Shown: one piece after another, positions 1 to 64,000 of the stretch
How positions within the stretch are numbered: position 1 is the stretch's first letter
Layout of the letters: each line of letters opens with the position of its first letter
Source of the DNA: Raillietiella orientalis
Taxonomy: Eukaryota
Assembly (NCBI GenBank): GCA_036172245.1
Contig: JAYWIR010000030.1
Coordinates: forward strand, 806,001 to 870,000
Direction of reading: 5' to 3'
DNA length: 64,000 nucleotides
Translations under genes and position numbers: made by a program
Notes under the pieces: model-generated
The model's input: the letters and a program-made list of their open reading frames with translations, nothing else
Told to the model about the DNA's origin: nothing
Databases searched by the model: none

Positions 1-257
1 GAGATGAGCCAACGACACAGAGACCAGTCGACGCCACGACAATCAAGATGGGCCGAGGACCTGAACCTGACCCAGCGTCACGACGATCGTCCGTCGGTAC
101 GGTGATGAGCTGGTGACACGATGATCGGCCAACGATCGGGCGCAGAGCCGAAGACCCGAAAACGAGGCGATGACGTGAAGATCAGCCGACTCCGCCATAA
201 TGGGCCAGCGACACGGTCTTTAACCGACGTCCAGCCTGACCAATACAACGGTGTTGC

Positions 258-2165
258 TTCGGCCGAAAACAGCAGCTTTCGGCCGAAAATGCACGTGGTT
301 GGACCGGCGATCCAACCACGTGCATTTAGCGGGAGCCTGCCTGGTTACCGGTTCGCAGGCCAGTGAGGCCCGCCATGGCAGCAGAGGGGAGGGAGCAAGC
401 AGAAAAAAAAGAAACAAAAAAAAAAAATGAATAAACTTTGGGGGAAGGGGAGGGAGGGGGGGGATTATGTCCTGCTGGGGACGGCCCTCTGCATCCTTTG
501 GAGGACGCCGGCAAGGTCTTGCTGGATATTGCTGTCCAGATGAGACCATCTCGTTGCCATCCTCATGAAGCGGATGGCCAAGTGGACATGGCATCCCTGT
601 CTCTCGGTCCCTCTCTTGAGTCGCTCCAGGCAGCGACAATCCCGCCCAGGCAACACAGAACTGCTAGCTAAGATGACGGTCGATCTGTGTTGCGTAGGAG
701 GGGAGGTCATAAAGCGCCCCTGGAGTTGCTGCTCGGGGTTCCTAGGTTCGCGGCAAAGAGTTCCCAGAGGGGCTGGAGGGCAACAACACGATCCACAAGC
801 AGGTGTGGAAGGGATTCACGCTCCCCTCAACACCAGACACGTTGGGGTCCCCACACACCACATGTGATGCTGGCGGCCGTTGCACGGGGGGTCCCAGTGC
901 AACAACATCAGCGCCGACTCCCAGCACAAGGGAAGGGTGAGTCTGTCCAGAAGCACCGAGGGCCACTTCAGAAAATCGGAATTCCCGGTGGCTCGCCCCA
1001 GAGCCCACTCTGCTTGGAAGACCAAAGAATCTTTACTCGGCAATCTGCCGAATCGGGTCGCCTTACCCCGAGCCCCCTAGGTCTCGGGAAGTGGCCGAGG
1101 GTGGGGTGGAAGAGGAAGAATCAGTCGCACGGTGCCCAACGCCGCGAAAGCTCCGATGTACTGACTGCTAGGGCACACACACCTCCTCTCCCGAAACAAG
1201 CTCCGGCTGAAAGCAAACGGATCTTCTGTCGGGGGGGAGGTCTCCAGGATCCCGTGGTCCTGGTAGCCTCCACGCCACAGCCTCGCGGTAGCTCCTTCCC
1301 CTTTCCCTTTGCACGGATGCACGGCCTTTGCCCTGCCGGCTACTCCGTCCGGAACTCCTGCTGCTCTTTTCATTCCTCTCTTTTGACAGGATCACGTGCC
1401 AACGAGACCTTGGCAACCCCTTTGATCAATCCCTCCTTCCCCCTCTTTACGCGGCAAGCGATCACCCTAATCCCCTTGACTTTTTCCGGCCTCTTCAGCT
1501 TGGAAAGCTTCCGTCGTCTGGGGGACGCAGACGAATCCGATCCGACCGTTGAGCTCGCAAAGGACCCTACCGCACGAGGAGCAGCAAGCAGCTTTCGCTT
1601 ACGCAGCGACTCCGCATCTGGTCCTTGAGGGTTCCTCCTCGTCGACTTCCCTCCCGAGGGCAAACGCGTTGCGAGCCGGCGCGGATTTCCGTAAGGTACG
1701 ACAAGGAGCGGCACGCATTCAAGCACGCGGAAGCCACGGGGGAGGACGTGCCGGGAAAGCACGGTTGTACGCAACAAGGGATCAAGCGAACGGACGTTCC
1801 CTCCCAGAGCTGAAACAGCCCGTCCTTGGAGGGCCAATCCCGCGGATACCGTACGTACTCCGGACTGTCTCGCCAGGAGCACGTGACGGAGACGACCCCC
1901 CTCTCCACGTCGATGTTCTTCCTAAGAAGGGCACTTGGCAGCCGCCGGACGACGAGGCGGCAGGTCTCCTGCCGGATCAGAGGCAGAGGAAAGTTGATGA
2001 GCGGTTGGACCATAGGACAGTCGGCGGACGCCACGACTCCGAGCGTCATTCCGTGTTGATGAGAGAGTATCTTCCCCCTATAGTGGCAGGAAACGGCGCT
2101 TCTGCTGTTGGCACTGGGATCTCCCCTGCAACGCGCGCCGCCACCACTGGGCGCTGGGGAGTTTT
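258..2165 (-). mobile_element. Decayed, internally deleted L1/Tx1-type non-LTR retrotransposon (ORF1 remnant to 3' UTR)
   Basis: ORF1-like text at 2049-1567 (RLVVRRLPS), linker-like DPFAFSRSLF near 1200, ORF2 C-terminus AIRFMRMATRWSHLDS (710-465) shared with the copies at 2376-2831, 2804-3121 and 6078-6296, then a T-rich 3' UTR. Multiple frameshifts. Confidence 0.7.
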
Positions 2166-2760
2166 CACCCGGTCACGCCGGGGCGTTTATTGCTAAACAC
2201 TATGTTTTCGCGGTACGAGGCCCCGCTACGGCCAATAGTTCTTTGGACCTGCCAGGAAGCCGGCTCGCAGACCGGTTCGACTCTCCTCGGCAGCGGAGGG
2301 GGATAGGGGGTAAAACAAAAAGAAAAATAAATGAAACAAACAAAAAAAAGAAACTATTTGGGGGCCGGGAAGGGATCACAGTCCGCTGGAGGAAGAGACC
2401 ATCCTTTCCAGGATGCCCTCGAGGTCCCTCGTCATAGCTCCCAGATGGGACCAGCCGATCGCGATTCGCAGGTAGCGACCCGCGTGTACGATGGGGTCCC
2501 TATCGCTGCTTCCTCTGTTGGCTGCGTTCCACGCAGCCACAATCCCTCGGAGGCAGCAGAGCGCTGCCAGGGTTGAGGCTGGTGGCAGGGCGTCTCTCAC
2601 GAAGAGGAGTCGCACAACGTCTCTGGGGGTACTGCCGACCGGCATCCGGAGGGTCGTAGCAAAACATTCCCACAAGGGCCGGAGGGCAGCGCAGTCCACT
2701 AACAGGTGGGGGAGGGATTCCTTCTCCCCGCACACTGCACAGTTCTGTCCCACGTTCCCC
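2166..2760 (-). mobile_element. 3' fragment of L1/Tx1-type LINE (zinc-binding C-terminus and 3' UTR)
   Basis: NCAVCGEKESLPHLLVDCAAL is the CxxC...HxxxxC zf-RVT-type motif; followed by RYLRIAIGWSHL, a T-rich UTR and the terminal motif at 2166-2191. Confidence 0.85.
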
Positions 2761-2769
2761 AACGTCCAG

Positions 2770-3338
2770 TGGCGCTGGGGAGGGTGAACCCGAACTGCGC
2801 CAGGTGCGGGGAACGGGAATCCCTCCCGCACCTGCTAGTGGACTGCGTTGCTCTCTGGCCCCTTTCGGAACGTTTTTCAACGACCCTACGGATCCCATTT
2901 GGCAGCGCTTCACCCCCACCCCCAGGGAATTTCTACGTCTTCTCTTTGTGTGGGACGCCCTGCAGCCAGCCGCAGCCCTGGCAGCACTTTGTTGCGTCCA
3001 AGAGATTGTGGCTGCGTGGAGCGAAAGGGACGCGATCGAATTTGCACTCCGCTTCCTGCGGATTGCGACCAGATGGTCTTACCTGGGAAGCATACCGATG
3101 GACACTCCCCGAAGCGAATAGTGATCCCTTCCCGGCCCTCTAGAGTGTTCTTTTTATTTACCTTTTTTGCTTTATTTTTCTTTTTGTTTTTTCCTCTTCC
3201 CCCTCCGCTGCCGAGGAGAGTCGAGTCGGTCTGCGTACTGGCAACCCGGCAGGTCCAATGTTGTTTTGGCCGTAGTGGGGCCTTGTACCACGAATGTACA
3301 GGGGAGTTTATTAGTAAACGCCCCGGCGTGACCGGGTG
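2770..3338 (+). mobile_element. 3' fragment of the same LINE family, inverted relative to 2166-2760
   Basis: NCARCGERESLPHLLVDCVAL, then RFLRIATRWSYL after a frameshift. The UTR at 3120-3338 is a reverse-complement homologue of 2166-2380. Confidence 0.85.
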
Positions 3339-3949
3339 GCAACGCGCGCAACCGTACGCATCCGTACGCTCACGCTGTCTACTTGATGCGCGTCGTGCTG
3401 CTTTTCCGTACCTTCTGGTCAGCGCAAAATCCCGTACGAAGCCGAGCTGGTAGTCGGTACAACCGGAAAATCATTCGGCATGTATACAACCGTACGAAAC
3501 GCTTCAATTGCGTAGCCCAATCCCGTGGGCATGGGCTGACGTTCTGGCCAGAAACTCTAGCAGGAACTTTAAAGCACCGATGCATGCACGCTCGTGGAAA
3601 CGCGCCTCTGTGTGCCGCTGTTGCCTGGTTACTTGCACTCCAGTTTTAATTAACGACAACCCTGTTGATAATACCGCGAAGTCATGGCAGCGGGAAGAGG
3701 AGAACTGGACACACACACACACACACACACATCTATACGCACGCAGGGCGTTCGAAAGCAGTCTGGCGATTTCGGCAATTCGATCCCTGCGTCCGGTAAC
3801 CTTGGAAACAACAATGGAAACGGCGAGTACTTTTTTGTTGTTGTTGTTATTTGCCCCCTGTGAACGTGCGTGCGTTCCATTTCAGCCTTCACGCTGGCGT
3901 TTGCATCTGGCGAGTACTGCAATGTTCATTTCGCTGATTTTTTTTTTTT

Positions 3950-4200
3950 TCTTGCGGGCGGGATCAGCGGACCCCGAACCGGACAGGATGAGGAATCTAC
4001 CCTGGAAGGAGTATGGCTCCTTTCATGTGAAACCCCAGAGGGAGGAGGTGGTCGGAGAGGTGACCATGCCGCGTTGCGCAGTCACGTTTCCATCCCGTGG
4101 CAGTGGCGTTCTTGCAGAAGGACGACGACGCTCGGGAGAGAACCTACCAACAGATTTTTTCGGAAGGGAACGAGATGGTCGCTTGTGTGGTTGCTGTGCT
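3950..4200 (+). mobile_element. LINE ORF2 remnant (endonuclease end and linker)
   Basis: GDHAAL (SDH-like) and LGREPTNRFFRK (GEKP.xFF-like) in ORF 3870-4418. Confidence 0.4.
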
Positions 4201-4399
4201 ATCCTCTGTTTCTTTCGTCCTCTTTTTATGTTTTCCCGCAAAGGATCTTTGCATCAGGCCGCTCCCGGCACTCTGGCAAAAGAACTGTCGCCGGGCGAGG
4301 AAGGAGTTGCACTGCATGGCGGGGTGGTTTAGGGAGTGAGGGGAGGAAAGGCAAATGGATGGCTGCTGTTTCAGCCGGAAACACTTCCATGTGCGTCCG

Positions 4400-5518
4400 T
4401 GCGCTTTTGAGTTCCTAGCGGGCCTCAGGCAAAGTCGAGAGTGGCGGCAGAGGGTGCACGCTCACGTGGTCCACCGTATGAGGTCCGCACCTTGAGGAAG
4501 AAGAATCAGGCACCATCCCCTCTCTCCGGAGGTGTGTGGAGGAGGCTCCCCCTCCTGGCTTGTCCTGGATGGCTGCTGGGTCATCTCCCCGCACGTTGTT
4601 CCCGGGACCAAGATGCTGCCCTGTAGGCACGAACCACCTTGCTGCTGGAGTCGACGAAATCCCGTGAAAGGACGGGGTGTTTTCTTCATCCCCGTCGAAA
4701 AGCGGGAAGAAATGGACCGGGCAGGTGAATGGAAATGGGCAGCCAAGGCAAGGAGGAAGGAGCTGTCCAGGTCCTGGATGGTTCCGTTCTCCGGCTCACC
4801 GGTGGGATTTTCCCGGATGGATTTCACGTGGATACTCTCATCCCAAGGAAGAAGAAGAAATGGGACGCGTGCAGGCATGCAGCGCCACTAGGTCTCTGGA
4901 GTGTTCAGCACCTGGCTCCTTTCCATTTAGATGAAACAGAGCCACACAACCGAGCCCAAGGGAAAGCGCAGAAGTTGCCAGGGAGTGGCGTGCCGGAGAG
5001 TAGGAGCATGTCAAGGCGGGACAACGGCCATCCAGAGCCGCGGGGTAGCAGCCAGGCAGGACCACTGCCGTGATCTTGCCGTTATGCGGGTGATGTCACG
5101 CCTCCGCGGAGTCTCCCCGCCTTCTGGATCCAAACGCAGCTTTCCTGCATCCAGACTTACGAATGCGGACCCAGCTCTGTGTCGAGAACCGTTCCTCGTC
5201 TTCCGCATGATGAGGAGCGAGAGCACGCCCGTTGGAATTCCAGGAAGGGCTAAGGCAGCTTGGCATGTGCGGTGAGCAGCTGGGGGTCCAGATGACAGTG
5301 GCGTTTCCATGCTGCCGGGCCGCCTCGGGTTCTAAATCCCCTGTCCACGAGCGCGCGGCGGCCTCATCCTCTTCCGAAGCGGGAGTCTTGGACCCGGGGT
5401 GGCAAAATGGGCAGGCGGGGGGGAGAAGAGTGCAGCAAAGCTGCCGCGGGCGTGTTTGGCACACCGGTACTGTATCCGCGTCGGAGGTCCTCGACCTTGC
5501 CGGCTCGTGGCTGATTAT
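4400..5518 (-). mobile_element. Highly deleted LINE remnant
   Basis: ORF1-like segment at 5310-5011 and degenerate zinc motif HLRREGMVPDSSSSRCGPHTVDHV near 4540-4450; begins directly after the terminal motif at 5519-5544. Confidence 0.45.
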
Positions 5519-5980
5519 CACCCGGGTGCGTCGGGGCTTTTATTAAAAACTATCCGGGAACAGAGTTCCTGGACAAAGGAAAAACAAGAGACGAAGGGGG
5601 TGGGATCCCCGACACGCAGGTCGGTATGCCGAAAGTCCGGAACATGAGGGAGGGGACCACAAATACACTCCTATAAAAAATAAAAATAAAAATATGGAGG
5701 GCAGGGGACAGGGGTCTTTGGTAAGGCCGTTCCTTCCTTTCAAAACCGGCGATGGATGCCGGCGATCTCTCTCCTCACGTCCTCTGGCAGATGGGCCCAC
5801 TCGGCAGCCGACGGCTCGTGGCTGACGTGGAGTTGTGAAGCCCCGTGGGCCAGGACCGACGAGACTGCTGCTGTTGCTGTCCTGACATGGTGGCGCTCCG
5901 GTCGGGAGGCCGTCGCGTGGTGAGTTCAAGTGCGACCCTTTTCCGGCGAGCGCTGCCGAAGCGACGGACGCCTGCGTTGT
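5519..5980 (-). mobile_element. Short LINE-derived unit lying between two terminal motifs
   Basis: Bounded by motif copies at 5981-6006 and 5519-5544. T-rich UTR-like tract at 5700-5670; little coding signal. Confidence 0.35.
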
Positions 5981-7300
5981 CACCCGGTTGCTCCGGGGCG
6001 TCTATTTATAAATAAATAAATATCCACAATCTCTGTGGTTGGACCTACGGTGCAACCACGTCCTTTTGAGTTCTAACCTACCACGTTACCGGTTCGCAGA
6101 ACGGTAAGGTCCACCACGGCAGCAGAGGGGAGGGAGCAAACAAGAAACAAATGAACAAAAAAACAAAAATAAATAAACTTTGAGAGGTGCGGGAAAGGAT
6201 CACTGTCTGCTGGGGGCGGTCCCTGCATCTTTTGGAAAATGCCGGCTCTTGCTGGATATTGCTGTCCAAGTGGGTCCATCTCGTTGCCATCCTCATGAAG
6301 CGGATGGCAAAGTGAATGTGGCACCCCTGTCTCTCTGCCCTCCTTCTGAGTGGCTCTCCAGACAGTGACGATCCCGCATAGAGAGCAGAGAGCTGCTAAA
6401 GAGGCTGCCTGCCGAACCGCGTCGCGTAAGAGGAGAGGTCATAAAGTGTCCCTGGAGTTGCTGCTGGGGGTTCCTAGGTTCGTGGCAAGGAGTTCCCAGA
6501 GGGGCAGCAACACGATCCACAAGCAGGTGTGGGAGGGATTCATTCTCCCCACACCTGACACAGTTAGGTTCCACACACCCTACGGACTCTTGAATGGGTC
6601 TCCCTACGTTGCGCGCCCGGCTTTCCGGGGAAGCGGTGCGCATGCTTCACGCATGCTCCACGGCGCGAGCCACCCCACTGGCGGGCGGCCATGGAATTTC
6701 GCGCCACTTTTCGTTCTGTTCTCCCCAGAGTGAGGGTTGGCGGTCGCATCCACCCTTTCCGTATCCCCGGGCGACCTGCTCCTTGGGCATGCTTTGTTCT
6801 GCTGTGGACCTTCTCTCTCGCGCGGTTCGTCGAGGAAACTGTCGGAAGGGAACTGTCGCGTTTCTCTCGAGGTGGACGATGTCTTCTGCTGGTAGGTAGC
6901 CGCTGAGAGCAGACGCCAGATCTCCCGCCGCGCGGTTTTTCTGCGCTCTCCGGAAGTCCTCTCGGATGCAAGGATGCCGTATACCCCTCCAAAAAAAAAG
7001 GGTGGAATCCCTGCAGACTTCCTCGTCGGCAGGGATGCTGTCTACCAGAAGGAGGAGAGCAGCCACGGGTAGCTTTGCTCCATTTCTGGATCGTTTTCCT
7101 GCACCTGTCCGTTCAGGGTTGCCACCGACGTGCGCAAGCAGCTGCGGAACTTCCGTTTCCCGCCTGTAAGAAAGGAGGAATGCAAGGAAGAAAGAAAGCG
7201 CCGCGCAGGTCGTGATGTCCTTTCGAAGCAGCTCGGAAAGCCAGTAGTCACCAGAGCAGCTCCACAACACCGTCAACAGGGTCAGCGGCGGAAAAAAAGG
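5981..7300 (-). mobile_element. Deleted L1/Tx1-type LINE (linker, zinc motif, 3' UTR)
   Basis: HPCIREDFRRAQKNRAA (homologous to 9290-9340), NCVRCGENESLPHLLVD, MRMATRWTHLDSNIQQ. Bases 6070-6560 closely parallel 335-850. Confidence 0.8.
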
Positions 7301-7459
7301 AAGGACATCGCGTCCCCCCCCCCTTCCCTTTTTTTTTTGTCTTTTGCTTGTGCATGTGTGCATGTGCGTGCTGTACACATGCATTATTGCCACATATTCG
7401 TGTAAATACGGTGCATGCTTGTACGATACATGTCTGCGTATGCCATACCTATGTGGGTG

Positions 7460-8650
7460 CCGTTATGTGGGTGCGCGCGTGCGCACCCACATAACGGAAT
7501 GTTTATTTGAAAATCACTTGTGCGTCGACCTCACCTCTACTGTGTTTTGCAGCCCACGTCTTAAGGGCGCCGCGCCCGCGGAATCGCGATGGCGGTCAGC
7601 CCGCAAGATGGAACATCTCCGAAGGTTAACCTGGTTGAGGTCATCCGAAGCGGTCTTCAAGGAGATCGTCGCCCAGTGGATGACGTCCCTTCCGTTTCGG
7701 CCTCTTCTCCTGGCCCTCCACGCCGCCGCCATCCCGCGAAGACAGCGGAGCACAGCAAGGGACGCGGCTGGCGGCACGCACGAAGAGGCGTTTGCAAAAT
7801 GTCCCTGGGGCCGCCGACCGCGATCCCTAGGGTCGTCGAGAAGCCGACCCCGATGCGGACGGAGGGCGTCACGGTCCAGCGGAAGGCACGGTCGCAGTCC
7901 ACGTTGGGCGATTCCCCTTGATGGGAGCGATGGGGGCGTGGCGGCAAGATAGGCGATGCGTTTCAACCACGAGGAAGGTGCGTACCCGCGCGGACTAAAA
8001 ATGACCGGCAGCGCCCGTTGGTGCTTACCGGCCCGGGTCCTGGCCAAGCGAGCAGCCGGCTCACAAGGACTCACTTCGTTCCTCGTTGACGGCCACCGAA
8101 GACTGCCGCGATACGCGGCCGCTGCCAGCTCCGGAAGACGGTTACTCAGGACCACGCTTGGACATCCCTCGCCGACGAGCTGTGGTGCCTGGAAACGGAG
8201 AGTTGCTTGGACGTGGGAGAAGATCAGCGGCACGGGTCCGGAAGAAACGCAACGTCTGCGGCGGCGCTCCAGACACGCTCGCTGCTCTCTGAAGGAGATG
8301 ATGGACTGCCCGTGGGGGACCTTCTTGCCGGCCCAGGAAACTCCCCCTGCTGCAACATTGTCGTTCTTGAGGATAGCAAGGACAGCCCCCAGTCGGCAAG
8401 ATGGAACCGCAAGATCGCAGGAAAAAATTGGGATGCTGGATGGTGCGTCAACGGGCCGACGCTTCCACCCATCGCCGCCCTCCCCAAAGGGCCTCTCCGC
8501 TGGGAAGATTCTCCTTGGAAACCCGTTGGAAGAAGTGGAGATCCACGCGGTGTTCTTCGGCAGCTTCGTATTTCCCCTGAATTGGCGGGACTCGACGTGG
8601 AGACTGCCGCATCGGGCCACTTCACGCAAGGCACGCTCCCACCCCTGGAC
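7460..8650 (-). mobile_element. Decayed LINE ORF2 3' half
   Basis: ORF 8653-7514 ends in ASLAVLRCLRGMAAAW, matching STLAALCCLRGIVAAW of the 2376-2831 copy; weak RT palm/thumb remnants upstream. Confidence 0.6.
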
Positions 8651-9190
8651 CAAGGGAAGTGCGGCTCCAGAGTGCGACAGGCGCGGTCAAAGGGAAACAA
8701 CCCTACCGCACCTGCTTTTGGAGTGTGTTGCCCTCCGGTGTGCGTGGGGACTTTCGACCACGTCCCCGAACTGCCCAGAAGACCACCTGAGGGCCTCGGT
8801 CAGACGCCTCTTTACCGCGTGGCGGATGTCGCCTGCCGCGATCCCGCGACGATGCATCCGCGGAGCCGTGGCGGCGACCGGAACCGGGGAGCCACCTCCG
8901 TCTTCTCGTTCCTAAGGATCGCGGCAGGGATGGCCGCACCCTGGGACGCAACCAGGAGGAACTTTCCGGCATCCTTGAGAGGATGAGGAGGCCACCAGGG
9001 AGCAACCTGCGATCCTTTCTCTTCACCCCCCCCCTCCTCCAAAAATTTCAGTATCTTTTTTTTTTTTTTTTAAACGAATATGCATTTATTTTGTTTCCCT
9101 TCCCCCTAATTTTCCTGCGCGTACCTCTTCCGACGACTGAGCTCCTCCGGAACGTCCGGAAGTCGTGGCATCGTGCTGCTGCTATAGAAG
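8650..9190 (+). mobile_element. LINE 3' fragment
   Basis: ECDRRGQRETTLPHLLLECVAL and SFLRIAAGM, then a T-rich UTR at 9050-9110. Confidence 0.7.
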
Positions 9191-9191
9191 A

Positions 9192-10450
9192 CCGGGGCAT
9201 TTACTGATAAAAGGTGTATCTTTGCAATGAGGGTGGACGGTATTCTTTTGTTGGTTGACAGCCGGTGCGAGGAGACTCCAGGCTCTCGCCGCGCGGTTTT
9301 TCTGCACTCTCCGGAAGTTCTCCCGGATGCAGAGATGCCGCATGCCGCTGCCCCCCCAAAAAGGTGACATCCCTGCAGACTCCATCGGCGGCAGGGATGC
9401 CACCTCCCGAGGGAGCTCCGGCTTGACTGGTGATGATAATAAAGCAACCCCCGGAAGGAAACCTCGATGGAACTGGGGGCAAAAGCAGCACTCCGTGTCC
9501 GCACCGTTTGCCCGAAGATTGGCCCTGACGTAGACACCGAGTCTAAGCCGGGACAAGAACCCGGTTCCCGGGGGCGGCGGGCATTCAATGACCACCTGAA
9601 ATTTGGGTGGGTGCGCGCCGGCTACCGCCGCCGCCTGGGTCGTTGAAGACAGCGAGCACATCGCTGGAAGCAGATTCTTGAGTACCACGGCAACGCGCTA
9701 GTCCTGGAGACGCGTCTTCCCGAAGCAAGGACTCGTTCGTTGGCAGACTTCCCGAGGGATCTACCGATAAGCTGCAGGGAGTTCGCAGGTCTTTCTGTCG
9801 CCGGTCGAGGTAGGTGCGGATAAGAAGAAAAAAGCAGCAGCAGCGAGTCCCATGCCCCCCCCCCTCCCCATCCCTCAACGTGTGCTTGGACGGTTCCGCT
9901 GCTCATCGGGGGGTGGGAGTGGGGGAGAAGCAACTTCGTTCCGGACTCTCGTCATCGCTGCGGTTGTCGTGTCGGCGCCCGATCGCGCTCCGGAGTCATA
10001 CGCGACCCAACCTCGAACAGTGTCGGCGTCGCGCCACACTAACGGCGCAGCTGGTCTCCAGCCGACTGAAGCGCTGACAGCACCCAGCGCCGCGTGGCGT
10101 TGGTGCCGTGAATCACGGGCGGGTCGCGCTCGCTCGCCTCGGTGGGAATCCAGGAGCTCCTCCAAAATCATCAGAGATGGCTGCCACCGCCGCTTCTGTT
10201 GAGACCTGCTGGCGGCGGTTCCTCGAAGAGCCTGCCGTTACGGAAGCAGGAAATCCGTTGGAAACGCACCGAAAGGAGGGCGTCCCCCGTTCTCGCCCTG
10301 CAATGCGTGCAGAGAGGACCACCGGGGTCGTCCCTCGAGTTCCCTCTCAGCCGGACCTCTTTCCTCCTCCTCCTCCCCCAAAGCACGAAGGCGACCCCTG
10401 GCAAAGATCATGGGGGCGGATCCGAACACCCGTTGGACTGGTCAGGCGGG
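9192..10450 (-). mobile_element. Decayed LINE (endonuclease and linker remnant)
   Basis: SRLRLGVYVRANL (SRID-like) and HLCIRENFRRVQKNRAA; ends at half of the terminal motif (AGTAAATGCCCCGG, 9205-9192). Confidence 0.6.
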
Positions 10451-10899
10451 GGTAGAAGTCTGGATAGGCGGAAGTAAGAGGTCGGCGCGCGTGTCGCCGC
10501 ATCGCTCTCCTAGCAGGCGCAGACCTGCCAGGACTCTTTGATTGATTTCCTGATTAAATCAATCTGGGGGGAGATCGCCGCCTCGCAGCAGGACAACGGC
10601 TGCCGTCCGGCGTGCGGCAGATCGGAGCAACAGGTGGCGCGCTCCGAAACCGGGACGCGCGAGAGGCGGCCATGTTGCGCGCCCGTCCCGCCCAGTTTCC
10701 TCCTCCTCCTCTTCCTGCTGCCGCCAATGTCTGGACTCTTCCCTTTCTCTGAGCCTCTCCTCCCCCCCCCCCTTCGTTTCGCCCGGTTATGCAGGGAGGG
10801 CGCGCATGGGCCCGGCAATGCCATCGGACTTGAGCCTGCCTCCCTTCTCTTTTTCTTCTTCTATCTCTCTTCTCTCTTCTTCCCCTGCCTTTAGCTCCC

Positions 10900-13800
10900 G
10901 ATGGAGTCCCGTGTCGTCCGCACCTGAAATTCCTCTGCCTTTCCGTTTGTCGGGGCGGCAGCAGAAGGGAGGAAGGGTCGCTGCTTCGTCCCTGCTTCGA
11001 GATCCTATTGCCGCCTGCCGTCGGGGATGGTTCTGACCCGGGGGGGGGGATGTGCGCAGCTCTCCCTCTTTCTCTTTCCCACTACACGGCAGCGGCGATT
11101 TCCTGCCGGGAACGGCGGGCGTTCCCATCCTCCCCTGGGTGCAGGCGCGTGCGTCCGCCGAAGCTACTTGGCTGAGGGGGCGGGGCGGCCGCCGCCTGCC
11201 GGTCGGCGGGTCGGTCGATGGAGAGGCCGCGCCCTCCTCCGGGGCCGTCCGACCGGCGCGCTCTCGGAGGCGCGGCAGCCTGAGGGAGAAGCGACAACCT
11301 CTGTCGCCTGTCCCTCTCTGTCCCGGCGGCGAGACCACCCGGCCGCTAGCGGATGTGGCGAGCATGCATCCCTCGGTCGCCCCCCCCCCTCCACCGACCT
11401 CTTTCTCCGCGGCCGGACTCGTGGTTGCGCGCGCCCGCGGGGGCGCAGGTCGGGAGGGTAGGAGGAAGGTGCCTGGCAACCGAGTCTCTCCGGCGCGCGT
11501 CGTCGTCCCCCTGGCGAGGCGGGGGCGGGTACTGCCCGACGGACGGATGCGAGGGGAACATCCGCACGACCGGCTGCTGCATCCGCCTTCCGGACGCTCC
11601 CCGCCCTCCGCGGGCGCGTCGCCACGGGATCCTTACGCGTTCCTCTGAGGGCGCCCAGCCGCCGCGCAAGCGTCCTCTCTGTGCCGGTCGCGGCATCAGC
11701 GGCCTCCACCTCCAGACGGTCCCAACGCGAGCTCGTGCTCGCGCGCGCGCGCCCTGCCTGGAGTGACGCCGACGACGGACGAGCACAGGTACACCGCGCC
11801 CGTGCACCGTTTCCTCACCCCTCCCCACGGGCCTGAGCACTACGCAGGGTGCTCAACGCGCGCACGCGTGCGCGTGAGCGATCCCGTCGAGAAGATGGCG
11901 GCATTCCCGCTCTTTGCCAACGGCGCGACCTCGCCAGGAAGAGGAAACGGAACTTCCTTTTCCGCTCTCCAGGAGGGAGGGCGCGGGTCGCGCTTCCATG
12001 GAAACGGGTGAGGGAGGGAGGGAGGGGGAAGACGAGAAGGAACCAGCGAGTCCTTCCTTCCCAGTGCCATATGCCACGGCGCGGCAGCCGCTCGCTCGCG
12101 GGCTCAGGGAACTCCTTCGGCTCCTCCCCCTCCTTCTGCCGGCCATTGCGGGAGCGCTCGAACTGTACCGTCTCTGACCGCCTAACCAGGCGCACCAGCG
12201 GGTCGCTCGCTTCGTCCTCCGGGAAGTCTCTCTGGGATCCCCGCGGCAGCCTCTGTGCACTCTGGCCTGGGGTGAGACGCCGACGCCGACGAGGGCGCTC
12301 CGTTCGCCGCGCCATGTCCGAGAAGGAGCCGCGGGCAGCCATTCGCCTCGCACGACTCCGGGAGCCGGCGCAAGTTCTGCCCTTGCGTGGGTTCTCTGGG
12401 AGCGCGTGGTCGCCGCGGCGCGCACACCTCCCGCTTGCTGGCGACGCTCCCGGCTGCAGCCACTCTCCCCCCGTCGACAGTTTGGGCAGCCCCGCAGGGG
12501 GACGGAGGGAGGGACGGCTGCTTCGTCGATGCTTGCGGTGAGCGAGCGAACGCGCCCGCACCCCAACCCCCGGCAGCTTTTCCGACGCGAAGTTTGCCTT
12601 TCCCCAACATTGCGCGCGCGCCGATGGCGCATGCGCAGCTTCGAACCGGGTGCGTGTCCGAGCGGGAAAAGCTCAATCTCGCGCAGGCGCGCTCGTTCGC
12701 CCGTTTCCGGTCTCCTGGAGACGTCGCGTTCAGCACGGCCGTTTGCTGCTCCCAGTTGGGTCCCGCCCTCCTCGGAGACTCCCTCCGCGCCGGGAGAACC
12801 ACACGAGCAGAGGCGCAGGGCAAGAACTGGGGACGCACCTGCCCGGCTGGGAGGCCGCTCTCCCCAGGTTTCCGGACCGGAGGACGCCTCGCCCTCCTAC
12901 TGGTGTTCCAGAGAGAGGCCTGGCTCCGCTTTCCTTCGCCCCTGCCCCACGGCTCGGGAAGGCCGCGCTTAATACGACCTCGCCTTCGAGGAAGCATTGC
13001 CCCAGGGCTTCCGCCGACCGAACGACCAGCGGCACGACCTTCTCACCCTCGTGGCATCCGCGAGGCAAAGACAAAGACCGCGAGATGGCGCGAAGGAGGC
13101 CGAGCTAGTCGCGCTCGGACCTGTGAGGGTGGTCCTTTCCTCCCTCTTCCCCGGGAACGGGCTCTCGGAAAGAGATCCTCGACGTGCGGAACGAGGACAC
13201 CGCATGAGCGAGGTCTACGAATCCAAACAGGCGGACCGCGCTCCGTAGAGAGTGCGCGTTTCCAAGGGCGACAGCCGAACCGACTGGGATCCGCCGCTGG
13301 CCTCGCGGCAACCGGGAGGGAAAAGCCGAGGGACGCGTCCCGCGGGCGCGGAGAGAAAGAGGGGGGGGGAGACAAACCCGGGCAGAGCGAACGCCCGGAG
13401 CAAGGCCGGAGGATCCGGGAAGCGACTTCCGCCGCGTTTCTCCCCCTCCCCTCCCCCATCCGAAGCGGGTCAGACGACGTGCGCATCAGGTTTCCGCAGC
13501 ACGCGACCGACTCGCGCGCGCGGGCGTGCGCGCATGGAACGCATGTCCGCGAGGGACCGTTCGCGGAGGAGCGGGCGTTGGCCCGAGACCAGCCGATGGG
13601 AGTACGCGCCAGTCGGTCACGACGACGGTTCCCTCCCAGCCCAGGGGCGGAGCGTCGCCCTCCGCCGTTACGGAGCGCGGGAGCAACGGCGATCCCCATC
13701 CCAGCCTGCTCGAGTACCGGGAGAGGAAGGGCCTGCGCCAGGGGGCTTCCGTCCGCGGGAAGAGCGTGCGACGCGCCGCCGCCGCTCCGTCGCCCGCGGT

Positions 13801-14500
13801 TGCGCGCGCGCGCGAGGCCACGCCCGACTGCCGCCGACATTCCCTAGCGAGCGGGGAGGAGGGGGGGGGGGGAACAGACGCGTTGGCGGTCGCTCGGCGA
13901 CGCCAAGGTCGTTTCCGTCCGGTCATTTCGCTTGCAGGGCCCCTGAGGCGCCGCCTGCCTTCAGAGCCACCTTCTGCCCTCGGTGCGAGCACTCTACGAG
14001 GAGGAGGAGGATGGCTGGCGAGAATTCGGAGGACCCCCGCAGTCGCGAGGGAGGGCCCTCGCGGGTATCCGACGGGCTCGTCGGCGGGTGGGTGGCGCCA
14101 GGCCGTGGGGACAACGGCGCAGCGTCGCGACTTCGCAGGCTCCCGCTGGACAGCGGAGGAAGGTCTGCAGCAGGGGAGGTCACGACGGAGACCCGCGTCC
14201 CGCGGCGCGACGGTCGCCGAGACGGTTGGGGGACTTCAGTGGCGGTGGTGCCTACCCACGGCGCACCCGAGAACAAGGGAGGGTGCGACCGCCCTTGAAC
14301 AGTGACCTGCGGGCACGACAGCCCCGACCTCGCTCCTGTAGGAGAGCTCCCGAATTCGACAGCCAGAACGGAGCCGGCCCCAGTAGGGGACTCCTCGGAA
14401 AAGGGACTTCCCTTGGGTTCGGCGACTCCATCGCGAGGGAGTGCCAAACAGAGAAGCCCCGGGCGGAAAGGTCCAAAGATGAAAGCATCTCTGGATGGCA
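10900..14500 (-). mobile_element. Long, heavily diverged GC-rich L1/Tx1-type LINE
   Basis: Tx1 ORF1-like VEFGSS...VTVQGRSHPPL...TEVP (14400-14230) followed in the expected order by RT N-terminal remnants (EGEVVLSAAFP; ARLSFSRSDTHPVRSCACAIGAR) at 13050-12500. Boundaries approximate. Confidence 0.45.
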
Positions 14501-15184
14501 ACGAAAGAGGGAAGAAGAGGGAGAAATATCTTCAAGAGTCCCTCGTGCCGCTTCACCGGGAGGGAATACGCTCCCAGCTGGCTACGCGGCCTCTGGCCAG
14601 TCAGGGTGGCCAGGTTCTCTCTCTCTGCTTGCTCCTTTGCTGCCTGTCGGGCATGGCGGCGGCGGCGGCGGCGGCGGCGGCGAGATCAACATCTCGAAGA
14701 CGAGCGGCCACCACGATCGTCGCCGTCTCGGTCTCTTCTCACCCCCGCGCCAACCACACACATGGAAAACGGAACTGTCAAAACGCAAAAAAAAAACACA
14801 ACAAAAAAACAAACAAAAAAAAAAAAAAAAAAAAACGAAAAAGGAGCAGCGATCCATGCCATCGATCACGGGGCAAACGAGCACACCACTCCCAGAAGAT
14901 TGTTCCAGACAAGCTGAAGAAGGAATGCGGAGTCGCCTCTTTCCCTCGAGTCAGATGTTTGACGACAGGTTCGAAAAACAACTCACCAGGACTGGATTTG
15001 TCCACGCAGCCACTGGCGGGGCGGGTCCTCCAGCACGGGGTGCAAGCAAACAAGCAAAAGAAAAGCAATAGAAAAAAAGGAAAAAGGAAGAGGCTAGACG
15101 GACCGGGAAAGTCCCGTTTGCACAAGCGCCGCAGAGCCAGTCAGCGAATTCCCCCACGGCAAACTCTTCACGTAATCCGGTAAC

Positions 15185-15220
<36 letters not shown>

Positions 15221-15577
15221 CAAACACAACGAGGCGCGCTAATTAGTCCAATCAGATGCATGGCGAACAACAGGAGTGCCATATTCGATTTTCGTAATTA
15301 GGATAATTTGCTTGACGAAGAACGCCTAGCGCGGCGTCGACGAGTGGGTTGTTAAGGACGAGGGAGCACGTGATCCAGAGCATCTAGAGAGGGAGACTGT
15401 CCTTTCACTTCAGCTGGACCTGCAGCTTTCGCATGTTGCACTACTTTTCGATACGGTACATCAAGTAGGTACTACTGGCGTCGCAATGGGGAAAGCATAT
15501 TCTAATCATGCAAAATCTCTCGCCCTCCTCTTTTTCCCACGTGGAAGCGGAAAGTCATGCTATGCGACGAGCTGCTG

Positions 15578-15760
15578 TCATTCCAAACGACGAAGAGATT
15601 CCTCCTCTCTTCCCCATGCTGCCTTGGTAATGCGCTTCGTGAGCGCAACCTGTAGATGACTGCGGACATCCTGTACCGGTGGAGATGCTCCGGGGCATTT
15701 CGTTTTCCTATACGCAAGATAGCGGCTACGATTAACGACATCCTCCAGCATCCCCCCCCC
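15578..15760 (-). mobile_element. LINE ORF2 C-terminal remnant
   Basis: RYLAYRKTK...LQVALTKRI resembles L1/Tx1 ORF2 termini; weak. Confidence 0.3.
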
Positions 15761-18700
15761 CCGCTCTCTGCGATCCCCTGTCCGCATTTTTCACACGCGG
15801 ATTACGATCCGAGAGCGTTTTATTATCTTTACATAACAAAGTTCGCTGCAGGTTTATCTGGAAACAAACAGCGGTGGCAACGCACCACTTTTTACCTCTT
15901 ACCCGCGAGGAAGAAGTGAACATACGGCACGCATCTGAGAAGCAACCCTCGAGGGGCGGATGGCACGCAGCGGGCACGCTTGGAGCGCGCGGCGCCGCCC
16001 AAGTGGGGCCTCAACCGCAAGAGGTGCAATGCCCGTGGCGGAGTCGGATGCAAAAAAGGGGAAGAAAGAGGATTTCCTCCGCTTGTTCATCGTCTACCGG
16101 TGGGATCTGGTTCGCGTTCGCCGCCGCCGCCGCCGCTGCTGTTGTTGTTGTTGTTTTTCGCCCCCCCCCTCCCCCCTCTCTTCGGGGAGGAGGGAGGGGG
16201 AGCAGGCAACCCTCGGAGGAAACGCGCCCGGCATTTGCGGTGCGACTCGCGGTCGCCGGGCCGCCCGAAGATACTTTTTTCCGCCGCCGACTCGCCGTTC
16301 CGTCCCGCCGGCCATCCACGCACTCGCTCGCACGCACGCACCTCCCCTGCCCCCCCCCCAACCCCCAGGCTGCGACGTGGACTCGCCCGCGATCGTGCGA
16401 AATCACGAGGCGGTGGTGGTTCCGTGTGTACCTCTCGCACGCTCGCGGGCCCGCGGACGGCGGCGCGGCTGCCGAGCGGTGGTTACGTGTGCGACGCGAC
16501 GCAGCGGTCGGTTCGGAACGCACGGCGAGAAAGGAGGAGAGGAAAAAAAAAAGAAAAAAAAAAAAACGGAAAGAAAACGGAAAAAAGTTGCATAAGTGTA
16601 GCATTTGTGTGTGGATTTCTCGGCTTTTCGTTGTTGTTGTTGTTGTTGTTTTCATTTTTTTTTTTTTTTTTTTTTTTTTTCCATTTTTCCTTTACCGATT
16701 GGGTCGTCGTGAATCGGATTTGGAAAAATTTCGGACGCTTGCTTGTGAATCCATGTTTGCCTTTTTGTGGTGCAGATTATGTGATTGATCCAGTGCCAGA
16801 GGAAAAGAGAGAGGGAGAGAGGAGAAAAAATTGCGTTCAGCCGGCTTTACTGGTGTGGTGTTTTTGTTTACCGGCATACAGTGTTAGGAACGGCGCAAAA
16901 TGCTAATCCAAGTGGAACTCGTCATGGATCCCAATTCGGATGCAGGGGAATGCTAGCCAAACTGCATTCCAAAGGTAAGGATGCACTTTTTGTCATCCAA
17001 GCTCACAACTGCTGTTCACATTTATGACTTTGACCTGCATTTGCCGTGGTCGCTGCACCGGGTTTCGTTCTTGACGCACCTCGTGAGCATTGGTTTCGAA
17101 GCCTCGTAATTCAGGCCTGCTGCTTTGCAGATCTCTTGCCACGCGTCCCGAGACCGAGAAACACGCGTGCATGCATGACGAGGTCCTCCGCGGGGTTCGA
17201 TTCGAGAGTGGTCGTCGTTGCCATGGCACCCCCTCGTCTCCTGAGCCTCGGCAGGCCCACCCTCGCATCCCGGGCGCGCCAGGCGTGTAAAAGTGGCGAT
17301 TCCGGTCCGCGCTGGATTGCTTGTCCACGGCCACCCCACAAACCAGCCAAGAAACGTATCGAAAAATCCAACCACCTTGGAATGTAAGCAGTGAGTGAGT
17401 GGCCTTTGGGGAAGTGAAAACGCTTTTCAACATTCTTTACTTCGTAATGGTTATGAGCAGTGTTGGGCTGCACTTTCCGCTTTTGTTTGTGACGGTTTTT
17501 TTTGCTTCTTTTGCTAATTTGCTTTTCTTTTTCTTTTTTCTTTCTTTTTTTTTTTTTTTTTTTGAGAAAAAAAAAAAAAAACTGCTCTGTGCAAGACTGC
17601 GACAACAGCGACCGTGACGTCCATCGTTCGAACCTTTTCCTTTGACTGGAATCATCCATCGAACAACTCTTTGTGCTCCCATTCAAGAAAAGCAATAAAT
17701 GATTAGGATACTCATGAGATGTTAATGGTTTTACTGGGAAGAAATCGATTAATGCCCGTCCTTTGTTTTGGGAATCTCTCGTGCATACTAATTTGCATTA
17801 TGTGGCTGCTTGCAAGAATGTAGTGGAAGAGGTCCAGCGTTCGCAGGGACTGTCGTCTTCCTTTCACGTTACGGAAGAAGAAAAAAATTTCCCCCCTTTT
17901 TCTTTCCTTCCTTCTTGTTGGGAGTGATCGGAAATCCTTCTCTGTGGAAGAAGACCTTACTGTAATCGCGGTCGGCACTCTGATCCTTCAGGAGCGGTTC
18001 CACGAGGTCCCTGAGCGGACCGAGAAAGGGGGGGGAGCACGGTCAGAAAAAGGATGCTGCACGGATGTTGGTTCGCCGTGCCCGATCGTTCCTTTGGTTC
18101 TCGTGACCGAGTCTTTGGCATCCTCCCGCCCTGCGTTGCCGTGTCAACGAGCAGTGCCAGGCGAAGAGGTGTGACAGTTCTCGACTCGGATGGTAGGGCC
18201 GTGCCAGGTCGCCCACCTTCGCCGGGGTGGTGGGATGTGCTCCCATCTCGGCTGCAATTCGAATTTCATTTGTGATTGCTGAATCCATTGATATTTGATA
18301 CCGGATCCAGGAAACCCCTGAGCTGGAAGCGGACAATAACAAACTTCGGCACTTGATCTTGGGCTGTGCGGATGTGACATTGAATGGATTTTCCTTGATA
18401 ATTTATGCTGCGTAAGATTCCATTTTCTGTTTTCCAAGACCTGGAGGTAAGGAGCACACGAAAAGAGATATTTCATTATTTATCGACCCGTGTTTTCCTT
18501 CCTTCCTTTTTTTTTTTTTTTTTTCTTTCCCGGCTTCGCCTCCCCTCGCTCCTGAATGTTTTAGCGGGCTGCAGGAGATGCCGGGGGGGGGGGGGCGACT
18601 TGGCCCTCTGCACCGTCCTTTGTGTGCGTGTGTATGTGTGTGTTTGCTTGTGTTTGCGTGGCAGGTTCTGTGCTGTTTTCTGTTTCCTTGGCATCTTAGT

Positions 18701-20599
18701 GCGGCTGCAAAGCCCGGAATCCAACGTGCTCTTTGTGCAAAGATCATTCGGTGGAAACATCATGTGTACGCAAACTCGTGGGGGCCCCGGGCCCTCCGTG
18801 TTAGCCTTTTCTAATTAGTGTACCTTGTGGGACAGGTAATCGGCAATACTGCGTGGATTAGTTCTTCGTCTGTAGCGGGAGGAGTTCGTGCACACGAAAC
18901 GGGATTTTTATGGAACTGTGGTATCTTTGGCATCACTCGACGTTGATAAGGACGTTGGCTGCGAATGGTTATGGTGCCTGGCAACGTAGTGAGCGGGGCC
19001 AGGTGATTCCGGAGCGCGGCTGCTGCTTGCTGTATCTCCGAGGCAACATCGGGTGACGCTCTCGAGAACGCACGCGGCGTTTCCTCAGATAAATCTTGCA
19101 TCGCTCTCTTCCTTTGTTTCAAGAATTCCGTTGGAACAAAAAAAGAGAGAGAGAAAGAGAGGAGAAAAGCACAGTGTTTATGCGATATATGAAATTCGCC
19201 ATTTTGTATTCTTTCAATCACCACTTTGTTTATCCTCGGTTTCGAAAATCCCTTGCCTTGCGTATTTGCCCACCGTCAGGTCTCGACGGAGTGTTTTGCT
19301 GATGGCGTAACTCGTGCTGTGGATCCGATGCCAGAAGATTGGTCGGCCGGAGTCCCTCTGATCCGAAGCGTGGCGCATCCGGTCCAGGGAGCCGGAATTC
19401 GCACGCGGACGTGTAGCTCGTGGGTGTAGAATTCGGTGCGGTCCACCGGCTGGGGAAACCTTTCCGTCCAGGTAACGCTGGGCGACGGCATTTTTGGTTT
19501 TTTTTTTCCCCGACCAGTCCAAGAGTCCGTGGTCCTACTTGTACTGATTGTAGGTCGAAACCTCGAGCTTGAAGGATAAAGAGGGCGATTTCGCCATTAC
19601 CTGTGGAAGCAGCGAAATCGCGCTCTTTTAAAGCTTCGGTTTCTTGTGTGAAGAGTATGTCGAACCTCTGGGGCTCAGTGATGAAGCATCGAGGGGGAGA
19701 GTCAAATTGCATAAAAGGAACCAGTTTTACGGAACCCATTACAAAGGAACATCCTTCTTTTTCTTTTTCTTTTTCTTTTTTTTTTTAACCTTCTGTGCGT
19801 CTTTCAAGCGAAAGGAAGCTTCCAAGCGAGGTTAGTATGGGAGGAGAGGGTCGGGTGCAGGAGCGAGTTCAACGGCACCGAAGCTTTCTCCTGCCGCTGG
19901 ACGATTTGGACCTGTGGTCGCATTCACTCGGAGGTGAAGAGTTTCCAGTGTCGAAAAGGGTGAAGCCTCATCTTATTTGCCTTTCTTCCGGAATAACGAG
20001 TCCAAGAACTGACGGGTTCCGCTCCTGGGAGGGGCCTCTTGTAAATTCTTTGGAAGAGTGATCGATGAGGAAGATAGATGACGGCTGGATTCATAGATGA
20101 CGCATGTTGTTGAAACGAATGAAATTGCATCATGTCATTGGATCGTTGACACAGCAAGAAAGATATATCCATGTCGATGTGAAACGTGGGAGAGGCAGTC
20201 TTTCGGAATGATACGACACACTTTTATCTCTTGCCTGATAAAAAGAAAAGGAAAGAAAAGTGCGATCTTTCGCGGGGAGGCTTGCGACGTATGTCAAAAT
20301 ATCGGGAGACGAGCGTCCAGTGTGAGAGGAAGATAATGTCTTGACATCTTGCATGTATAAGATATGGAACACCGTGGAGCGGCAGCAAGCTGGTGCCGGC
20401 CGTCAAATATTTCACAGCACGCCGTTACTGTGCGTTTTATGTGGCATATGTGCTGCAGCAGCACATGCGTCTGCCCGGAAGTTGCACAAGTTACGAACAC
20501 ACGACCGTTTGTGCACTAATGACTACTTGTTACCGCAGGCATCACGTGCGACTCGCACAAGGCACGCTTAAGCGCGTCTTTTCGTAAGCGTGTTGTTGG

Positions 20600-23500
20600 G
20601 ACCGCTCGGTTTGTCGTTCCTTCCGTGGACCACGTGACTCGCCTTCCCTTCGGTGGGATACGCAACCTCCAAGTTGAGGCATCGCAAAGAGGGGATACTC
20701 GCCATTCCGACCATTCTTTCCACGGGCCGCCCTGGGTGGGTTGCTATGCTGCTGGTGAGCGGATGCCTGCTTTCAACCTGCTCGACGGGATGTTCGCGGC
20801 ACAGCACTGGTGACGTGAACATCCCGTTGTTGCAGCGTCTTTTAGCCTCAGCAGGAAGAGCCGCTTCGAGACTTTCAGTGTCTGCTGTTGTCCGGATGTG
20901 TCTCTCCCCCGTACTTGACAACAGCGCCGGCACCTCCCAACCCGTGGGACTTGCTTGCTTCGGACAGGGGGATTTGTGGAACCCCCAAGTGCCGTGTTGT
21001 CAGGTCCCTCGCGGCACCCATTTAGGGTTACTGACGTGATGTAGATGTTCAGATGATGAGCTTGGAAGAGAGGCCGAAATTTATAGTTGACATGGCGTTT
21101 TAGGTCCCGTTGAAACGTAAGTGCAATTTGAAATTGTATCACGTGATTGATCGTGTCTCTGTGATTGATTGATCGACACTCGTGATGACCTTTCTGGGCT
21201 TTGCGTTTGTTCATTACGAGTGACGGACGCGGCCTTTTGCCCGTCGTGCATTCGTGCGGTGTCTCTGTACACTAAGGTGTTACGCAGACGTTGCAGGGTC
21301 TCTTGTGCCCTTTTGACGAACATTTCATTGGATCGTTCAGGAGCAGTGTAGAAATAGCGATGTGGATGTCACTAATTAGGGACGGACTTTTTTTTCTTAA
21401 ACACTCCCCAGTTGCCTGGAATGATTCCAGCAATGCCCAGTGCCCTCGATGGTTCGGGAGCGGTTCTGTAATGTTTTACTCTTCGATGTTTAGTCGCGCA
21501 AGTCAGTCTTCTGCCTTGTGTTGCTGGAATGTTTCCCTCTTTTCCGTGCTCTTTCATTTTGGAAAGTACAGCGCCACTTTGGTTACTCTGGCAGTTATCT
21601 TTGTCTGGCAGCATGTCCTCTTTACTGATGCTGAGTGTTTCAACTAATCGGCAGCGGAAATGAGGTACCTTTTTCGCATGCAGGGATTGAGCACAAGATA
21701 TGCTAAACGCCTAAAGTATCACGCAATTGACGAGTCATTGTGACCGATGTTACCAGCAGCAAGAAAGCGCGCACAAGGGGAGGCGGGGGGGGGGGGGGGG
21801 GTTGGTACTTTTCCATGCGATTCTGGCAAGTGTGCTTGTTCTTTCTCACGAGAGATCGAAAGTGCTTGTCGAGGAAGTTTTCTTCTGGTAATGCCGCGCT
21901 GAGCCTGATTGCGTGGAGGACTTCTCATGTGGGCTGGTTCTGCACTTCCCTCCCGTAAACAACCAGCGGTCTGAAGGAGAGTTTGGCTGCTTTTGCTCTC
22001 TTCCAGATCAGCTGTCGTGACGCTGCGTAGCTCTCTTAATTTCTCCATCGTTCGCTTTCAAGACGTCGTTGCGAGATAGGAGTTACTGGGAGAGCTGCTG
22101 CTTTTCGGGTTTCCCAGCCTCTCGTCGTTGTCGCCCGTCTGCGTGTCAGACCGCAGCTCTGCCACCCGAGCCACTCACTCCTCCTGCGCGTGGTCGAGTC
22201 ATCCCATCCACTTCGGAGTCTGCCCTCCGAACGAGCGGAGGGTTGCGTTGTGTCGGGGTTCCTGGACGCGCCGAGGCGCAAACACGAAGAAGCAAAAGCA
22301 GGAAATCTCCTGAAGATTTTTCCTCGGGAAGCGGGTCACAACTTTCAAACATCGGCCCGGGTGTTTTTGCCCATCGCCTTCTTTTCACTGGCTGTCGGTT
22401 GCTTGGAGTGTTATTGTCATGTTCCTTGCATAGGAAAAGCAGCAGCCTTCTGGGCTTACAAAGCTCTTGAGATGTCGGGTGCGCCACGTGAGTTGTGGAT
22501 TTGTGTGGGCGAGGAGAGACACACTATTTTTTGTCTGATGTTAGGAATCGAAGGGTGAAACGCAAAGGGGGGGAGCTCCTGGGACGCATCGGCCTCTTTT
22601 CCGTCGGACAAGTTGTTTCCATCCCACGAAACCTCATCTGTCTTTCACGCAAAAGCTCTTCACGAAGTGTGCTGATTCTTGCAAAGCTCTGCGCGACCAC
22701 CACATCGTTTCTTATTCTTTCGGAGGAACAAGCGTGCGTGCTTGCGTCCCGGATGGTTCCTTTAGCGGGAGGACCCACCTAGCTGCGTCCTCACTCGGAT
22801 TTGCATGGTCGCTCAAAGTTTTCTCAGGCGCAAGAGACCGTGATTCGCGCGAACGATTGAGAGATCCTGAAGAAGTGCATCTGGTGAGTCCCATTCCGGT
22901 TCCGTTCCTCCCTGCACTCCGAACGAGACAAATCAGGTCCGTGTGCATCTATTCGACAATCAGTCAGGCTCTCTGAGATTTGCAGTGCCGCATCCCTCGG
23001 ATGGGGGGGGGGGGGGGAGGTTCTCACTAAATGTGCTTCCCGCCGAACTAATCAACCTAATGCATCCGCACGTAGTCTTTTCCTGCCGTTATCTGGAGCC
23101 CTGCGGATCGATCGAATTTTCTGCGCATAAAAAGAGAAGAAAAGGCAAAAACACAAAAACAAAGGTTTCTCCACTTGTGGGCCGAATTTTCTTCCGGTTC
23201 CGGAGTTGACGTTCCTCAAGGTAGACCCAGCCGACTGCGTTCGTGCTGGGACTTTGTGTTTGTACCCCATTTGTAGTTTTTCGGCATGTGCGCTGAGCAA
23301 GCTCTCGCCTTGCAGTTGCGTGAAATGAATGCTTCCCGGATCGGTGTTTTGCGCATTCGCAGACTCCCGTCTCCCAGCGCCGTTCGCTCGAATGCACGCG
23401 TGCTTCCATCTGGTGTCCAGCCGCCGAACACGTCACCTTCCGAGCTCTCCCTCGAAGTCCAGCGCCAGCAAACGCTTCCTTGGGGCATGTCCGGCGAGCA

Positions 23501-26500
23501 TCCCCAGCAACGATTTGGATTTTTTCCACGAAGCCGGTCGCAAAAAGCGAATCGGACGAACGCACGCAGTTTTGTTCTGGAAGAACGCACTCGGGCTGGT
23601 GAATGGCCGTGTGTGTACTTTGGTGCCCACCGCGTGGTTTTACGGCGAGCGTGCCTTTTATCAGGTAGTGAACGCGAATGCATGCCTTCGCACGGTTTCT
23701 TCGCTTGGCAAGTCTTGATGGCTTCGTCTTGGTGCCGAGCTGTCTTTCGAGGGAACCGGAGAGAGTTGTTCGGTGGTTGTACTCCACCCCTCGTCCAGCC
23801 ATGAGCGAAACCTTGGAGACACTTTCCCAGGAGCCGTTCTGATGGAAATCGGTTTCCATGCACATGTTTCGTGGTCTCTGTCGCTCCCGTAGCACACAGC
23901 GTGGTGGTCCTCATTGGAGCACTCTTGAGCTGGTTGGGTCGCAGTCCAATGGATGTGAATTTGCAGTGGGCGAATCCCGTTGCACGGAAAGCTGTGTGCG
24001 TCAATTCCATCCGTTTCATGTGTGCGATCTCCATCCAGGCTGCAGCGGGTTCTCCATTTGTCTTTCCTTGCAGTCTCGGCATTAATCATCCGGCTGGGAT
24101 GCGAGTTGTGTGGCAATTCGAATGGTGTCTTTCGCTGCTGAGTGCGGTGGAAGGCACCTTTCCACGTGTGGTAGTGGAACGACTGAATCGGGTGGCCGTC
24201 GAAGGCATCACGTCTGCGGACAACTGGTGACCGAATCCAACCGCGTAAGCTCTCTCTGTGCGGGAAAAAAAAAAAAAAAAAAAAAAGGAAAAGCAATGGC
24301 AGACGATACGATTGCACCGACGGTACACCACCGTGCCGCACGAAGAAAGTGCACCAGAAAAAGGCGTCCTCTTGTGAAGCACATAGTTTATTTTGAAAGC
24401 TGATTGATTGCTTTCGAGGCTTTCCCCGGAATGGGGTGTCTCCCGGCCGCCTACGTGTGTGTTTCGCTACACGTCATATCTCCCTTGAGCGTTAAGTAAC
24501 GTGGGTCTGGGGTTTGATGCGCATCGCCCCCAATCCGGAATCGCATTTTGCAATCATTAGTTCGGCGTTGATCATTCATGGTAAGCGCTTCCAGTGCAAC
24601 CGTTTTGAGCCTGCCTCCGTGAAGGGTTGAGATTTCGCGTCTCCTTCTTCTCTTCGGCATTTTCGAGAAGTGTGTAATCACGCGACTGAAGATAAATTGC
24701 AAAAGCAATCCAAAATACCAATGGGATCCGTCTGTAACAAGTCCGAAGAATACTGCTACTTTGTAGAAACCTTGGAGATTTAGAAGATTCAATCGTACAT
24801 TTTTTTTTTTTTTTTTTTTTCGTTGAATTGATTCCTATTGTGCGCAGTGTGGAGAAGAATCCGACTTCATGAACTGGCTATAAATCTCGTTTGCAATTCC
24901 AGTTCAGCTTTATAAAGGCAGAAGCCTTGCGCTTAATTTTTTCCCATATTTTACGTCAAGACTGTAAGACTTGCAGCGTGTCCGATTCTGCCTGCGTCTC
25001 GCCACCTTTTTCCGGTTCCAAGAACCGCGACTTTCTTCCGAACGATGAGACGACCGTTTCTCCTTGTCCGCACCCGTGACCCTAAGCATCCTGAGCTATG
25101 TGTTTGTGCTTTACCTCTGTGCCAGGCGAGTGCACTGCTAAGTGCTGCTGTCCATTGGCGTCTCATTACGTTTAGGATCATTTTGTCAACCTACGGCAAG
25201 GCTTAGCATCTCAACTGTGGCCGCATTGCACTTGGTCGAATTGCTATCCAGAGAGTGGTATTTTTGACCGACCCACTCGCCTCTACCAGCACGTGCTGTT
25301 CAGACGTTATTTTAGCCCTCGGGATACATGGCTGTTGGGCAACCTAGCTTGATTTCTCTCTCTTTCTGTCTTTATGATGCTGTCTCGCAGCGACCGCATC
25401 TCTTTACTGGGGGGGGGGGGGGGGGGACCCTCCAGGTACTCCGTATTCCCCAACGTCCTTGCCCCTTCTTGAATTCTTGGATCATTCGATGACGTCTCAG
25501 GTGTGCTCCGGGTTTCTGTTACATATGTTCGTCCACCATATTGCGAAAGAACGAAGTGAAGCAGCAGCTGCTGCTGCCCTTTCCTCCTACTCGTGGCGCC
25601 CATTTCCCCGTACAAACTTCCGCTTCACTCCCTCACAGAATTCTGTTGTTCATGCTGGATTTGTCGGGCAGGAATGCACGTCGGGTTTCTGCTTCGATGG
25701 TCGCAGGTGCCAGGACGCTGGGCTGCTTCCTGTGTAAAACGATCGAAGTCCGAAACCTTCGCTTTTTAAGACCATCTCAAAACCGGAAACGAAGTGGCAG
25801 CACCCATTACTTCATCTTTGATCGTCAACAACGTTTCCCCGTTTGGGTGTTGGACATTGTGACCAGTCGCAAAAGATTTTCTGATGCGCATAAACAATCG
25901 TTTGCTTCGTCAGGCTCTGCAGTCGGAGTATTTGCAGTATTCTTGGTGCGTGGCTCCTTCGTCAGCCAGGCATATCTTCGTTTGTTTTGCTGAGATGATG
26001 TTTGGTTAGGCATTGAAACTGTTTGCTCTTTCCGGAATGGCCATTGCGCTCCTGAAGAGGGTCAGTGAAGAGATTCTTGAACCGTACGTCCAGCGACCTC
26101 TTCTTGCGGCCATAAACTCCCATTCGAGTCGCAGTCCCGAGCCGTTTCGGATGTGGGTCCAGAGCTGCCTTGGGTACCGTTGGTCCAACCAACATGGAAA
26201 GCACGCGTGGGCCTCCGACCGAAACATGCAAGACGTGTGTCGCGTGTCAAAGCAGCACGGAACTTCCTCGCACTTAGAAGAGGTGGTTTTCAGTGGATCT
26301 CGGAGAAGCTGCAGTGAGTGAACATCTCCGGTTTGATCTCGTTGGGCACAGACGATCTCTTGAACCATCTCCTTCCGTGCGTCCGTGTAGAAACAGCGTG
26401 CAGCGGAGCATCCCATAAGGGGGCGCCGCCGTGCTCGTTTACACATTCTGCGTGCAGAATCCTCCTCTCCCCAAATAGATTCGATCTTCTGTGTTCTTGG

Positions 26501-26900
26501 TGGTCTTGGCAGGGTACTTCCCAACCCTGCCCAACAAATTCACTTCCAATCCGAAAGGCGCCAGGGATGCGGGGGAAAGACATGCTCTGGTAGGCGCGCC
26601 CGACCCAGCAGCTCCTCTTCAGCAGGTGCGATCCCGGGAGCCGTCCGGAAGTCACACGCAGCGAGCGACCGTGCCTCCTCTGCGTCCGGGGGGACGAGGA
26701 AGGGGTGCAGTCTGATGGATTAAGGGAACGCGCGCAAAACCCTCCCAGTCATCCCTGTTCCCCGCCGCCTCTCTTTGCTGTTGACGGGACTTGCGCGTCC
26801 GAGTCAAGGACCAGCCGCACGGGGGAGGGGGTGGTCCCTCGGCCAACTCCCTTGAAAAACCCGGATCTTTTTTCTCGTCCGTCTAAGGGAGGGTGGTGGT
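20600..26900 (+). mobile_element. Patchy old LINE ORF2 remnants
   Basis: RKEGILAIPTIL (EGGL-like, ~20680), DLDFFHEAG...LVNGRV (RT-like, 23510-23620), ISLGTDDLLNHLL...WWSWQG (thumb-like, 26330-26515). Probably several separate insertions. Confidence 0.35.
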
Positions 26901-27799
26901 GGGGGTGGGGGTGCCTGGCGTGATAGAATGTGGCGCAATCGAACGCACGGCAGCCGGACGTTTCGCAGTGGCAGATTGGCAGTTGTCACGCTGCTTTCCC
27001 GGGGTCCACGCGGGCGCCCGGGAGTCGTCCGCCCGAGGAGACTCCTGGCGAAAGGTTGACGCTGTCTTTCCAGCCGCAAATTGGCGTGCCCATCACAGCT
27101 CCAGCCAGACCCCTCTTCCCAATTAAGCCTTCATCTCTCTCCATGAGGAGGAAGAGATGACGGACCGTTCTCCCCTGGGTCGCGGAAGGCGGTGAAGGCG
27201 AAACACGGGCGTTGGCGCGCAGAGCAGCGGCGTCGCAGACGAGCGTTGCATCGTTGCTCCGGTCTGTCGTTTTGTGGGCGCGGGGTGCGACCCAGGGCGA
27301 GCGAGTGGCCTGGGGGTCTCCTCCAGTTGCCGTCGGGGATAAAGCAGTTCCTTGCCACCGCTTACTGCGAGGCGCTCGTGCGCGGGACAAGACAGAGGGG
27401 CCACCCGGTCTACGGCTCCTCTTCCGCAGGGGTGTCGGGTCCTCCCGCCCCTCTCTTCGCAAGCTGAGGAGGAGGTCGGAGGTCCTCAGCGCCGGAAGCA
27501 TCCCACGTTTTTCTTTTTTTTCATGCTGCTGAGGTATCCACGTGTCTCCGTGCGGGGGGAGAGCAGACAGACGCACCCCTTGCGAGCCTGGTGGCCAACG
27601 ACCAAGACTTAGTCGTTGTCTGATAAGTCCGCGACCTGAAGAGGTGCAGCCAGAGCGAGGGGAGGGGAAGGGACAAAAACTGGAGAGAGAGAAAAAAAGA
27701 GGAAAAAAAAAAAAAAAAAAACACGAGAAAACCTGGTCCATCATCATCATCCTGTGCTGTCTCGCTCGCGGGCCCCGGCGGCTGATCTGCATAGCAGGA

Positions 27800-29200
27800 G
27801 GTAGAGGAGGAGAAAGGGAGGACAGCGTGCTGCCTGACCCGATGCGGCGGGATCGCGGCCCAGAGAGGCACGCGGCCTCCTCCCTCGACGCGATGTCGAG
27901 ATTGCGGGCGTGCGCGGGAGATCTCTGGGACGCCCATGGGGCGACGCGCCTCCCACTCCACAGCCAGGACGCGCGCGACCCTTCCTCCCCTGAACATTTC
28001 CCTCAGGAAAAGAGGGGCTGGGTGGGCGCTCCTCGCGTCCTCCGAGACGATCTCGACGTTGCGCGCTTTCCAATCGGCGGTCTGTTGGTGGCGCATGCGC
28101 GTGCGGGACCTCCCTTCCTCGGGAGGGAAGACGCTCCTCCCTCGCCCTCTCCCTTCCCTTCCCCGTCTTTTTCCGGCTTGCAGTTCCGTCACGGCGCGCG
28201 CCAGTAGTCACGGCCAGTGCAGCAACCGTCTCCGCGGTGGCGTGGGCGGGAAGCGTCCGCTGCTGTTTCATAGGGCCGAGAAAAGGCTGCAGGTCGGCGG
28301 AGGGAGCTCTGGAGCTTCCAGCGGAGAGGCCTCCTTCACTCCCACTTCCCACCCACCAGTGGTGCACGGGCGGATGGGCTGCTCGACGACGCTCGAATGG
28401 GGACCGTCCAATCGGGAAGTCCCCTGGCGGCGCGCGAGTGCGCGGTATCTTCTCGGGCCGCCGTGGGCCGTAAAGCGGCGGGAGCAATGGAAAGGGAACG
28501 CTTTCCTCACAGGGAAGTGGTGGGACCTCCCGGAAGGCGCCGTGGAATTCGCTGACTCCTTTCGGGCTTCTCGGGAGGCTTTTCGGGAGACTGCCCAGAG
28601 GTGCCCTCCAGCGCTCGGGAAGGTGGGAGAAGGAAGCTGCCTGCACTGTCTTGCACGCGGGACAGGGACAGCCGCAAGAAGACGAGGGACCGAGGCCGGT
28701 GGGTGGGTTGCGCACTGCGTGGTCGCGCAGGGGGCAGCAGAGGGATGCCTAGGACTGCAGCTTTCGTCCTTCCCTGCCCGTCCTGACTCTCGACTGTCCC
28801 CTCGTAGTCTTCTCTCTTGCCTTTGTCCTGCCGGCGCCCAGGGCGTAGCCGCGCATTGCAAGGACGCCTCCTGGGGCGGCGGCCGCCACCGCTTTTCCCA
28901 CCGGCTGCGTAATCCGACGCCGAAGGTGAAGGCCGGTGGCTGCTGCTTGCTCGGCTCTTTCGGCCTCCCCGGGAGGGGGGGGGGGACCACTGCGGCGGCG
29001 CGGCAGCAGCATTGTCGCCGGCGACGTCGAGTCCGGAGAGGTGGAGGAGCACGAGATGCCGATGCCCTGTACCGCGGTGGAAGGGTGCGTACTGGAAGCC
29101 GCCACGTCATCCGTCCCCCTTCCCCCCTCGCCGCAATTCGGTCGTGCGGATGAGCGTCATCGTGAGCTCCAGGAAGATCCGCGCCTAAGGGGGGGAAGGG
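27800..29200 (+). mobile_element. Possible GC-rich LINE remnant
   Basis: FPQEKRGWVGAPRV resembles the PxExGGLGxP motif; otherwise weak. Confidence 0.25.
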
Positions 29201-30100
29201 GAGGACACGACGGCACACGGCTCGTTTTCCTTCGGTCCAAATGCTTCTTTTCCGTCTCCCACCCGCCAACCTTCTTCCACCCGCGCCTCCACGACCGCTG
29301 CCCGTTCCAGCGACCGCCCTGATCTGGAAAAAGGGAAGGGAAGGACGCCGCGTTCTTCCCGCCTGTTCGTTCTTTTCCTTCCGCTGCGGGCGCCACTTTC
29401 TCGGCCGCGCGGAAGGGAAGAGGGAGGGAGGGAAAGGGCGGTGTCCGGAAGTCCCCTTCTCTCCCACTCCTCCCCCCCTCCCGCGCGGCGTGGTTGGCGC
29501 CTATGTCGTCGTCGCCTCCGCGAGCAACCGATCGCTCTCCGTTTCCTTTTCATCCTTCCTCCGTTTCTCTTCCTCCTTTTTCCCGTTCCCATGGCTGGAA
29601 AGAGGGGGCGGTGGCTTCGCCCGCGTCCTGTCGTTGCGCAACGCGTCGAGGCGCCGCGTGCCTCCCGCGACCTCGAAATTGACGGTTGCGGAGGAAACGC
29701 GGTAACCCGATCTCGCGGGGTCGGAAGAGGAGGAGGGGCGGGCGGGCGGGAGGGAGGGAGGAGGTGCGAGGTCGCGGGAACACATGGCGCGCTTTCGGGT
29801 GCTCCTGGCGTGCTCCCCGCCGGAAATCTCTCCCGGAGGCTCCGCGGCCGCGGTCCGGCGCGCGCGACTCCCCTGATCCCCGGTTCTCCCCTTCCTTGCG
29901 CGCAGAGGTCGCGTCCCGTGCGATGCCCCTCGCACAGCTGTGCACCTCGCACGCGCACGGCTCGCCCGCTCGCGCTGGACCTCTTGGCTCGCCCGCTCGG
30001 CTCGCGGGGGAGAAAAGATGGAGAGAGACGGAGAGAGGAAGGGAAGGAGGAGGAGAGGTCGGGGCTGCTGCAGTCGAGTGGCGTCCGTGGTCGGGGCAGG

Positions 30101-32964
30101 ATGTACGCCTTCGCGCTCCCGCGCAAGTCGGCCTCCTCCTGGAGCCTGTCGCACGTCGTCGACAGCCCCTCCGCGCCCTGCCACTTCCTCCCCAGCCCTT
30201 CGCGCCCTCCCGCCTCCTCCCCCTCGTCCTCGTCGTCGTCGTCCTCGTCGTCGTCGTCGTCGTCGTGCAAGAAGGGTCGACGCCGCCTGCTGTCGTTCGC
30301 CGGCGCCCTCGCTGCGGTGGGGGGAGGGCGCTCCCGCAAGCTGCCTCCGGCGCACGAGGCGTTCGATCCTCCGGAAGACACGTGCTGGGCTCCTCTGTGC
30401 AGAGATTCCCGGCGCAGGGATTCGCTCCCGCTCCCTGGCACGTCGGTGGGGTCACTCCCCGGCCTCTGTCTGCCGGCCGCTGCTCGCGGCAGCAGCATCA
30501 GTAACAGCGCCGCTCAGCCCGCTGCGAGGTTCGCCACCCTTCGGAGGGTGGGGTCCTGGAAGCTGTCTTCCAGCCACAGCGACCTCTCGAGGCTGCAGGC
30601 GGAAAACTCCTCCCCGGAGTCGCTGCAGTCCAAGTGGAGAGCCCTTAAGCAGAGTAAGTCTTTCGAGGTCCGCGCGCGCTGGATGGAGGACGGGGAGGAG
30701 GGGAGAAGGCAACGCCCCCCGCACAGCTCCACAGCCGCCGGCGACTGTGGAGGCGTGCGGTGGCCGCCGCGGGAATCCCCGCTCGTCATGCGCGCTCGTG
30801 TGACTCTCCCGGCGGCCGGATAGCGTCGCCATCGATCGTCCGTCGGGGTAGTGGCGGCACGCCGGCTTGCAGGGCCGGGCGTAGGAGGAGGAGGGAGGGA
30901 TGGTGGAAAGAGGAGGAGGAGGAGGAGGGAAGAGCGCATGTGCACTACCGCGCTGCCGACGCCGACGCCGTGACGTCATCGATCGGGGTACGGAGTGCGC
31001 GCGAGATGGCGTGTTGCGTGTGCGCGCGCCGATGGCGTCGCCGGCGCTTTCCACTCCCCGCTCGAGTGTCCCTGCTGCACCACTGACAGAAAGGAAAAGC
31101 GTCCTCATTTTCTTCTTCTTCACTCGTCGCAGTTGGAGGCGGCGGTGGCAGTGGCGGCTGTTCGTCCGGGAAACGCCCGCAGATCAAGAAGGTGCTGCCT
31201 CCGGTGGTGCCGGAGTCCCATCGCCATTCCATCGGCAGCTGCACCAGCTCCGACTACGAGAGTGTCCGCGGCGGCGGCGGCGGCAACTGCGGCAGTCACC
31301 ATGGATTGGACGGAGTCCCCGCGTCGTCCTTCGGCTGCTTCGGGAAACCAGGTGATCCTTGTTTTCCTTTTCTTCTTCCACCTCCAGGATTGACGCCGGT
31401 GACGAGGAGGAGGAAAGAGAGGAACGGACGTAGCTCGCCGGGCGTCCCGTGAAGTCTCATCCTCCTCCCCCCTTCCTTGTCCCCTGTCGGGAGCCCCCCC
31501 TATATTTTTCACCTCGTGGATTTCGCAGTGTTTTCTACGCGCGTTGCCTCCGCCGCCGCTCTGCCTTTCGCCGCCATCGGGAGGGCGTATCTCGTCTCGC
31601 GCACACCATTGCCGGCCGCGTCACCATCATCCGCCTCCGGGGATGCGCGCACCCTCAAGAAAGGAAAAGAAGAAAGTGTCTCTTTTCTGCCCCACCTCCT
31701 TGTGCTCCCGGGAAGTACCGCTCAGGGAGGAGAAAAGCTTTCCCGGGAGCCAGACGGCAAGGGTGACGCGGGGAAAGAAGAGAGCAGGGGCTTGGTTTCG
31801 TGCATCTGGGTGCGGCGTGTGCCGGGGTCCTCGAGCAAGCGTTCCCATTCATCCCTCCCTCCCGTCGAGCTGTCTGCTGCGGGTCGGGATGACCGGATGT
31901 GGGGTTCCGAGCCGTCCCTTCTCCCCTCACTTTTTACGCGTTCCTGGGGGGAAGGCAACGGGCTCCGAGGAGACGGATGCGATACTCCCGAGCCGTCCCG
32001 CCCTGCGGGGAAGCGACTTTTTTTTTTTTTTTTTATGCCCATGCAGGCATAGCGAAGGCCCATCCCGTCGTCGGACTTCTTGGGTCGTAAGTTCCTTCCC
32101 GAGTGGAGAATGCGCTCCCCCGCAAGAAAAGCACCACAAGGTCCACTCTCTCGTCCCTCGCCCGTGTCCTGTTCCACCTCAGCCGGGTGGTCCACCCGAC
32201 TGCAAATGGCAAAAGGACAAACATATGGGAAAGGGAGTACCTCGCGATCCATGCGTCGGAAATGTGCCGCACGTGTCCGACGGCACGACAGTTTGGCCTT
32301 TCGCTCGCCGGGGGGGGGGGGGGGCAGCCAGCCGCTTCCGGAACATTTCCGGAAGCACACACGCGCATAGGACACAGGGCGAATCTGCGTGATGCTGTGT
32401 GGTGTTCTTTCTGGCATTTCTTCTCTTTGTCCGAGGAGGGGACAGCCTGAAGTTCGCTGCGTGTGCTGCTGCTGCGTCCGCGCATCTGGAACAAAGCAGG
32501 CGAAACGCATACCGAAAACATGGTATGCGTCTAGTCTTGGTGTGACCTCTTAGGAGAATCGTAAGGAAAAATTTCGCTCGTGAGCGTCATCTCGTTTTGC
32601 ACCACGGATACGAATCAGCCAGCAGCCAGAGGAGAGAAGTTTCAGAGACCGCTTGATGACAGCGACCACACGGATTCATACCCACGATATGCCCTCCGAG
32701 AAGGAAAAAAAGCGAGGAGAGGAAAGTGAAGAACGGATCGAGCGATAGCGAAGCATTCGCGGATTCGCATGGGGAAAGAGGAAAAAAAAAAAATGGAATC
32801 AGAGATGCCCAAAGGATGTTTGCCGTCTCCCTGTTGCCATGCCGTCTCGTGCCTGCGAAACGCGGAATGGCAGACAGAAACAAAAGGGTGGAGGACGCAA
32901 TAATGCCGTCGCTTGGAGCAGCATCAGCAGCAGCGGCGGTCTGATGCTGCTGATACTCACATGC

Positions 32965-33003
<39 letters not shown>

Positions 33004-35683
33004 AGAGAGAGAGAGGGAGGGAGGGAGGGAGGGAGTTTTTTTTTTTTTCCTCGCGTAATGAATATTGGTTCGTTTCTCACGATCCTTCAGTGAAAGGGTT
33101 GCAATCCATCCAAGTCGTATCTGCGACCGCAAAAAAAGGGTCTGTGCAGAAGGAAGCGATCTTGAAGGAGAAAAGAGGAAAGGAAGAAAGCCGATGCAAA
33201 TCCCCAAACGAATTTCCGCAGCCGTTCACGTGGGCTGCCCGCCCGCGCGGTTCGGAAGGCGCCCCCGTCGCCGCACAGCTCGGGGGCAGCGTTCTTGCCG
33301 TCGTTGCTCCCGGATGGGGAGTGACCCGCGGAAAACCTTCGGTGGCATCGGATCGCCGGGAGACGTTTGTGCCTGGACCCCCCTCGCCTGTACGCCGGGA
33401 AGCTGCGAGCGAACGTCGAGAGGGGGACGTCATCATCATCATCATCATCATCATCCATCCATCCATCCATCCGGTGTGCCGATGGTGATCGGATCCCAGT
33501 GCTTTCTAAGGAGGAAAAAAAATCCGTAAGAAGACCACTGTTGTCACAAAGAACCGTGCAAAGAACAAGAAAAAAAGAAGAAGAAGAAGAAAAAAAAGGA
33601 AGGCGAAAGCTCCTGATTTGAGAGCAGAAATGGCGAGCAGTGAAAAATGGCGTGCTTATAACTGTTCTTCCTATTTTATGCGGGTCGAAGGTGAAAAGTC
33701 GCCCAGTCTGTGTGTGTGGTTGTGAAGTTCGGTATGTCTTTCGCAAGCACTTTGGAGTAGGCACGGTGCCGTGTGGTCTTTCAACCGCGGGTGATTCATT
33801 GCCTGGATATCTTTGCTGGCAGGCATCGGTCAGCAGACCTCAGAGGCAGCGAGGTGGCGTCCGGACGGATCCGCAATGGAAAGGAGCCGTTCGATCGAGT
33901 GCAGGGAACCTCTTCCCCCCTTCGTGTCGTTCCTTTGTTCGTACAGGTGTTTGCCATTCGGAAGGACTGTGTTCAGCAGTTCAAGACCTCAGAATAGGGA
34001 GACCATCCCGCCGCAGCATTTTAATTAGAAATGCACACCATGCGAAGAAAGGGACTTTAATTATTTTGCTCAGGAGCGCGACGTTGTCGGGCGTGCGTCC
34101 GATCCATACAGAGGAATGCAAAGTGATTCGTAAGTCTTGAAAGGATTCATTGGGCAGAGCTCGGAAACGTGTCGGTGTGTGTGATTTCCCGCACGGTGCG
34201 CGAAAAATGTTCGCGCACCGCCCCCCCCCTCCGTTTCACGTAGCATGGATGCCGTGGCCATCTCCCACGTGAACCTTTCTCCCAGGGAATTTTTTTCTTC
34301 TTATTGTTTTGTAAAGCTTCGCTGCAGTCGTTATTTGTAGAGAGGTTCGACACTTCCCGAATGTGCATTTCAAGTTTTGCATGTGATTTTAGATTTCAAA
34401 GAACCAGAGAGAGTGAGGTACAACTCCTGCACTTTGTCCACGCAGCTGTTCTCTGATCCCGGATTCATGAGTAGATCTCACAACCATCAGTCAAGTTTCT
34501 TGTCCCCAATGGTGAGCAGTTGAAATAATTAGACTCCGGAGACAGGAGATGGCTTACTTAACAGTGGGACTGCCGTGTGCAAACGCATCCTCAAGTGCAT
34601 GCCCATGCTGATGATCAGGGAATCGAACTGTCACAAGTGAATCACTTTTCGTCATGGATTGGTGAACAGCGTCGTTTGCCGCAAAGCCCCTGTTGCGAGA
34701 GTCCTGGGAGTTCTGGTTCCAGTTCTTTAGGATGCCGAAACAGTACTACAAGTTTAGATAGTGGGAGAGGCTCGGCATCCACCAATCCAAATCGTCTGTC
34801 AGGACAGTCATACTCATCAGGATCAAGTCAGGGTTCAGACCGGTCTGAGGATCCAGCAAGCTGTATCTCTTTGGTATCTATTAGCGAGCTGTTGACTCGT
34901 AGGATGCCGGTGAGTGTGGCTCATCTAATAAACCTTCATGAGATATCTATATGGTAGGACCATGAAGTACTCAACCTTTGGCTTACTCACTTACACCTGG
35001 ATTGTTACTATCGCCACTTTTTGAAAGCGGGATATGATATGCCAACCGTGGCTCATATGACTCCTCAGGACTTGGCAGCCATTGGCATTTCTAATCCAAC
35101 ACACAGAAGGATGTTGATGGACGAAATCTCCCGTCTGCATCTCCCTGATGGACTCTCAGACCACATGCCATATGATTTGCGTGACTGGCTGTGTCAGTTG
35201 GGGCTAGAACAATACTATATGCCAATGGTTGGACATGGGTATGTTACCCTAGATGATGTTACCACACTCCAGTGGGAAGACATGGAAGATGTGGGCATTC
35301 TGCTTCTGGGCCACCAGAAAAAGCTTTTAGTGGCCATTCGACGACTGAAGGAAACATTAGCTGGACGCAGAACAATGATTCCACGACCCCAGACAGTGCC
35401 TCTGTTGAAAGTGGAACCAAAGAACCACTGTGATATGCGGACGTTTTTTCCTTCCAAATGTCGTAGTACACTCAAATGGGGAGGGTATGATGAATGTGAC
35501 CGGTCTTCACCCCCACCACCTGCCCCACCCCGTTCCCGTGATGTGACATTGCCCCACCGCCTTCCACGAACTGATGAGCTGCCCTCATTAAATGAAGGAT
35601 CCTCAGATGCTTTGACAGACATTGATAGCATGTTAGATTCCCTGACATCCGAACTAAATGAACTTATTCGTGCTGAGCACTAA
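30101..35683 (+). CDS. ckn: Caskin-family adaptor, paralogue A (short N-terminus, tandem SAM domains, C-terminal tail)
   Basis: Frame-consistent exons 30101-30667, 31183-31351, 34393-34511, 34565-34909, 34958-35683. Motifs: QSKSFE|IKKV..P..PE..RHS, DDQGIELSQ, SPGSSG, SLDSGR, SAM1 AGYDMPTVAHMTPQDLAAIGI, SAM2 WEDMEDVGILLLGHQKKL, tail DIDSMLDSLTSELNELI. The start codon and first exon are least certain. Confidence 0.85.
32966..33034. repeat. Compound (TG)n(GA)n(GGGA)n microsatellite
   Basis: Read directly. Similar tracts at 3711-3731 (CA), 15190-15216 (GA), 40920-40960 (TG), 45716-45769 (CT/GT), plus many homopolymer runs. Confidence 0.95.
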
Positions 35684-35691
35684 TAAACACA

Positions 35692-38600
35692 TCACACGTG
35701 GATTGTACTGGGTGGATCTCTCAGACGGATAGTCCCCGTGCGTTCACTGGCAAAGGGTAGTGATTCAACAGAGTCCCAGTCACTGTGGAAGGACTGCCTC
35801 CGAGAAATGTGGGGTACACTGCTTGAGAAAGAACTTTGTAACTGGTTCGTTTTGCTTATGGGGTGCTGGAATGTCTGCAACTCATTAACTGAAATTCTGT
35901 AAGGTTTGTGCACTTGTAAGACCAGATTGGTAGGGCTGGGGGATGCTGAGATCTTTGCTGTTGGATAAAACTTTTGTCCATTAAGTAGTGAACGGATGCG
36001 CTTCCCAGCTAACATCAGCCTTTTTTGATGACCAAGAATCTGCACTCCCATCTCCTCGAGATCTTCCCAAGCCAGCTGCGCGACATCATTCACTGTACAA
36101 CATCCATGTTCTTGGAGGCTGCTGTGGTAGCCCCTTAGTCCTAGTATTTCTAGCATTTCTTGCAAGCTTTCCTGGTGGAAGCAGTTGAAAAGACAGGGGA
36201 AAAAAAAGCAGTAGATACCGGTATATGAAGAAACATTCCATCAGGAAGCTGCAGTCGACTAATCTCTGCCATTAATTTTTTCCTGTGGACAGGATCGGAA
36301 ATACCAATAGCAGCCAGATCTTGTGGGGTCATAGCTCCCACTAGCAGCATATCGTAGCCAGCATTAAGAAAGTGGCCCTCGTACTGAGAGAAGCCTACAT
36401 CCATTAACCACATTGCCAGCACTTCGCTTGTCTACAAGTGCCATGAGACACGAACGTGGCGGCTACCTCTGCTTACCGGCATGCCACGTGCCAACAGCTC
36501 CACAATGGACACTTGACTAATGCATCCAGGAGCCGTCACACACGAGTCAGCACTGAATTCCGAAAGTACTGACATCCTGCATTGCCACTGTTAATTGAGT
36601 AGGAGCTAACCCTCTCACCTTTTACATAGTGGATCTGATAACGAGCAGGATGCTCTTCCACTGTCCATACTTCCTGTACTGATATTGGATGCAGTATCTT
36701 CACTGTAAGATTTCTGCTAGCAGTGAGCCTAAAGTTTGCATGCTTGGAAGCCTACCTGACTGGGACATTTCAACTCATTTCTCAGGGGTGAAAGTTTCAG
36801 CGAGGCAACAGATGGCGCAGTCTGCCATTCCAGATCAGATAAAGATGCAGCCAACTTTAGTTTGTTTCTCCCCTGGCCTTCCAAACAGGAATGCTGCCTT
36901 TTATTTATGTCCCTGAAGCATCCAAGAGTTTTTGTGCCATCAAAGTGGTGAGGCACTCTCGGGGGCGGTATGTTCTTGGATTGTGAGACATCTTTTGAGG
37001 GAAAATTGCAAGGAAAGCCACACAGTTACAGCTTACCCTCACGGTTATCACATGTGATTGTATCGGTAGCAAACACAAGTGATCCCGGAAAACGGCCGCT
37101 TCGGAATGCATTTCCCATTCCAGGAATAACTCCACTCCAGATGTCATCTGAGCCCTTTTCTAATACCTGGTAAAGAAATATGCCCCCCTCTCTCTCTCTT
37201 CCGAGCTTTGCTGAGTCCTTTTAATCACCCAAATGGTTTCTCCTTTTGCAAACAGCAAGGCCTCGGGATCTTCGGTATTGAAGTGATTTTGAATGGCAAC
37301 AGCCCTGGTGGTGGATATTGCCTCTGGAATCAGACCATGTAAGCAACAACGGTTTTCCCTGACATTTCCATCCTACGTGAACGCGCATCCACTCTGAAAC
37401 TCCCATGCTCGGATGGGAAAGCAAAAAAGTGCACGCGTCTTCGCCCACAGATGTGCAGGGTGATGGCGCGGAAACCGAGCCGTTCCTGACCGCAGTCAGC
37501 AGCAGCAGCAGTCCTAAGGGGGTTCACGAGCTGTGTGTTCTCCCATTTTTCATTTTTTTTTCTGTCTTCAAAGGAAAACAGGAAGAAGAAGAATAAGAAA
37601 GAAATCGTTGAGAAGCTTTTCGAAAGGTTTCGGACTCTGAGAGAGAGAGCTTTGTTGGGCTTGGTTCTTCCAAGGCAGCAGTCACATTGCTTTTGGGATG
37701 CCCCTCCCGCCTCCATTTGTGATTGGGGGTCTGCGGTTCTTCTTCTTCTTCTTCTTCTCTGCCGCCCTTTCCAGCCGTTTTTTTTTTGTTGTTGTTGTTT
37801 TTTTGTTGTTGTTTTTTTCGTTTTCTTGAACCCACTTCCGAGTACTCCCATCGGAAAAAACGCGAATCGTTGGGACACTTTGCGATGCCCCATGCCGTTT
37901 TGCAGTGCGAAGCTTTGCTTGTCATCGTGCACTCCTGAGAAAGCGTGGAACCCGAAATTGGATGCGTGATCCCGAGTTGAGCACGCAGGAAGTGCGACGG
38001 GCGGGCTCCCGGTCGTTCCCCATCTGGTCGGCCATGGGGCGTTCGCTCCTTTTGGAAAATGTTCCTGCAGATCTTCGACCTGTGAAACACTGGGTCAACG
38101 GTTCTTCTTCAAGCATGCTTCGGATTCCCTGCTCTCTTTCCTCTCTCTCTCTCTCTCTCTCTCTCCCCCCCCGCCTGCATGCCCGGCGCGTAGGATGCTC
38201 TGAAGGTACGATGGGGCACCGGATTGGCGTGTCGAGCGACTTGTGGGGGACGACGGGAACCGTTCCCGTGCCGCGGGCAGAAGCGCTCCTGAATCAGATC
38301 GCGACCCTCTTGTGCCGGATGCGAATCTGTGCGGCGTCCGAATCTGGAAGGACGGCTCCATGGCAGCAGGATGACCAGAAGGCGCACGGACCGCGCTTCC
38401 TGCATCCGGACGCGCGCCGTGCGGATGCAGGAAACGCAGGAGAGAGAATCCCTGGGATGGCGAAAGTCACCAGATGAAAACGTTCGGTTCGCTCACGCTT
38501 CCTCGCGGAAGTACGAATGCGAAGTCTCGCATTTTGTAGCGTTTTCCCACTACCCCGCGTGCGCCATAGAGAAGCCGGAAAATCGCAGACGCCTCCTCCT

Positions 38601-40917
38601 CTTCTTGAAGCGAGAAACCTTGAGACTTGAGGAAGACCAGAAGTGCCACTCGCCCATGCGCTCAAACGGTGGTGGTGGTGGTGGTGGTGCGAGACCTCCG
38701 CTTCGTCTGCAGGTGGCTCGCTTTGCCGTTCTGATTGCGGGATCCTCTTCGACAGATGAGAACTTGAGTTGACGGGAATTACTGAGATCACAGGAGGGAA
38801 GTCGCCAGCAGAGGCGACAGGCAGCAAACCCGAAAAAATATATCCGCGTCGCGCCCTCTTTCCTCGTCCTTTTGCACTCCGAATTCGAAGATACGAAGAC
38901 TCGTGCGGTGCTCGGAGCTTCGATTCAATGCAGCCAACAGACACGTCTCCCTTATGCCCAAGCCGGGATGGTCGATCCTGGCTCGGGAAGCTCGGGAAAC
39001 CCATCACGCAGAGGAATGGGAAAGGAATGGCGGGATTGCAAAAATAACGTTGAAAAACAACAACACATACCGAAGCCTTCCAAAGACGCATTGGGATTCT
39101 CAGAACAGAATATTATTATCATTTATTTATTGGAAATCCTTCCAAACAGCTATCAGTCATCCGATGAGAATTAGTAAATAAAACCGACAAGTTGGCGGCT
39201 GCACAGATTTTTTTCCTTCAGATGCGAGGGAATGTGCAAAAAACATTCATATGGAGATGATCTTCCAAAACCAACCGACGCCCCCCCTCTCCTCCCCCTT
39301 TTGTTTTTGTTTTTTTTGGCAGGGAATGACACGGAGTTCATTTAGGCGCTTCGTTGAACAAATTTATCCTATGGGGGGGGGGGGGGAGGGTAAAGAAGAA
39401 GGAAAAAAAAAAAAAAACGCATTCTTCTGTTTGGATCCTCCCGATCTCGTTGTATGAAACAAACGCAGACGCGTTCAGTTCGTTTCTCTTGGAAAGGTAA
39501 TTTCCAACGCCGAACGTCACAGGCAAAGAAGCTGTTCCCTTCCCCCCCCCCCCCGTTCCCCCGCTCAGCAAGTGCCCACTCCCAGCGGCTACGGATCCAA
39601 ATGCCCACAGGGGATGCCGCTCCTCGTGCGGTTGGTTCCCCAGAGGGACGTACGCATTCGTCGGCCTATCTTGCCGACACGCACGAAAGCTCCCCCGGAC
39701 GGGGAGGGGCCGGGACGAGCGGGAAAAGCTCGGCACGCGGACAGATTCCGTTACTCATCCGGCGTCACAGGGAGCATCCCTGCCGGCCGACCGCGCCGCG
39801 GGTCTTCGGCTGCTTCGCGTTGGCAGCGGAACACCCCGGCGGCAGCTGCGCGAACGTCTTCCTCTTTGGCGAACGGTCCGGCCACTCCCACTCCAGTGCC
39901 AGCGGCGCCTTCCTCCGAGTCTGACAAAGTCGGCAGATAGCTGCCATGCTCTGTACGGTACCAACCATCCACCAAGAACTTTTCGAGGTTGTTTGCTGAG
40001 GTTTTATCGCAGCGCAAATCAGACGCGTTATTTCGTTTCTTTCTGTTTCCTATGCAAAACGCTTATCAGGCGAGATCACGCCCATCTCATGAGAACATTT
40101 ATTTTGCGGTTGATTAAGCAATGCAAAGCTGGCTATTCAAGTCAAGTCATGCAAAAAAAGAAAAAGGCCGAAATTCCTTCATTCCGTGTAACACCATGCA
40201 ATTTGTACATCCCATGTAGACAAAGAAAAGAGAGAGAGAGAGAGAGGGGGGGGGGAACCCTATGTTGTTGAAGTCTCGCAAACAAAGATGAGAGAAGTAC
40301 CGAAAACAGCTGGTAACACTGACAGTGGGCATTAGAAGGTAAATGAAATCGATCTTCAAAAACAATAAATTAAGTATGGAAGAGAAGCCATTTCCGATGG
40401 CAGGCACGCTGCCGATGTAATGGAATTAATGAAGGACCCCGTGGAACACATGTGCGCCTCCACGCCATCGACGTCTGAACGCGAATTACTTACGACGACG
40501 AGATGAAACGCGCAGGGAACTTTGCTGCAAGAACGACAGAAAAGCTACGGAACAGCAGCACTCTTCGCAGAAACGAAGACTGAATCAAAATGAGGTCCCT
40601 TCGAGAATCTTTTTGCTCCCGCCGATTCCGGGCGGGGGAGGGGGGCACGACAACCCCCTCGCATGCTGCTGCACGGAACACGAAATGATGCGGGGAAGGT
40701 GGAGATGGATAAGTACGTCCGACTGATTGACCCGGGCGACGAGGGGAGAGGAAATGAAATGGTGGTGGTGGTGGTGGTGGTGGAAATTCTCCGTGAGCCC
40801 CCACTGCGATAGATCGCTCATCGCGAACGACGACGACGACGACGGCGGCGGCGGCAGCGGCAGCAGCAGCAGCAGCAGCGGGCAAGAGCAACGCAAGAAA
40901 CTTTCTTCCTTTCCTGC

Positions 40918-40963
<46 letters not shown>

Positions 40964-41158
40964 CCCATTAAAGGGGTGGCTCGGGAATTATTCGAACTCC
41001 TCGCCGCCGGCGGCGCGCTTTACGTGGCCCCTGTGCACGGAACAAAGAAATGAGCCTTCTTTTCCCCCTTTACCTTTCATGATGTGTTTGATTCCCATGG
41101 AGACCTTGTACGAACTGGTGTCGCCGTAGTCATCCGGCTTGTGAACGTCGAAGATGCT
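35692..41158 (-). CDS. ckn: Caskin-family adaptor, paralogue B (ankyrin-end exon, SH3, tandem SAM); 5' end not found
   Basis: Frame-consistent exons 41158-41074, 37323-37229, 37166-37037, 36991-36756, 36713-36619, 36576-36477, 36431-36219, 36171-35692. SH3: RAVAIQNHFNTEDPEALLFAKGETIW|VLEKGSDDIWSG...RSGRFPGSLV; SMDSGRAS; SAM1 AGYDMLLVGAMTPQDLAAIGI; SAM2 WEDLEEMGVQILGHQKRL; SVESLPFASERTGTI. Linking the 41 kb exon is an inference. Confidence 0.8.
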
Positions 41159-44100
41159 CTAAGGATGACAGCATTCAAAAAGCACGTGCAGCGGCGGCAC
41201 AAGCGCGTGGGAGGTGGTGAATGTCAGTCAGGCAGCAGCCATTTACTCTCCCGTCGAAAGCAAAGTTGAATCGCGGATGAACTTTGCTTTGGCGTGGCGT
41301 CCTCAGCAAACGCGCCCCGTCACGCCAACACATGAAGACATCACACGGCTGCGACGAAGAAAACGCGATAATCGCCTCGAATGGCCGCCGATCGCCACTC
41401 GGGGAGCTCCGGGAAATGGCGGGCGATTCATTGCCTTAAGGACACGTCACAGGTCGCAATTAGCAGACGTTGACGGACGAGTGGAAAAAGGAAAAGAAAA
41501 AAAAAAAAAAAAAGAGAGAGAGACAACACTTCTTCACTTCTCGGTTTCCCCGGGAGGAGCACCGAGCGCACGCACCGACTCAACACCGGTGGCTGTGCGG
41601 TTCATCTCCGGGCGGACATCGCGGCATGGGGTCGGTCACATGGCAAGGAGAGCGTGGCTCGCGTGGACGGACTGCCGTGAAATTTCGAGCACGCGGGCTG
41701 GAGGAGCTCCCTATTTTCGAATGGGAATGCGTCTTCCGGGAACAACGCAGGGGAGCCCGTTCGGATGCGGGGGAGCGCGCCGTGGCGAGTCCGAGAGTCT
41801 CCTCCGTCTCTGAAGAAATGCAAAACACGACAGGTGCTCGAGGCGGATAAATATGCGGATAAAGGATGCTGTTTGCCGCAAGCTGTTAGCATCCGTCAGA
41901 GGTAATAAGGGAAGCAAAACATCGCTGCTGCCACAAAACAGCGTTTGTGTTCAAAGACATCCCCCCCGGGCCGACCGTAAACACGCGACCCTGACACGAA
42001 CAATGCACGAAAATCCAAAATGGACATCCGAATTGCGGATGCAGCACTTCGACTTGGCTTCTTCGGAGGAGCAAACCTTCTTCTCGGCGTAACCCAGGGA
42101 GCGGCGTCCACTCTCCTCCCGGCGAGCTGCTCGTCGCCTCGGTGAGCTCACCTCACCGTAGGTGTTGGAATCGCCTGCACGGACTGCCTCCTGGAGACCA
42201 CCGAGAGTCTGTCCACCTACGCACGCACGCTCGGGGGGTGCACTTGGGGTGCACTCGTGGCGCTCATAATGATACACCACGTGAAACGGAAAACCGGGCC
42301 GAAGGTACGGAGAAGCACGCGAGGGGACAACGGGGAAACCGCGGCGATGGAGACGAAAAGGAGAGGACGGATGATTAGGAGCGGGCTGATGACGCACCTT
42401 CCCAGGAAACGCGGAAGTTCACCGTGGGGACGGAAACCACGGCTACGCTCGAAGGCGCCGCCGTCCACGGATGGGCTTGGGATGAGCTCGGAAGAGAGCA
42501 AAGACGAGCGAAGTGCCCGTTGGCCAAATTAAAACGTCGTCGTCGTCGGCAGCCGCCCGCTTGCCAAACACGATCGGCCTCCTCGCTAAATAGTACCGTG
42601 GTCACGCCCCTCCGGGCTACTCACACACTCCACTCGGACACGTTTTCGCGACGCGGATCAAGCGCCAGCACGTCACAACACGTCGGGATTCCGTTTCCAA
42701 GTAATTACACATCATCGGATCATAACGAAAGTGATGCTGCCATGCATCATCACCGCACGCAACGTCAAATCGAACGCGATCGCCCATCCCACCGTCAGAT
42801 CCTTGCGGCGACGGTCTCCCTGGAGAAATCAGATAAGGACTCTCCCCCCTTCTCTGGTTTCAGAAAATGCGTGGCGAGGAAGCACGCGTCCGTTTGGGGC
42901 GGCCACTTTATTCGTGTGCCGGAGGAGGAGGAAGGGGGGGGGGGGGGAAGAAAGAAGAGAGAAGCTCGAAACGAACCGTCGGTCATCTGCATGCCGAACG
43001 TACGCCACACACGCGGGGGAGGAAGAGGGGGACCTGACCTCTGGATTCCGGCGGCCGGTCGGAAGAGAACCCGCGCGCGCGCGCTTGCCACGGCTTGGGA
43101 GACGGGGAAAGCCTCTGCACAGCAGGGTGATCTGGGAAAGGAGGGGGAGGGGGGGACCGGGGATTAAAATTCAGGCGGTTTGGGGGGGGGGGAGGAGGCG
43201 GGGGGGACACGCGTGGGTTCTGGGTGCAAGCCGAGGTTAGGCAGAGACTTCCTCGACAGCGAGAAAGGAGCCGTCGGAAGATACGCGGGCTCGAGAGAGA
43301 CGGAGAGAGGAGGAGGAGAGGGGGAAATGCGTGACACACCTCGTGATCCGACTGATTGGAATAATAAAACGCTGCACAGCTGAACGGTGACTGACAATCG
43401 CCGTGGTGGAGCTTTAAAAAGGCCGAGAGTGGAGACGGCTCTGGATACAGAAAAGTGGCCTCAGAGCCAGAAATTGGCCGTGAACGGAAACGGAAACCAT
43501 GCATTCAGGGAGAGAAACCACTTGATATGCCCGTAAAGCGGAGCTCAGGAAGGGGGGAGGAAGTTTTGTGTTGTCGAATTACGTGCGCTAATTTCAGTTT
43601 GCGTTTCCTCCTCCCTCCCCCCCCCCCCCACCTCCTTCTTCCCTGCTGCCACGTTTTTCCACACCACCGCTGCCGCTGCCGCAGCAGCATCCCTGATCCG
43701 AAATTGTGTGCGGGAAATCCTCACCCCGCAACGGAACACAAGAACCGTTCGTTCTCACGGGAAAGAAGGCGGGCCTCCCCGTTTCGGGACTCCCTCGCCG
43801 TGTTGCCACTGCCTCCCCCCCCCCCCCCCCCCCAAGCCAGTGGTTTCGGTTCCAAACGCGCTGACGACGGCGAGATTCGGATTCTGCCACATCGCATTCG
43901 ACCGAGAGCCTGGCGATTCGTCGTGGATTCGATCCGACACGACGACATGCCGGATTTCACGCAACAGCTGGCATCTCCGAAACAGGGATACCTGCAAGAG
44001 ATGAGCGGACCGTCACGAAGCAGGGTGGCCACAACACTTATCGATAAGCAGACTCCACCTCGCGCTGCAGTTGCACTTTGAGTTTCGCAACTCTGCGTAG

Positions 44101-45716
44101 GGATTCGCTTCGGATGAAACCGAGCACAAAATTGATAATGAGCAAGCTCGACAAGCACTTCTTTTTTTTTTTTTTTTTTTCTTCCATTATTATTATCATT
44201 TTCACCGCACACACTCACACTCAAGGAAATTCACATTCACAGGTAAAAAATTAATATTTGTGCAGTCACATTACCAAGGATCGCTCAAGCTTTCGTTTCT
44301 GTCCTTTCCACCAGTTCGTCAGCTTTTTGGACATTCTCGTGATACACGGTTTTCTATGAACACCTTTTGGAAGTACATTTCATGGAACATGATCGTGGCC
44401 ACATCACTGGCACAATCCATCATAACACAGCATGATTGATTTCACTAATGCTGGGTCGGCTGATTCAGACATGCATAAAGCGCACACATTATTCCTGTTT
44501 CTTTTTTTTTTTGTTTTTTTTTCCTTTTCTCCTCTTTTTTTTTTTTCCTCCTATACCTGAACAGACGCAACATACCAGTGGAAGAGACTGGGAGTATGAC
44601 GAAGGGTCGCACACACGATCAAAACAAAAGCCAGTCCACAATGGGGGTCGGCCGCGCCGCTCGCCATTCACGGAGCCGCCGAAACGCGCCGCCTCGATTG
44701 TTGCCGGCAGCACGCATCTATCATGGCTACCACGTGCCACCGCGTGCGTGCTTATTTATTATTATTTTCCCCTTCATTTAGTTGCCAAGTTTGCTGGTTT
44801 AACGGTGCGTGAACTTCCATCGTAGTGCATTTTCGTTTTTTTTTTTTTTTTTTTTTTCTATCTCTCCCGTTTTTGGTACAACAAATAACATTCAGTCGAA
44901 CCAGGCCGAAAACAACACAAAACCGTGTTCGTGAAAGTGGTCGCATTCACTTCCGAAACAAAGATGCATACGGATTTTGTGTAACGCATCCCACACTATT
45001 TATTTGATTTCAAGCGGATTACGACACTCACGCAAAAGCGAAAAAAAGAAGCTCTTTTTCATTCATCCAACCGTCGAGCCGCTCAAGATTTTCAAAGTCA
45101 AAATCTCTTCCCGGGAGAGCTTCGAAATGCATCCGGATTTTCCATTTTATTTAAAAGGAAAAAAAAAAAAAAACCCGCGCCAGCAGTCGGCAGCAGAGAT
45201 CCGAGTAACAGTCACGATCTCTCATCAGCAACAAACGCGAAATTTTTCGACTTGCTGAATACGTTTTCCTTTTTTACTCTATCTTATTTTATTTTACTTT
45301 TTTTACCTGCGTGCAAAATTTTCGAAAAAGTCTTTCAGCTTTGTGCTGATGGGTTCGCGTGAGGCGGATTCATTCATAGGCAGCAGCATTCTCAACAAAG
45401 AAGGAAAGACGCCACCACTCGGGACGACACCGAAGAGCAACCGATCATTGCGACCTGCGGCGCATCGGAGACTGAAGATACCTCGCCTCTTATCAGGTGT
45501 TTCCTATCTGCCACGCAACTTAATACATCCTGTGAGATGAACGTGTTCGACCTTACTGGCTGCAGCCGAGACGGCACGAGGAAGAATTCCGGAATGATGC
45601 GGAATAGGAAATTCGGCGGCATCGGATGCAGCATTCTTCGGCATTCCATGCTCGACGGATGCTGATGGGCGTTCGCGTGGGTGACTGGGGGAGGGCATCC
45701 ACTTCTTTTCTTTCCT

Positions 45717-45770
<54 letters not shown>

Positions 45771-45899
45771 GGCCTCTCTTGCGCGGCGGACGTGTCAGAA
45801 AGAGAGACTCCGTCCTTTAGCGTGTGCGGGTGTACGGGCCCACCGGTGCTGCCGCCATACAGCCGTGTTTGTGTGTGTGAGCGTGTTTTCTAATGAGGA

Positions 45900-47500
45900 T
45901 CGTGGGGAGGGAAGAGCGTGGCGTCTCCTATCCCCTGCCGTTGGCGATCGGTTGCGAGGAGCGTCTCCAGTCTGCTTATGAGTGCAGCGCGACGCGTCGG
46001 GACGGGGAACGCCCGCCCCGCTAGCGTTCGGAGGTAGCCGGGCAAAGAGAGCAAGGGCGAGGGGGTGGGTCTGCGGGGCTGCAAGGGGACGCGAGCGCGC
46101 TTTCTGTGCCCGCTCGCGAGCAGATGACTCTCCTCCGGGCTTATCCTCCGCCAAGGTCGCCTCCTTTCTTGTTTTTGCTTTTTCCCGCCCTGTGGCCTGC
46201 GGATGCCCCCGATTGTCTCCAAGAGCTTCCATCTCCTGGTGGACGGTGGAAGAGACTCCTTCCGCGTCTGCGGAGCGAGCGAGCGGAGGAGCCTCCACCC
46301 GCTCCCAGGGTCGCGCGTCTCTTTCCGGTTCTTGCGTTCGGCGGGTCCCGTCCTCGGAGACGGAGTGAGGGGGCGGGAAGGCTGGCACGCCGGCGAGAAC
46401 GACGGGTTCGGGAAGGAGCTTCGGGAGCGCAGTTTCTCTACCTCACCCCTCGACTTCCTTCCTTCCCCCTGGCGGATGCGCACACGTGAGTGCCACCTCG
46501 CGGGCCCCGCGCGCGCGCGTCAAGGAACGCTACCGGACGTGATCTTCCTGGACGCAGCCGACGACGTCAGGCAGAGGAAGAGAGGCGGAAAATGCTCCTT
46601 CTCCGGAAAGGGGAGGAGAAGAACAGGAAAAGCTCCTCCTCGGTAACCTCCCAGCACGTCCTCTTCCCGTGCGCAACGAAAAGGCGCCCTCACCTTCCTG
46701 GCGCACTTGTCCCCCCCCTTCCTCCCCCCTCCCCCAACCGCATTTGCGTCCTTCGAACACCTGGAGATTCCCTTCTCCACCCGCAGCAGGAGCGTCGATG
46801 GACGCTGGGCCATCGACGCTCCAAAAAAAGAAAGAAAAGAAAAGCGGCCGAACGCGGATGAGCGCATGCACCGTGCCCGACAGGGAGAGGGCGTATCCTG
46901 GGCCGAAAAGACCGCGCATGCGGTTTGGCAGCTGCTCCCGCATGCTGCGCTTTCTTCGCCGATCACACGCGCGTTCTCAGGCTGCCAGTGGTGCGCTTCG
47001 CAGAGGAGAGCAAGGGGGTGGTCGGTGCGAGGGGAAAGCCGGGAGCAATGACGGGATCGAGAAGCAGGGATCGAGAAGGGATTACGCCCGTCGCGTAATC
47101 CCTTCTCGATCCTTGAACGGTCGAGGTCCAGCGGAGCGAGGGGAGGACCTCCCCTCGTATCCTCTCCCGCTCCCTCCCCCTCACCAAAAAGGAAAAGCTT
47201 TTTTTTTTCTCTCTCTCTCCCCCTCTGCCTCCGGACGCGACCTTGCTCCCGCGGGACGCAAAAAGGGCGAGTTCCTGCGGGCGTCTCGGGGAAGAGCATC
47301 GAGTCTTTCTCGAATAGGCCGGATGGATTCTACTCTCCTCCCTTGCCCCCCCGTCCCCCTCCACCCTCCGCGTCACAGGTTACTGCTGCTCACTCGCGGG
47401 ATGCGAACCGGCGCCAGCGGGCCTGCTATCGCTCGGTCGGCCTTCCTCCCTCGGGGGTTGCGCGCCCGTATCCCCTTTCTTGCCAGCGTGGAATGCGCAC
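45900..47500 (-). mobile_element. Decayed LINE (endonuclease/linker remnant)
   Basis: DVLGGYRGG (GGDFN-like) and GREKAKTRKEATL (linker-like) in the expected order. Confidence 0.35.
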
Positions 47501-49399
47501 GCTCCCTGCCGTGCGGGCAACACCCCTCTCTCACTCCGCAGTGCTCCCGAGTGAGCATCACGAAGGTATAACGCGCGCTGAAACCCTGTAGGGGTGCGCA
47601 AGTGGGCCGAATGGCGGGGCGCGTTAATGGCGTTGCTCATGACGACGACCGACTGGCGTGCGTTGCGATCGCGGTTTGCATTTCTCAAAACCAACCGCCA
47701 AGTGTGTTTGCCTTTCCCGCCTTTTCCTCCCCTATCACTCGCGTTTTTCCCCCTCCAGATATGAAGGTTTGCGTTCATTGAGCCCGTTTCCTTGATCCTC
47801 ATTTTGTACGTGCAGCATCTTGTTTATTGCATACGACGCTGCCTCTCACGAATGTGTATATGTTGACATCTTTCTCCTTCGTCGTACGCATCACTTTTTT
47901 GTCTGTCACTGCTCTTGTTGATCCTATTTGTGCATCATTTTTTTTTGGCGCGTATAAGCATAATTATTGTATTATTTTTAGGCCATGTTGCCTTTATCTT
48001 GTTACGGTGCCATTCCTTGTTCGCATTATATTTCCAATAATACTCCAATAATAGTTTTGATACTGACGATCCTGTTTTCAAACGGAACTATTCCCAGCCA
48101 TTTGTGATGCTTTTTGTGAAGTTCGAGTTCCTCCTGCAAGATGACGCTGGTTGGTCTGCATTCATGCGGGTGCGGCACTGCCAGCGGTCCAAACCGGATG
48201 TCCCCGATGAGGGTCGGGATAAATGGGAGTCGACCTCCGAGTCCTTCCAGGAATCACGGAATGGAAGCTCCCCTCCGGTTGTGAATGAGCGGCCCCCCAT
48301 TCCAGGGGGACCCTCCGATTCGTACTGATGGAGTAGGTGCGTCGCCACCACCTCTCCAGAAAGTGTGCAGAGAAGCGAGCCGATCCCTTCGGCGAAGCTG
48401 CGTCCTTCTGAACGGAAGCGTCCTTTCTGGGTTCTCTTCAGAGGAGTAAAATCAGGAGCGGATCCCTTGCGGGGGATCCCTCCGGAGAAGAAATTCCAGG
48501 AGCGGATCCTTTCCGGGTTCCCTTCAGAGAAGAAAAACTGGGGTGGACCCCTCCGAGGGTCTCTTCGGAGAGAATAAGGAAGGAGATTCCCCTTCGGAGA
48601 CAACCAGGCTGGAGGCGATCTCCATTTCCGTGGATCCCTCCCTAGGCGTGAGAGGAACGGACTCCGAGTCCTTCCTGGATTCATAGGGCGGACCCCTGAC
48701 GGGGTGCCCCCTATCTTGAAGAATTACCCACCCTCGGGTGGCGTGGAACCGTGTCGAAGAACTGCGAAGACAGAAAAGAAAGGATTTCCATCATCCTTAT
48801 GCGTGCCTTTACAACGCAATGCTTACAATTGGGTTTCAAATATTTTTCTTCTTATGTTGCAAATGATTCGCTTTAACATCCTGCTTTTATCTCTCTTTTT
48901 TGTGTTACGGAGTTTTCGTTTTGCATGCGATATCGTTGCCATTTCTGGCACTTTTTAAAAAATAAATAAATAAAGACGCTGCGTTTATTTGGATTTGCGG
49001 ACCAAGGAGGATGCCATTCGTATTAGTTTATTTCAACAGTATGGATTGTTTCCATGCAACCAAGATTGCCCCTCTTAACATTTGCATGATAATTTTGTGT
49101 TGCCCAAAGTTTGAAAAAAAAAACGGACTACCAGCGTTAAGCTGTACCGTCCACACGTTAAGAAAGAAGATTCAATAAGAAGAACGTTAATAATTCATTC
49201 TGGGATGCACGCGTATGTTTGAAAACCTTTGCAGCCTTTTTGCGTAAAGCATGCAAGCACGCACACAATAGTGTTTGGAAACACGCATACGTAAACGCGC
49301 ATAAAAGTGGTCATGCGCAGGTTTTGTGGTGAGCGCAACAAAATGGCCAGCAGTGACACGCTGGTGAGTGAACACGTGGTGAGCGTACACTTTCGAGGC

Positions 49400-51450
49400 T
49401 GACGCGATTTCGATCACCACGGGAAGCTGCGTGCAGCAAGAGCGAGTGGCGCGGCCCTCTTCCGAACCGCAGCCGCTGCTTTTTTCCATCGGGGGGCCGA
49501 GATGCCCGAAAGCTTTCGGCTTTCGGGGTCCTGCCGACCCACTTGTCTCTCGCCTGCGCGGAGCAGGAGGTGAGGGTCGTCAGCGAGCGCGTGCGCGCGA
49601 AGGCCACGCGGTGGTGTGCCACCGCGGATTGAGGTCCTCGACGCGGAGAGACCCGCAGGGACTGCGAAGCGCAGACGCGTGTCAAGGCGGTCCTGTACTT
49701 CCGCTCGGTTTCCGGATGGCGGGCCGTGTCGTCCGAGCGCGCTCGTTCGCGTCCTCCTTTTCCCTCCCCCTCCAGGACCGGTCGGTCAACCTCCGAAGGA
49801 AGGGCGGGGGGGACCCCTCGCCAGATTCACCGGAACTTCGCCGCCGCTGCGGGGCCAACGTCAAAGGCTTGCGAAGATGCGTGTCGAGGCGGACTCGAGG
49901 TTTCCTCTTCCTTCGCGGTGAACAGGAGGGGAAAAGGAATGTTGGGAAAGAGGTCCCTTTTTCCTGGTGATGCCTATCCTCCCACTCCCACCCCTTCGCC
50001 CCTGCTGTCTGTCCTCCGGCGCCTTCTGGACAAAGAGAGGCGCCGGAAATCGCGAAGCAACCGGCAGTTCGGCGCGACGGAAGGACGTGTCTCTGAACCT
50101 TCGCGTCTCCTTGCCGTCGCGCGGGCGCTCTCGAGCTTGGGTCTTCGCCCTGCAGCTGGTGCCCTGAGCGCATCTTGGAGCGCGGCGCCCGCAAGGGCAG
50201 CTGGTCCCCGAGGACCGCACGTGGGCAGGGAAAACGCGTTTTCTGCAATGATAGCGGGGATAAAGACTGCGTTGGGTTCTGGTCGTCCCCCGGGAGTCGA
50301 CCGTCCCTGAGAACAGCCCGGGGGGGTCCAGCAGCGCGGGGAGGGAGAGTTCTCGGGTTGCTCTTGTTTCTTGAGGCGACCTGGGATGTCCCTTTTCCGG
50401 ACGACAGGGTGCAGTGGGACTCGGCATCTCGACAGTAAGCCCAAGCGAGGAACAACTGGAAACCTCATCCCATGCGGCGCCCTCCCTTATGCTCCCCACT
50501 CCCCAGCCTCCGCAGCGGCACGCTTCGCGCAGGGTAGGGTCGTCACTTGAGTGTTTCCGTTAATTCTGGAACTCTCTTCCAAGGGGATGGCTGTTGCGAT
50601 AGGGAGGGGGCTGTGAGCAGGCGTTGGAGAGGAATGGCATGGTCTCCCGCTCCTCTTCTTTCCATCCACATCCACGCGCTGCCTCCGTCTTCCCCCTTGG
50701 AAACCTTTCCGTCGCGTGGAGTCCACAGGGAGGCAAGATGGCGGCTTTCAGTCCGGGGCCGCGCCGCTGAGGAGGCCGGGCGCCGGGTAGCGGGAAAGAA
50801 GACACTGCATGAGTACATCAAGCCCTCGCGATGGGCCGGCAGTGGCTTTCGTCCGTGTCATTCCGGAAAAAAGGAAAACCGGCGGGGGACGTTGCCCCCC
50901 AGGAGGACAGCTCGTTCCCCCTCGGTTAAGGGAGTGGTCGCGGACAACCCACGCGAAGTTTCAAGGGATGTTTTCGAAACGAATGGGGGAAATCCGATAA
51001 GAAAAGGGGGAAACGAGGAGCCCCTTCCTGCCCTGGCAGATGCCGACGGGCTCCTACCGGTCCCCCGCGTCCGGGATTTCAGTAGGGACAAAGCCGTGGG
51101 GACGGATGCGCCGCCCGTCCACGTAAAATGGCGCGGAAGACTGTGGTTCGCCTCAGGGAAACTGCAAGAGACTGCAGGAGTTCGGCGAGTCTGAGGGGTG
51201 CACGAAGAGTGGGGACGTAGGGAGAACGGGGCGGGACTGCTTCCCACATAGCTCCGGAAAAAGTACCCTATTGGATGCGCAGCGGATTCCATCAGGTCCA
51301 GCGGGTAGGGGACGGGAATCGGAGCGGGAAGACCAGTACCGAAAGGAGGAGACAGGATGAGAAGGTGGGAGAAACGCACGGAAAGATTGGGTTTTTCTCC
51401 GCGTAGGAGTCGTCTCGGGGTCAGCCCGGACTCCACGATCTGAAGTCAGG
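49400..51450 (-). mobile_element. Decayed LINE ORF2
   Basis: GLTVE (PGPDGLTVE-like, ~50440) then QSLSPLSLQK...VLGDQL (RPISLLN...LANRL-like, 50275-50195). Confidence 0.45.
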
Positions 51451-52349
51451 TCCGGTGAAAAGTCGCGACACGTTCCCTCACCTCTCCCTCTCCCTAAATG
51501 GGACCGTGACCTGCAAGGGATCGGGATCTCTTTAAAAGTGTTCTCCGCACCGACGGGCCAGGGAGGGAGGATGAGGGTGAACTGGGGCAAATCCCCTCCT
51601 TTCCGCCGGGGTGCACATGCACCAACTGTGCCCAACGTATTGCGATGTGCCTTACTGCTGCCAAGTGCCACTTCATTTCCCAAGTCTGCTCTATGAGGAT
51701 TGCTTTGTAACCTGGTTTGTACTTGCAGCTCTCACATGTGGGCCATAGTCATCACTGAACGGTACCTGTCGCGCACATCAGGTATTTAAGGGGATTACAG
51801 CACCGCTGCAACAAAACGAAACGGATTATGACGACGCATGATGGATCTGCAGAATAATTATGGAGCCGTATAAGAATTTTTCATACGGTATTCACGATCA
51901 CAAATCTACTTGTGCCAGGGGCCTGGTGAATGGCACAACCATACATTAATGCTAAACCAAATCTCAGAACGACGGTAGATCTGGTTTATCACCAGGTGTT
52001 TGTTTAAATCTACTTTGAGTGTTGACTGCATACTGTGAGAGGAAATTGCTAGTTTTCATGTTTCACACAAACAAAATCCAAAATGCTATATGTCAGCTTC
52101 TTTTGTCATTCAAAAAGATGATCATTCTCAGCTGATCATTCTGATTGATCTTGCATGATTCTACAGGTGTGCAGGAGAACCACCTACTTCCACACTTCAC
52201 ATAGGAAACAGGGCTGGTTATTCCTGTTGACTGAACGATCACTGTCCAAAAGGTAACTAAATCACACACCTTTAACAGAATAGTGCCACAGAAATGGGAA
52301 CAGGCTTGCTTGCAGAAGGATGCCAGGATAACTTTTAAAACAATTTCAT

Positions 52350-52355
52350 TTTATT
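52350..52355 (-). promoter_or_regulatory. Polyadenylation signal of eIF3d
   Basis: AATAAA on the minus strand about 105 nt after the stop codon. Confidence 0.6.
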
Positions 52356-52459
52356 AAAAATTGAAAGTTGCAGCACAAGTTGTTTTTGTGTTGCAAGCAA
52401 GAACTTCTCTCAGATCTGCATCATTCCTTCCACAACTGATTTGTGACAGTTGTGACAGG

Positions 52460-54495
52460 TTAAGCATCGATTTCATTATCTGTAATTAGATCGTAATTAA
52501 AGCATCCGTGAGAAATTTTTACCATTGGCATCTTCTTCACTGGACTCCTCCTCTTCAGATTCAAATGTATTATCCGGAATGTCATATAAGCGAATTATGC
52601 TCTTGTTAGGATCCTTCACAATTAAGTACTTGCCATCTTTTTGTTTCATGCAGATATCAATTAGATAACGTAAGATACCCCATGCATTGTCCATGGACAA
52701 ATTAATTTGACTAGCAAACTCATGAGGTTTAAACAGCTGGGTTCCTAATATGACATGCCGACTAGTGTCTTGAATGTGATGACGAGACACATAACCAAAA
52801 CGAAGCTGATCCGAACCAGCCAGTAATGCCTGAACTGTCCATTTAGCTAGTTTACAGGAATTGTTCTTAAGTTCATTGGCCAAAACTGCACCCCTCTGGG
52901 TATCTAGTTTCTGACGCCAATCTATGCCTCCAGAAAAACGGGGATCCCATTCATTCAATGCTTTGATGTTAACAAACAATGTCTCTCCATTAGGTCCTGA
53001 TACAGCTGCATCATGCTCACAGCGGCACACAAGTTCAATACCACCACCCAGTTCCCATTTACGATAACGATATGCAACAGAGGCTACCTCTCCTTCTTCT
53101 TCCTCTTCAACAAAAGGATTTTTCTCCTCAAATGAAAACGTTTCTTCTCCCTGGATCAGCACAACTTTATGCACCTTAAATTTTTTTGAACTCACCATTT
53201 TAAGCACTTGCTGTGAAAAATTATGATTGATGAACAATGCTTCCAAGGCCAAACTACGTGGGGAATTTATGCTAGCACCTTCATCTTGTGGAGGCTCATT
53301 TGAGGTCTCACTGACCGTCAGCAAATCTGTTTCAAAACTTCTGTTATGCATGGCAAGCATCAACATTATCCATACCAAACTCAGAATTATCTCTTTTGTC
53401 AAAAAAGAGTTTCCCACCCACTTTATGCACGACTACATCCCAGGAGTATACAGAACGAGTGCAACACATAAGTGAAGCAAGGATAGCATCTGTACCGAAT
53501 ACGTTGCCCTCACTCTTAGACAACTACAGCCAAATTTATGTTGGAAGTTCTACATAGCCACTTACCTGTCTTATAATTGGATCATCTGTTGTGGCAACTT
53601 TATGAAAGATTCGATCTATACGCTGCAGAGGTTTCTCAGCTTTTGTATTAACCCTGTCATACGCCCGATCATAGTACTCCAAGGTTCCACAACACTTTCT
53701 AAATGCAACAGTAACTGTATTTGCAAAACAAAGAACTTACAAATCCTTGCACTCCTCAATTCCAGGGAGAGACAATTTGCTCAACCTAGGAAAGTCCATT
53801 TCTTCAATAACAATCCATTCTGGTTTCACAGTTACAGATGATTCTCGGATCTTTATGGGAATTTGATTTTTTTGATCATAGCGTTGTCTATTTCCATATT
53901 GCTTTTGCCACTTGCGAACTTGTCGCATTCGGTCTCTGGTTCAAAACATCAGAAACAGAAAAGCAAAATATTTGTACCTGTCCCTAATCTTGGCAGTTTT
54001 GCTCAATGACTGCATAGGTTGTTGTTGACGAAGTTGTTTCAACTTATTTAATTTCTGGCTACGTAAATTTCTTCCTCTTTGATATAAGGGCTTTTGAATT
54101 CTTGTGGTATCAACCAGTTGAAAGGAACTCTCATCCTCATCATGATAATAAGCATACTGGGAATGACCTCCAACAGCAAAGCTTGAAACATATTTATCTG
54201 ATGAAATTAAATTCCGTTAGAGGGCATAAAGACCACGAACCAACTTACTTTGATATTTCCTATCCTGATAAGTTGATCCTGTCCAATCTGAAACCTTTTA
54301 AACTTTGTTAGAAAGCATTGTGTCCATGGGGAGTAATACGTATCTATGTGTTTTTATTATGACACTTACCTTCCCTAATCTATCTCCTTTAGAAAAAGGT
54401 TGATATGGCATATCTTTGAATTGTTCTGGGATATCCTTAGGTCCCCATCCAGTAGGATTATTTTGGATGACTGGAAATACAAAGCGAGCCGCCAT
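52460..54495 (-). CDS. EIF3D: Eukaryotic translation initiation factor 3 subunit D
   Basis: Nine frame-consistent exons: 54495-54370, 54294-54249, 54197-53978, 53935-53741, 53698-53566, 53523-53376, 53326-53196, 53150-52523, 52479-52460. Hallmarks NPTGWGP...[58 protein letters not shown]. The last intron is inferred; if unspliced, the stop is at 52497. Confidence 0.97.
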
Positions 54496-55589
54496 TTTTC
54501 CAGGCCAATATGTTTGAAGGAACTAGCACTCCTGGCAATGTTACTTGCACCAATAGCACTGCTACCAAGTTTCACGAGTCTGAATAAAATATTAAAGACG
54601 CAGAATCAACGGTTCTTATCAATGCAAGCGATCATTGTCCACAATTCTTCCTTAAGAATGGCAATAAAATTTGAATATAGGCAAAAATTCTTTAATACCG
54701 TACTTTTGCGTGATTAGTAAAAATAGAAATCGGGAATTTTGATGGAAAAAATTTCGTTTACCATCTCATGCATGGTTTCTAAAACGAAACGCTTGAATCA
54801 TGTAGTTATTTTTTATGTGTAGATAATAAAAATGATATTTGTGTTTTAAAATAACAAACATATGATATATGTTTGTTCTCAGTTTTGATCCATCCTAAGT
54901 GTAGCAAGCTCGTTTCATTTCGTGCAACTAATACGAAGCCAACGAGGTTGCTATGGTGATGCTTGCACTTTTCATTTCAATGTACCCATGAATCTTAGGA
55001 TAAAAATAAATAATCATGAGGAGCGGAGATTGGAATTTGAAAACTTGAATCGGATAATGGGGACAGTATTGAGATAACGATAAAAATCATGGAAAGAAAC
55101 TCTTAGCTATACATGTAATTGATGACGGATCGACAATACAATTTTGTGAATTTAGAACGATCATATTGGAAAGTCTCATTTTTATGAAACTCATCTCATT
55201 AAATCATTCATTAAGTATTTCATAACATCACTGAATCCTGTTCATAAAAACTGACTGCTTCATCATTGGTCTATCTATTAGGTGGAGTGACATCAATAAT
55301 GTATTTAAATATTTATTTAGAGAGCAATTTTCGGTTAACCTAACTGAGATTGCGTGTTGTTTACAATCCTTCCTGTCTTTGAGAGTATATTATATATTTG
55401 AGAGTTATACTCTTTAGGGATGTTTGAATGTCGAATCAATAGAGTGAACAGATGTGATCAGCAGAATATACAACAAAGACTCAGTTCAGCAAACGATTTG
55501 TCCTCTGAAAACGAAAAAAAAATTTAAAATGTCGTTAGACAGAGTTTATCACGTTGCTATTATCCGTCAATTGCTTGTTCAATTTCTTT

Positions 55590-55760
55590 TACATTTCTAA
55601 ATATTTTTTCAATAATCGCAATTATGTTTTAGTTCTTTCATCAAAGTTTCGAGTTTCAAAGTCCATCATTACATGTATCGTTCCACCAGAGACTCGAAAA
55701 CTTTTACACATTTTAGAAAAAATTTTCAGAGAAATAGAAGCTGCAAGAAAATCAGGTTCC
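55590..55760 (+). mobile_element. Possible PIF/Harbinger transposase fragment
   Basis: LSSKFRVSKSIITCIVPPET resembles the Harbinger helix-turn-helix text (FRVSKSTIS.I.PET); no catalytic domain seen. Confidence 0.3.
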
Positions 55761-56939
55761 AACGATTTAGTAGTTAAGCTCATAAAGTAAAGCTGGCAAG
55801 GATAGGTCCTTCAGCTAACTGATGATACGAACCGTGAATGTTGAGTTCAGTTCTTGGACTCTTGTAGCTTCCTCGATGCATGAGCTTTCCTATTTTTTTC
55901 AAATTAATAGGAGCTTCCCCTTTCGAGAAGTCCAAAGAAAGTCAGTATCTTAGGATAGTCTCATGGTTCTCAAGAAGTCAAAAGATAAAAAAAGTAGTTT
56001 CTCTATTGCCTAAATAACAAAGGATTGCATTATGTATTTATGCAGTGGTTCAGGTAAGGAGCGGCGTCTTGCGAAAATGCGCCTCACATTTTGCAAAAAA
56101 TCCTCACTGCTCATCTTTACGGCTCCGAACCTGTTATCCTAACATTTTTTTTGGATCTAGGAATTCATTGATATTTACAAAGATTTACAAAGATTTTCAC
56201 AGAATATTTATACATTTCTGCTTGTTATTAATTCTGAAACATGAAGGGTCCCTGAAGTTTTGCAAATAGTGCAGTAGGATACCAGAATCCAGTGCTAAGT
56301 TTCATGTTCATGTTGTTGATTATGTTAGTCACTTCACCGGTCACAGTTCCATTTGATATTCGCCGCCGGGAAAATCGATCTCGATTCAGAAATGACGGAG
56401 AAATTTTCAAGGGGAAGTTTATTTTGATTTCAAAAAATACAAATTTTCTATCTGTTTACGTGATAACTTCGATGGAATCATCCATTAAATAGATTTTGTA
56501 CATTCTGTATACAAAAGTATGAGAGTTTTCCCAATGTGTCTAAAATAGTTTGTGAGAACAATTATGTGTGCATTTTACAGAATCCATTAATATATGTCAG
56601 TCGACTATCAGAGGTCGATGTTTGATCCTGTATCAGCGATTTCAGAGCTACTGTAATCTTGGAAAGAAAATTCTTAAGAATATTCTTAGGTTAATAGTTA
56701 TTTCCCTTATCGTGTAGCTTCAAAAACAATTTCGGAGAAAGCCTGGAAGGCCATATGTGAACTTAAGTGGTGCTCCTCCACACCTAGCAATCGTGAAGGA
56801 GAATCGTGAAAAATCAATCAGTATGATTAACGTTCTGAAAGAATAAAGTAAAATTGTCTTAGAGATGTAGTGCACTTAGTGAAGGACCCCTTTACTTTTG
56901 GAGAGTCCAGTTCTTTTAAATTACGTTATTACCTCCAAA

Positions 56940-56998
56940 TTGCTGAGTTTACTTAGTCAAAATTTATCTGCGATGCATCTTATCTTTCTTCTTTCGAA
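56940..56998. repeat. Left 59-bp inverted repeat flanking the 18S fragment
   Basis: Matches the reverse complement of 57595-57653 at 55 of 59 positions. Confidence 0.95.
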
Positions 56999-57002
56999 GA
57001 AA

Positions 57003-57580
57003 CATATGCTTGTCTCAAAGATTAAGCCATGCTTGTCTAAGTCCATGCCGAGACAAGTCTAAATCGCGAATGGCTCATTAAATCAGCTGTGGTTCCTTAG
57101 ATCGTACAATCCTACTTGGATAACTGCGGCAATTCTAGAGCTAATACATGCTTCCAATGCTTCCAATCGTTTTTGCGGATGGAGGGCTTTTATTAGAACA
57201 GGACCAGCAAGTTCTCTTCGCAGACCCAGAAACTCTTGATGACTCTGAATAACTTTGGCCTGATCGCAACGGCCTCGTCCCGGCGACTTATCTTTCAAGT
57301 ATCTGCCTTATCAACTGTCGAAGGTAGGTTATCCGACTACCGTGGTTGTAACGGGTAACGGGGAATCAGGGTTCGATTCCGGAGAGGGAGCCTGGGAAAC
57401 GGCTGGCACATCCAAGGAAGGCAGCAGGCGCGCGAATTACCCACTCCCGGCACGGGGAGGGAGTGACGAAAAATAACGATACGGAACTCACATGAGGCCC
57501 CGTAATCGGAGTGAGTACACTGTAAATCCTTTAACGAGGATCTAACGGAGGGCAAGTCAGGTGCCAGCAGCCGCGGTAAT
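57003..57580 (+). pseudogene. 18S rRNA 5' fragment (dispersed, truncated)
   Basis: Runs from CATATGCTTGTCTCAAAGATTAAGCCATGC through GGGTTCGATTCCGGAGAGGGAGCC to GTGCCAGCAGCCGCGGTAAT, then similarity stops abruptly. No rest of 18S, 5.8S or 28S nearby. Confidence 0.95.
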
Positions 57581-57673
57581 GTATCGAGGAAACATTCGAA
57601 AGAAGAAAGATAAGGTGCATCGCAGACAAATTTTGAAAAAGTAAACTCAGCAACTCAGTTTCCTCGACACATT
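57578..57673. mobile_element. 96-bp MITE-like unit containing the right 59-bp repeat (57595-57653)
   Basis: Ends AATGTATCGAGGAAAC (57578-57593) and GTTTCCTCGACACATT (57658-57673) are inverted, 15 of 16 matching. Confidence 0.55.
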
Positions 57674-59488
57674 GTCTCTTTGAACCTTCCTTTTGTAGCC
57701 TGGCTCTGAAGTTGTCTGCAGTCTCCATCTTGGTGTGTCTCGGCTTGCTACATTCCGCGGATTTCATTGAGACTTCGCCAATGTGATAATGGGATCTAAT
57801 GGGACACTTTGCCTGCTCTGCTCACACGTTCGACGTTCCCTTTCAAATCCAGTTCCTACTGTTACTTTTGAGGCAAAGTGTGGTTACAAAACCCTCAAGC
57901 GTGACTTTGAAAGTCAGAGAGATATTGAAATAAGTGAAAGGTTGCCTAGGTGAACGGAGTGAACTTGAAAATTTTTGGTGCCAGGATGTTCTCCTTTTTA
58001 TTTTTTTTTCTTCTAGCGTGTGGAGCTCCAGATGATTCTGAAAGAAAAAAGCATTTGTTTTTCTGCTTGGATTTCACTTATTTCAATTACAGTGGGAAAA
58101 GAAATGAATTCACGAAGGCGAAAGCGAAACTTTCGAATTTGACCGCAAGATGCCGGGGAGAGATGCTGTTCATGCGCCTAGTGGGCGGTGCATCCCGATA
58201 TTAACTGTTTGTTTCCCGCTCTTTCCTTGGCTATGCAGAGAGGGATTTTTTCGTTTCATTTCATTTTATTTTATTTACCACCTCCACAGGTTTTATTTTC
58301 CTTCAGCGAGCCTCGCTTTGAAACTGGCAGCTCCGCGCGCACGCACGCCGAACATCGCCACCTCGCGCGACGTGCGCACAATGCGGAATTGCGGGCGCTC
58401 GTCCTTCCGCGCTCATTCCTGAGCGAGCGAAGCGAAGGAGTTCGCAGGGGGGAAAGGGGGTGAGGACGACATCCTGCCCAAGTGGCATCTACGGACCCGC
58501 GGGTGCGGTGTGTTGCGGAGGAAATGCGAGCGGCTCCGTCCCCTTCTTCAGTCTGAGCGACTCGCTGGGAACGGGCGGCCGTGTCGGTGAGGCGTGCCGT
58601 GGCCCGCCGGGACGCGGGGATGGGGCGATGAGCCAGGCACGCTGCTTCCCCTCGATCTCCGCCGTCTCTGACTTTCGACTTTTCCTCGTCCGATGGACTT
58701 GGGAACCGCGGCCGTCCCCTAGTTTCCCCCCCGCCTCGGTATGCCGGGGGAAAGGCGGGGAGTGCGACGATCTCCATGCGCCCGCCTCTCGGACTTCAGG
58801 GTCCACGGCTACCATGGGGCCGACCTCGCGGTCGGATCGGAAGGAGCTGCGGCGCCTGGGGCGAGGCGCGTCCCGCCTTCCAGCCGGTCTCTGCAGCAGC
58901 ACCCCTGCGCGGCCCCGGAGGTTCGCGGCGCTCGAGGTCTCCCGAGGACACCGGCAACGGGCGCGGGGTGGCGCTCTGGGTGCGCCGCCAGAGGACGGGG
59001 AGAGAGAGGGACCCGACCTCTTCGCCTGAGGGCGGCAGAGGAGCAAGCTTCCTCCAGTCTACCGAAACGAGTGCCGAGAGAAGGGAAGGGGGTAGGGCGG
59101 CCGTGGCGAGCTCCGCTGGGCAGGAGAGGGCAGTCCCCAGCTTCGGATGGGCGGCGATCGTGGACCGGCGTCTTTTCGGGGGAGGGCGAAGAAGGAAGGG
59201 GGCGTCCCCTGGGCACTGAATTTCGCCCCTCCCTGTGGGCACCACGGTCCCTCGTGCGCTCCATCGCTTTCCCCGGCAGCGGAGAGCAGAGTAGGGGAGC
59301 CATTCCCGCCCTCGGGCTTGTTCTCTGGGGGAAGGGGTGGGGGCAGAAGGGGAAGGCGGACAGGCTGAGCGCCCGGGGCGGATGACGCCCACCCGCCGCG
59401 GGAGCCACAGGTGCTGCGGATGAAGAGGTCCACCTTTGTTTTTTTATTGGCGCCGGCGCCGTCCCCTGTGCCCGGACGCTGCCCTTCC

Positions 59489-62397
59489 TCAGCCGTTCTC
59501 GTTGTTGACGCTGCCCTTGACCCCGGTCTTCCCCGTCCAAGGGTAGAACTCCGGGCACTTCCTGCATGTCCGCATGAACCGCGACCCCGTCTGGTGGCGG
59601 ACGTTGCAGACCTTGGGGGACTTGCAGCGGGGCGGGCGATCCTGAGGGGGGGCAAGGAAAGGGGCGGGGTGAGACGGCCTCCCGAGCCGGCTCACCGAGC
59701 GGTCACAGCCCCAGGGTTTGAAGCTCTTCACTGTGGTCAGGTCCTGCGGGTCCCGCATCCACTGGATGAGCTGCCAGTTGGTGACCAGCCACACGTCGTC
59801 CATGCCGACCAGGGTGTCCAGGAAGGCCAGAAAACCCTCCTTGTGATGGGGCTGGGTGAACCACGCGGCGTGATAGAAGAGACCGAACGGCGCCCTGCAA
59901 GGGAGGGAGGGAAGAGGGCAGGTAAGTCGGGGGGGGGGGGGGCAGGGTCAGTCGCCGCTCCCCCCCCGCCTTGGGAGGGAGCGCTCTCACCTGTTAGTGG
60001 TGTAGTGGCGCTCGAAGTTCTTGATGAGCATCTTGTACACCCCTTCCGCGGTGGGGGGGCTGCTGCACCCGTCGGCCATGGAACACCTCCCTCCGTTCAG
60101 GTCCTGCCACATCACGAGGGGGATCTCCCAGATTCCTGCGGGGGTGGAGGAGAGAGAATCAAGAAGCGGAAGAGGAAGGAAGAAAAGGGAAGATCCGAAA
60201 AGAAAAAAAAGGGGGGGGACGCCCCCTCCCCCTCCTGCTCACCCGGGTAGGAGTTGGTGGGGCAGGGCGGGATCATGCAGTCGTGGAACACCTTGTAATC
60301 CAGGGTGTACGGCCAGGAGGGCGGCCGGTTCTCGTACACAGGCATCGACGAGTCGTAGGTGAAGTTGGCGTCGTACAGCATCTTGAACATCTTGTTGCCC
60401 CCCACCTGAGGGAAGAAGGGGGAGGAGGAGAAGCGGTGATCATTCGGGGCGTGAGGGCACGTTACCGCCAGGAAGGGCGCCCTCATCCCGCGCACGTCTT
60501 CCCTCTTCACCCCTCCGAAGGCCGCCAGTATGTCTCTCTGCCCGTCGACCTCCTTGCGCCACTTCTTCGACGGGAACTGCTCCCCGAAGCTGTGCCTAGA
60601 GAAAGGATGCCGCGGTGAGGAGAGAGGAAGAGCGCGGAAGTTCGAGCGCCGCTCACGAGATGGTGTGCGAGGCGATCTCGTGACCGTCTGCGTAGAGGTT
60701 CTGGACCTGCCCGTAGTCGGTCCACTCGTGGCTGACGTAGAAGGTCGCCTGGATGGGGCAACCGTTGGGGTTCAGACGACCTTCCTCGAAGATGTCCTGG
60801 TACAGCTGCCTGTTCAGCTCGTTGACCGCGTCGTCGAAGGTCAGCAGCACCGCCTGAGGGATGTTCTCTGGCTGGAGCCCTCCTGGAAGCAAGCAGGGAG
60901 GGGATGACCTCACGCAGAAGGTTGCGTCCGGAAGCGAAGAGAAACAAAGAGGAGCAGGGAGAGGAAGCGAAGTCCTGCTCCTCCCCTTCCCTCCCACTGA
61001 GCTCACCGGGGACCTCCTTGCCGCCGCAGTAGCAGTCCGGCAGCAGGCAGACGCTCCTGTTGCACTTCACGGCCGCGACCTCGACCTTGGGCGTCGGCCG
61101 CACCGACGCCGGCCTGGAGGGGACCGAGTCGAAGATGGAAGTCGGGTAGGATGTCACCGGGAACAGTTTGGCCGGCTTCAGCGTCGACCTGCTGCAAAGG
61201 GGGGAGGGAAAAAGGAACAGAGGCATGGGCACAGGGGTGAGGGATGGGGCGGGCGAGGATGGCGCCGCCCCGTGCTTACCTGGGAGACGGGGATCCTGTC
61301 GTGGAAGGCGGCTCGATCCTGGAAGGAGACAGGAAGAAGGTGGACTTGCGCGGAGTGATCCCGTTCCCTCTCGGTTGCCTAGGAGACCCGACCCTTGGGT
61401 CTTGGCTCCCTGCAGGAAGGGGAAGGAGCGCCGGTCCCGCTTACCCTGATCCAAGTACGGGCCTAATCCTGGCGGGAAAGGAGGTGAGGCTCGCACGTCC
61501 TGCATCGTCCCTGCGGCTGAGGGAGACGGTGTCCTGGGGAAGAGCCGTGGAGGTGCGTGAAGGCGGGGGACCTCCTGCCTCGACTATCCTTTCTTGGCGC
61601 GGAGGAGGAACATCCTCTGCGCCGCCGTTGGCCGCTTCTGGGGGCCGAGGGGTGTCCCACCTCGCTTCCTGCGCCTCAGCCGGATCGCCGCCGCCCTGCA
61701 GGTGCCCTGCCCTCGGGGGTAGACGGGGGAGGAAGGGCAGCGCAGAGCGTCGCGTACCGCCGCCAGAGCCACAGCACGGCGCGTCGTCGACATAGGGGGG
61801 CTCGTCGTCAACGGCGCTGCCGCCACCGCCGTGGTACTGCAAGAAGTCGTCGTCCTCCACTGCCACGAAGAACGGCGACGTCTCTCTGTGATCTTCGTCC
61901 GTGAAGTTGCCCTCTGGGATGCTCTGCGGCTGAACTCGCACCGCAGCGTCCAAGGAGTTGAGGTACTCGTCTCCTCCGCCGGGGTTGGGACCGAAGCGCA
62001 CATAGGAGCGCTCAGTGTGCGCCGCCGGTCGTCGGCTCGGCTCCTCGAAAGGATGCGATCTGGAAGGGCCGACGCTGCAACCGAAGGCGTCGGCGCCAGC
62101 AGCGGAAGAAGGGAAGGGGAGACGGGGAAGGGGGGAAGGAGGTGCGCCGTGTGCCCCTACTTACTCGGAAGGGAGAGCTGACGATTCCTCTTTCGAGAAG
62201 TGGTCCTGCAGCAGAGTCTGCCGGGTTGTAGATGGCGTCAAGTGCGCCTGCGCGGATCCCCTCACGAGACTGCCTACCTGTCTTCTGGGGTATCCGCCAT
62301 CCATGAAATCAGCTTCTTTGGCGCTGGCTTGGGCACCAGAGTCCTTCTCCCTGTTCCTCTCTCCGTAGACAAAGACATCATGGTTATTTTCCAATGA
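59489..62397 (-). CDS. Cda5: Arthropod-type chitin deacetylase-like protein (CE4; long low-complexity linker as in CDA5/group IV), 5' part not seen
   Basis: Frame-consistent exons 62397-62165, 62059-61445, 61318-61280, 61188-61007, 60882-60657, 60595-60466, 60405-60243, 60135-59991, 59894-59696, 59641-59489. Motifs LTFDDAVN, HEIASHTISH, MRAPFLA, YDSSMP, PFGLFYH. AATAAA at 59448-59443. Linker exons are less certain. Confidence 0.92.
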
Positions 62398-62649
62398 CTG
62401 GAGAGACAAAAGAAGAAACAAAGGTGTAAGGGGATTCAGCGTGGATCGCGTGGCACACAAACTCCCCTGGGGCATCAACATGCGAGTGCCGTCCGGACGG
62501 AGCACGAGCACCCGAAGGGCGGGAGAGGAAGAAAGACCGGTCGGATGAAGCCCTGCCCGCATAACAGAGATTCAGACAAGGATCCAGACCCCCAGAAACC
62601 AGAAGGTCTGTGCTTTCTTCATACTTAGAGGAGCTTAGAAGCAGGGAGG

Positions 62650-63500
62650 AAACAAAGCTCTGTGCGTACTGCGTGCTTCAGGGATCATATGAAGGCATCC
62701 GCTGAGCCAGAATGATACCGAAGGTCTTCCAAGGTACATCCGTGAAATCTGCAGCGCAGGAGCGCATGTGATGGACACTTGGTTCCTGAAGAAATACCAT
62801 TAAACTCGCTCGGAAAAATGCTGCAGACGGGTTTTCATGTGTCGCTATCTCCAGCGTACAGACTCGCAGGCATTCTCCACCGGTGGTCTGAGCACGAGGG
62901 GCCTTCATGCAGATATAAATAGACGCTCCCTCACAATGGTCTCATCGAGTTACTCCTTATTTAAGCTGTAGATGTTCTTAAGGGTGACTCTTGTGATAAC
63001 AGCAAAGTAGTCACTCTCGATTAGCTTATAACGATTTTTTCGGAACCTTTCGTAAAGTTGAAGGCAGCATCTGAACAAGAAGAAACATCCAATCACCAAA
63101 GTGGAGAGAATGGATACGGAAGCTCTAGGTCCCAGAGAATCATCCCCTGCAGACACGGCGGTCCTGGTCAGATCTCGCAGCCAGATGTAATCCAGACGCG
63201 CATTCACACTTTTCTATGCGTGCGTTTTGTGTGTCTCTATCTTACACAGTGATACGGGCTCCCACATCCAAACTTCCTCTGGTTCGCAACGTGGTGGGCG
63301 CAGCTGTGCTATCGCAGCCTAGTCTCTGTGGAGGAAGAGTCCACAGCAGTTTCGGCTCGCGAGCGTGGGTGGTCACGACAGCTCGAATCGCTTCGCACAC
63401 GTGCTGAGCCAGAGGGAGGGGTTTCTTCTGTTGCCAATTTCTCGCCTTGGGCATTCAAAAAGGAACGATCTTCCTTCACTCGCTTCCTTTCTCTTCTGAT
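62650..63500 (-). mobile_element. LINE remnant, probably intronic in the deacetylase gene
   Basis: ARLDYIWL (endonuclease SRID-like) then ENPSAAFFR (linker motif) in order. Confidence 0.5.
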
Positions 63501-64000
63501 CGCTCCTTCTCGGTGCCCTTTCCTCTTCTGGAAGAGCTGCTTCTTCGGAGGAATCTAATTCAGATGCTGCAAATTAGGAGAAGATAGAAGGAGAAGCGGT
63601 CTAGGAGGTAAGGAGGAGGGGACTTGTGTAGAAAAGAAAGGAGCTTCCGATCTGGCAGGGCAGAGGGAGAAAAGGGACGAGAGAGTCCGACGTGCGAAAG
63701 CTGTGGTTCTAGAAATGGACCCTTATTCCAAAGGGGAGGAAGAGGACCTGAAAAGGAAGAAAGCGAACACGCTCATGTGAATTGGAGGCAATCCGCTTCT
63801 GCACGGAGTCCACCTTCCTAAAAAGCATGAAGGAGGAGGAACGTGTTGCCCTTCGAGCTCCCTTCCTCTCCTCTCCTCTCTCTTGAATTCCGACAAGTGT
63901 GCTGCCTGGGGCAGATGAAAGATAGCAAAGAACAGTCTCTGCACCCGAGAACCTTTCCATTTCCATGATGATCTTGAAAACCGGACCCGTGGAACACGAT

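What the first reader, a model, noticed from the sequence alone, without database searches (positions are those of the whole stretch)
30101..41158. Caskin duplicates appear to have divided the ancestral domains between them
Both have the SxDSGR motif and two SAM domains. A has the insect-type short N-terminus (QSKSFEIKKV...RHS), the DDQGI motif, a PPPPAPP motif and the Caskin C-terminal tail, but no clear SH3. B has an ankyrin-end exon, an SH3 and the PFAxExxGTI motif, but stops before the tail. Complementary retention is what subfunctionalisation predicts. Tandem Caskin SAMs are known to polymerise, so A/B heteropolymers could reconstitute the full scaffold (inference).
Basis: partly seen in the sequence, partly recalled or inferred. 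Interest (0 to 1): 0.7.

Follow-up and report, generated by a model that had tools for sequence, protein, structure and literature searches.

The report
Two complementary Caskin scaffold gene copies
An arthropod-like genome carries two old, tail-to-tail copies of the nerve-cell scaffold gene Caskin; both keep the shared core but each keeps different side modules, a tidy though not unprecedented case of duplicates dividing up an ancestor's parts.

Summary
Gene A (+ strand, last exon 34958-35683) and gene B (- strand, 41158 down to 35692) are both Caskin homologues with a tandem SAM core and an SxDSGR motif. Their stop codons lie 8 bp apart.

- **Modules in A:** the KKVxPPxVP..RHS motif, DDQGI, PPPPAPP and the C-terminal tail. 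It has no SH3 and no PFAxExxGTI.
- **Modules in B:** the end of the last ankyrin repeat, an SH3 split by a 62-nt intron, and PFAxExxGTI followed by a stop. It has no tail.
- **Missing from both:** the ankyrin array was not found anywhere in the window, and both lack the long proline-rich half.
- **Age and relationship:** the copies group as sisters (bootstrap 98). Synonymous sites between them are saturated while protein sequence is conserved.
- **Evidence they are real genes:** B reads open across 8 exons with GT..AG introns. Two of A's introns are confirmed by RNA contigs of a close relative, with 21 synonymous against 4 non-synonymous differences.

Single-copy arthropod Caskins already produce short-N-terminus and tail-less isoforms. 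Partition of modules or isoforms after duplication is therefore the best reading, but it is not proven.

The heteropolymer idea is unsupported, because residues needed for human CASKIN2 oligomerisation are replaced in both copies. B's expression and both 5' ends are unresolved. The scan's notes held no earlier Caskin finding.

The parts
30503..30667 (+).
31032..31065 (+). A: hypothetical first coding exon (ATG, 34 nt, phase 1, 67-nt intron to 31133) that would give a complete 480-aa ORF; inference only
31133..31351 (+). A: exon with IKKVLPPVVPESHRHS (post-SH3 motif of other Caskins); start at 31133 (pyrimidine tract) or 31183 (reader); donor phase 1 at 31351
34393..34511 (+). A: exon; joined to the next exon in an RNA-run contig of a relative (covered from 34398); 5 of 8 differences synonymous third positions in this frame, also upstream of the internal ATG
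34565..34909 (+). A: exon with DDQGI and SLDSGRGS; both flanking introns (53 and 48 nt, GT..AG) confirmed by RNA-run contigs
34958..35683 (+). A: last exon: SAM1, SAM2 (uninterrupted), PPPPAPP, C-terminal tail motif, stop TAA 35681-35683
35682..35687 (+). AATAAA overlapping A's stop codon; 8-nt spacer 35684-35691 to B's stop; an RNA contig runs on to 35695
35692..36171 (-). B exon 8: SAM2, linker, PFASERTGTI, stop TGA at 35694-35692; no tail
36219..36431 (-). B exon 7: SAM1 (a 47-nt intron separates it from SAM2; A has no intron there)
36477..36576 (-). B exon 6: pre-SAM segment ending ...ELLARGMP; same intron position and phase as A's 34909/34958 junction; 41-nt DNA similarity to A (76%)
36619..36713 (-). 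B exon 5: SMDSGRAS (SxDSGR motif)
36756..36991 (-). B exon 4: degenerate versions of the KKVxPPxVP (NIPPPRVP) and DQGI (LEGQG) motifs
37037..37166 (-). B exon 3: C-terminal half of the SH3
37229..37323 (-). B exon 2: linker after the ankyrin region and N-terminal half of the SH3
41074..41158 (-). B exon 1 as far as known: end of the last ankyrin repeat (DVHKPDDYGDT...), phase-1 donor GTAAAG, 3750-nt intron to 37323; no ATG
41247..41333 (-). B: hypothetical first coding exon (ATG, 29 codons, GTAAAT donor, 88-nt intron) that would give a 506-aa ORF; inference only

Best explanation
A and B are two ancient, convergent (tail-to-tail) paralogues of the single Caskin (ckn-type) scaffold gene of an arthropod-like animal. 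Both are maintained as coding genes.

Each keeps the core: the SxDSGR segment and the tandem SAM domains. The peripheral modules are divided between them.
- A is an ankyrin- and SH3-less form like the Caskins of branchiopod, ostracod and insect. It has the KKVxPPxVP..RHS motif, DDQGI, PPPPAPP and the conserved C-terminal tail.
- B keeps a vestige of the last ankyrin repeat, the SH3 and the PFAxExxGTI motif, and ends before the tail.

Single-copy arthropod Caskin genes already produce short-N-terminus isoforms and tail-less isoforms. The most likely history (inferred) is therefore an inverted local duplication, followed by partition of isoform-specific or complementary modules between the copies. 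That is subfunctionalisation at the level of protein modules, with B evolving about 1.6 times faster.

Shown: homology, intact frames, two A introns, selection, and the module map.

Inferred: the order of losses, that the partition is what preserves both copies, and any physical co-assembly of A and B.
For: **Homology**
- A's SAM tandem matches Caskin-1 and Caskin-2 structures at E 9e-42 to 1e-39.
- B's SAM exons match SAM_1 at 5e-14 and 1.4e-9.
- The spliced models score 269 bits (A) and 278 bits (B) against a 12-homologue Caskin HMM. B's SH3 region scores 57.8 bits, B's PFA motif 9.0 bits and A's tail 12.0 bits.

**Paralogy**
- A and B are 70 of 140 identical in the SAM tandem without a gap.
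- They form a clade with UFBoot 98 / SH-aLRT 88 in a 69-row LG+C20 tree, and SH-aLRT 88 in the 151-row quick tree.
- They share the intron position and phase before SAM1.

**Selection**
- B reads open for 477 codons over 8 exons with 7 GT..AG introns.
- Between A and B, pS is 0.83 (saturated) against pN 0.355. Codon-position identities are 0.61, 0.69 and 0.33.
- Against a relative's RNA contigs, A's two 3' exons, 34565-35683, differ at 21 synonymous and 4 non-synonymous sites.

**Module map**.

**Isoform precedent**
- One Artemia locus gives forms starting just before KKVAPPIVPE (P0181, P0182) and forms ending after the PFA motif without the tail (P0175, P0176).
- The Artemia, Clastoptera and Darwinula Caskins examined (3 of 3) have no Ank or SH3 by Pfam. 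The Tachypleus one has both.
Against: - The ankyrin array and the long proline-rich half are missing from both copies, so the partition is not a clean division of the whole ancestor.
- Neither 5' end is defined. A's upstream frame has no ATG and B's first known exon has none.
- No whole genome is held, so a third, complete Caskin cannot be excluded.
- With about five modules, complementary loss could also arise without selection for it.
- Both branches are long (0.48 and 0.77), and each copy alone is unplaced in leave-one-out trees, with supports of 0 to 9. Long-branch attraction cannot be fully excluded, though adjacency argues for local duplication.
- No orthologue of B was found in the protein collections. 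The age and spread of the pair are therefore unknown.
Confidence: 0.5

Rival explanations
1. Asymmetric birth plus divergence. The inverted duplication copied only part of the gene, from the last ankyrin exon to just past the PFA motif. B therefore lacked the ankyrin array and the tail from the start and then evolved fast towards a new or reduced role. A is simply the ancestral gene, which lost Ank/SH3 and its middle region independently, as pancrustacean Caskins did.
For: - B's frame ends 8 bp from A's stop, as expected if a duplication breakpoint or later deletion cut it there.
- B's branch is longer, 0.77 against 0.48.
- B's KKV and DQGI motifs are degenerate.
- Ank/SH3-less Caskins exist as sole forms in 3 of 3 pancrustacean proteins checked, so A's losses need no partner to compensate.
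Against: - The regions next to the junction are not homologous between the arms (A: tail; B: PFA motif), so a simple palindromic duplication ending at the present junction does not explain the layout.
- B retained exactly the two modules that A lacks, over a time long enough to saturate synonymous sites.
Confidence: 0.27
2. Incomplete gene models. Further exons outside the window, or alternative splicing, supply the 'missing' modules, so there is no real partition.
For: - Both 5' ends are open.
- Introns of 3.0 and 3.75 kb occur.
- An RNA-run contig covers 30735-30896 inside A's presumed first intron.
- No genome is held.
Against: - The 3' ends are fixed by single exons. A runs uninterrupted from SAM1 to the tail and stop. 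B runs uninterrupted from SAM2 through the PFA motif to its stop.
- No second tail, PFA, SH3 or any ankyrin match exists among all 2018 six-frame ORFs of the 64-kb window.
- B's upstream space on its strand is bounded by an eIF3d gene at 52500-54216.
Confidence: 0.13
3. B is a decaying or unexpressed relic.
For: No orthologue was found in the protein collections. B's branch is longer than A's.
Against: - There are 477 codons without a stop or frameshift across 8 exons, with all 7 introns GT..AG.
- Non-synonymous change is held to pN 0.355 while synonymous sites are saturated.
- SH3, SAM and PFA motifs are still recognisable.
Confidence: 0.06
4. Assembly artefact: a false inverted join placed two distant Caskin loci tail to tail.
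For: The 8-bp spacing is unusual. No DNA run spanning the junction was examined.
Against: - An RNA contig of a relative runs from A's last exon through the spacer to 35695, past the complement of B's stop codon.
- The two copies are deeply diverged, so this is not a collapsed or mirrored recent repeat.
Confidence: 0.03

Closest known systems
Single-copy arthropod Caskin (Drosophila Ckn; Artemia franciscana locus QYM36_007694; Tachypleus caskin-2-like)
   Same: Same motif order as Tachypleus P0020: SH3, KKVxPPxVP..RHS, DQGI, SxDSGR, SAM1-SAM2, PFAxxxxGTI, tail. A resembles the Ank/SH3-less forms of Artemia, Clastoptera and Darwinula. Short-N-terminus and tail-less isoforms exist at the one Artemia locus.
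   Different: Here there are two genes instead of one. Each has only about 95-100 residues after SAM2, against several hundred in the others. The modules are split between the genes. PMC4994250 (passages read) states that Drosophila has only one homologue.
Vertebrate CASKIN1 / CASKIN2 paralogues
   Same: Two paralogues with a conserved tandem SAM core that differ in a peripheral module. CASKIN1 has the CASK-interaction motif and CASKIN2 lacks it (PMC4994250; bioRxiv 10.1101/2022.01.16.476467, passages).
   Different: - Both vertebrate proteins keep six ankyrin repeats, SH3, the proline-rich half and the tail.
- A and B arose independently (they are sisters in the tree).
- Neither A nor B has the [DE]-x-hydrophobic-W-hydrophobic-x-R motif, which 11 of the 191 sequences scanned (189 collected proteins plus the A and B models) carry.
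- A and B lack the SAM1 helix-5 glycine and the L589-type hydrophobic residue.
Gene fission by duplication and complementary degeneration (monkey king family, Wang, Yu and Long 2004)
   Same: [quoted passage not shown] I saw this only as described and cited in PMC3258039 (passages).
   Different: In the A/B pair the core (SxDSGR plus both SAMs) is kept by both copies, so this is a partial partition and not a true fission. Some ancestral parts are lost from both.
Subfunctionalisation of splice forms after duplication (Lambert et al. 2015, PMC4417111)
   Same: An alternatively spliced ancestor whose isoforms become fixed in separate paralogues. I saw the search listing and the start of the abstract only.
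   Different: That A and B correspond to ancestral isoforms is inferred from another species' gene models. It has not been shown for this lineage.

Membership tests
Caskin family (CASKIN1/2, Ckn) | Tandem SAM1-SAM2 homologous to Caskin SAM tandem | tested here: met
   A: E 9e-42 to Caskin-1 and 9e-40 to Caskin-2 structures. B: SAM_1 5e-14 and 1.4e-9 on the two exons; 210 bits on the spliced model against the Caskin HMM.
Caskin family (CASKIN1/2, Ckn) | Six N-terminal ankyrin repeats | tested here: not met
   No ankyrin match in 2018 six-frame ORFs or in Pfam scans of 130 and 145 ORFs. B has only the end of the last repeat. The feature is not universal: 3 of 3 pancrustacean Caskins checked lack it too.
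Caskin family (CASKIN1/2, Ckn) | SH3 domain between ankyrin repeats and SAMs | tested here: inconclusive
   B: met. It scores 57.8 bits over HMM positions 264-373 on the spliced model. Pfam on one half-exon alone is weak (SH3_1 E 0.07). A: not met within the window, but A's 5' end is open.
Caskin family (CASKIN1/2, Ckn) | Long proline-rich C-terminal half | tested here: not met
   A has about 100 and B about 95 residues after SAM2. A keeps only the PPPPAPP stretch that follows SAM2 in bivalve homologues.
Caskin family (CASKIN1/2, Ckn) | Conserved C-terminal ~25-residue tail (Pfam Caskin-tail PF16632) | tested here: inconclusive
   A: aligns with the tails of 5 of 5 homologues and scores 12.0 bits on the custom HMM, but has no Pfam hit at E<=1. 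Homologues themselves score below the Pfam cut-off (19-29 bits against 35). B: absent.
CASKIN1-type CASK binder | CID motif [DE]-x-hydrophobic-W-hydrophobic-x-R (bioRxiv 10.1101/2022.01.16.476467) | tested here: not met
   A regular-expression scan found the motif in 11 of the 191 sequences scanned (189 collected proteins plus the A and B models), and in neither A nor B.
Caskin-type SAM oligomer/polymer | SAM1 helix-5 glycine and nearby lysine (CASKIN2 G537, K540) and SAM2 head hydrophobic residue (L589) for contacts between units; SAM2 helix-5 glycine (G607) for SAM1-SAM2 coupling | tested here: not met
   By ungapped alignment, A has T, R, D and B has V, K, D at G537, K540 and L589. Both keep the G607-equivalent glycine. 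Whether they still self-assemble cannot be tested with these tools.
Duplication-degeneration module partition (subfunctionalisation) | Both copies descend from one multi-module ancestor by duplication | tested here: met
   Adjacent and convergent; sister clade 98/88; shared intron position.
Duplication-degeneration module partition (subfunctionalisation) | Every ancestral module survives in at least one copy, and losses are complementary | tested here: inconclusive
   Complementary for SH3 and PFA (B only) and for tail, PPPPAPP and intact KKV/DQGI (A only). The ankyrin array and the proline-rich half are absent from both.
Duplication-degeneration module partition (subfunctionalisation) | Both copies expressed and under purifying selection | tested here: inconclusive
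   A: spliced RNA contigs in a relative, 21 synonymous against 4 non-synonymous differences. B: selection is inferred from the intact frame and pN 0.355 against saturated pS. Its expression is not tested.

The most novel reading that the evidence does not exclude
A and B are an obligate two-gene Caskin. The shared SAM tandems co-assemble, so that B's SH3 and PFA motif and A's KKV/DQGI motifs and C-terminal tail act in one scaffold. Their convergent, overlapping 3' ends (stops 8 bp apart, with A's poly(A) signal sitting on its stop codon) couple the expression of the two. If so, this would be a natural split of a synaptic scaffold that assigns separable functions to conserved Caskin motifs whose roles are still unknown.
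Probability: 0.12. Interest if true: 0.6.

Novelty: new member of a known kind. Interest (0 to 1): 0.35.

Why it matters
Caskin is described as a single gene in Drosophila. Its conserved 25-residue tail is stated to be of unknown function (PMC4994250, passages read), and I found no stated function for the PFAxExxGTI motif in the papers read.

A lineage in which these motifs, and the SH3, have been sorted onto two separately encoded proteins offers a natural dissection of which modules must act in the same molecule. It is also a clean example for the link between alternative isoforms and paralogue partition.

It does not change what is known about how duplicates evolve.

Tried and rejected
1. 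**Complex prediction.** A's SAM tandem with B's SAM1 exon gave no verdict: score 0.00, controls not run. This is neither for nor against binding.
2. **RNA runs X1 and X2.** No contig lay on B, 36010-37745. The runs held only 6-7% of the sampled words and were kept as contigs, so this says nothing about B's expression.
3. **Whole genome.** None is held, so a third Caskin could not be sought.
4. **B orthologues.**
   - Longer proteins: 2 hits among 363 candidates, best 36% identity.
   - Near-length proteins: 1 hit among 38 candidates, 55% identity over 42% of the query, a generic Caskin.
   - Metagenome scan: 2 weak loci out of 175 pattern matches, 45% identity over 38 residues, judged irrelevant.
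5. **Representative search with A's last exon.** 808 proteins at E<=0.001. The top hit, P0021, is an internally duplicated model and not a close relative.
6. **Earlier notes.** No Caskin note and no look-alike stretch.
7. **A 21-nt similarity (17 of 21)** between A's confirmed acceptor at 34564/5 and B's intron 5 (pair I2). Rejected as chance: by my estimate about one such match is expected in a 3.1-kb self-comparison, it breaks colinearity with SxDSGR, and the acceptor it would imply puts B out of frame.
8. **An SH3 relic in A's upstream frame.** Considered, but not detectable by the HMM.
9. **The exon that ends B's frame.** Splicing at the first acceptor after exon 5 gives a stop. The acceptor 10 nt further on restores the conserved frame.
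10. **Weng et al. 2011 on Drosophila Ckn** is not held. What I say about Lar and Nck/Dock rests on passages of PMC3549760.
Full report
**What is there.** The window is eukaryotic. Coding exons have about 46-50% G+C and sit among G+C-richer spacers and long introns. Two Caskin-like genes lie tail to tail.
- Gene A is on the + strand. Its last exon, 34958-35683, encodes both SAM domains without interruption (Pfam SAM_1 E 2.6e-29, two stretches). It matches the solved tandem SAM structures of human Caskin-1 (E 9e-42) and Caskin-2 (about 1e-39).
- Gene B is on the - strand. Its SAM1 (36431-36219) and SAM2 (36171 onwards) lie in separate exons (SAM_1 E 5e-14 and 1.4e-9).
- A's stop (TAA, 35681-35683) and B's stop (TGA, read from 35694 to 35692) are 8 bp apart. 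An AATAAA overlaps A's stop.

**Gene models.**
- For B, I placed eight exons by homology and splice signals: 41158-41074, 37323-37229, 37166-37037, 36991-36756, 36713-36619, 36576-36477, 36431-36219 and 36171-35692. Together they give 1434 nt, a multiple of three, with one stop at the end. All seven introns are GT..AG, six of them 42-62 nt and one 3750 nt.
- For A, the junctions 34511/34565 and 34909/34958 are confirmed by contigs of two public runs, which skip 53 and 48 nt with GT..AG ends. One run is a metatranscriptome on record as RNA. The other's RNA label is a guess. The contigs are 95-99% identical to the window, so they come from a close relative and not from this individual.
- Upstream of these, exon 34393-34511 and the exon ending at 31351 are phase-compatible.
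- The exon with IKKVLPPVVPESHRHS is the best window match of the post-SH3 region for 5 of 7 arthropod-type homologues (E 5e-6 to 3e-4). For the other two it is second, at E 0.02.
- Its 5' border is open. Homology continues upstream of IKKV in the genomic reading, which favours the alternative.
- Neither gene has a defined start. I note two purely hypothetical first exons. For A, 31032-31065 would give a 480-residue ORF. For B, 41333-41247 would give a 506-residue ORF.

**Module map.** I aligned A and B with a full-length horseshoe-crab Caskin (P0020) and four other homologues. I also scored all 2018 six-frame ORFs of the window with an HMM built from 12 homologues.
- B holds the end of the last ankyrin repeat and the linker, and an SH3 (57.8 bits on the spliced model).
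- B also holds degenerate copies of the KKVxPPxVP and DQGI motifs, SMDSGRAS, both SAMs, and PFASERTGTI 11 codons before the stop. It has no tail.
- A holds a well-kept KKVxPPxVP..RHS motif, DDQGI, SLDSGRGS, both SAMs, PPPPAPP directly after SAM2 as in bivalve Caskins, and the C-terminal tail. It has no SH3 and no PFA motif.
- Because each 3' part is one uninterrupted exon, A cannot encode the PFA motif there and B cannot encode the tail there. No second copy of either motif exists in the window.
- No ankyrin repeat was found anywhere. The evidence is and two Pfam scans. One search covered 127 of the 163 flanking ORFs listed plus 3 exon ORFs; the 36 left out lie at 44.2-47 kb on the - strand and 27.1-28.2 kb on the + strand. 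One search covered 145 ORFs of 85 residues or more with G+C under 0.60 outside 27-44 kb.
- An eIF3d gene at 52500-54216 on B's strand bounds B's upstream space.

**Are both real genes?**
- Against the relative's RNA contigs, A's two 3' exons, 34565-35683, differ at 25 listed sites: 21 synonymous and 4 non-synonymous.
- In exon 34393-34511, 5 of 8 differences are synonymous third positions. Four of them lie upstream of an internal ATG, which suggests the frame is coding from further upstream. Six further differences, at 30768-30840, lie outside the modelled exons and were not classified.
- Between A and B, over 138 codons of the SAM tandem, pS is 0.83 (saturated; third-position identity 0.33) and pN is 0.355.
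- Together with B's unbroken frame over eight exons, this means both copies were under purifying selection for most of a long history.
- B's expression itself is not tested.

**Relationship.**
- Of 167 collected homologues, 149 cover the SAM tandem.
- In the 151-row quick tree, A and B are sisters with SH-aLRT 88.
- A second tree used 69 rows, LG+C20 and 138 columns. The 67 homologues in it were 38 from the neighbourhood of A and B in the quick tree, the full-tandem members of P0001-P0020, and 15 drawn at random. There A and B are sisters with UFBoot 98 / SH-aLRT 88, end branches 0.48 and 0.77. The bootstrap had not fully settled.
- With one copy removed, the other is unplaced, with supports of 0 to 9. 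Neither has a rival affinity, but long-branch attraction cannot be excluded.
- A is at most 57% and B at most 52% identical to any homologue. No close orthologue of either turned up.

**Context from other arthropods.**
- Other agents' notes call this genome arthropod.
- The nearest Atlas clusters of the eIF3d exon are commonest in Arthropoda.
- A's motifs match the chelicerate protein best.
- By Pfam, the Artemia, Clastoptera and Darwinula Caskins (3 of 3) have two SAMs and the tail but no ankyrin repeats or SH3. Tachypleus has six ankyrin repeats, SH3, SAMs and tail.
- One Artemia locus is annotated with forms beginning just before KKVAPPIVPE, and with forms that end after the PFA motif without the tail. 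The two kinds of difference between A and B thus exist as isoform differences of a single gene elsewhere.

**Mechanism.** The best reading has four steps: an inverted local duplication of a Caskin gene that still had its SH3, fixation of different module or isoform sets in the two copies, loss of most of the disordered C-terminal half in both, and faster change in B. This is a known kind of outcome.
- Duplication followed by differential loss is described for the monkey king family. I saw this only as cited in PMC3258039.
- Subfunctionalisation of splice forms is described in PMC4417111. I saw the listing and the start of the abstract only.
- The main rival is that B was incomplete from birth and A's losses are independent.

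**The heteropolymer inference.** In human CASKIN2, G537D, K540E and L589E were designed to break contacts between SAM-tandem units, and G607 couples SAM1 to SAM2 (PMC4994250, section 7, read in full).
- By gap-free alignment, A has T, R, D and B has V, K, D at the first three positions. Both keep the G607-type glycine.
- Assembly of the vertebrate kind therefore cannot be assumed for A, B or A with B. Some other mode is not excluded.
- Even if they co-assemble, the ankyrin array and the proline-rich region, which binds Nck and Abi2 in Caskin1 (PMC3549760 passages), would still be missing.
- Neither copy has the CASK-binding motif of Caskin1.

**Verdict.** This is a real, carefully observed pair of ancient Caskin paralogues with complementary peripheral modules. 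It is a new example of a known evolutionary pattern. Its functional reading is open until transcripts, relatives and binding are examined.

Noticed in passing
window 35681-35695: The two coding regions end 8 bp apart on opposite strands. AATAAA (35682-35687) overlaps A's stop, and an RNA contig of a relative runs to 35695, past the complement of B's stop. The 3' untranslated ends must therefore overlap the partner's last coding exon in antisense.
   Followed up: partly
window 30735-30896: An RNA-run contig (about 94% alike, 2 gaps) lies unspliced inside what both A models treat as the first intron. It could be a retained intron, an alternative 5' exon or DNA in the library. The alignment was cut at a masked GGA repeat from 30899.
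   Followed up: no
window 34300-37400 and 28000-32000: Composition is the reverse of the usual. Most exons of both genes have 46-53% G+C (range 40-66%; the two upstream A exons are the G+C-rich ones). The upstream region and A's first intron reach 66-69%. Introns come in two size classes: 42-67 nt, and 3.0-3.75 kb.
   Followed up: partly
window 52500-54216 (- strand): An eIF3 subunit D gene (Pfam eIF-3_zeta E 1.8e-111 on one 311-residue ORF, with a second piece at 53944-54216) sits in an A+T-rich island of 34-41% G+C, unlike its surroundings.
   Followed up: partly
homologues P0179, P0173, P0022 against P0020: The Caskins checked of a branchiopod, an insect and an ostracod have no ankyrin repeats or SH3 by Pfam, while the horseshoe-crab protein has both. 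The N-terminal half seems to have been lost, or to be optional, in pancrustaceans.
   Followed up: partly
window 36172-36218 against 35150-35170: B has a 47-nt intron in the linker between SAM1 and SAM2, where A's exon is continuous. This is an intron gain in B or a loss in A since the duplication.
   Followed up: no
window about 40905-40960 and 32950-33000: Long CA/TG microsatellites lie in B's large first intron and in A's 3-kb intron.
   Followed up: no
window 15736-16785 (+ strand): A 350-residue ORF has a weak, sub-threshold Major Facilitator match (E 3e-4, 20 bits against a cut-off of 33). It lies in a stretch (16-26 kb) with strong negative AT skew. It is unclear whether a gene lies there.
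   Followed up: no

What the first reader, a model, noticed from the sequence alone, without database searches (positions are those of the whole stretch)
56940..57653. 18S rRNA 5' domain boxed by 59-bp inverted repeats: candidate rRNA-carrying DNA element
The 578-bp 18S fragment starts 4 nt after the left repeat and ends 14 nt before the right one; the repeats match at 55 of 59 positions. Ordinary rDNA orphons lack such a frame. The cargo is roughly the SSU 5' domain. Both junctions show 3-nt microhomology (GAAACAT/CATATG and GGTAAT/AATGTATC), and GAAACAT at the left junction is the inverse of the ATGTTTC a full inverted copy would have, consistent with template switching at a hairpin. Inference: Pack-type capture of rRNA by a TIR element, possibly mobile as a unit. 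No clear target-site duplication is visible.
Basis: partly seen in the sequence, partly recalled or inferred. Interest (0 to 1): 0.75.

Follow-up and report, generated by a model that had tools for sequence, protein, structure and literature searches.

The report
rRNA scrap patched into broken palindrome
A dead 578-base piece of the small-subunit ribosomal RNA gene sits exactly in the middle of a 59-base inverted repeat, and its junctions read like the scar of a DNA hairpin that broke and was patched with stray ribosomal sequence: a known kind of repair scar, not a demonstrable mobile element.

Summary
Two 59-nt arms (56940-56998, 57595-57653) are complementary at 55 of 59 positions and occur nowhere else in the window. 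They enclose a decayed eukaryotic 18S fragment (57003-57580, about 18S nt 25-583).

The junctions fit a repair scar better than a Pack-type transposon.
- The six bases inside each arm are the same word, GAAACA, in direct orientation. The 18S piece therefore sits in the 6-nt spacer of an older 124-nt palindrome.
- The 16 nt left of the right arm (57578-57593) are the inverse of the 16 nt lying 4 nt beyond that arm (57658-57673), at 15 of 16 positions. None of 5000 shuffles reached this. A 3' tail folding back and copying 11 nt would give exactly this.
- Both 18S junctions share 3 nt with their neighbour (CAT, AAT).
- There is no target-site duplication, the outer flanks are unrelated, and no transposase remnant lies nearby.

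Best reading (0.6): centre-break of a palindrome, repaired by end joining with rRNA/rDNA filler and a foldback-templated patch. Copy number could not be tested: no genome is held, no sequencing run was listed, and collection scans found nothing. This is a clear natural example of a known process, of modest interest.

The parts
56940..56998 (.). Left arm of the 59-nt inverted repeat
   Evidence: the repeat finder I1, 55/59 complementary to 57595-57653; blastn E 1.7e-19, unique in the window
56999..57005 (+). Left copy of the palindrome's spacer GAAACA(T); its last 3 nt CAT overlap the start of the 18S piece (microhomology)
   Evidence: Sequence: the same word stands at 57589-57595 in direct orientation. 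The chance of the same 6-mer at these two fixed places is about 1/4096 (calculation).
57003..57580 (+). Decayed 18S rRNA fragment, about 18S nt 25-583 (most of the 5' domain up to the GCGGUAAU loop)
   Evidence: Rfam RF01960, 406.8 bits, E 1.6e-119; alignment with about 16 broken pairs and changes at conserved sites; 9-nt tandem duplication at 57148-57168
57578..57593 (+). Foldback-templated patch AATGTATCGAGGAAAC. It comprises AAT shared with the 18S end, 8 nt of filler, and the first 5 nt of the right spacer copy.
   Evidence: Inverse of 57658-57673 at 15/16 (repeat finder I24). 0 of 5000 shuffles of the two 40-nt flanks reached 16 nt with <=1 mismatch; the maximum was 14.
57589..57595 (+). 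Right copy of the spacer GAAACA(T)
   Evidence: Sequence
57595..57653 (.). Right arm of the 59-nt inverted repeat
57658..57673 (+). Template of the patch, GTTTCCTCGACACATT, 4 nt outside the right arm

Best explanation
This is a DNA-repair scar, not a gene or a working element. INFERRED: the locus once held a 124-nt palindrome, made of two 59-nt arms around a 6-nt spacer GAAACA. INFERRED: it broke at its tip, the known weak point of hairpin- or cruciform-forming palindromes ('centre-break'), and each end kept a copy of the spacer. SHOWN as sequence, mechanism inferred: on the right-hand end the minus-strand 3' tail (...TTCGAA-TGTTTC) folded back. Its last five bases paired with GAAAC 64 nt upstream on the same strand (or on a sister copy), and a polymerase copied 11 nt (CTCGACACATT). 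INFERRED: the last three of these (ATT, AAT on the plus strand) annealed to one end of a stray 578-nt piece of 18S rDNA or rRNA-derived cDNA. The other end of that piece joined the left break end through the 3 nt CAT. The outcome is arm, GAAACA, 18S nt 25-583, 8-nt patch, GAAACA, arm. The long spacer would have stabilised the palindrome. Since then the arms (4/59 different) and the rRNA piece have decayed neutrally. It has no function; it lies about 2.4 kb upstream of an eIF3d gene in non-coding DNA.
For: (1) The insertion is exactly at the symmetry centre, and the same 6-mer GAAACA abuts the inner end of both arms in direct orientation. An inverted copy would read TGTTTC on one side. (2) Arms plus one spacer, taken from the window by a script, fold as a near-perfect DNA hairpin: MFE -57.4 kcal/mol against -8.0+-2.6 for 200 shuffles. 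(3) 57578-57593 is the inverse of 57658-57673 at 15/16. It was found independently by the repeat finder (I24), and 0 of 5000 shuffles reached it. The match spans 5 nt of spacer, 8 nt of otherwise unexplained filler and the last 3 nt of the 18S piece. That is what priming on GAAAC, copying 11 nt and annealing by the last 3 predicts. (4) The Rfam consensus continues ...GGUAAU-UCCAGC, whereas the window reads GTATCG, so the 18S ends at AAT. (5) No target-site duplication, no extension of the repeat into the outer flanks and no Pfam family in 31 neighbouring ORFs. (6) Each step is described experimentally. Snap-back synthesis on inverted primer repeats, followed by annealing through newly made microhomology, is described in Drosophila (PMC5728401, passages). 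Foldback inversions of 5-34 bp primed across a 41-nt loop, together with capture of distant DNA at yeast breaks, are described in PMC11724301; rDNA is a common donor in Dna2-deficient cells (passages). Centre-break palindrome revision is cited in PMC3300023 (one sentence and the reference entry). (7) Arm divergence (4/59) and 18S decay are of the same rough order, so one old event fits.
Against: No empty palindrome has been seen; its prior existence is inferred from the duplicated spacer alone. Genome-wide copy number of the arms and of the cassette is unknown (no genome held; scans found nothing). The parent 18S of this organism is not available. The 3' microhomology therefore rests on the Rfam consensus, and the 5' one (CAT) rests on my recollection of the universal 18S 5' end plus position arithmetic. 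The foldback is not thermodynamically favoured. In the MFE fold of the 102-nt tail the 3' terminal 23 nt are unpaired, and a 5-nt primer across a 64-nt loop is weak, so the template may have been used in trans. One of the 16 copied positions differs. How both ends kept the spacer is not resolved: staggered nicks or a short copy from a sister are both possible. The origin of the palindrome itself is unexplained.
Confidence: 0.6

Rival explanations
1. Pack-type or MITE/foldback-type DNA transposon. The 59-nt arms are terminal inverted repeats recognised by a transposase encoded elsewhere. The element picked up the 18S piece (by gap repair or template switching) and can move, or once moved, as a unit.
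For: Long, well-matched inverted termini around unrelated host sequence are the formal anatomy of Pack elements. Capture by such elements is itself thought to go through repair synthesis (recalled), so the foldback patch does not contradict it. Copy number could not be tested.
Against: There is no target-site duplication of 2-10 bp at the outer ends; the longest shared word in the two 12-nt flanks is CCTC, and it is not at the ends. No second copy of the arms was found in 64 kb, in the metagenome contigs or in the viral contigs. These are exact-pattern scans of collections that are unlikely to hold this animal. No transposase-like ORF lies nearby (0 of 31 ORFs). The arms carry no sub-repeats (one search lists no tandem array there).
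Confidence: 0.12
2. One-step complex rearrangement (serial template switching, MMBIR/FoSTeS type). Only the right arm and its flank were ancestral. A single faulty repair or replication event made the inverted left arm, the 18S insertion and the 16-nt inverted patch together.
For: Two inverted copies of neighbouring sequence (the 59-nt arm and the 16-nt patch) plus 3-nt microhomologies at the joints. Arm divergence and 18S decay are of similar order.
Against: No strand of a one-armed ancestor carries 'arm + GAAACA' in the orientation seen at the left junction. Its minus strand reads arm + TGTTTC. At least one extra switch exactly at the arm boundary, with no microhomology, would therefore be needed (reasoning from the sequence). 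The left outer junction (CCAAA|TTGCTG) also shows no microhomology with the template.
Confidence: 0.15
3. Retro-insertion. A fragment of 18S rRNA was reverse-transcribed by a LINE enzyme at a nick in the palindrome's loop, and GAAACAT is a 7-bp target-site duplication.
For: A 7-nt direct repeat immediately flanks the insert. rRNA is the most abundant RNA (general knowledge).
Against: There is no A-rich or LINE-derived tail at either end. The piece is internal to 18S and lacks the natural 3' end. The 8 nt between the 18S and the repeat are copied from the local flank, which target-primed reverse transcription does not predict.
Confidence: 0.05
4. Assembly or amplification artefact: an inverted chimera of reads joined to rRNA sequence.
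For: Inverted chimeras with short microhomologies are typical of whole-genome amplification (recalled). No reads could be laid, because no run was listed.
Against: The arms differ at 4 of 59 positions and the 18S is decayed, with a 9-nt duplication. A fresh chimera would copy its sources exactly. Local base accuracy is good: the neighbouring eIF3d exons read open and conserved.
Confidence: 0.03

Closest known systems
Centre-break revision of DNA palindromes (Cunningham et al. 2003, Mol Cell Biol 23:8740). I saw only its reference entry and one citing sentence in PMC3300023. The paper itself is not held.
   Same: A break at the tip of a hairpin- or cruciform-forming palindrome is healed by end joining. 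This leaves an asymmetric centre that stabilises the repeat. Here the insertion lies exactly in the 6-nt spacer of a 124-nt palindrome.
   Different: Those events were seen in transgenes in cultured mammalian cells and mice (recalled), mostly as small central deletions or insertions. This is an old germline event in an arthropod-like genome with a 578-nt foreign filler.
Synthesis-dependent microhomology-mediated end joining, snap-back mode (Drosophila; PMC5728401, passages read), and polymerase-theta templated insertions (PMC4912351, PMC5068794: search listing only)
   Same: A 3' end pairs with an inverted 'primer repeat' on its own strand. A few bases are copied, and the new bases supply the microhomology for the final joint. 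The insert becomes part of a longer inverted repeat. Here that is a 5-nt primer, 11 nt copied and a 3-nt joint.
   Different: The loop here is 64 nt. The reported primer repeats lie mostly within about 30 bp of the break. The enzyme cannot be named from sequence.
Foldback inversions and distant templated insertions at yeast double-strand breaks (PMC11724301, abstract and passages read)
   Same: Short inverted duplications (mostly 5-34 bp) are primed across a 41-nt loop and then joined to the other end with 0-5 bp of microhomology. Fragments from elsewhere in the genome are captured, with rDNA a frequent donor in Dna2-deficient cells.
   Different: That was a yeast amplicon assay, and inserts there are mostly under 100 bp in the mutants described. 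Here there is a single 578-nt insert fixed in an animal genome.
NUMT-type filler DNA at chromosomal breaks (PMC2567098, listing and start of abstract only). A parallel note from this scan, e1-684967, reports an rDNA spacer piece inside a Naegleria actin pseudogene.
   Same: An abundant non-local nucleic acid is used to patch a break and then decays as a pseudogene.
   Different: The donor is nuclear rRNA/rDNA, not organelle DNA, and the recipient site is the centre of a palindrome.
Pack-MULEs and other cargo-carrying TIR elements (recalled: Jiang et al. 2004, Nature; not read here)
   Same: Host gene fragment between long inverted termini.
   Different: No target-site duplication, no related copies found, no link to an autonomous element. 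The spacer word is duplicated inside the arms.

Membership tests
Pack-type / non-autonomous TIR DNA transposon | Terminal inverted repeats at both ends | tested here: met
   59-nt arms, 55/59
Pack-type / non-autonomous TIR DNA transposon | Target-site duplication directly outside the termini | tested here: not met
   Flanks are ...CCTCCAAA | CTCAGTTT... No shared word at the ends and no TA, TWA or TTAA.
Pack-type / non-autonomous TIR DNA transposon | Several copies, or termini shared with an autonomous element | not testable with these tools
   No genome held. There is a single copy in the 64-kb window. Exact-pattern scans gave 0 hits in metagenome contigs and viral contigs.
Pack-type / non-autonomous TIR DNA transposon | Transposase gene or remnant in or near the element | tested here: not met
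   0 of 31 non-eIF3d ORFs (>=45 aa) between 51906 and 58463 matched a Pfam family at E<=0.01
Break-repair scar (centre-break plus end joining with filler) | Insertion at the symmetry centre of a palindrome able to form a hairpin | tested here: met
   Same spacer word inside both arms. Arms plus spacer fold at -57.4 kcal/mol against -8.0+-2.6 for shuffles.
Break-repair scar (centre-break plus end joining with filler) | Locally templated (foldback) nucleotides at a junction | tested here: met
   16 nt, 15/16, inverse of the flank 64 nt away; 0 of 5000 shuffles reached this
Break-repair scar (centre-break plus end joining with filler) | Short microhomology at the joints | tested here: inconclusive
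   AAT is supported by the Rfam consensus. CAT rests on recall of the 18S 5' end. The organism's own 18S was not available.
Break-repair scar (centre-break plus end joining with filler) | Empty (pre-insertion) site in a relative or allele | not testable with these tools
   No genome or reads
rRNA pseudogene / rDNA orphon | Significant match to SSU rRNA, truncated, with disrupted conserved structure | tested here: met
   RF01960, 406.8 bits, model 31-583 of 1831. About 16 non-standard pairs and a 9-nt duplication.
LINE-mediated retrocopy | A-rich or LINE-derived 3' tail next to a target-site duplication | tested here: not met
   The junction sequences carry no such tail, and the 8-nt filler is copied from the flank.

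The most novel reading that the evidence does not exclude
The 124-nt palindrome is a small foldback/MITE-type mobile element. Repair of a break in its loop loaded it with the 5' domain of 18S rRNA, creating a transposable cassette that spreads an rRNA fragment. If transcribed, it would form a 59-bp stem with an rRNA loop. This would be a 'Pack-MITE' with non-coding RNA cargo whose moment of capture is still legible at its junctions.
Probability: 0.07. Interest if true: 0.6.

Novelty: new member of a known kind. Interest (0 to 1): 0.25.

Why it matters
The individual steps are known from engineered breaks in yeast, flies and cultured cells: breakage of a palindrome at its tip, foldback priming, microhomology joining and capture of abundant nucleic acid as filler. 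Natural, fixed examples where all of them can be read from one locus are uncommon. This one can serve as a worked example. It is also a warning for annotation: 'host fragment between long inverted repeats' is not enough to call a cargo-carrying transposon, and an Rfam SSU hit of 400 bits can be a dead scrap. It opens no long-standing question.

Tried and rejected
- Whole-genome search for the arms and the cassette: no genome is held for this window.
- Public sequencing runs for 50001-60000: none was listed and no RNA holder was listed.
- Exact-pattern scans with the inner and outer halves of the arm, degenerate at the positions where the arms differ: 0 loci in metagenome contigs and 0 in viral contigs.
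- Earlier findings of the scan: nothing for this genome or this sequence. A word search gave one parallel case in another genome.
- Host-to-parasite transfer or a chimeric contig as the reason for the sharp AT-rich island (51.75-58.3 kb) that holds the cassette: dropped. The GC-rich remainder also encodes animal-type proteins, namely a Caskin-like tandem SAM domain and an insect-type chitin deacetylase exon.
- GC3 periodicity screen for coding ORFs: only one ORF passed, so it was not informative.
- Literature search for transposons carrying rRNA fragments: the 12 listed papers were not relevant by title or abstract. I make no claim that none exists.
- Cunningham et al. 2003 could not be read.
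- Helitron, hAT, Tc1/mariner, PIF and piggyBac end signatures were checked by eye against the termini and flanks: none fits.

Full report
OBSERVATION. The repeat finder on 56000-58600 reports one inverted pair, 56940-56998 and 57595-57653. The arms are 59 nt, 93% complementary (55/59), with 596 nt between them. A blastn of 56001-58600 against the whole window recovers the pair at E 1.7e-19 and gives no other hit to either arm at E<=1. The four differences are one adjacent double change and two transitions (print-out).

The Rfam gathering scan of all 64 kb gives one match: SSU_rRNA_eukarya, 57009-57588 on the plus strand, 406.8 bits, E 1.6e-119, model positions 31-597 of 1831. In the alignment homology runs cleanly to ...GCCGCGGUAAU (57580). 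After that the consensus reads UCCAGCUCC while the window reads GTATCGAG, which is forced on with gaps. Counting back from model position 31 = 57009, and using my recollection of the universal 18S 5' end, homology begins at 57003 (18S nt 25, CAUAUG). The piece is thus 578 nt, 4 nt from the left arm and 14 nt from the right arm, as stated.

The piece is a pseudogene. flags about 16 non-standard pairs inside it, apart from 7 that belong to the spurious tail. These include both closing pairs of the conserved GAGAAAC hairpin. It also shows changes in near-invariant single-stranded stretches. One search shows a 9-nt tandem duplication at 57148-57168.

CONTEXT. No whole genome is held for this window.

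The cassette lies in a sharply bounded AT-rich island of about 51.75-58.3 kb. GC there is 0.28-0.47 in most 200-nt bins, against 0.58-0.72 on either side. The island carries an intron-bearing eIF3d gene on the minus strand:
- Six open segments between 52497 and 54522 cover Pfam PF05091 positions 1-532.
- The last exon matches solved eIF3d chains at E 3e-124 (6w2t_9) and 1.8e-120 (5k4b_A).
- The nearest Atlas clusters are mostly arthropod.

I first suspected foreign DNA or a chimeric contig. The GC-richer remainder also encodes animal proteins, however:
- A Caskin-type tandem SAM domain at 34958-35680 (3sei_A, E 4.8e-41; Pfam SAM_1).
- A chitin-deacetylase exon at 60656-61066 on the minus strand (5zns_A, E 1.3e-24).

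Otherwise the ORFs scanned outside the eIF3d gene (326 references in those three calls, a few of them the same frame given twice) gave nothing above threshold. So this is an arthropod-like animal genome with strong compositional mosaicism, and the 18S type (a GACGAAAAAUAAC-class sequence, by recall) is in keeping with it.

Between eIF3d and the right edge of the island, none of 29 ORFs of 45 aa or more matched any Pfam family. The same holds for 2 ORFs to the left of the gene, so 0 of 31 in all and no transposase or reverse transcriptase. Rfam at E<=1 on 56800-57800 finds nothing but the SSU.

THE JUNCTIONS. Three details decide the reading.

(a) The spacer word. Immediately inside the left arm stands GAAACA(T) (56999-57005). 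Immediately inside the right arm stands GAAACA(T) again (57589-57595, the T being the first base of the arm). The orientation is direct. If the arms had been made as one inverted copy, one side would read TGTTTC. The chance of the same 6-mer at these two fixed places is about 1 in 4096. The simplest source is an older palindrome, arm-GAAACA-arm, split in its spacer with each end keeping the spacer. Built by slicing the window, that 124-nt sequence folds as an almost perfect DNA hairpin: -57.4 kcal/mol against -8.0+-2.6 for 200 shuffles.

(b) The inverted patch. The 14 nt between the 18S and the right arm are not random. AATGTATCGAGGAAAC (57578-57593) is the inverse of GTTTCCTCGACACATT (57658-57673), which lies 4 nt beyond the outer end of the right arm. 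The match is 15 of 16. The repeat finder lists it on its own (I24, 94%, 64 nt apart). In 5000 shuffles of the two 40-nt flanks, the longest inverted match with at most one mismatch never exceeded 14.

The match covers the first five bases of the right spacer copy (GAAAC), the eight otherwise unexplained bases, and the last three bases of the 18S piece (AAT). This is the product expected from the following sequence of events. The minus-strand 3' tail of the right-hand break end (...TTCGAA-TGTTTC-3') pairs by GTTTC with GAAAC 64 nt upstream. It is extended by 11 nt. It then anneals through its last three bases to the incoming fragment.

(c) The left joint. This joint shares CAT between spacer+T and the 18S start.

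Outside the arms nothing matches. There is no direct repeat at the ends: the longest shared word in the two 12-nt flanks is CCTC, and it is not terminal. The 150-nt outer flanks give an inverted Smith-Waterman score of 14, against 15.6+-2.2 for 500 shuffles.

MECHANISM. I therefore read the locus as a centre-break of a palindrome, healed by end joining with filler.

Each step has experimental precedent:
- The snap-back form of synthesis-dependent MMEJ in Drosophila uses inverted 'primer repeats', short synthesis, and annealing of the new bases to the other side. The insert becomes part of a longer inverted repeat (PMC5728401, passages).
- In yeast, foldback inversions of mostly 5-34 bp are primed across a 41-nt loop and joined with 0-5 bp of microhomology. 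Breaks there also capture distant DNA, with rDNA a frequent donor when Dna2 is lacking (PMC11724301, abstract and passages).
- Centre-break palindrome revision is cited in PMC3300023 (one sentence and the reference entry). The original paper is not held.

Several things are inferred rather than shown:
- the earlier existence of the palindrome;
- the nature of the break;
- whether the template was used in cis or in trans;
- whether the filler was rDNA or cDNA of rRNA;
- the enzyme.

Points against this reading:
- In the MFE fold of the 102-nt tail the 3' end stays unpaired, so the foldback is not favoured by energy alone.
- One copied base differs.
- The organism's own 18S was not available to verify the microhomologies.
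- The origin of the palindrome itself is unknown.

RIVALS.
- A Pack-type or MITE-type element (0.12) keeps the formal anatomy. It fails the target-site-duplication test and has no support from copies or a transposase. Copy number could not be tested beyond the window and three exact-pattern scans that found nothing.
- A one-step serial template-switch event (0.15) explains the two inverted copies. It needs an extra, homology-free switch exactly at the arm boundary, because no strand of a one-armed ancestor reads arm+GAAACA.
- A LINE-mediated retrocopy with a 7-bp duplication (0.05) lacks any tail and does not predict the flank-derived patch.
- An artefact (0.03) is unlikely, given diverged arms, a decayed rRNA piece and clean neighbouring exons.

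COMPARISON AND VERDICT. The thing works like known break-repair scars (NUMT-type filler, templated foldback insertions, palindrome centre revision) and meets the tested features of that class. It does not meet a defining feature of TIR transposons. It is a clear natural member of a known kind of event, of modest interest. It is mainly useful as a worked example and as a caution for transposon and rRNA annotation. The decisive tests are a whole-genome search for the arms and junctions, and a look at the orthologous site in relatives.

Noticed in passing
window 51750-58300: Sharply bounded AT-rich island (GC about 0.28-0.47) inside GC 0.58-0.72 sequence. It holds a complete six-exon eIF3d gene (minus strand, 52497-54522) and about 3.7 kb of non-coding DNA with the cassette. 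Why a housekeeping gene sits in such an island is unexplained.
   Followed up: partly
window 2207-3294: Large degenerate GC-rich palindrome centred near 2768: arms 2632-2764/2773-2905 (133 nt, 77%, 8 nt apart), with outer continuations 2525-2630/2918-3023 and 2207-2374/3127-3294. Palindromes with short spacers evidently persist in this genome.
   Followed up: no
window 57924-57939 and 58072-58087: Perfect 16-nt inverted repeat with 132 nt between the arms, 270 nt to the right of the cassette. It may be another small foldback-templated patch or hairpin.
   Followed up: no
window 34958-36431: SAM-domain ORFs on both strands: a Caskin-like tandem SAM on the plus strand (34958-35680) and single SAM ORFs on the minus strand (35695-36240, 36153-36431). 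This may be an inverted duplication of SAM exons or two converging genes.
   Followed up: no
window 60656-61066 (-): Exon of an insect-type chitin deacetylase (Pfam Polysacc_deac_1; 5zns_A at E 1.3e-24) in 64% GC sequence.
   Followed up: partly
window 56979-56988, 57287-57296, 57605-57614: The 10-mer CTTATCTTTC occurs in the left arm and inside the 18S piece, and its inverse occurs in the right arm. About 0.05 such matches are expected by chance, so it is borderline. It plays no part in the junctions.
   Followed up: partly
window 52497-53432 (-), residues 81-95 of the ORF: The last eIF3d exon carries a 15-residue in-frame stretch that is absent from the two solved homologues whose alignments were shown. 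It may be a very short unspliced intron or a lineage-specific insertion.
   Followed up: no
window 14780-14850, 16625-16700, 17509-17565: Long A-rich and T-rich runs of 40-70 nt that pair as low-complexity 'inverted repeats'.
   Followed up: no
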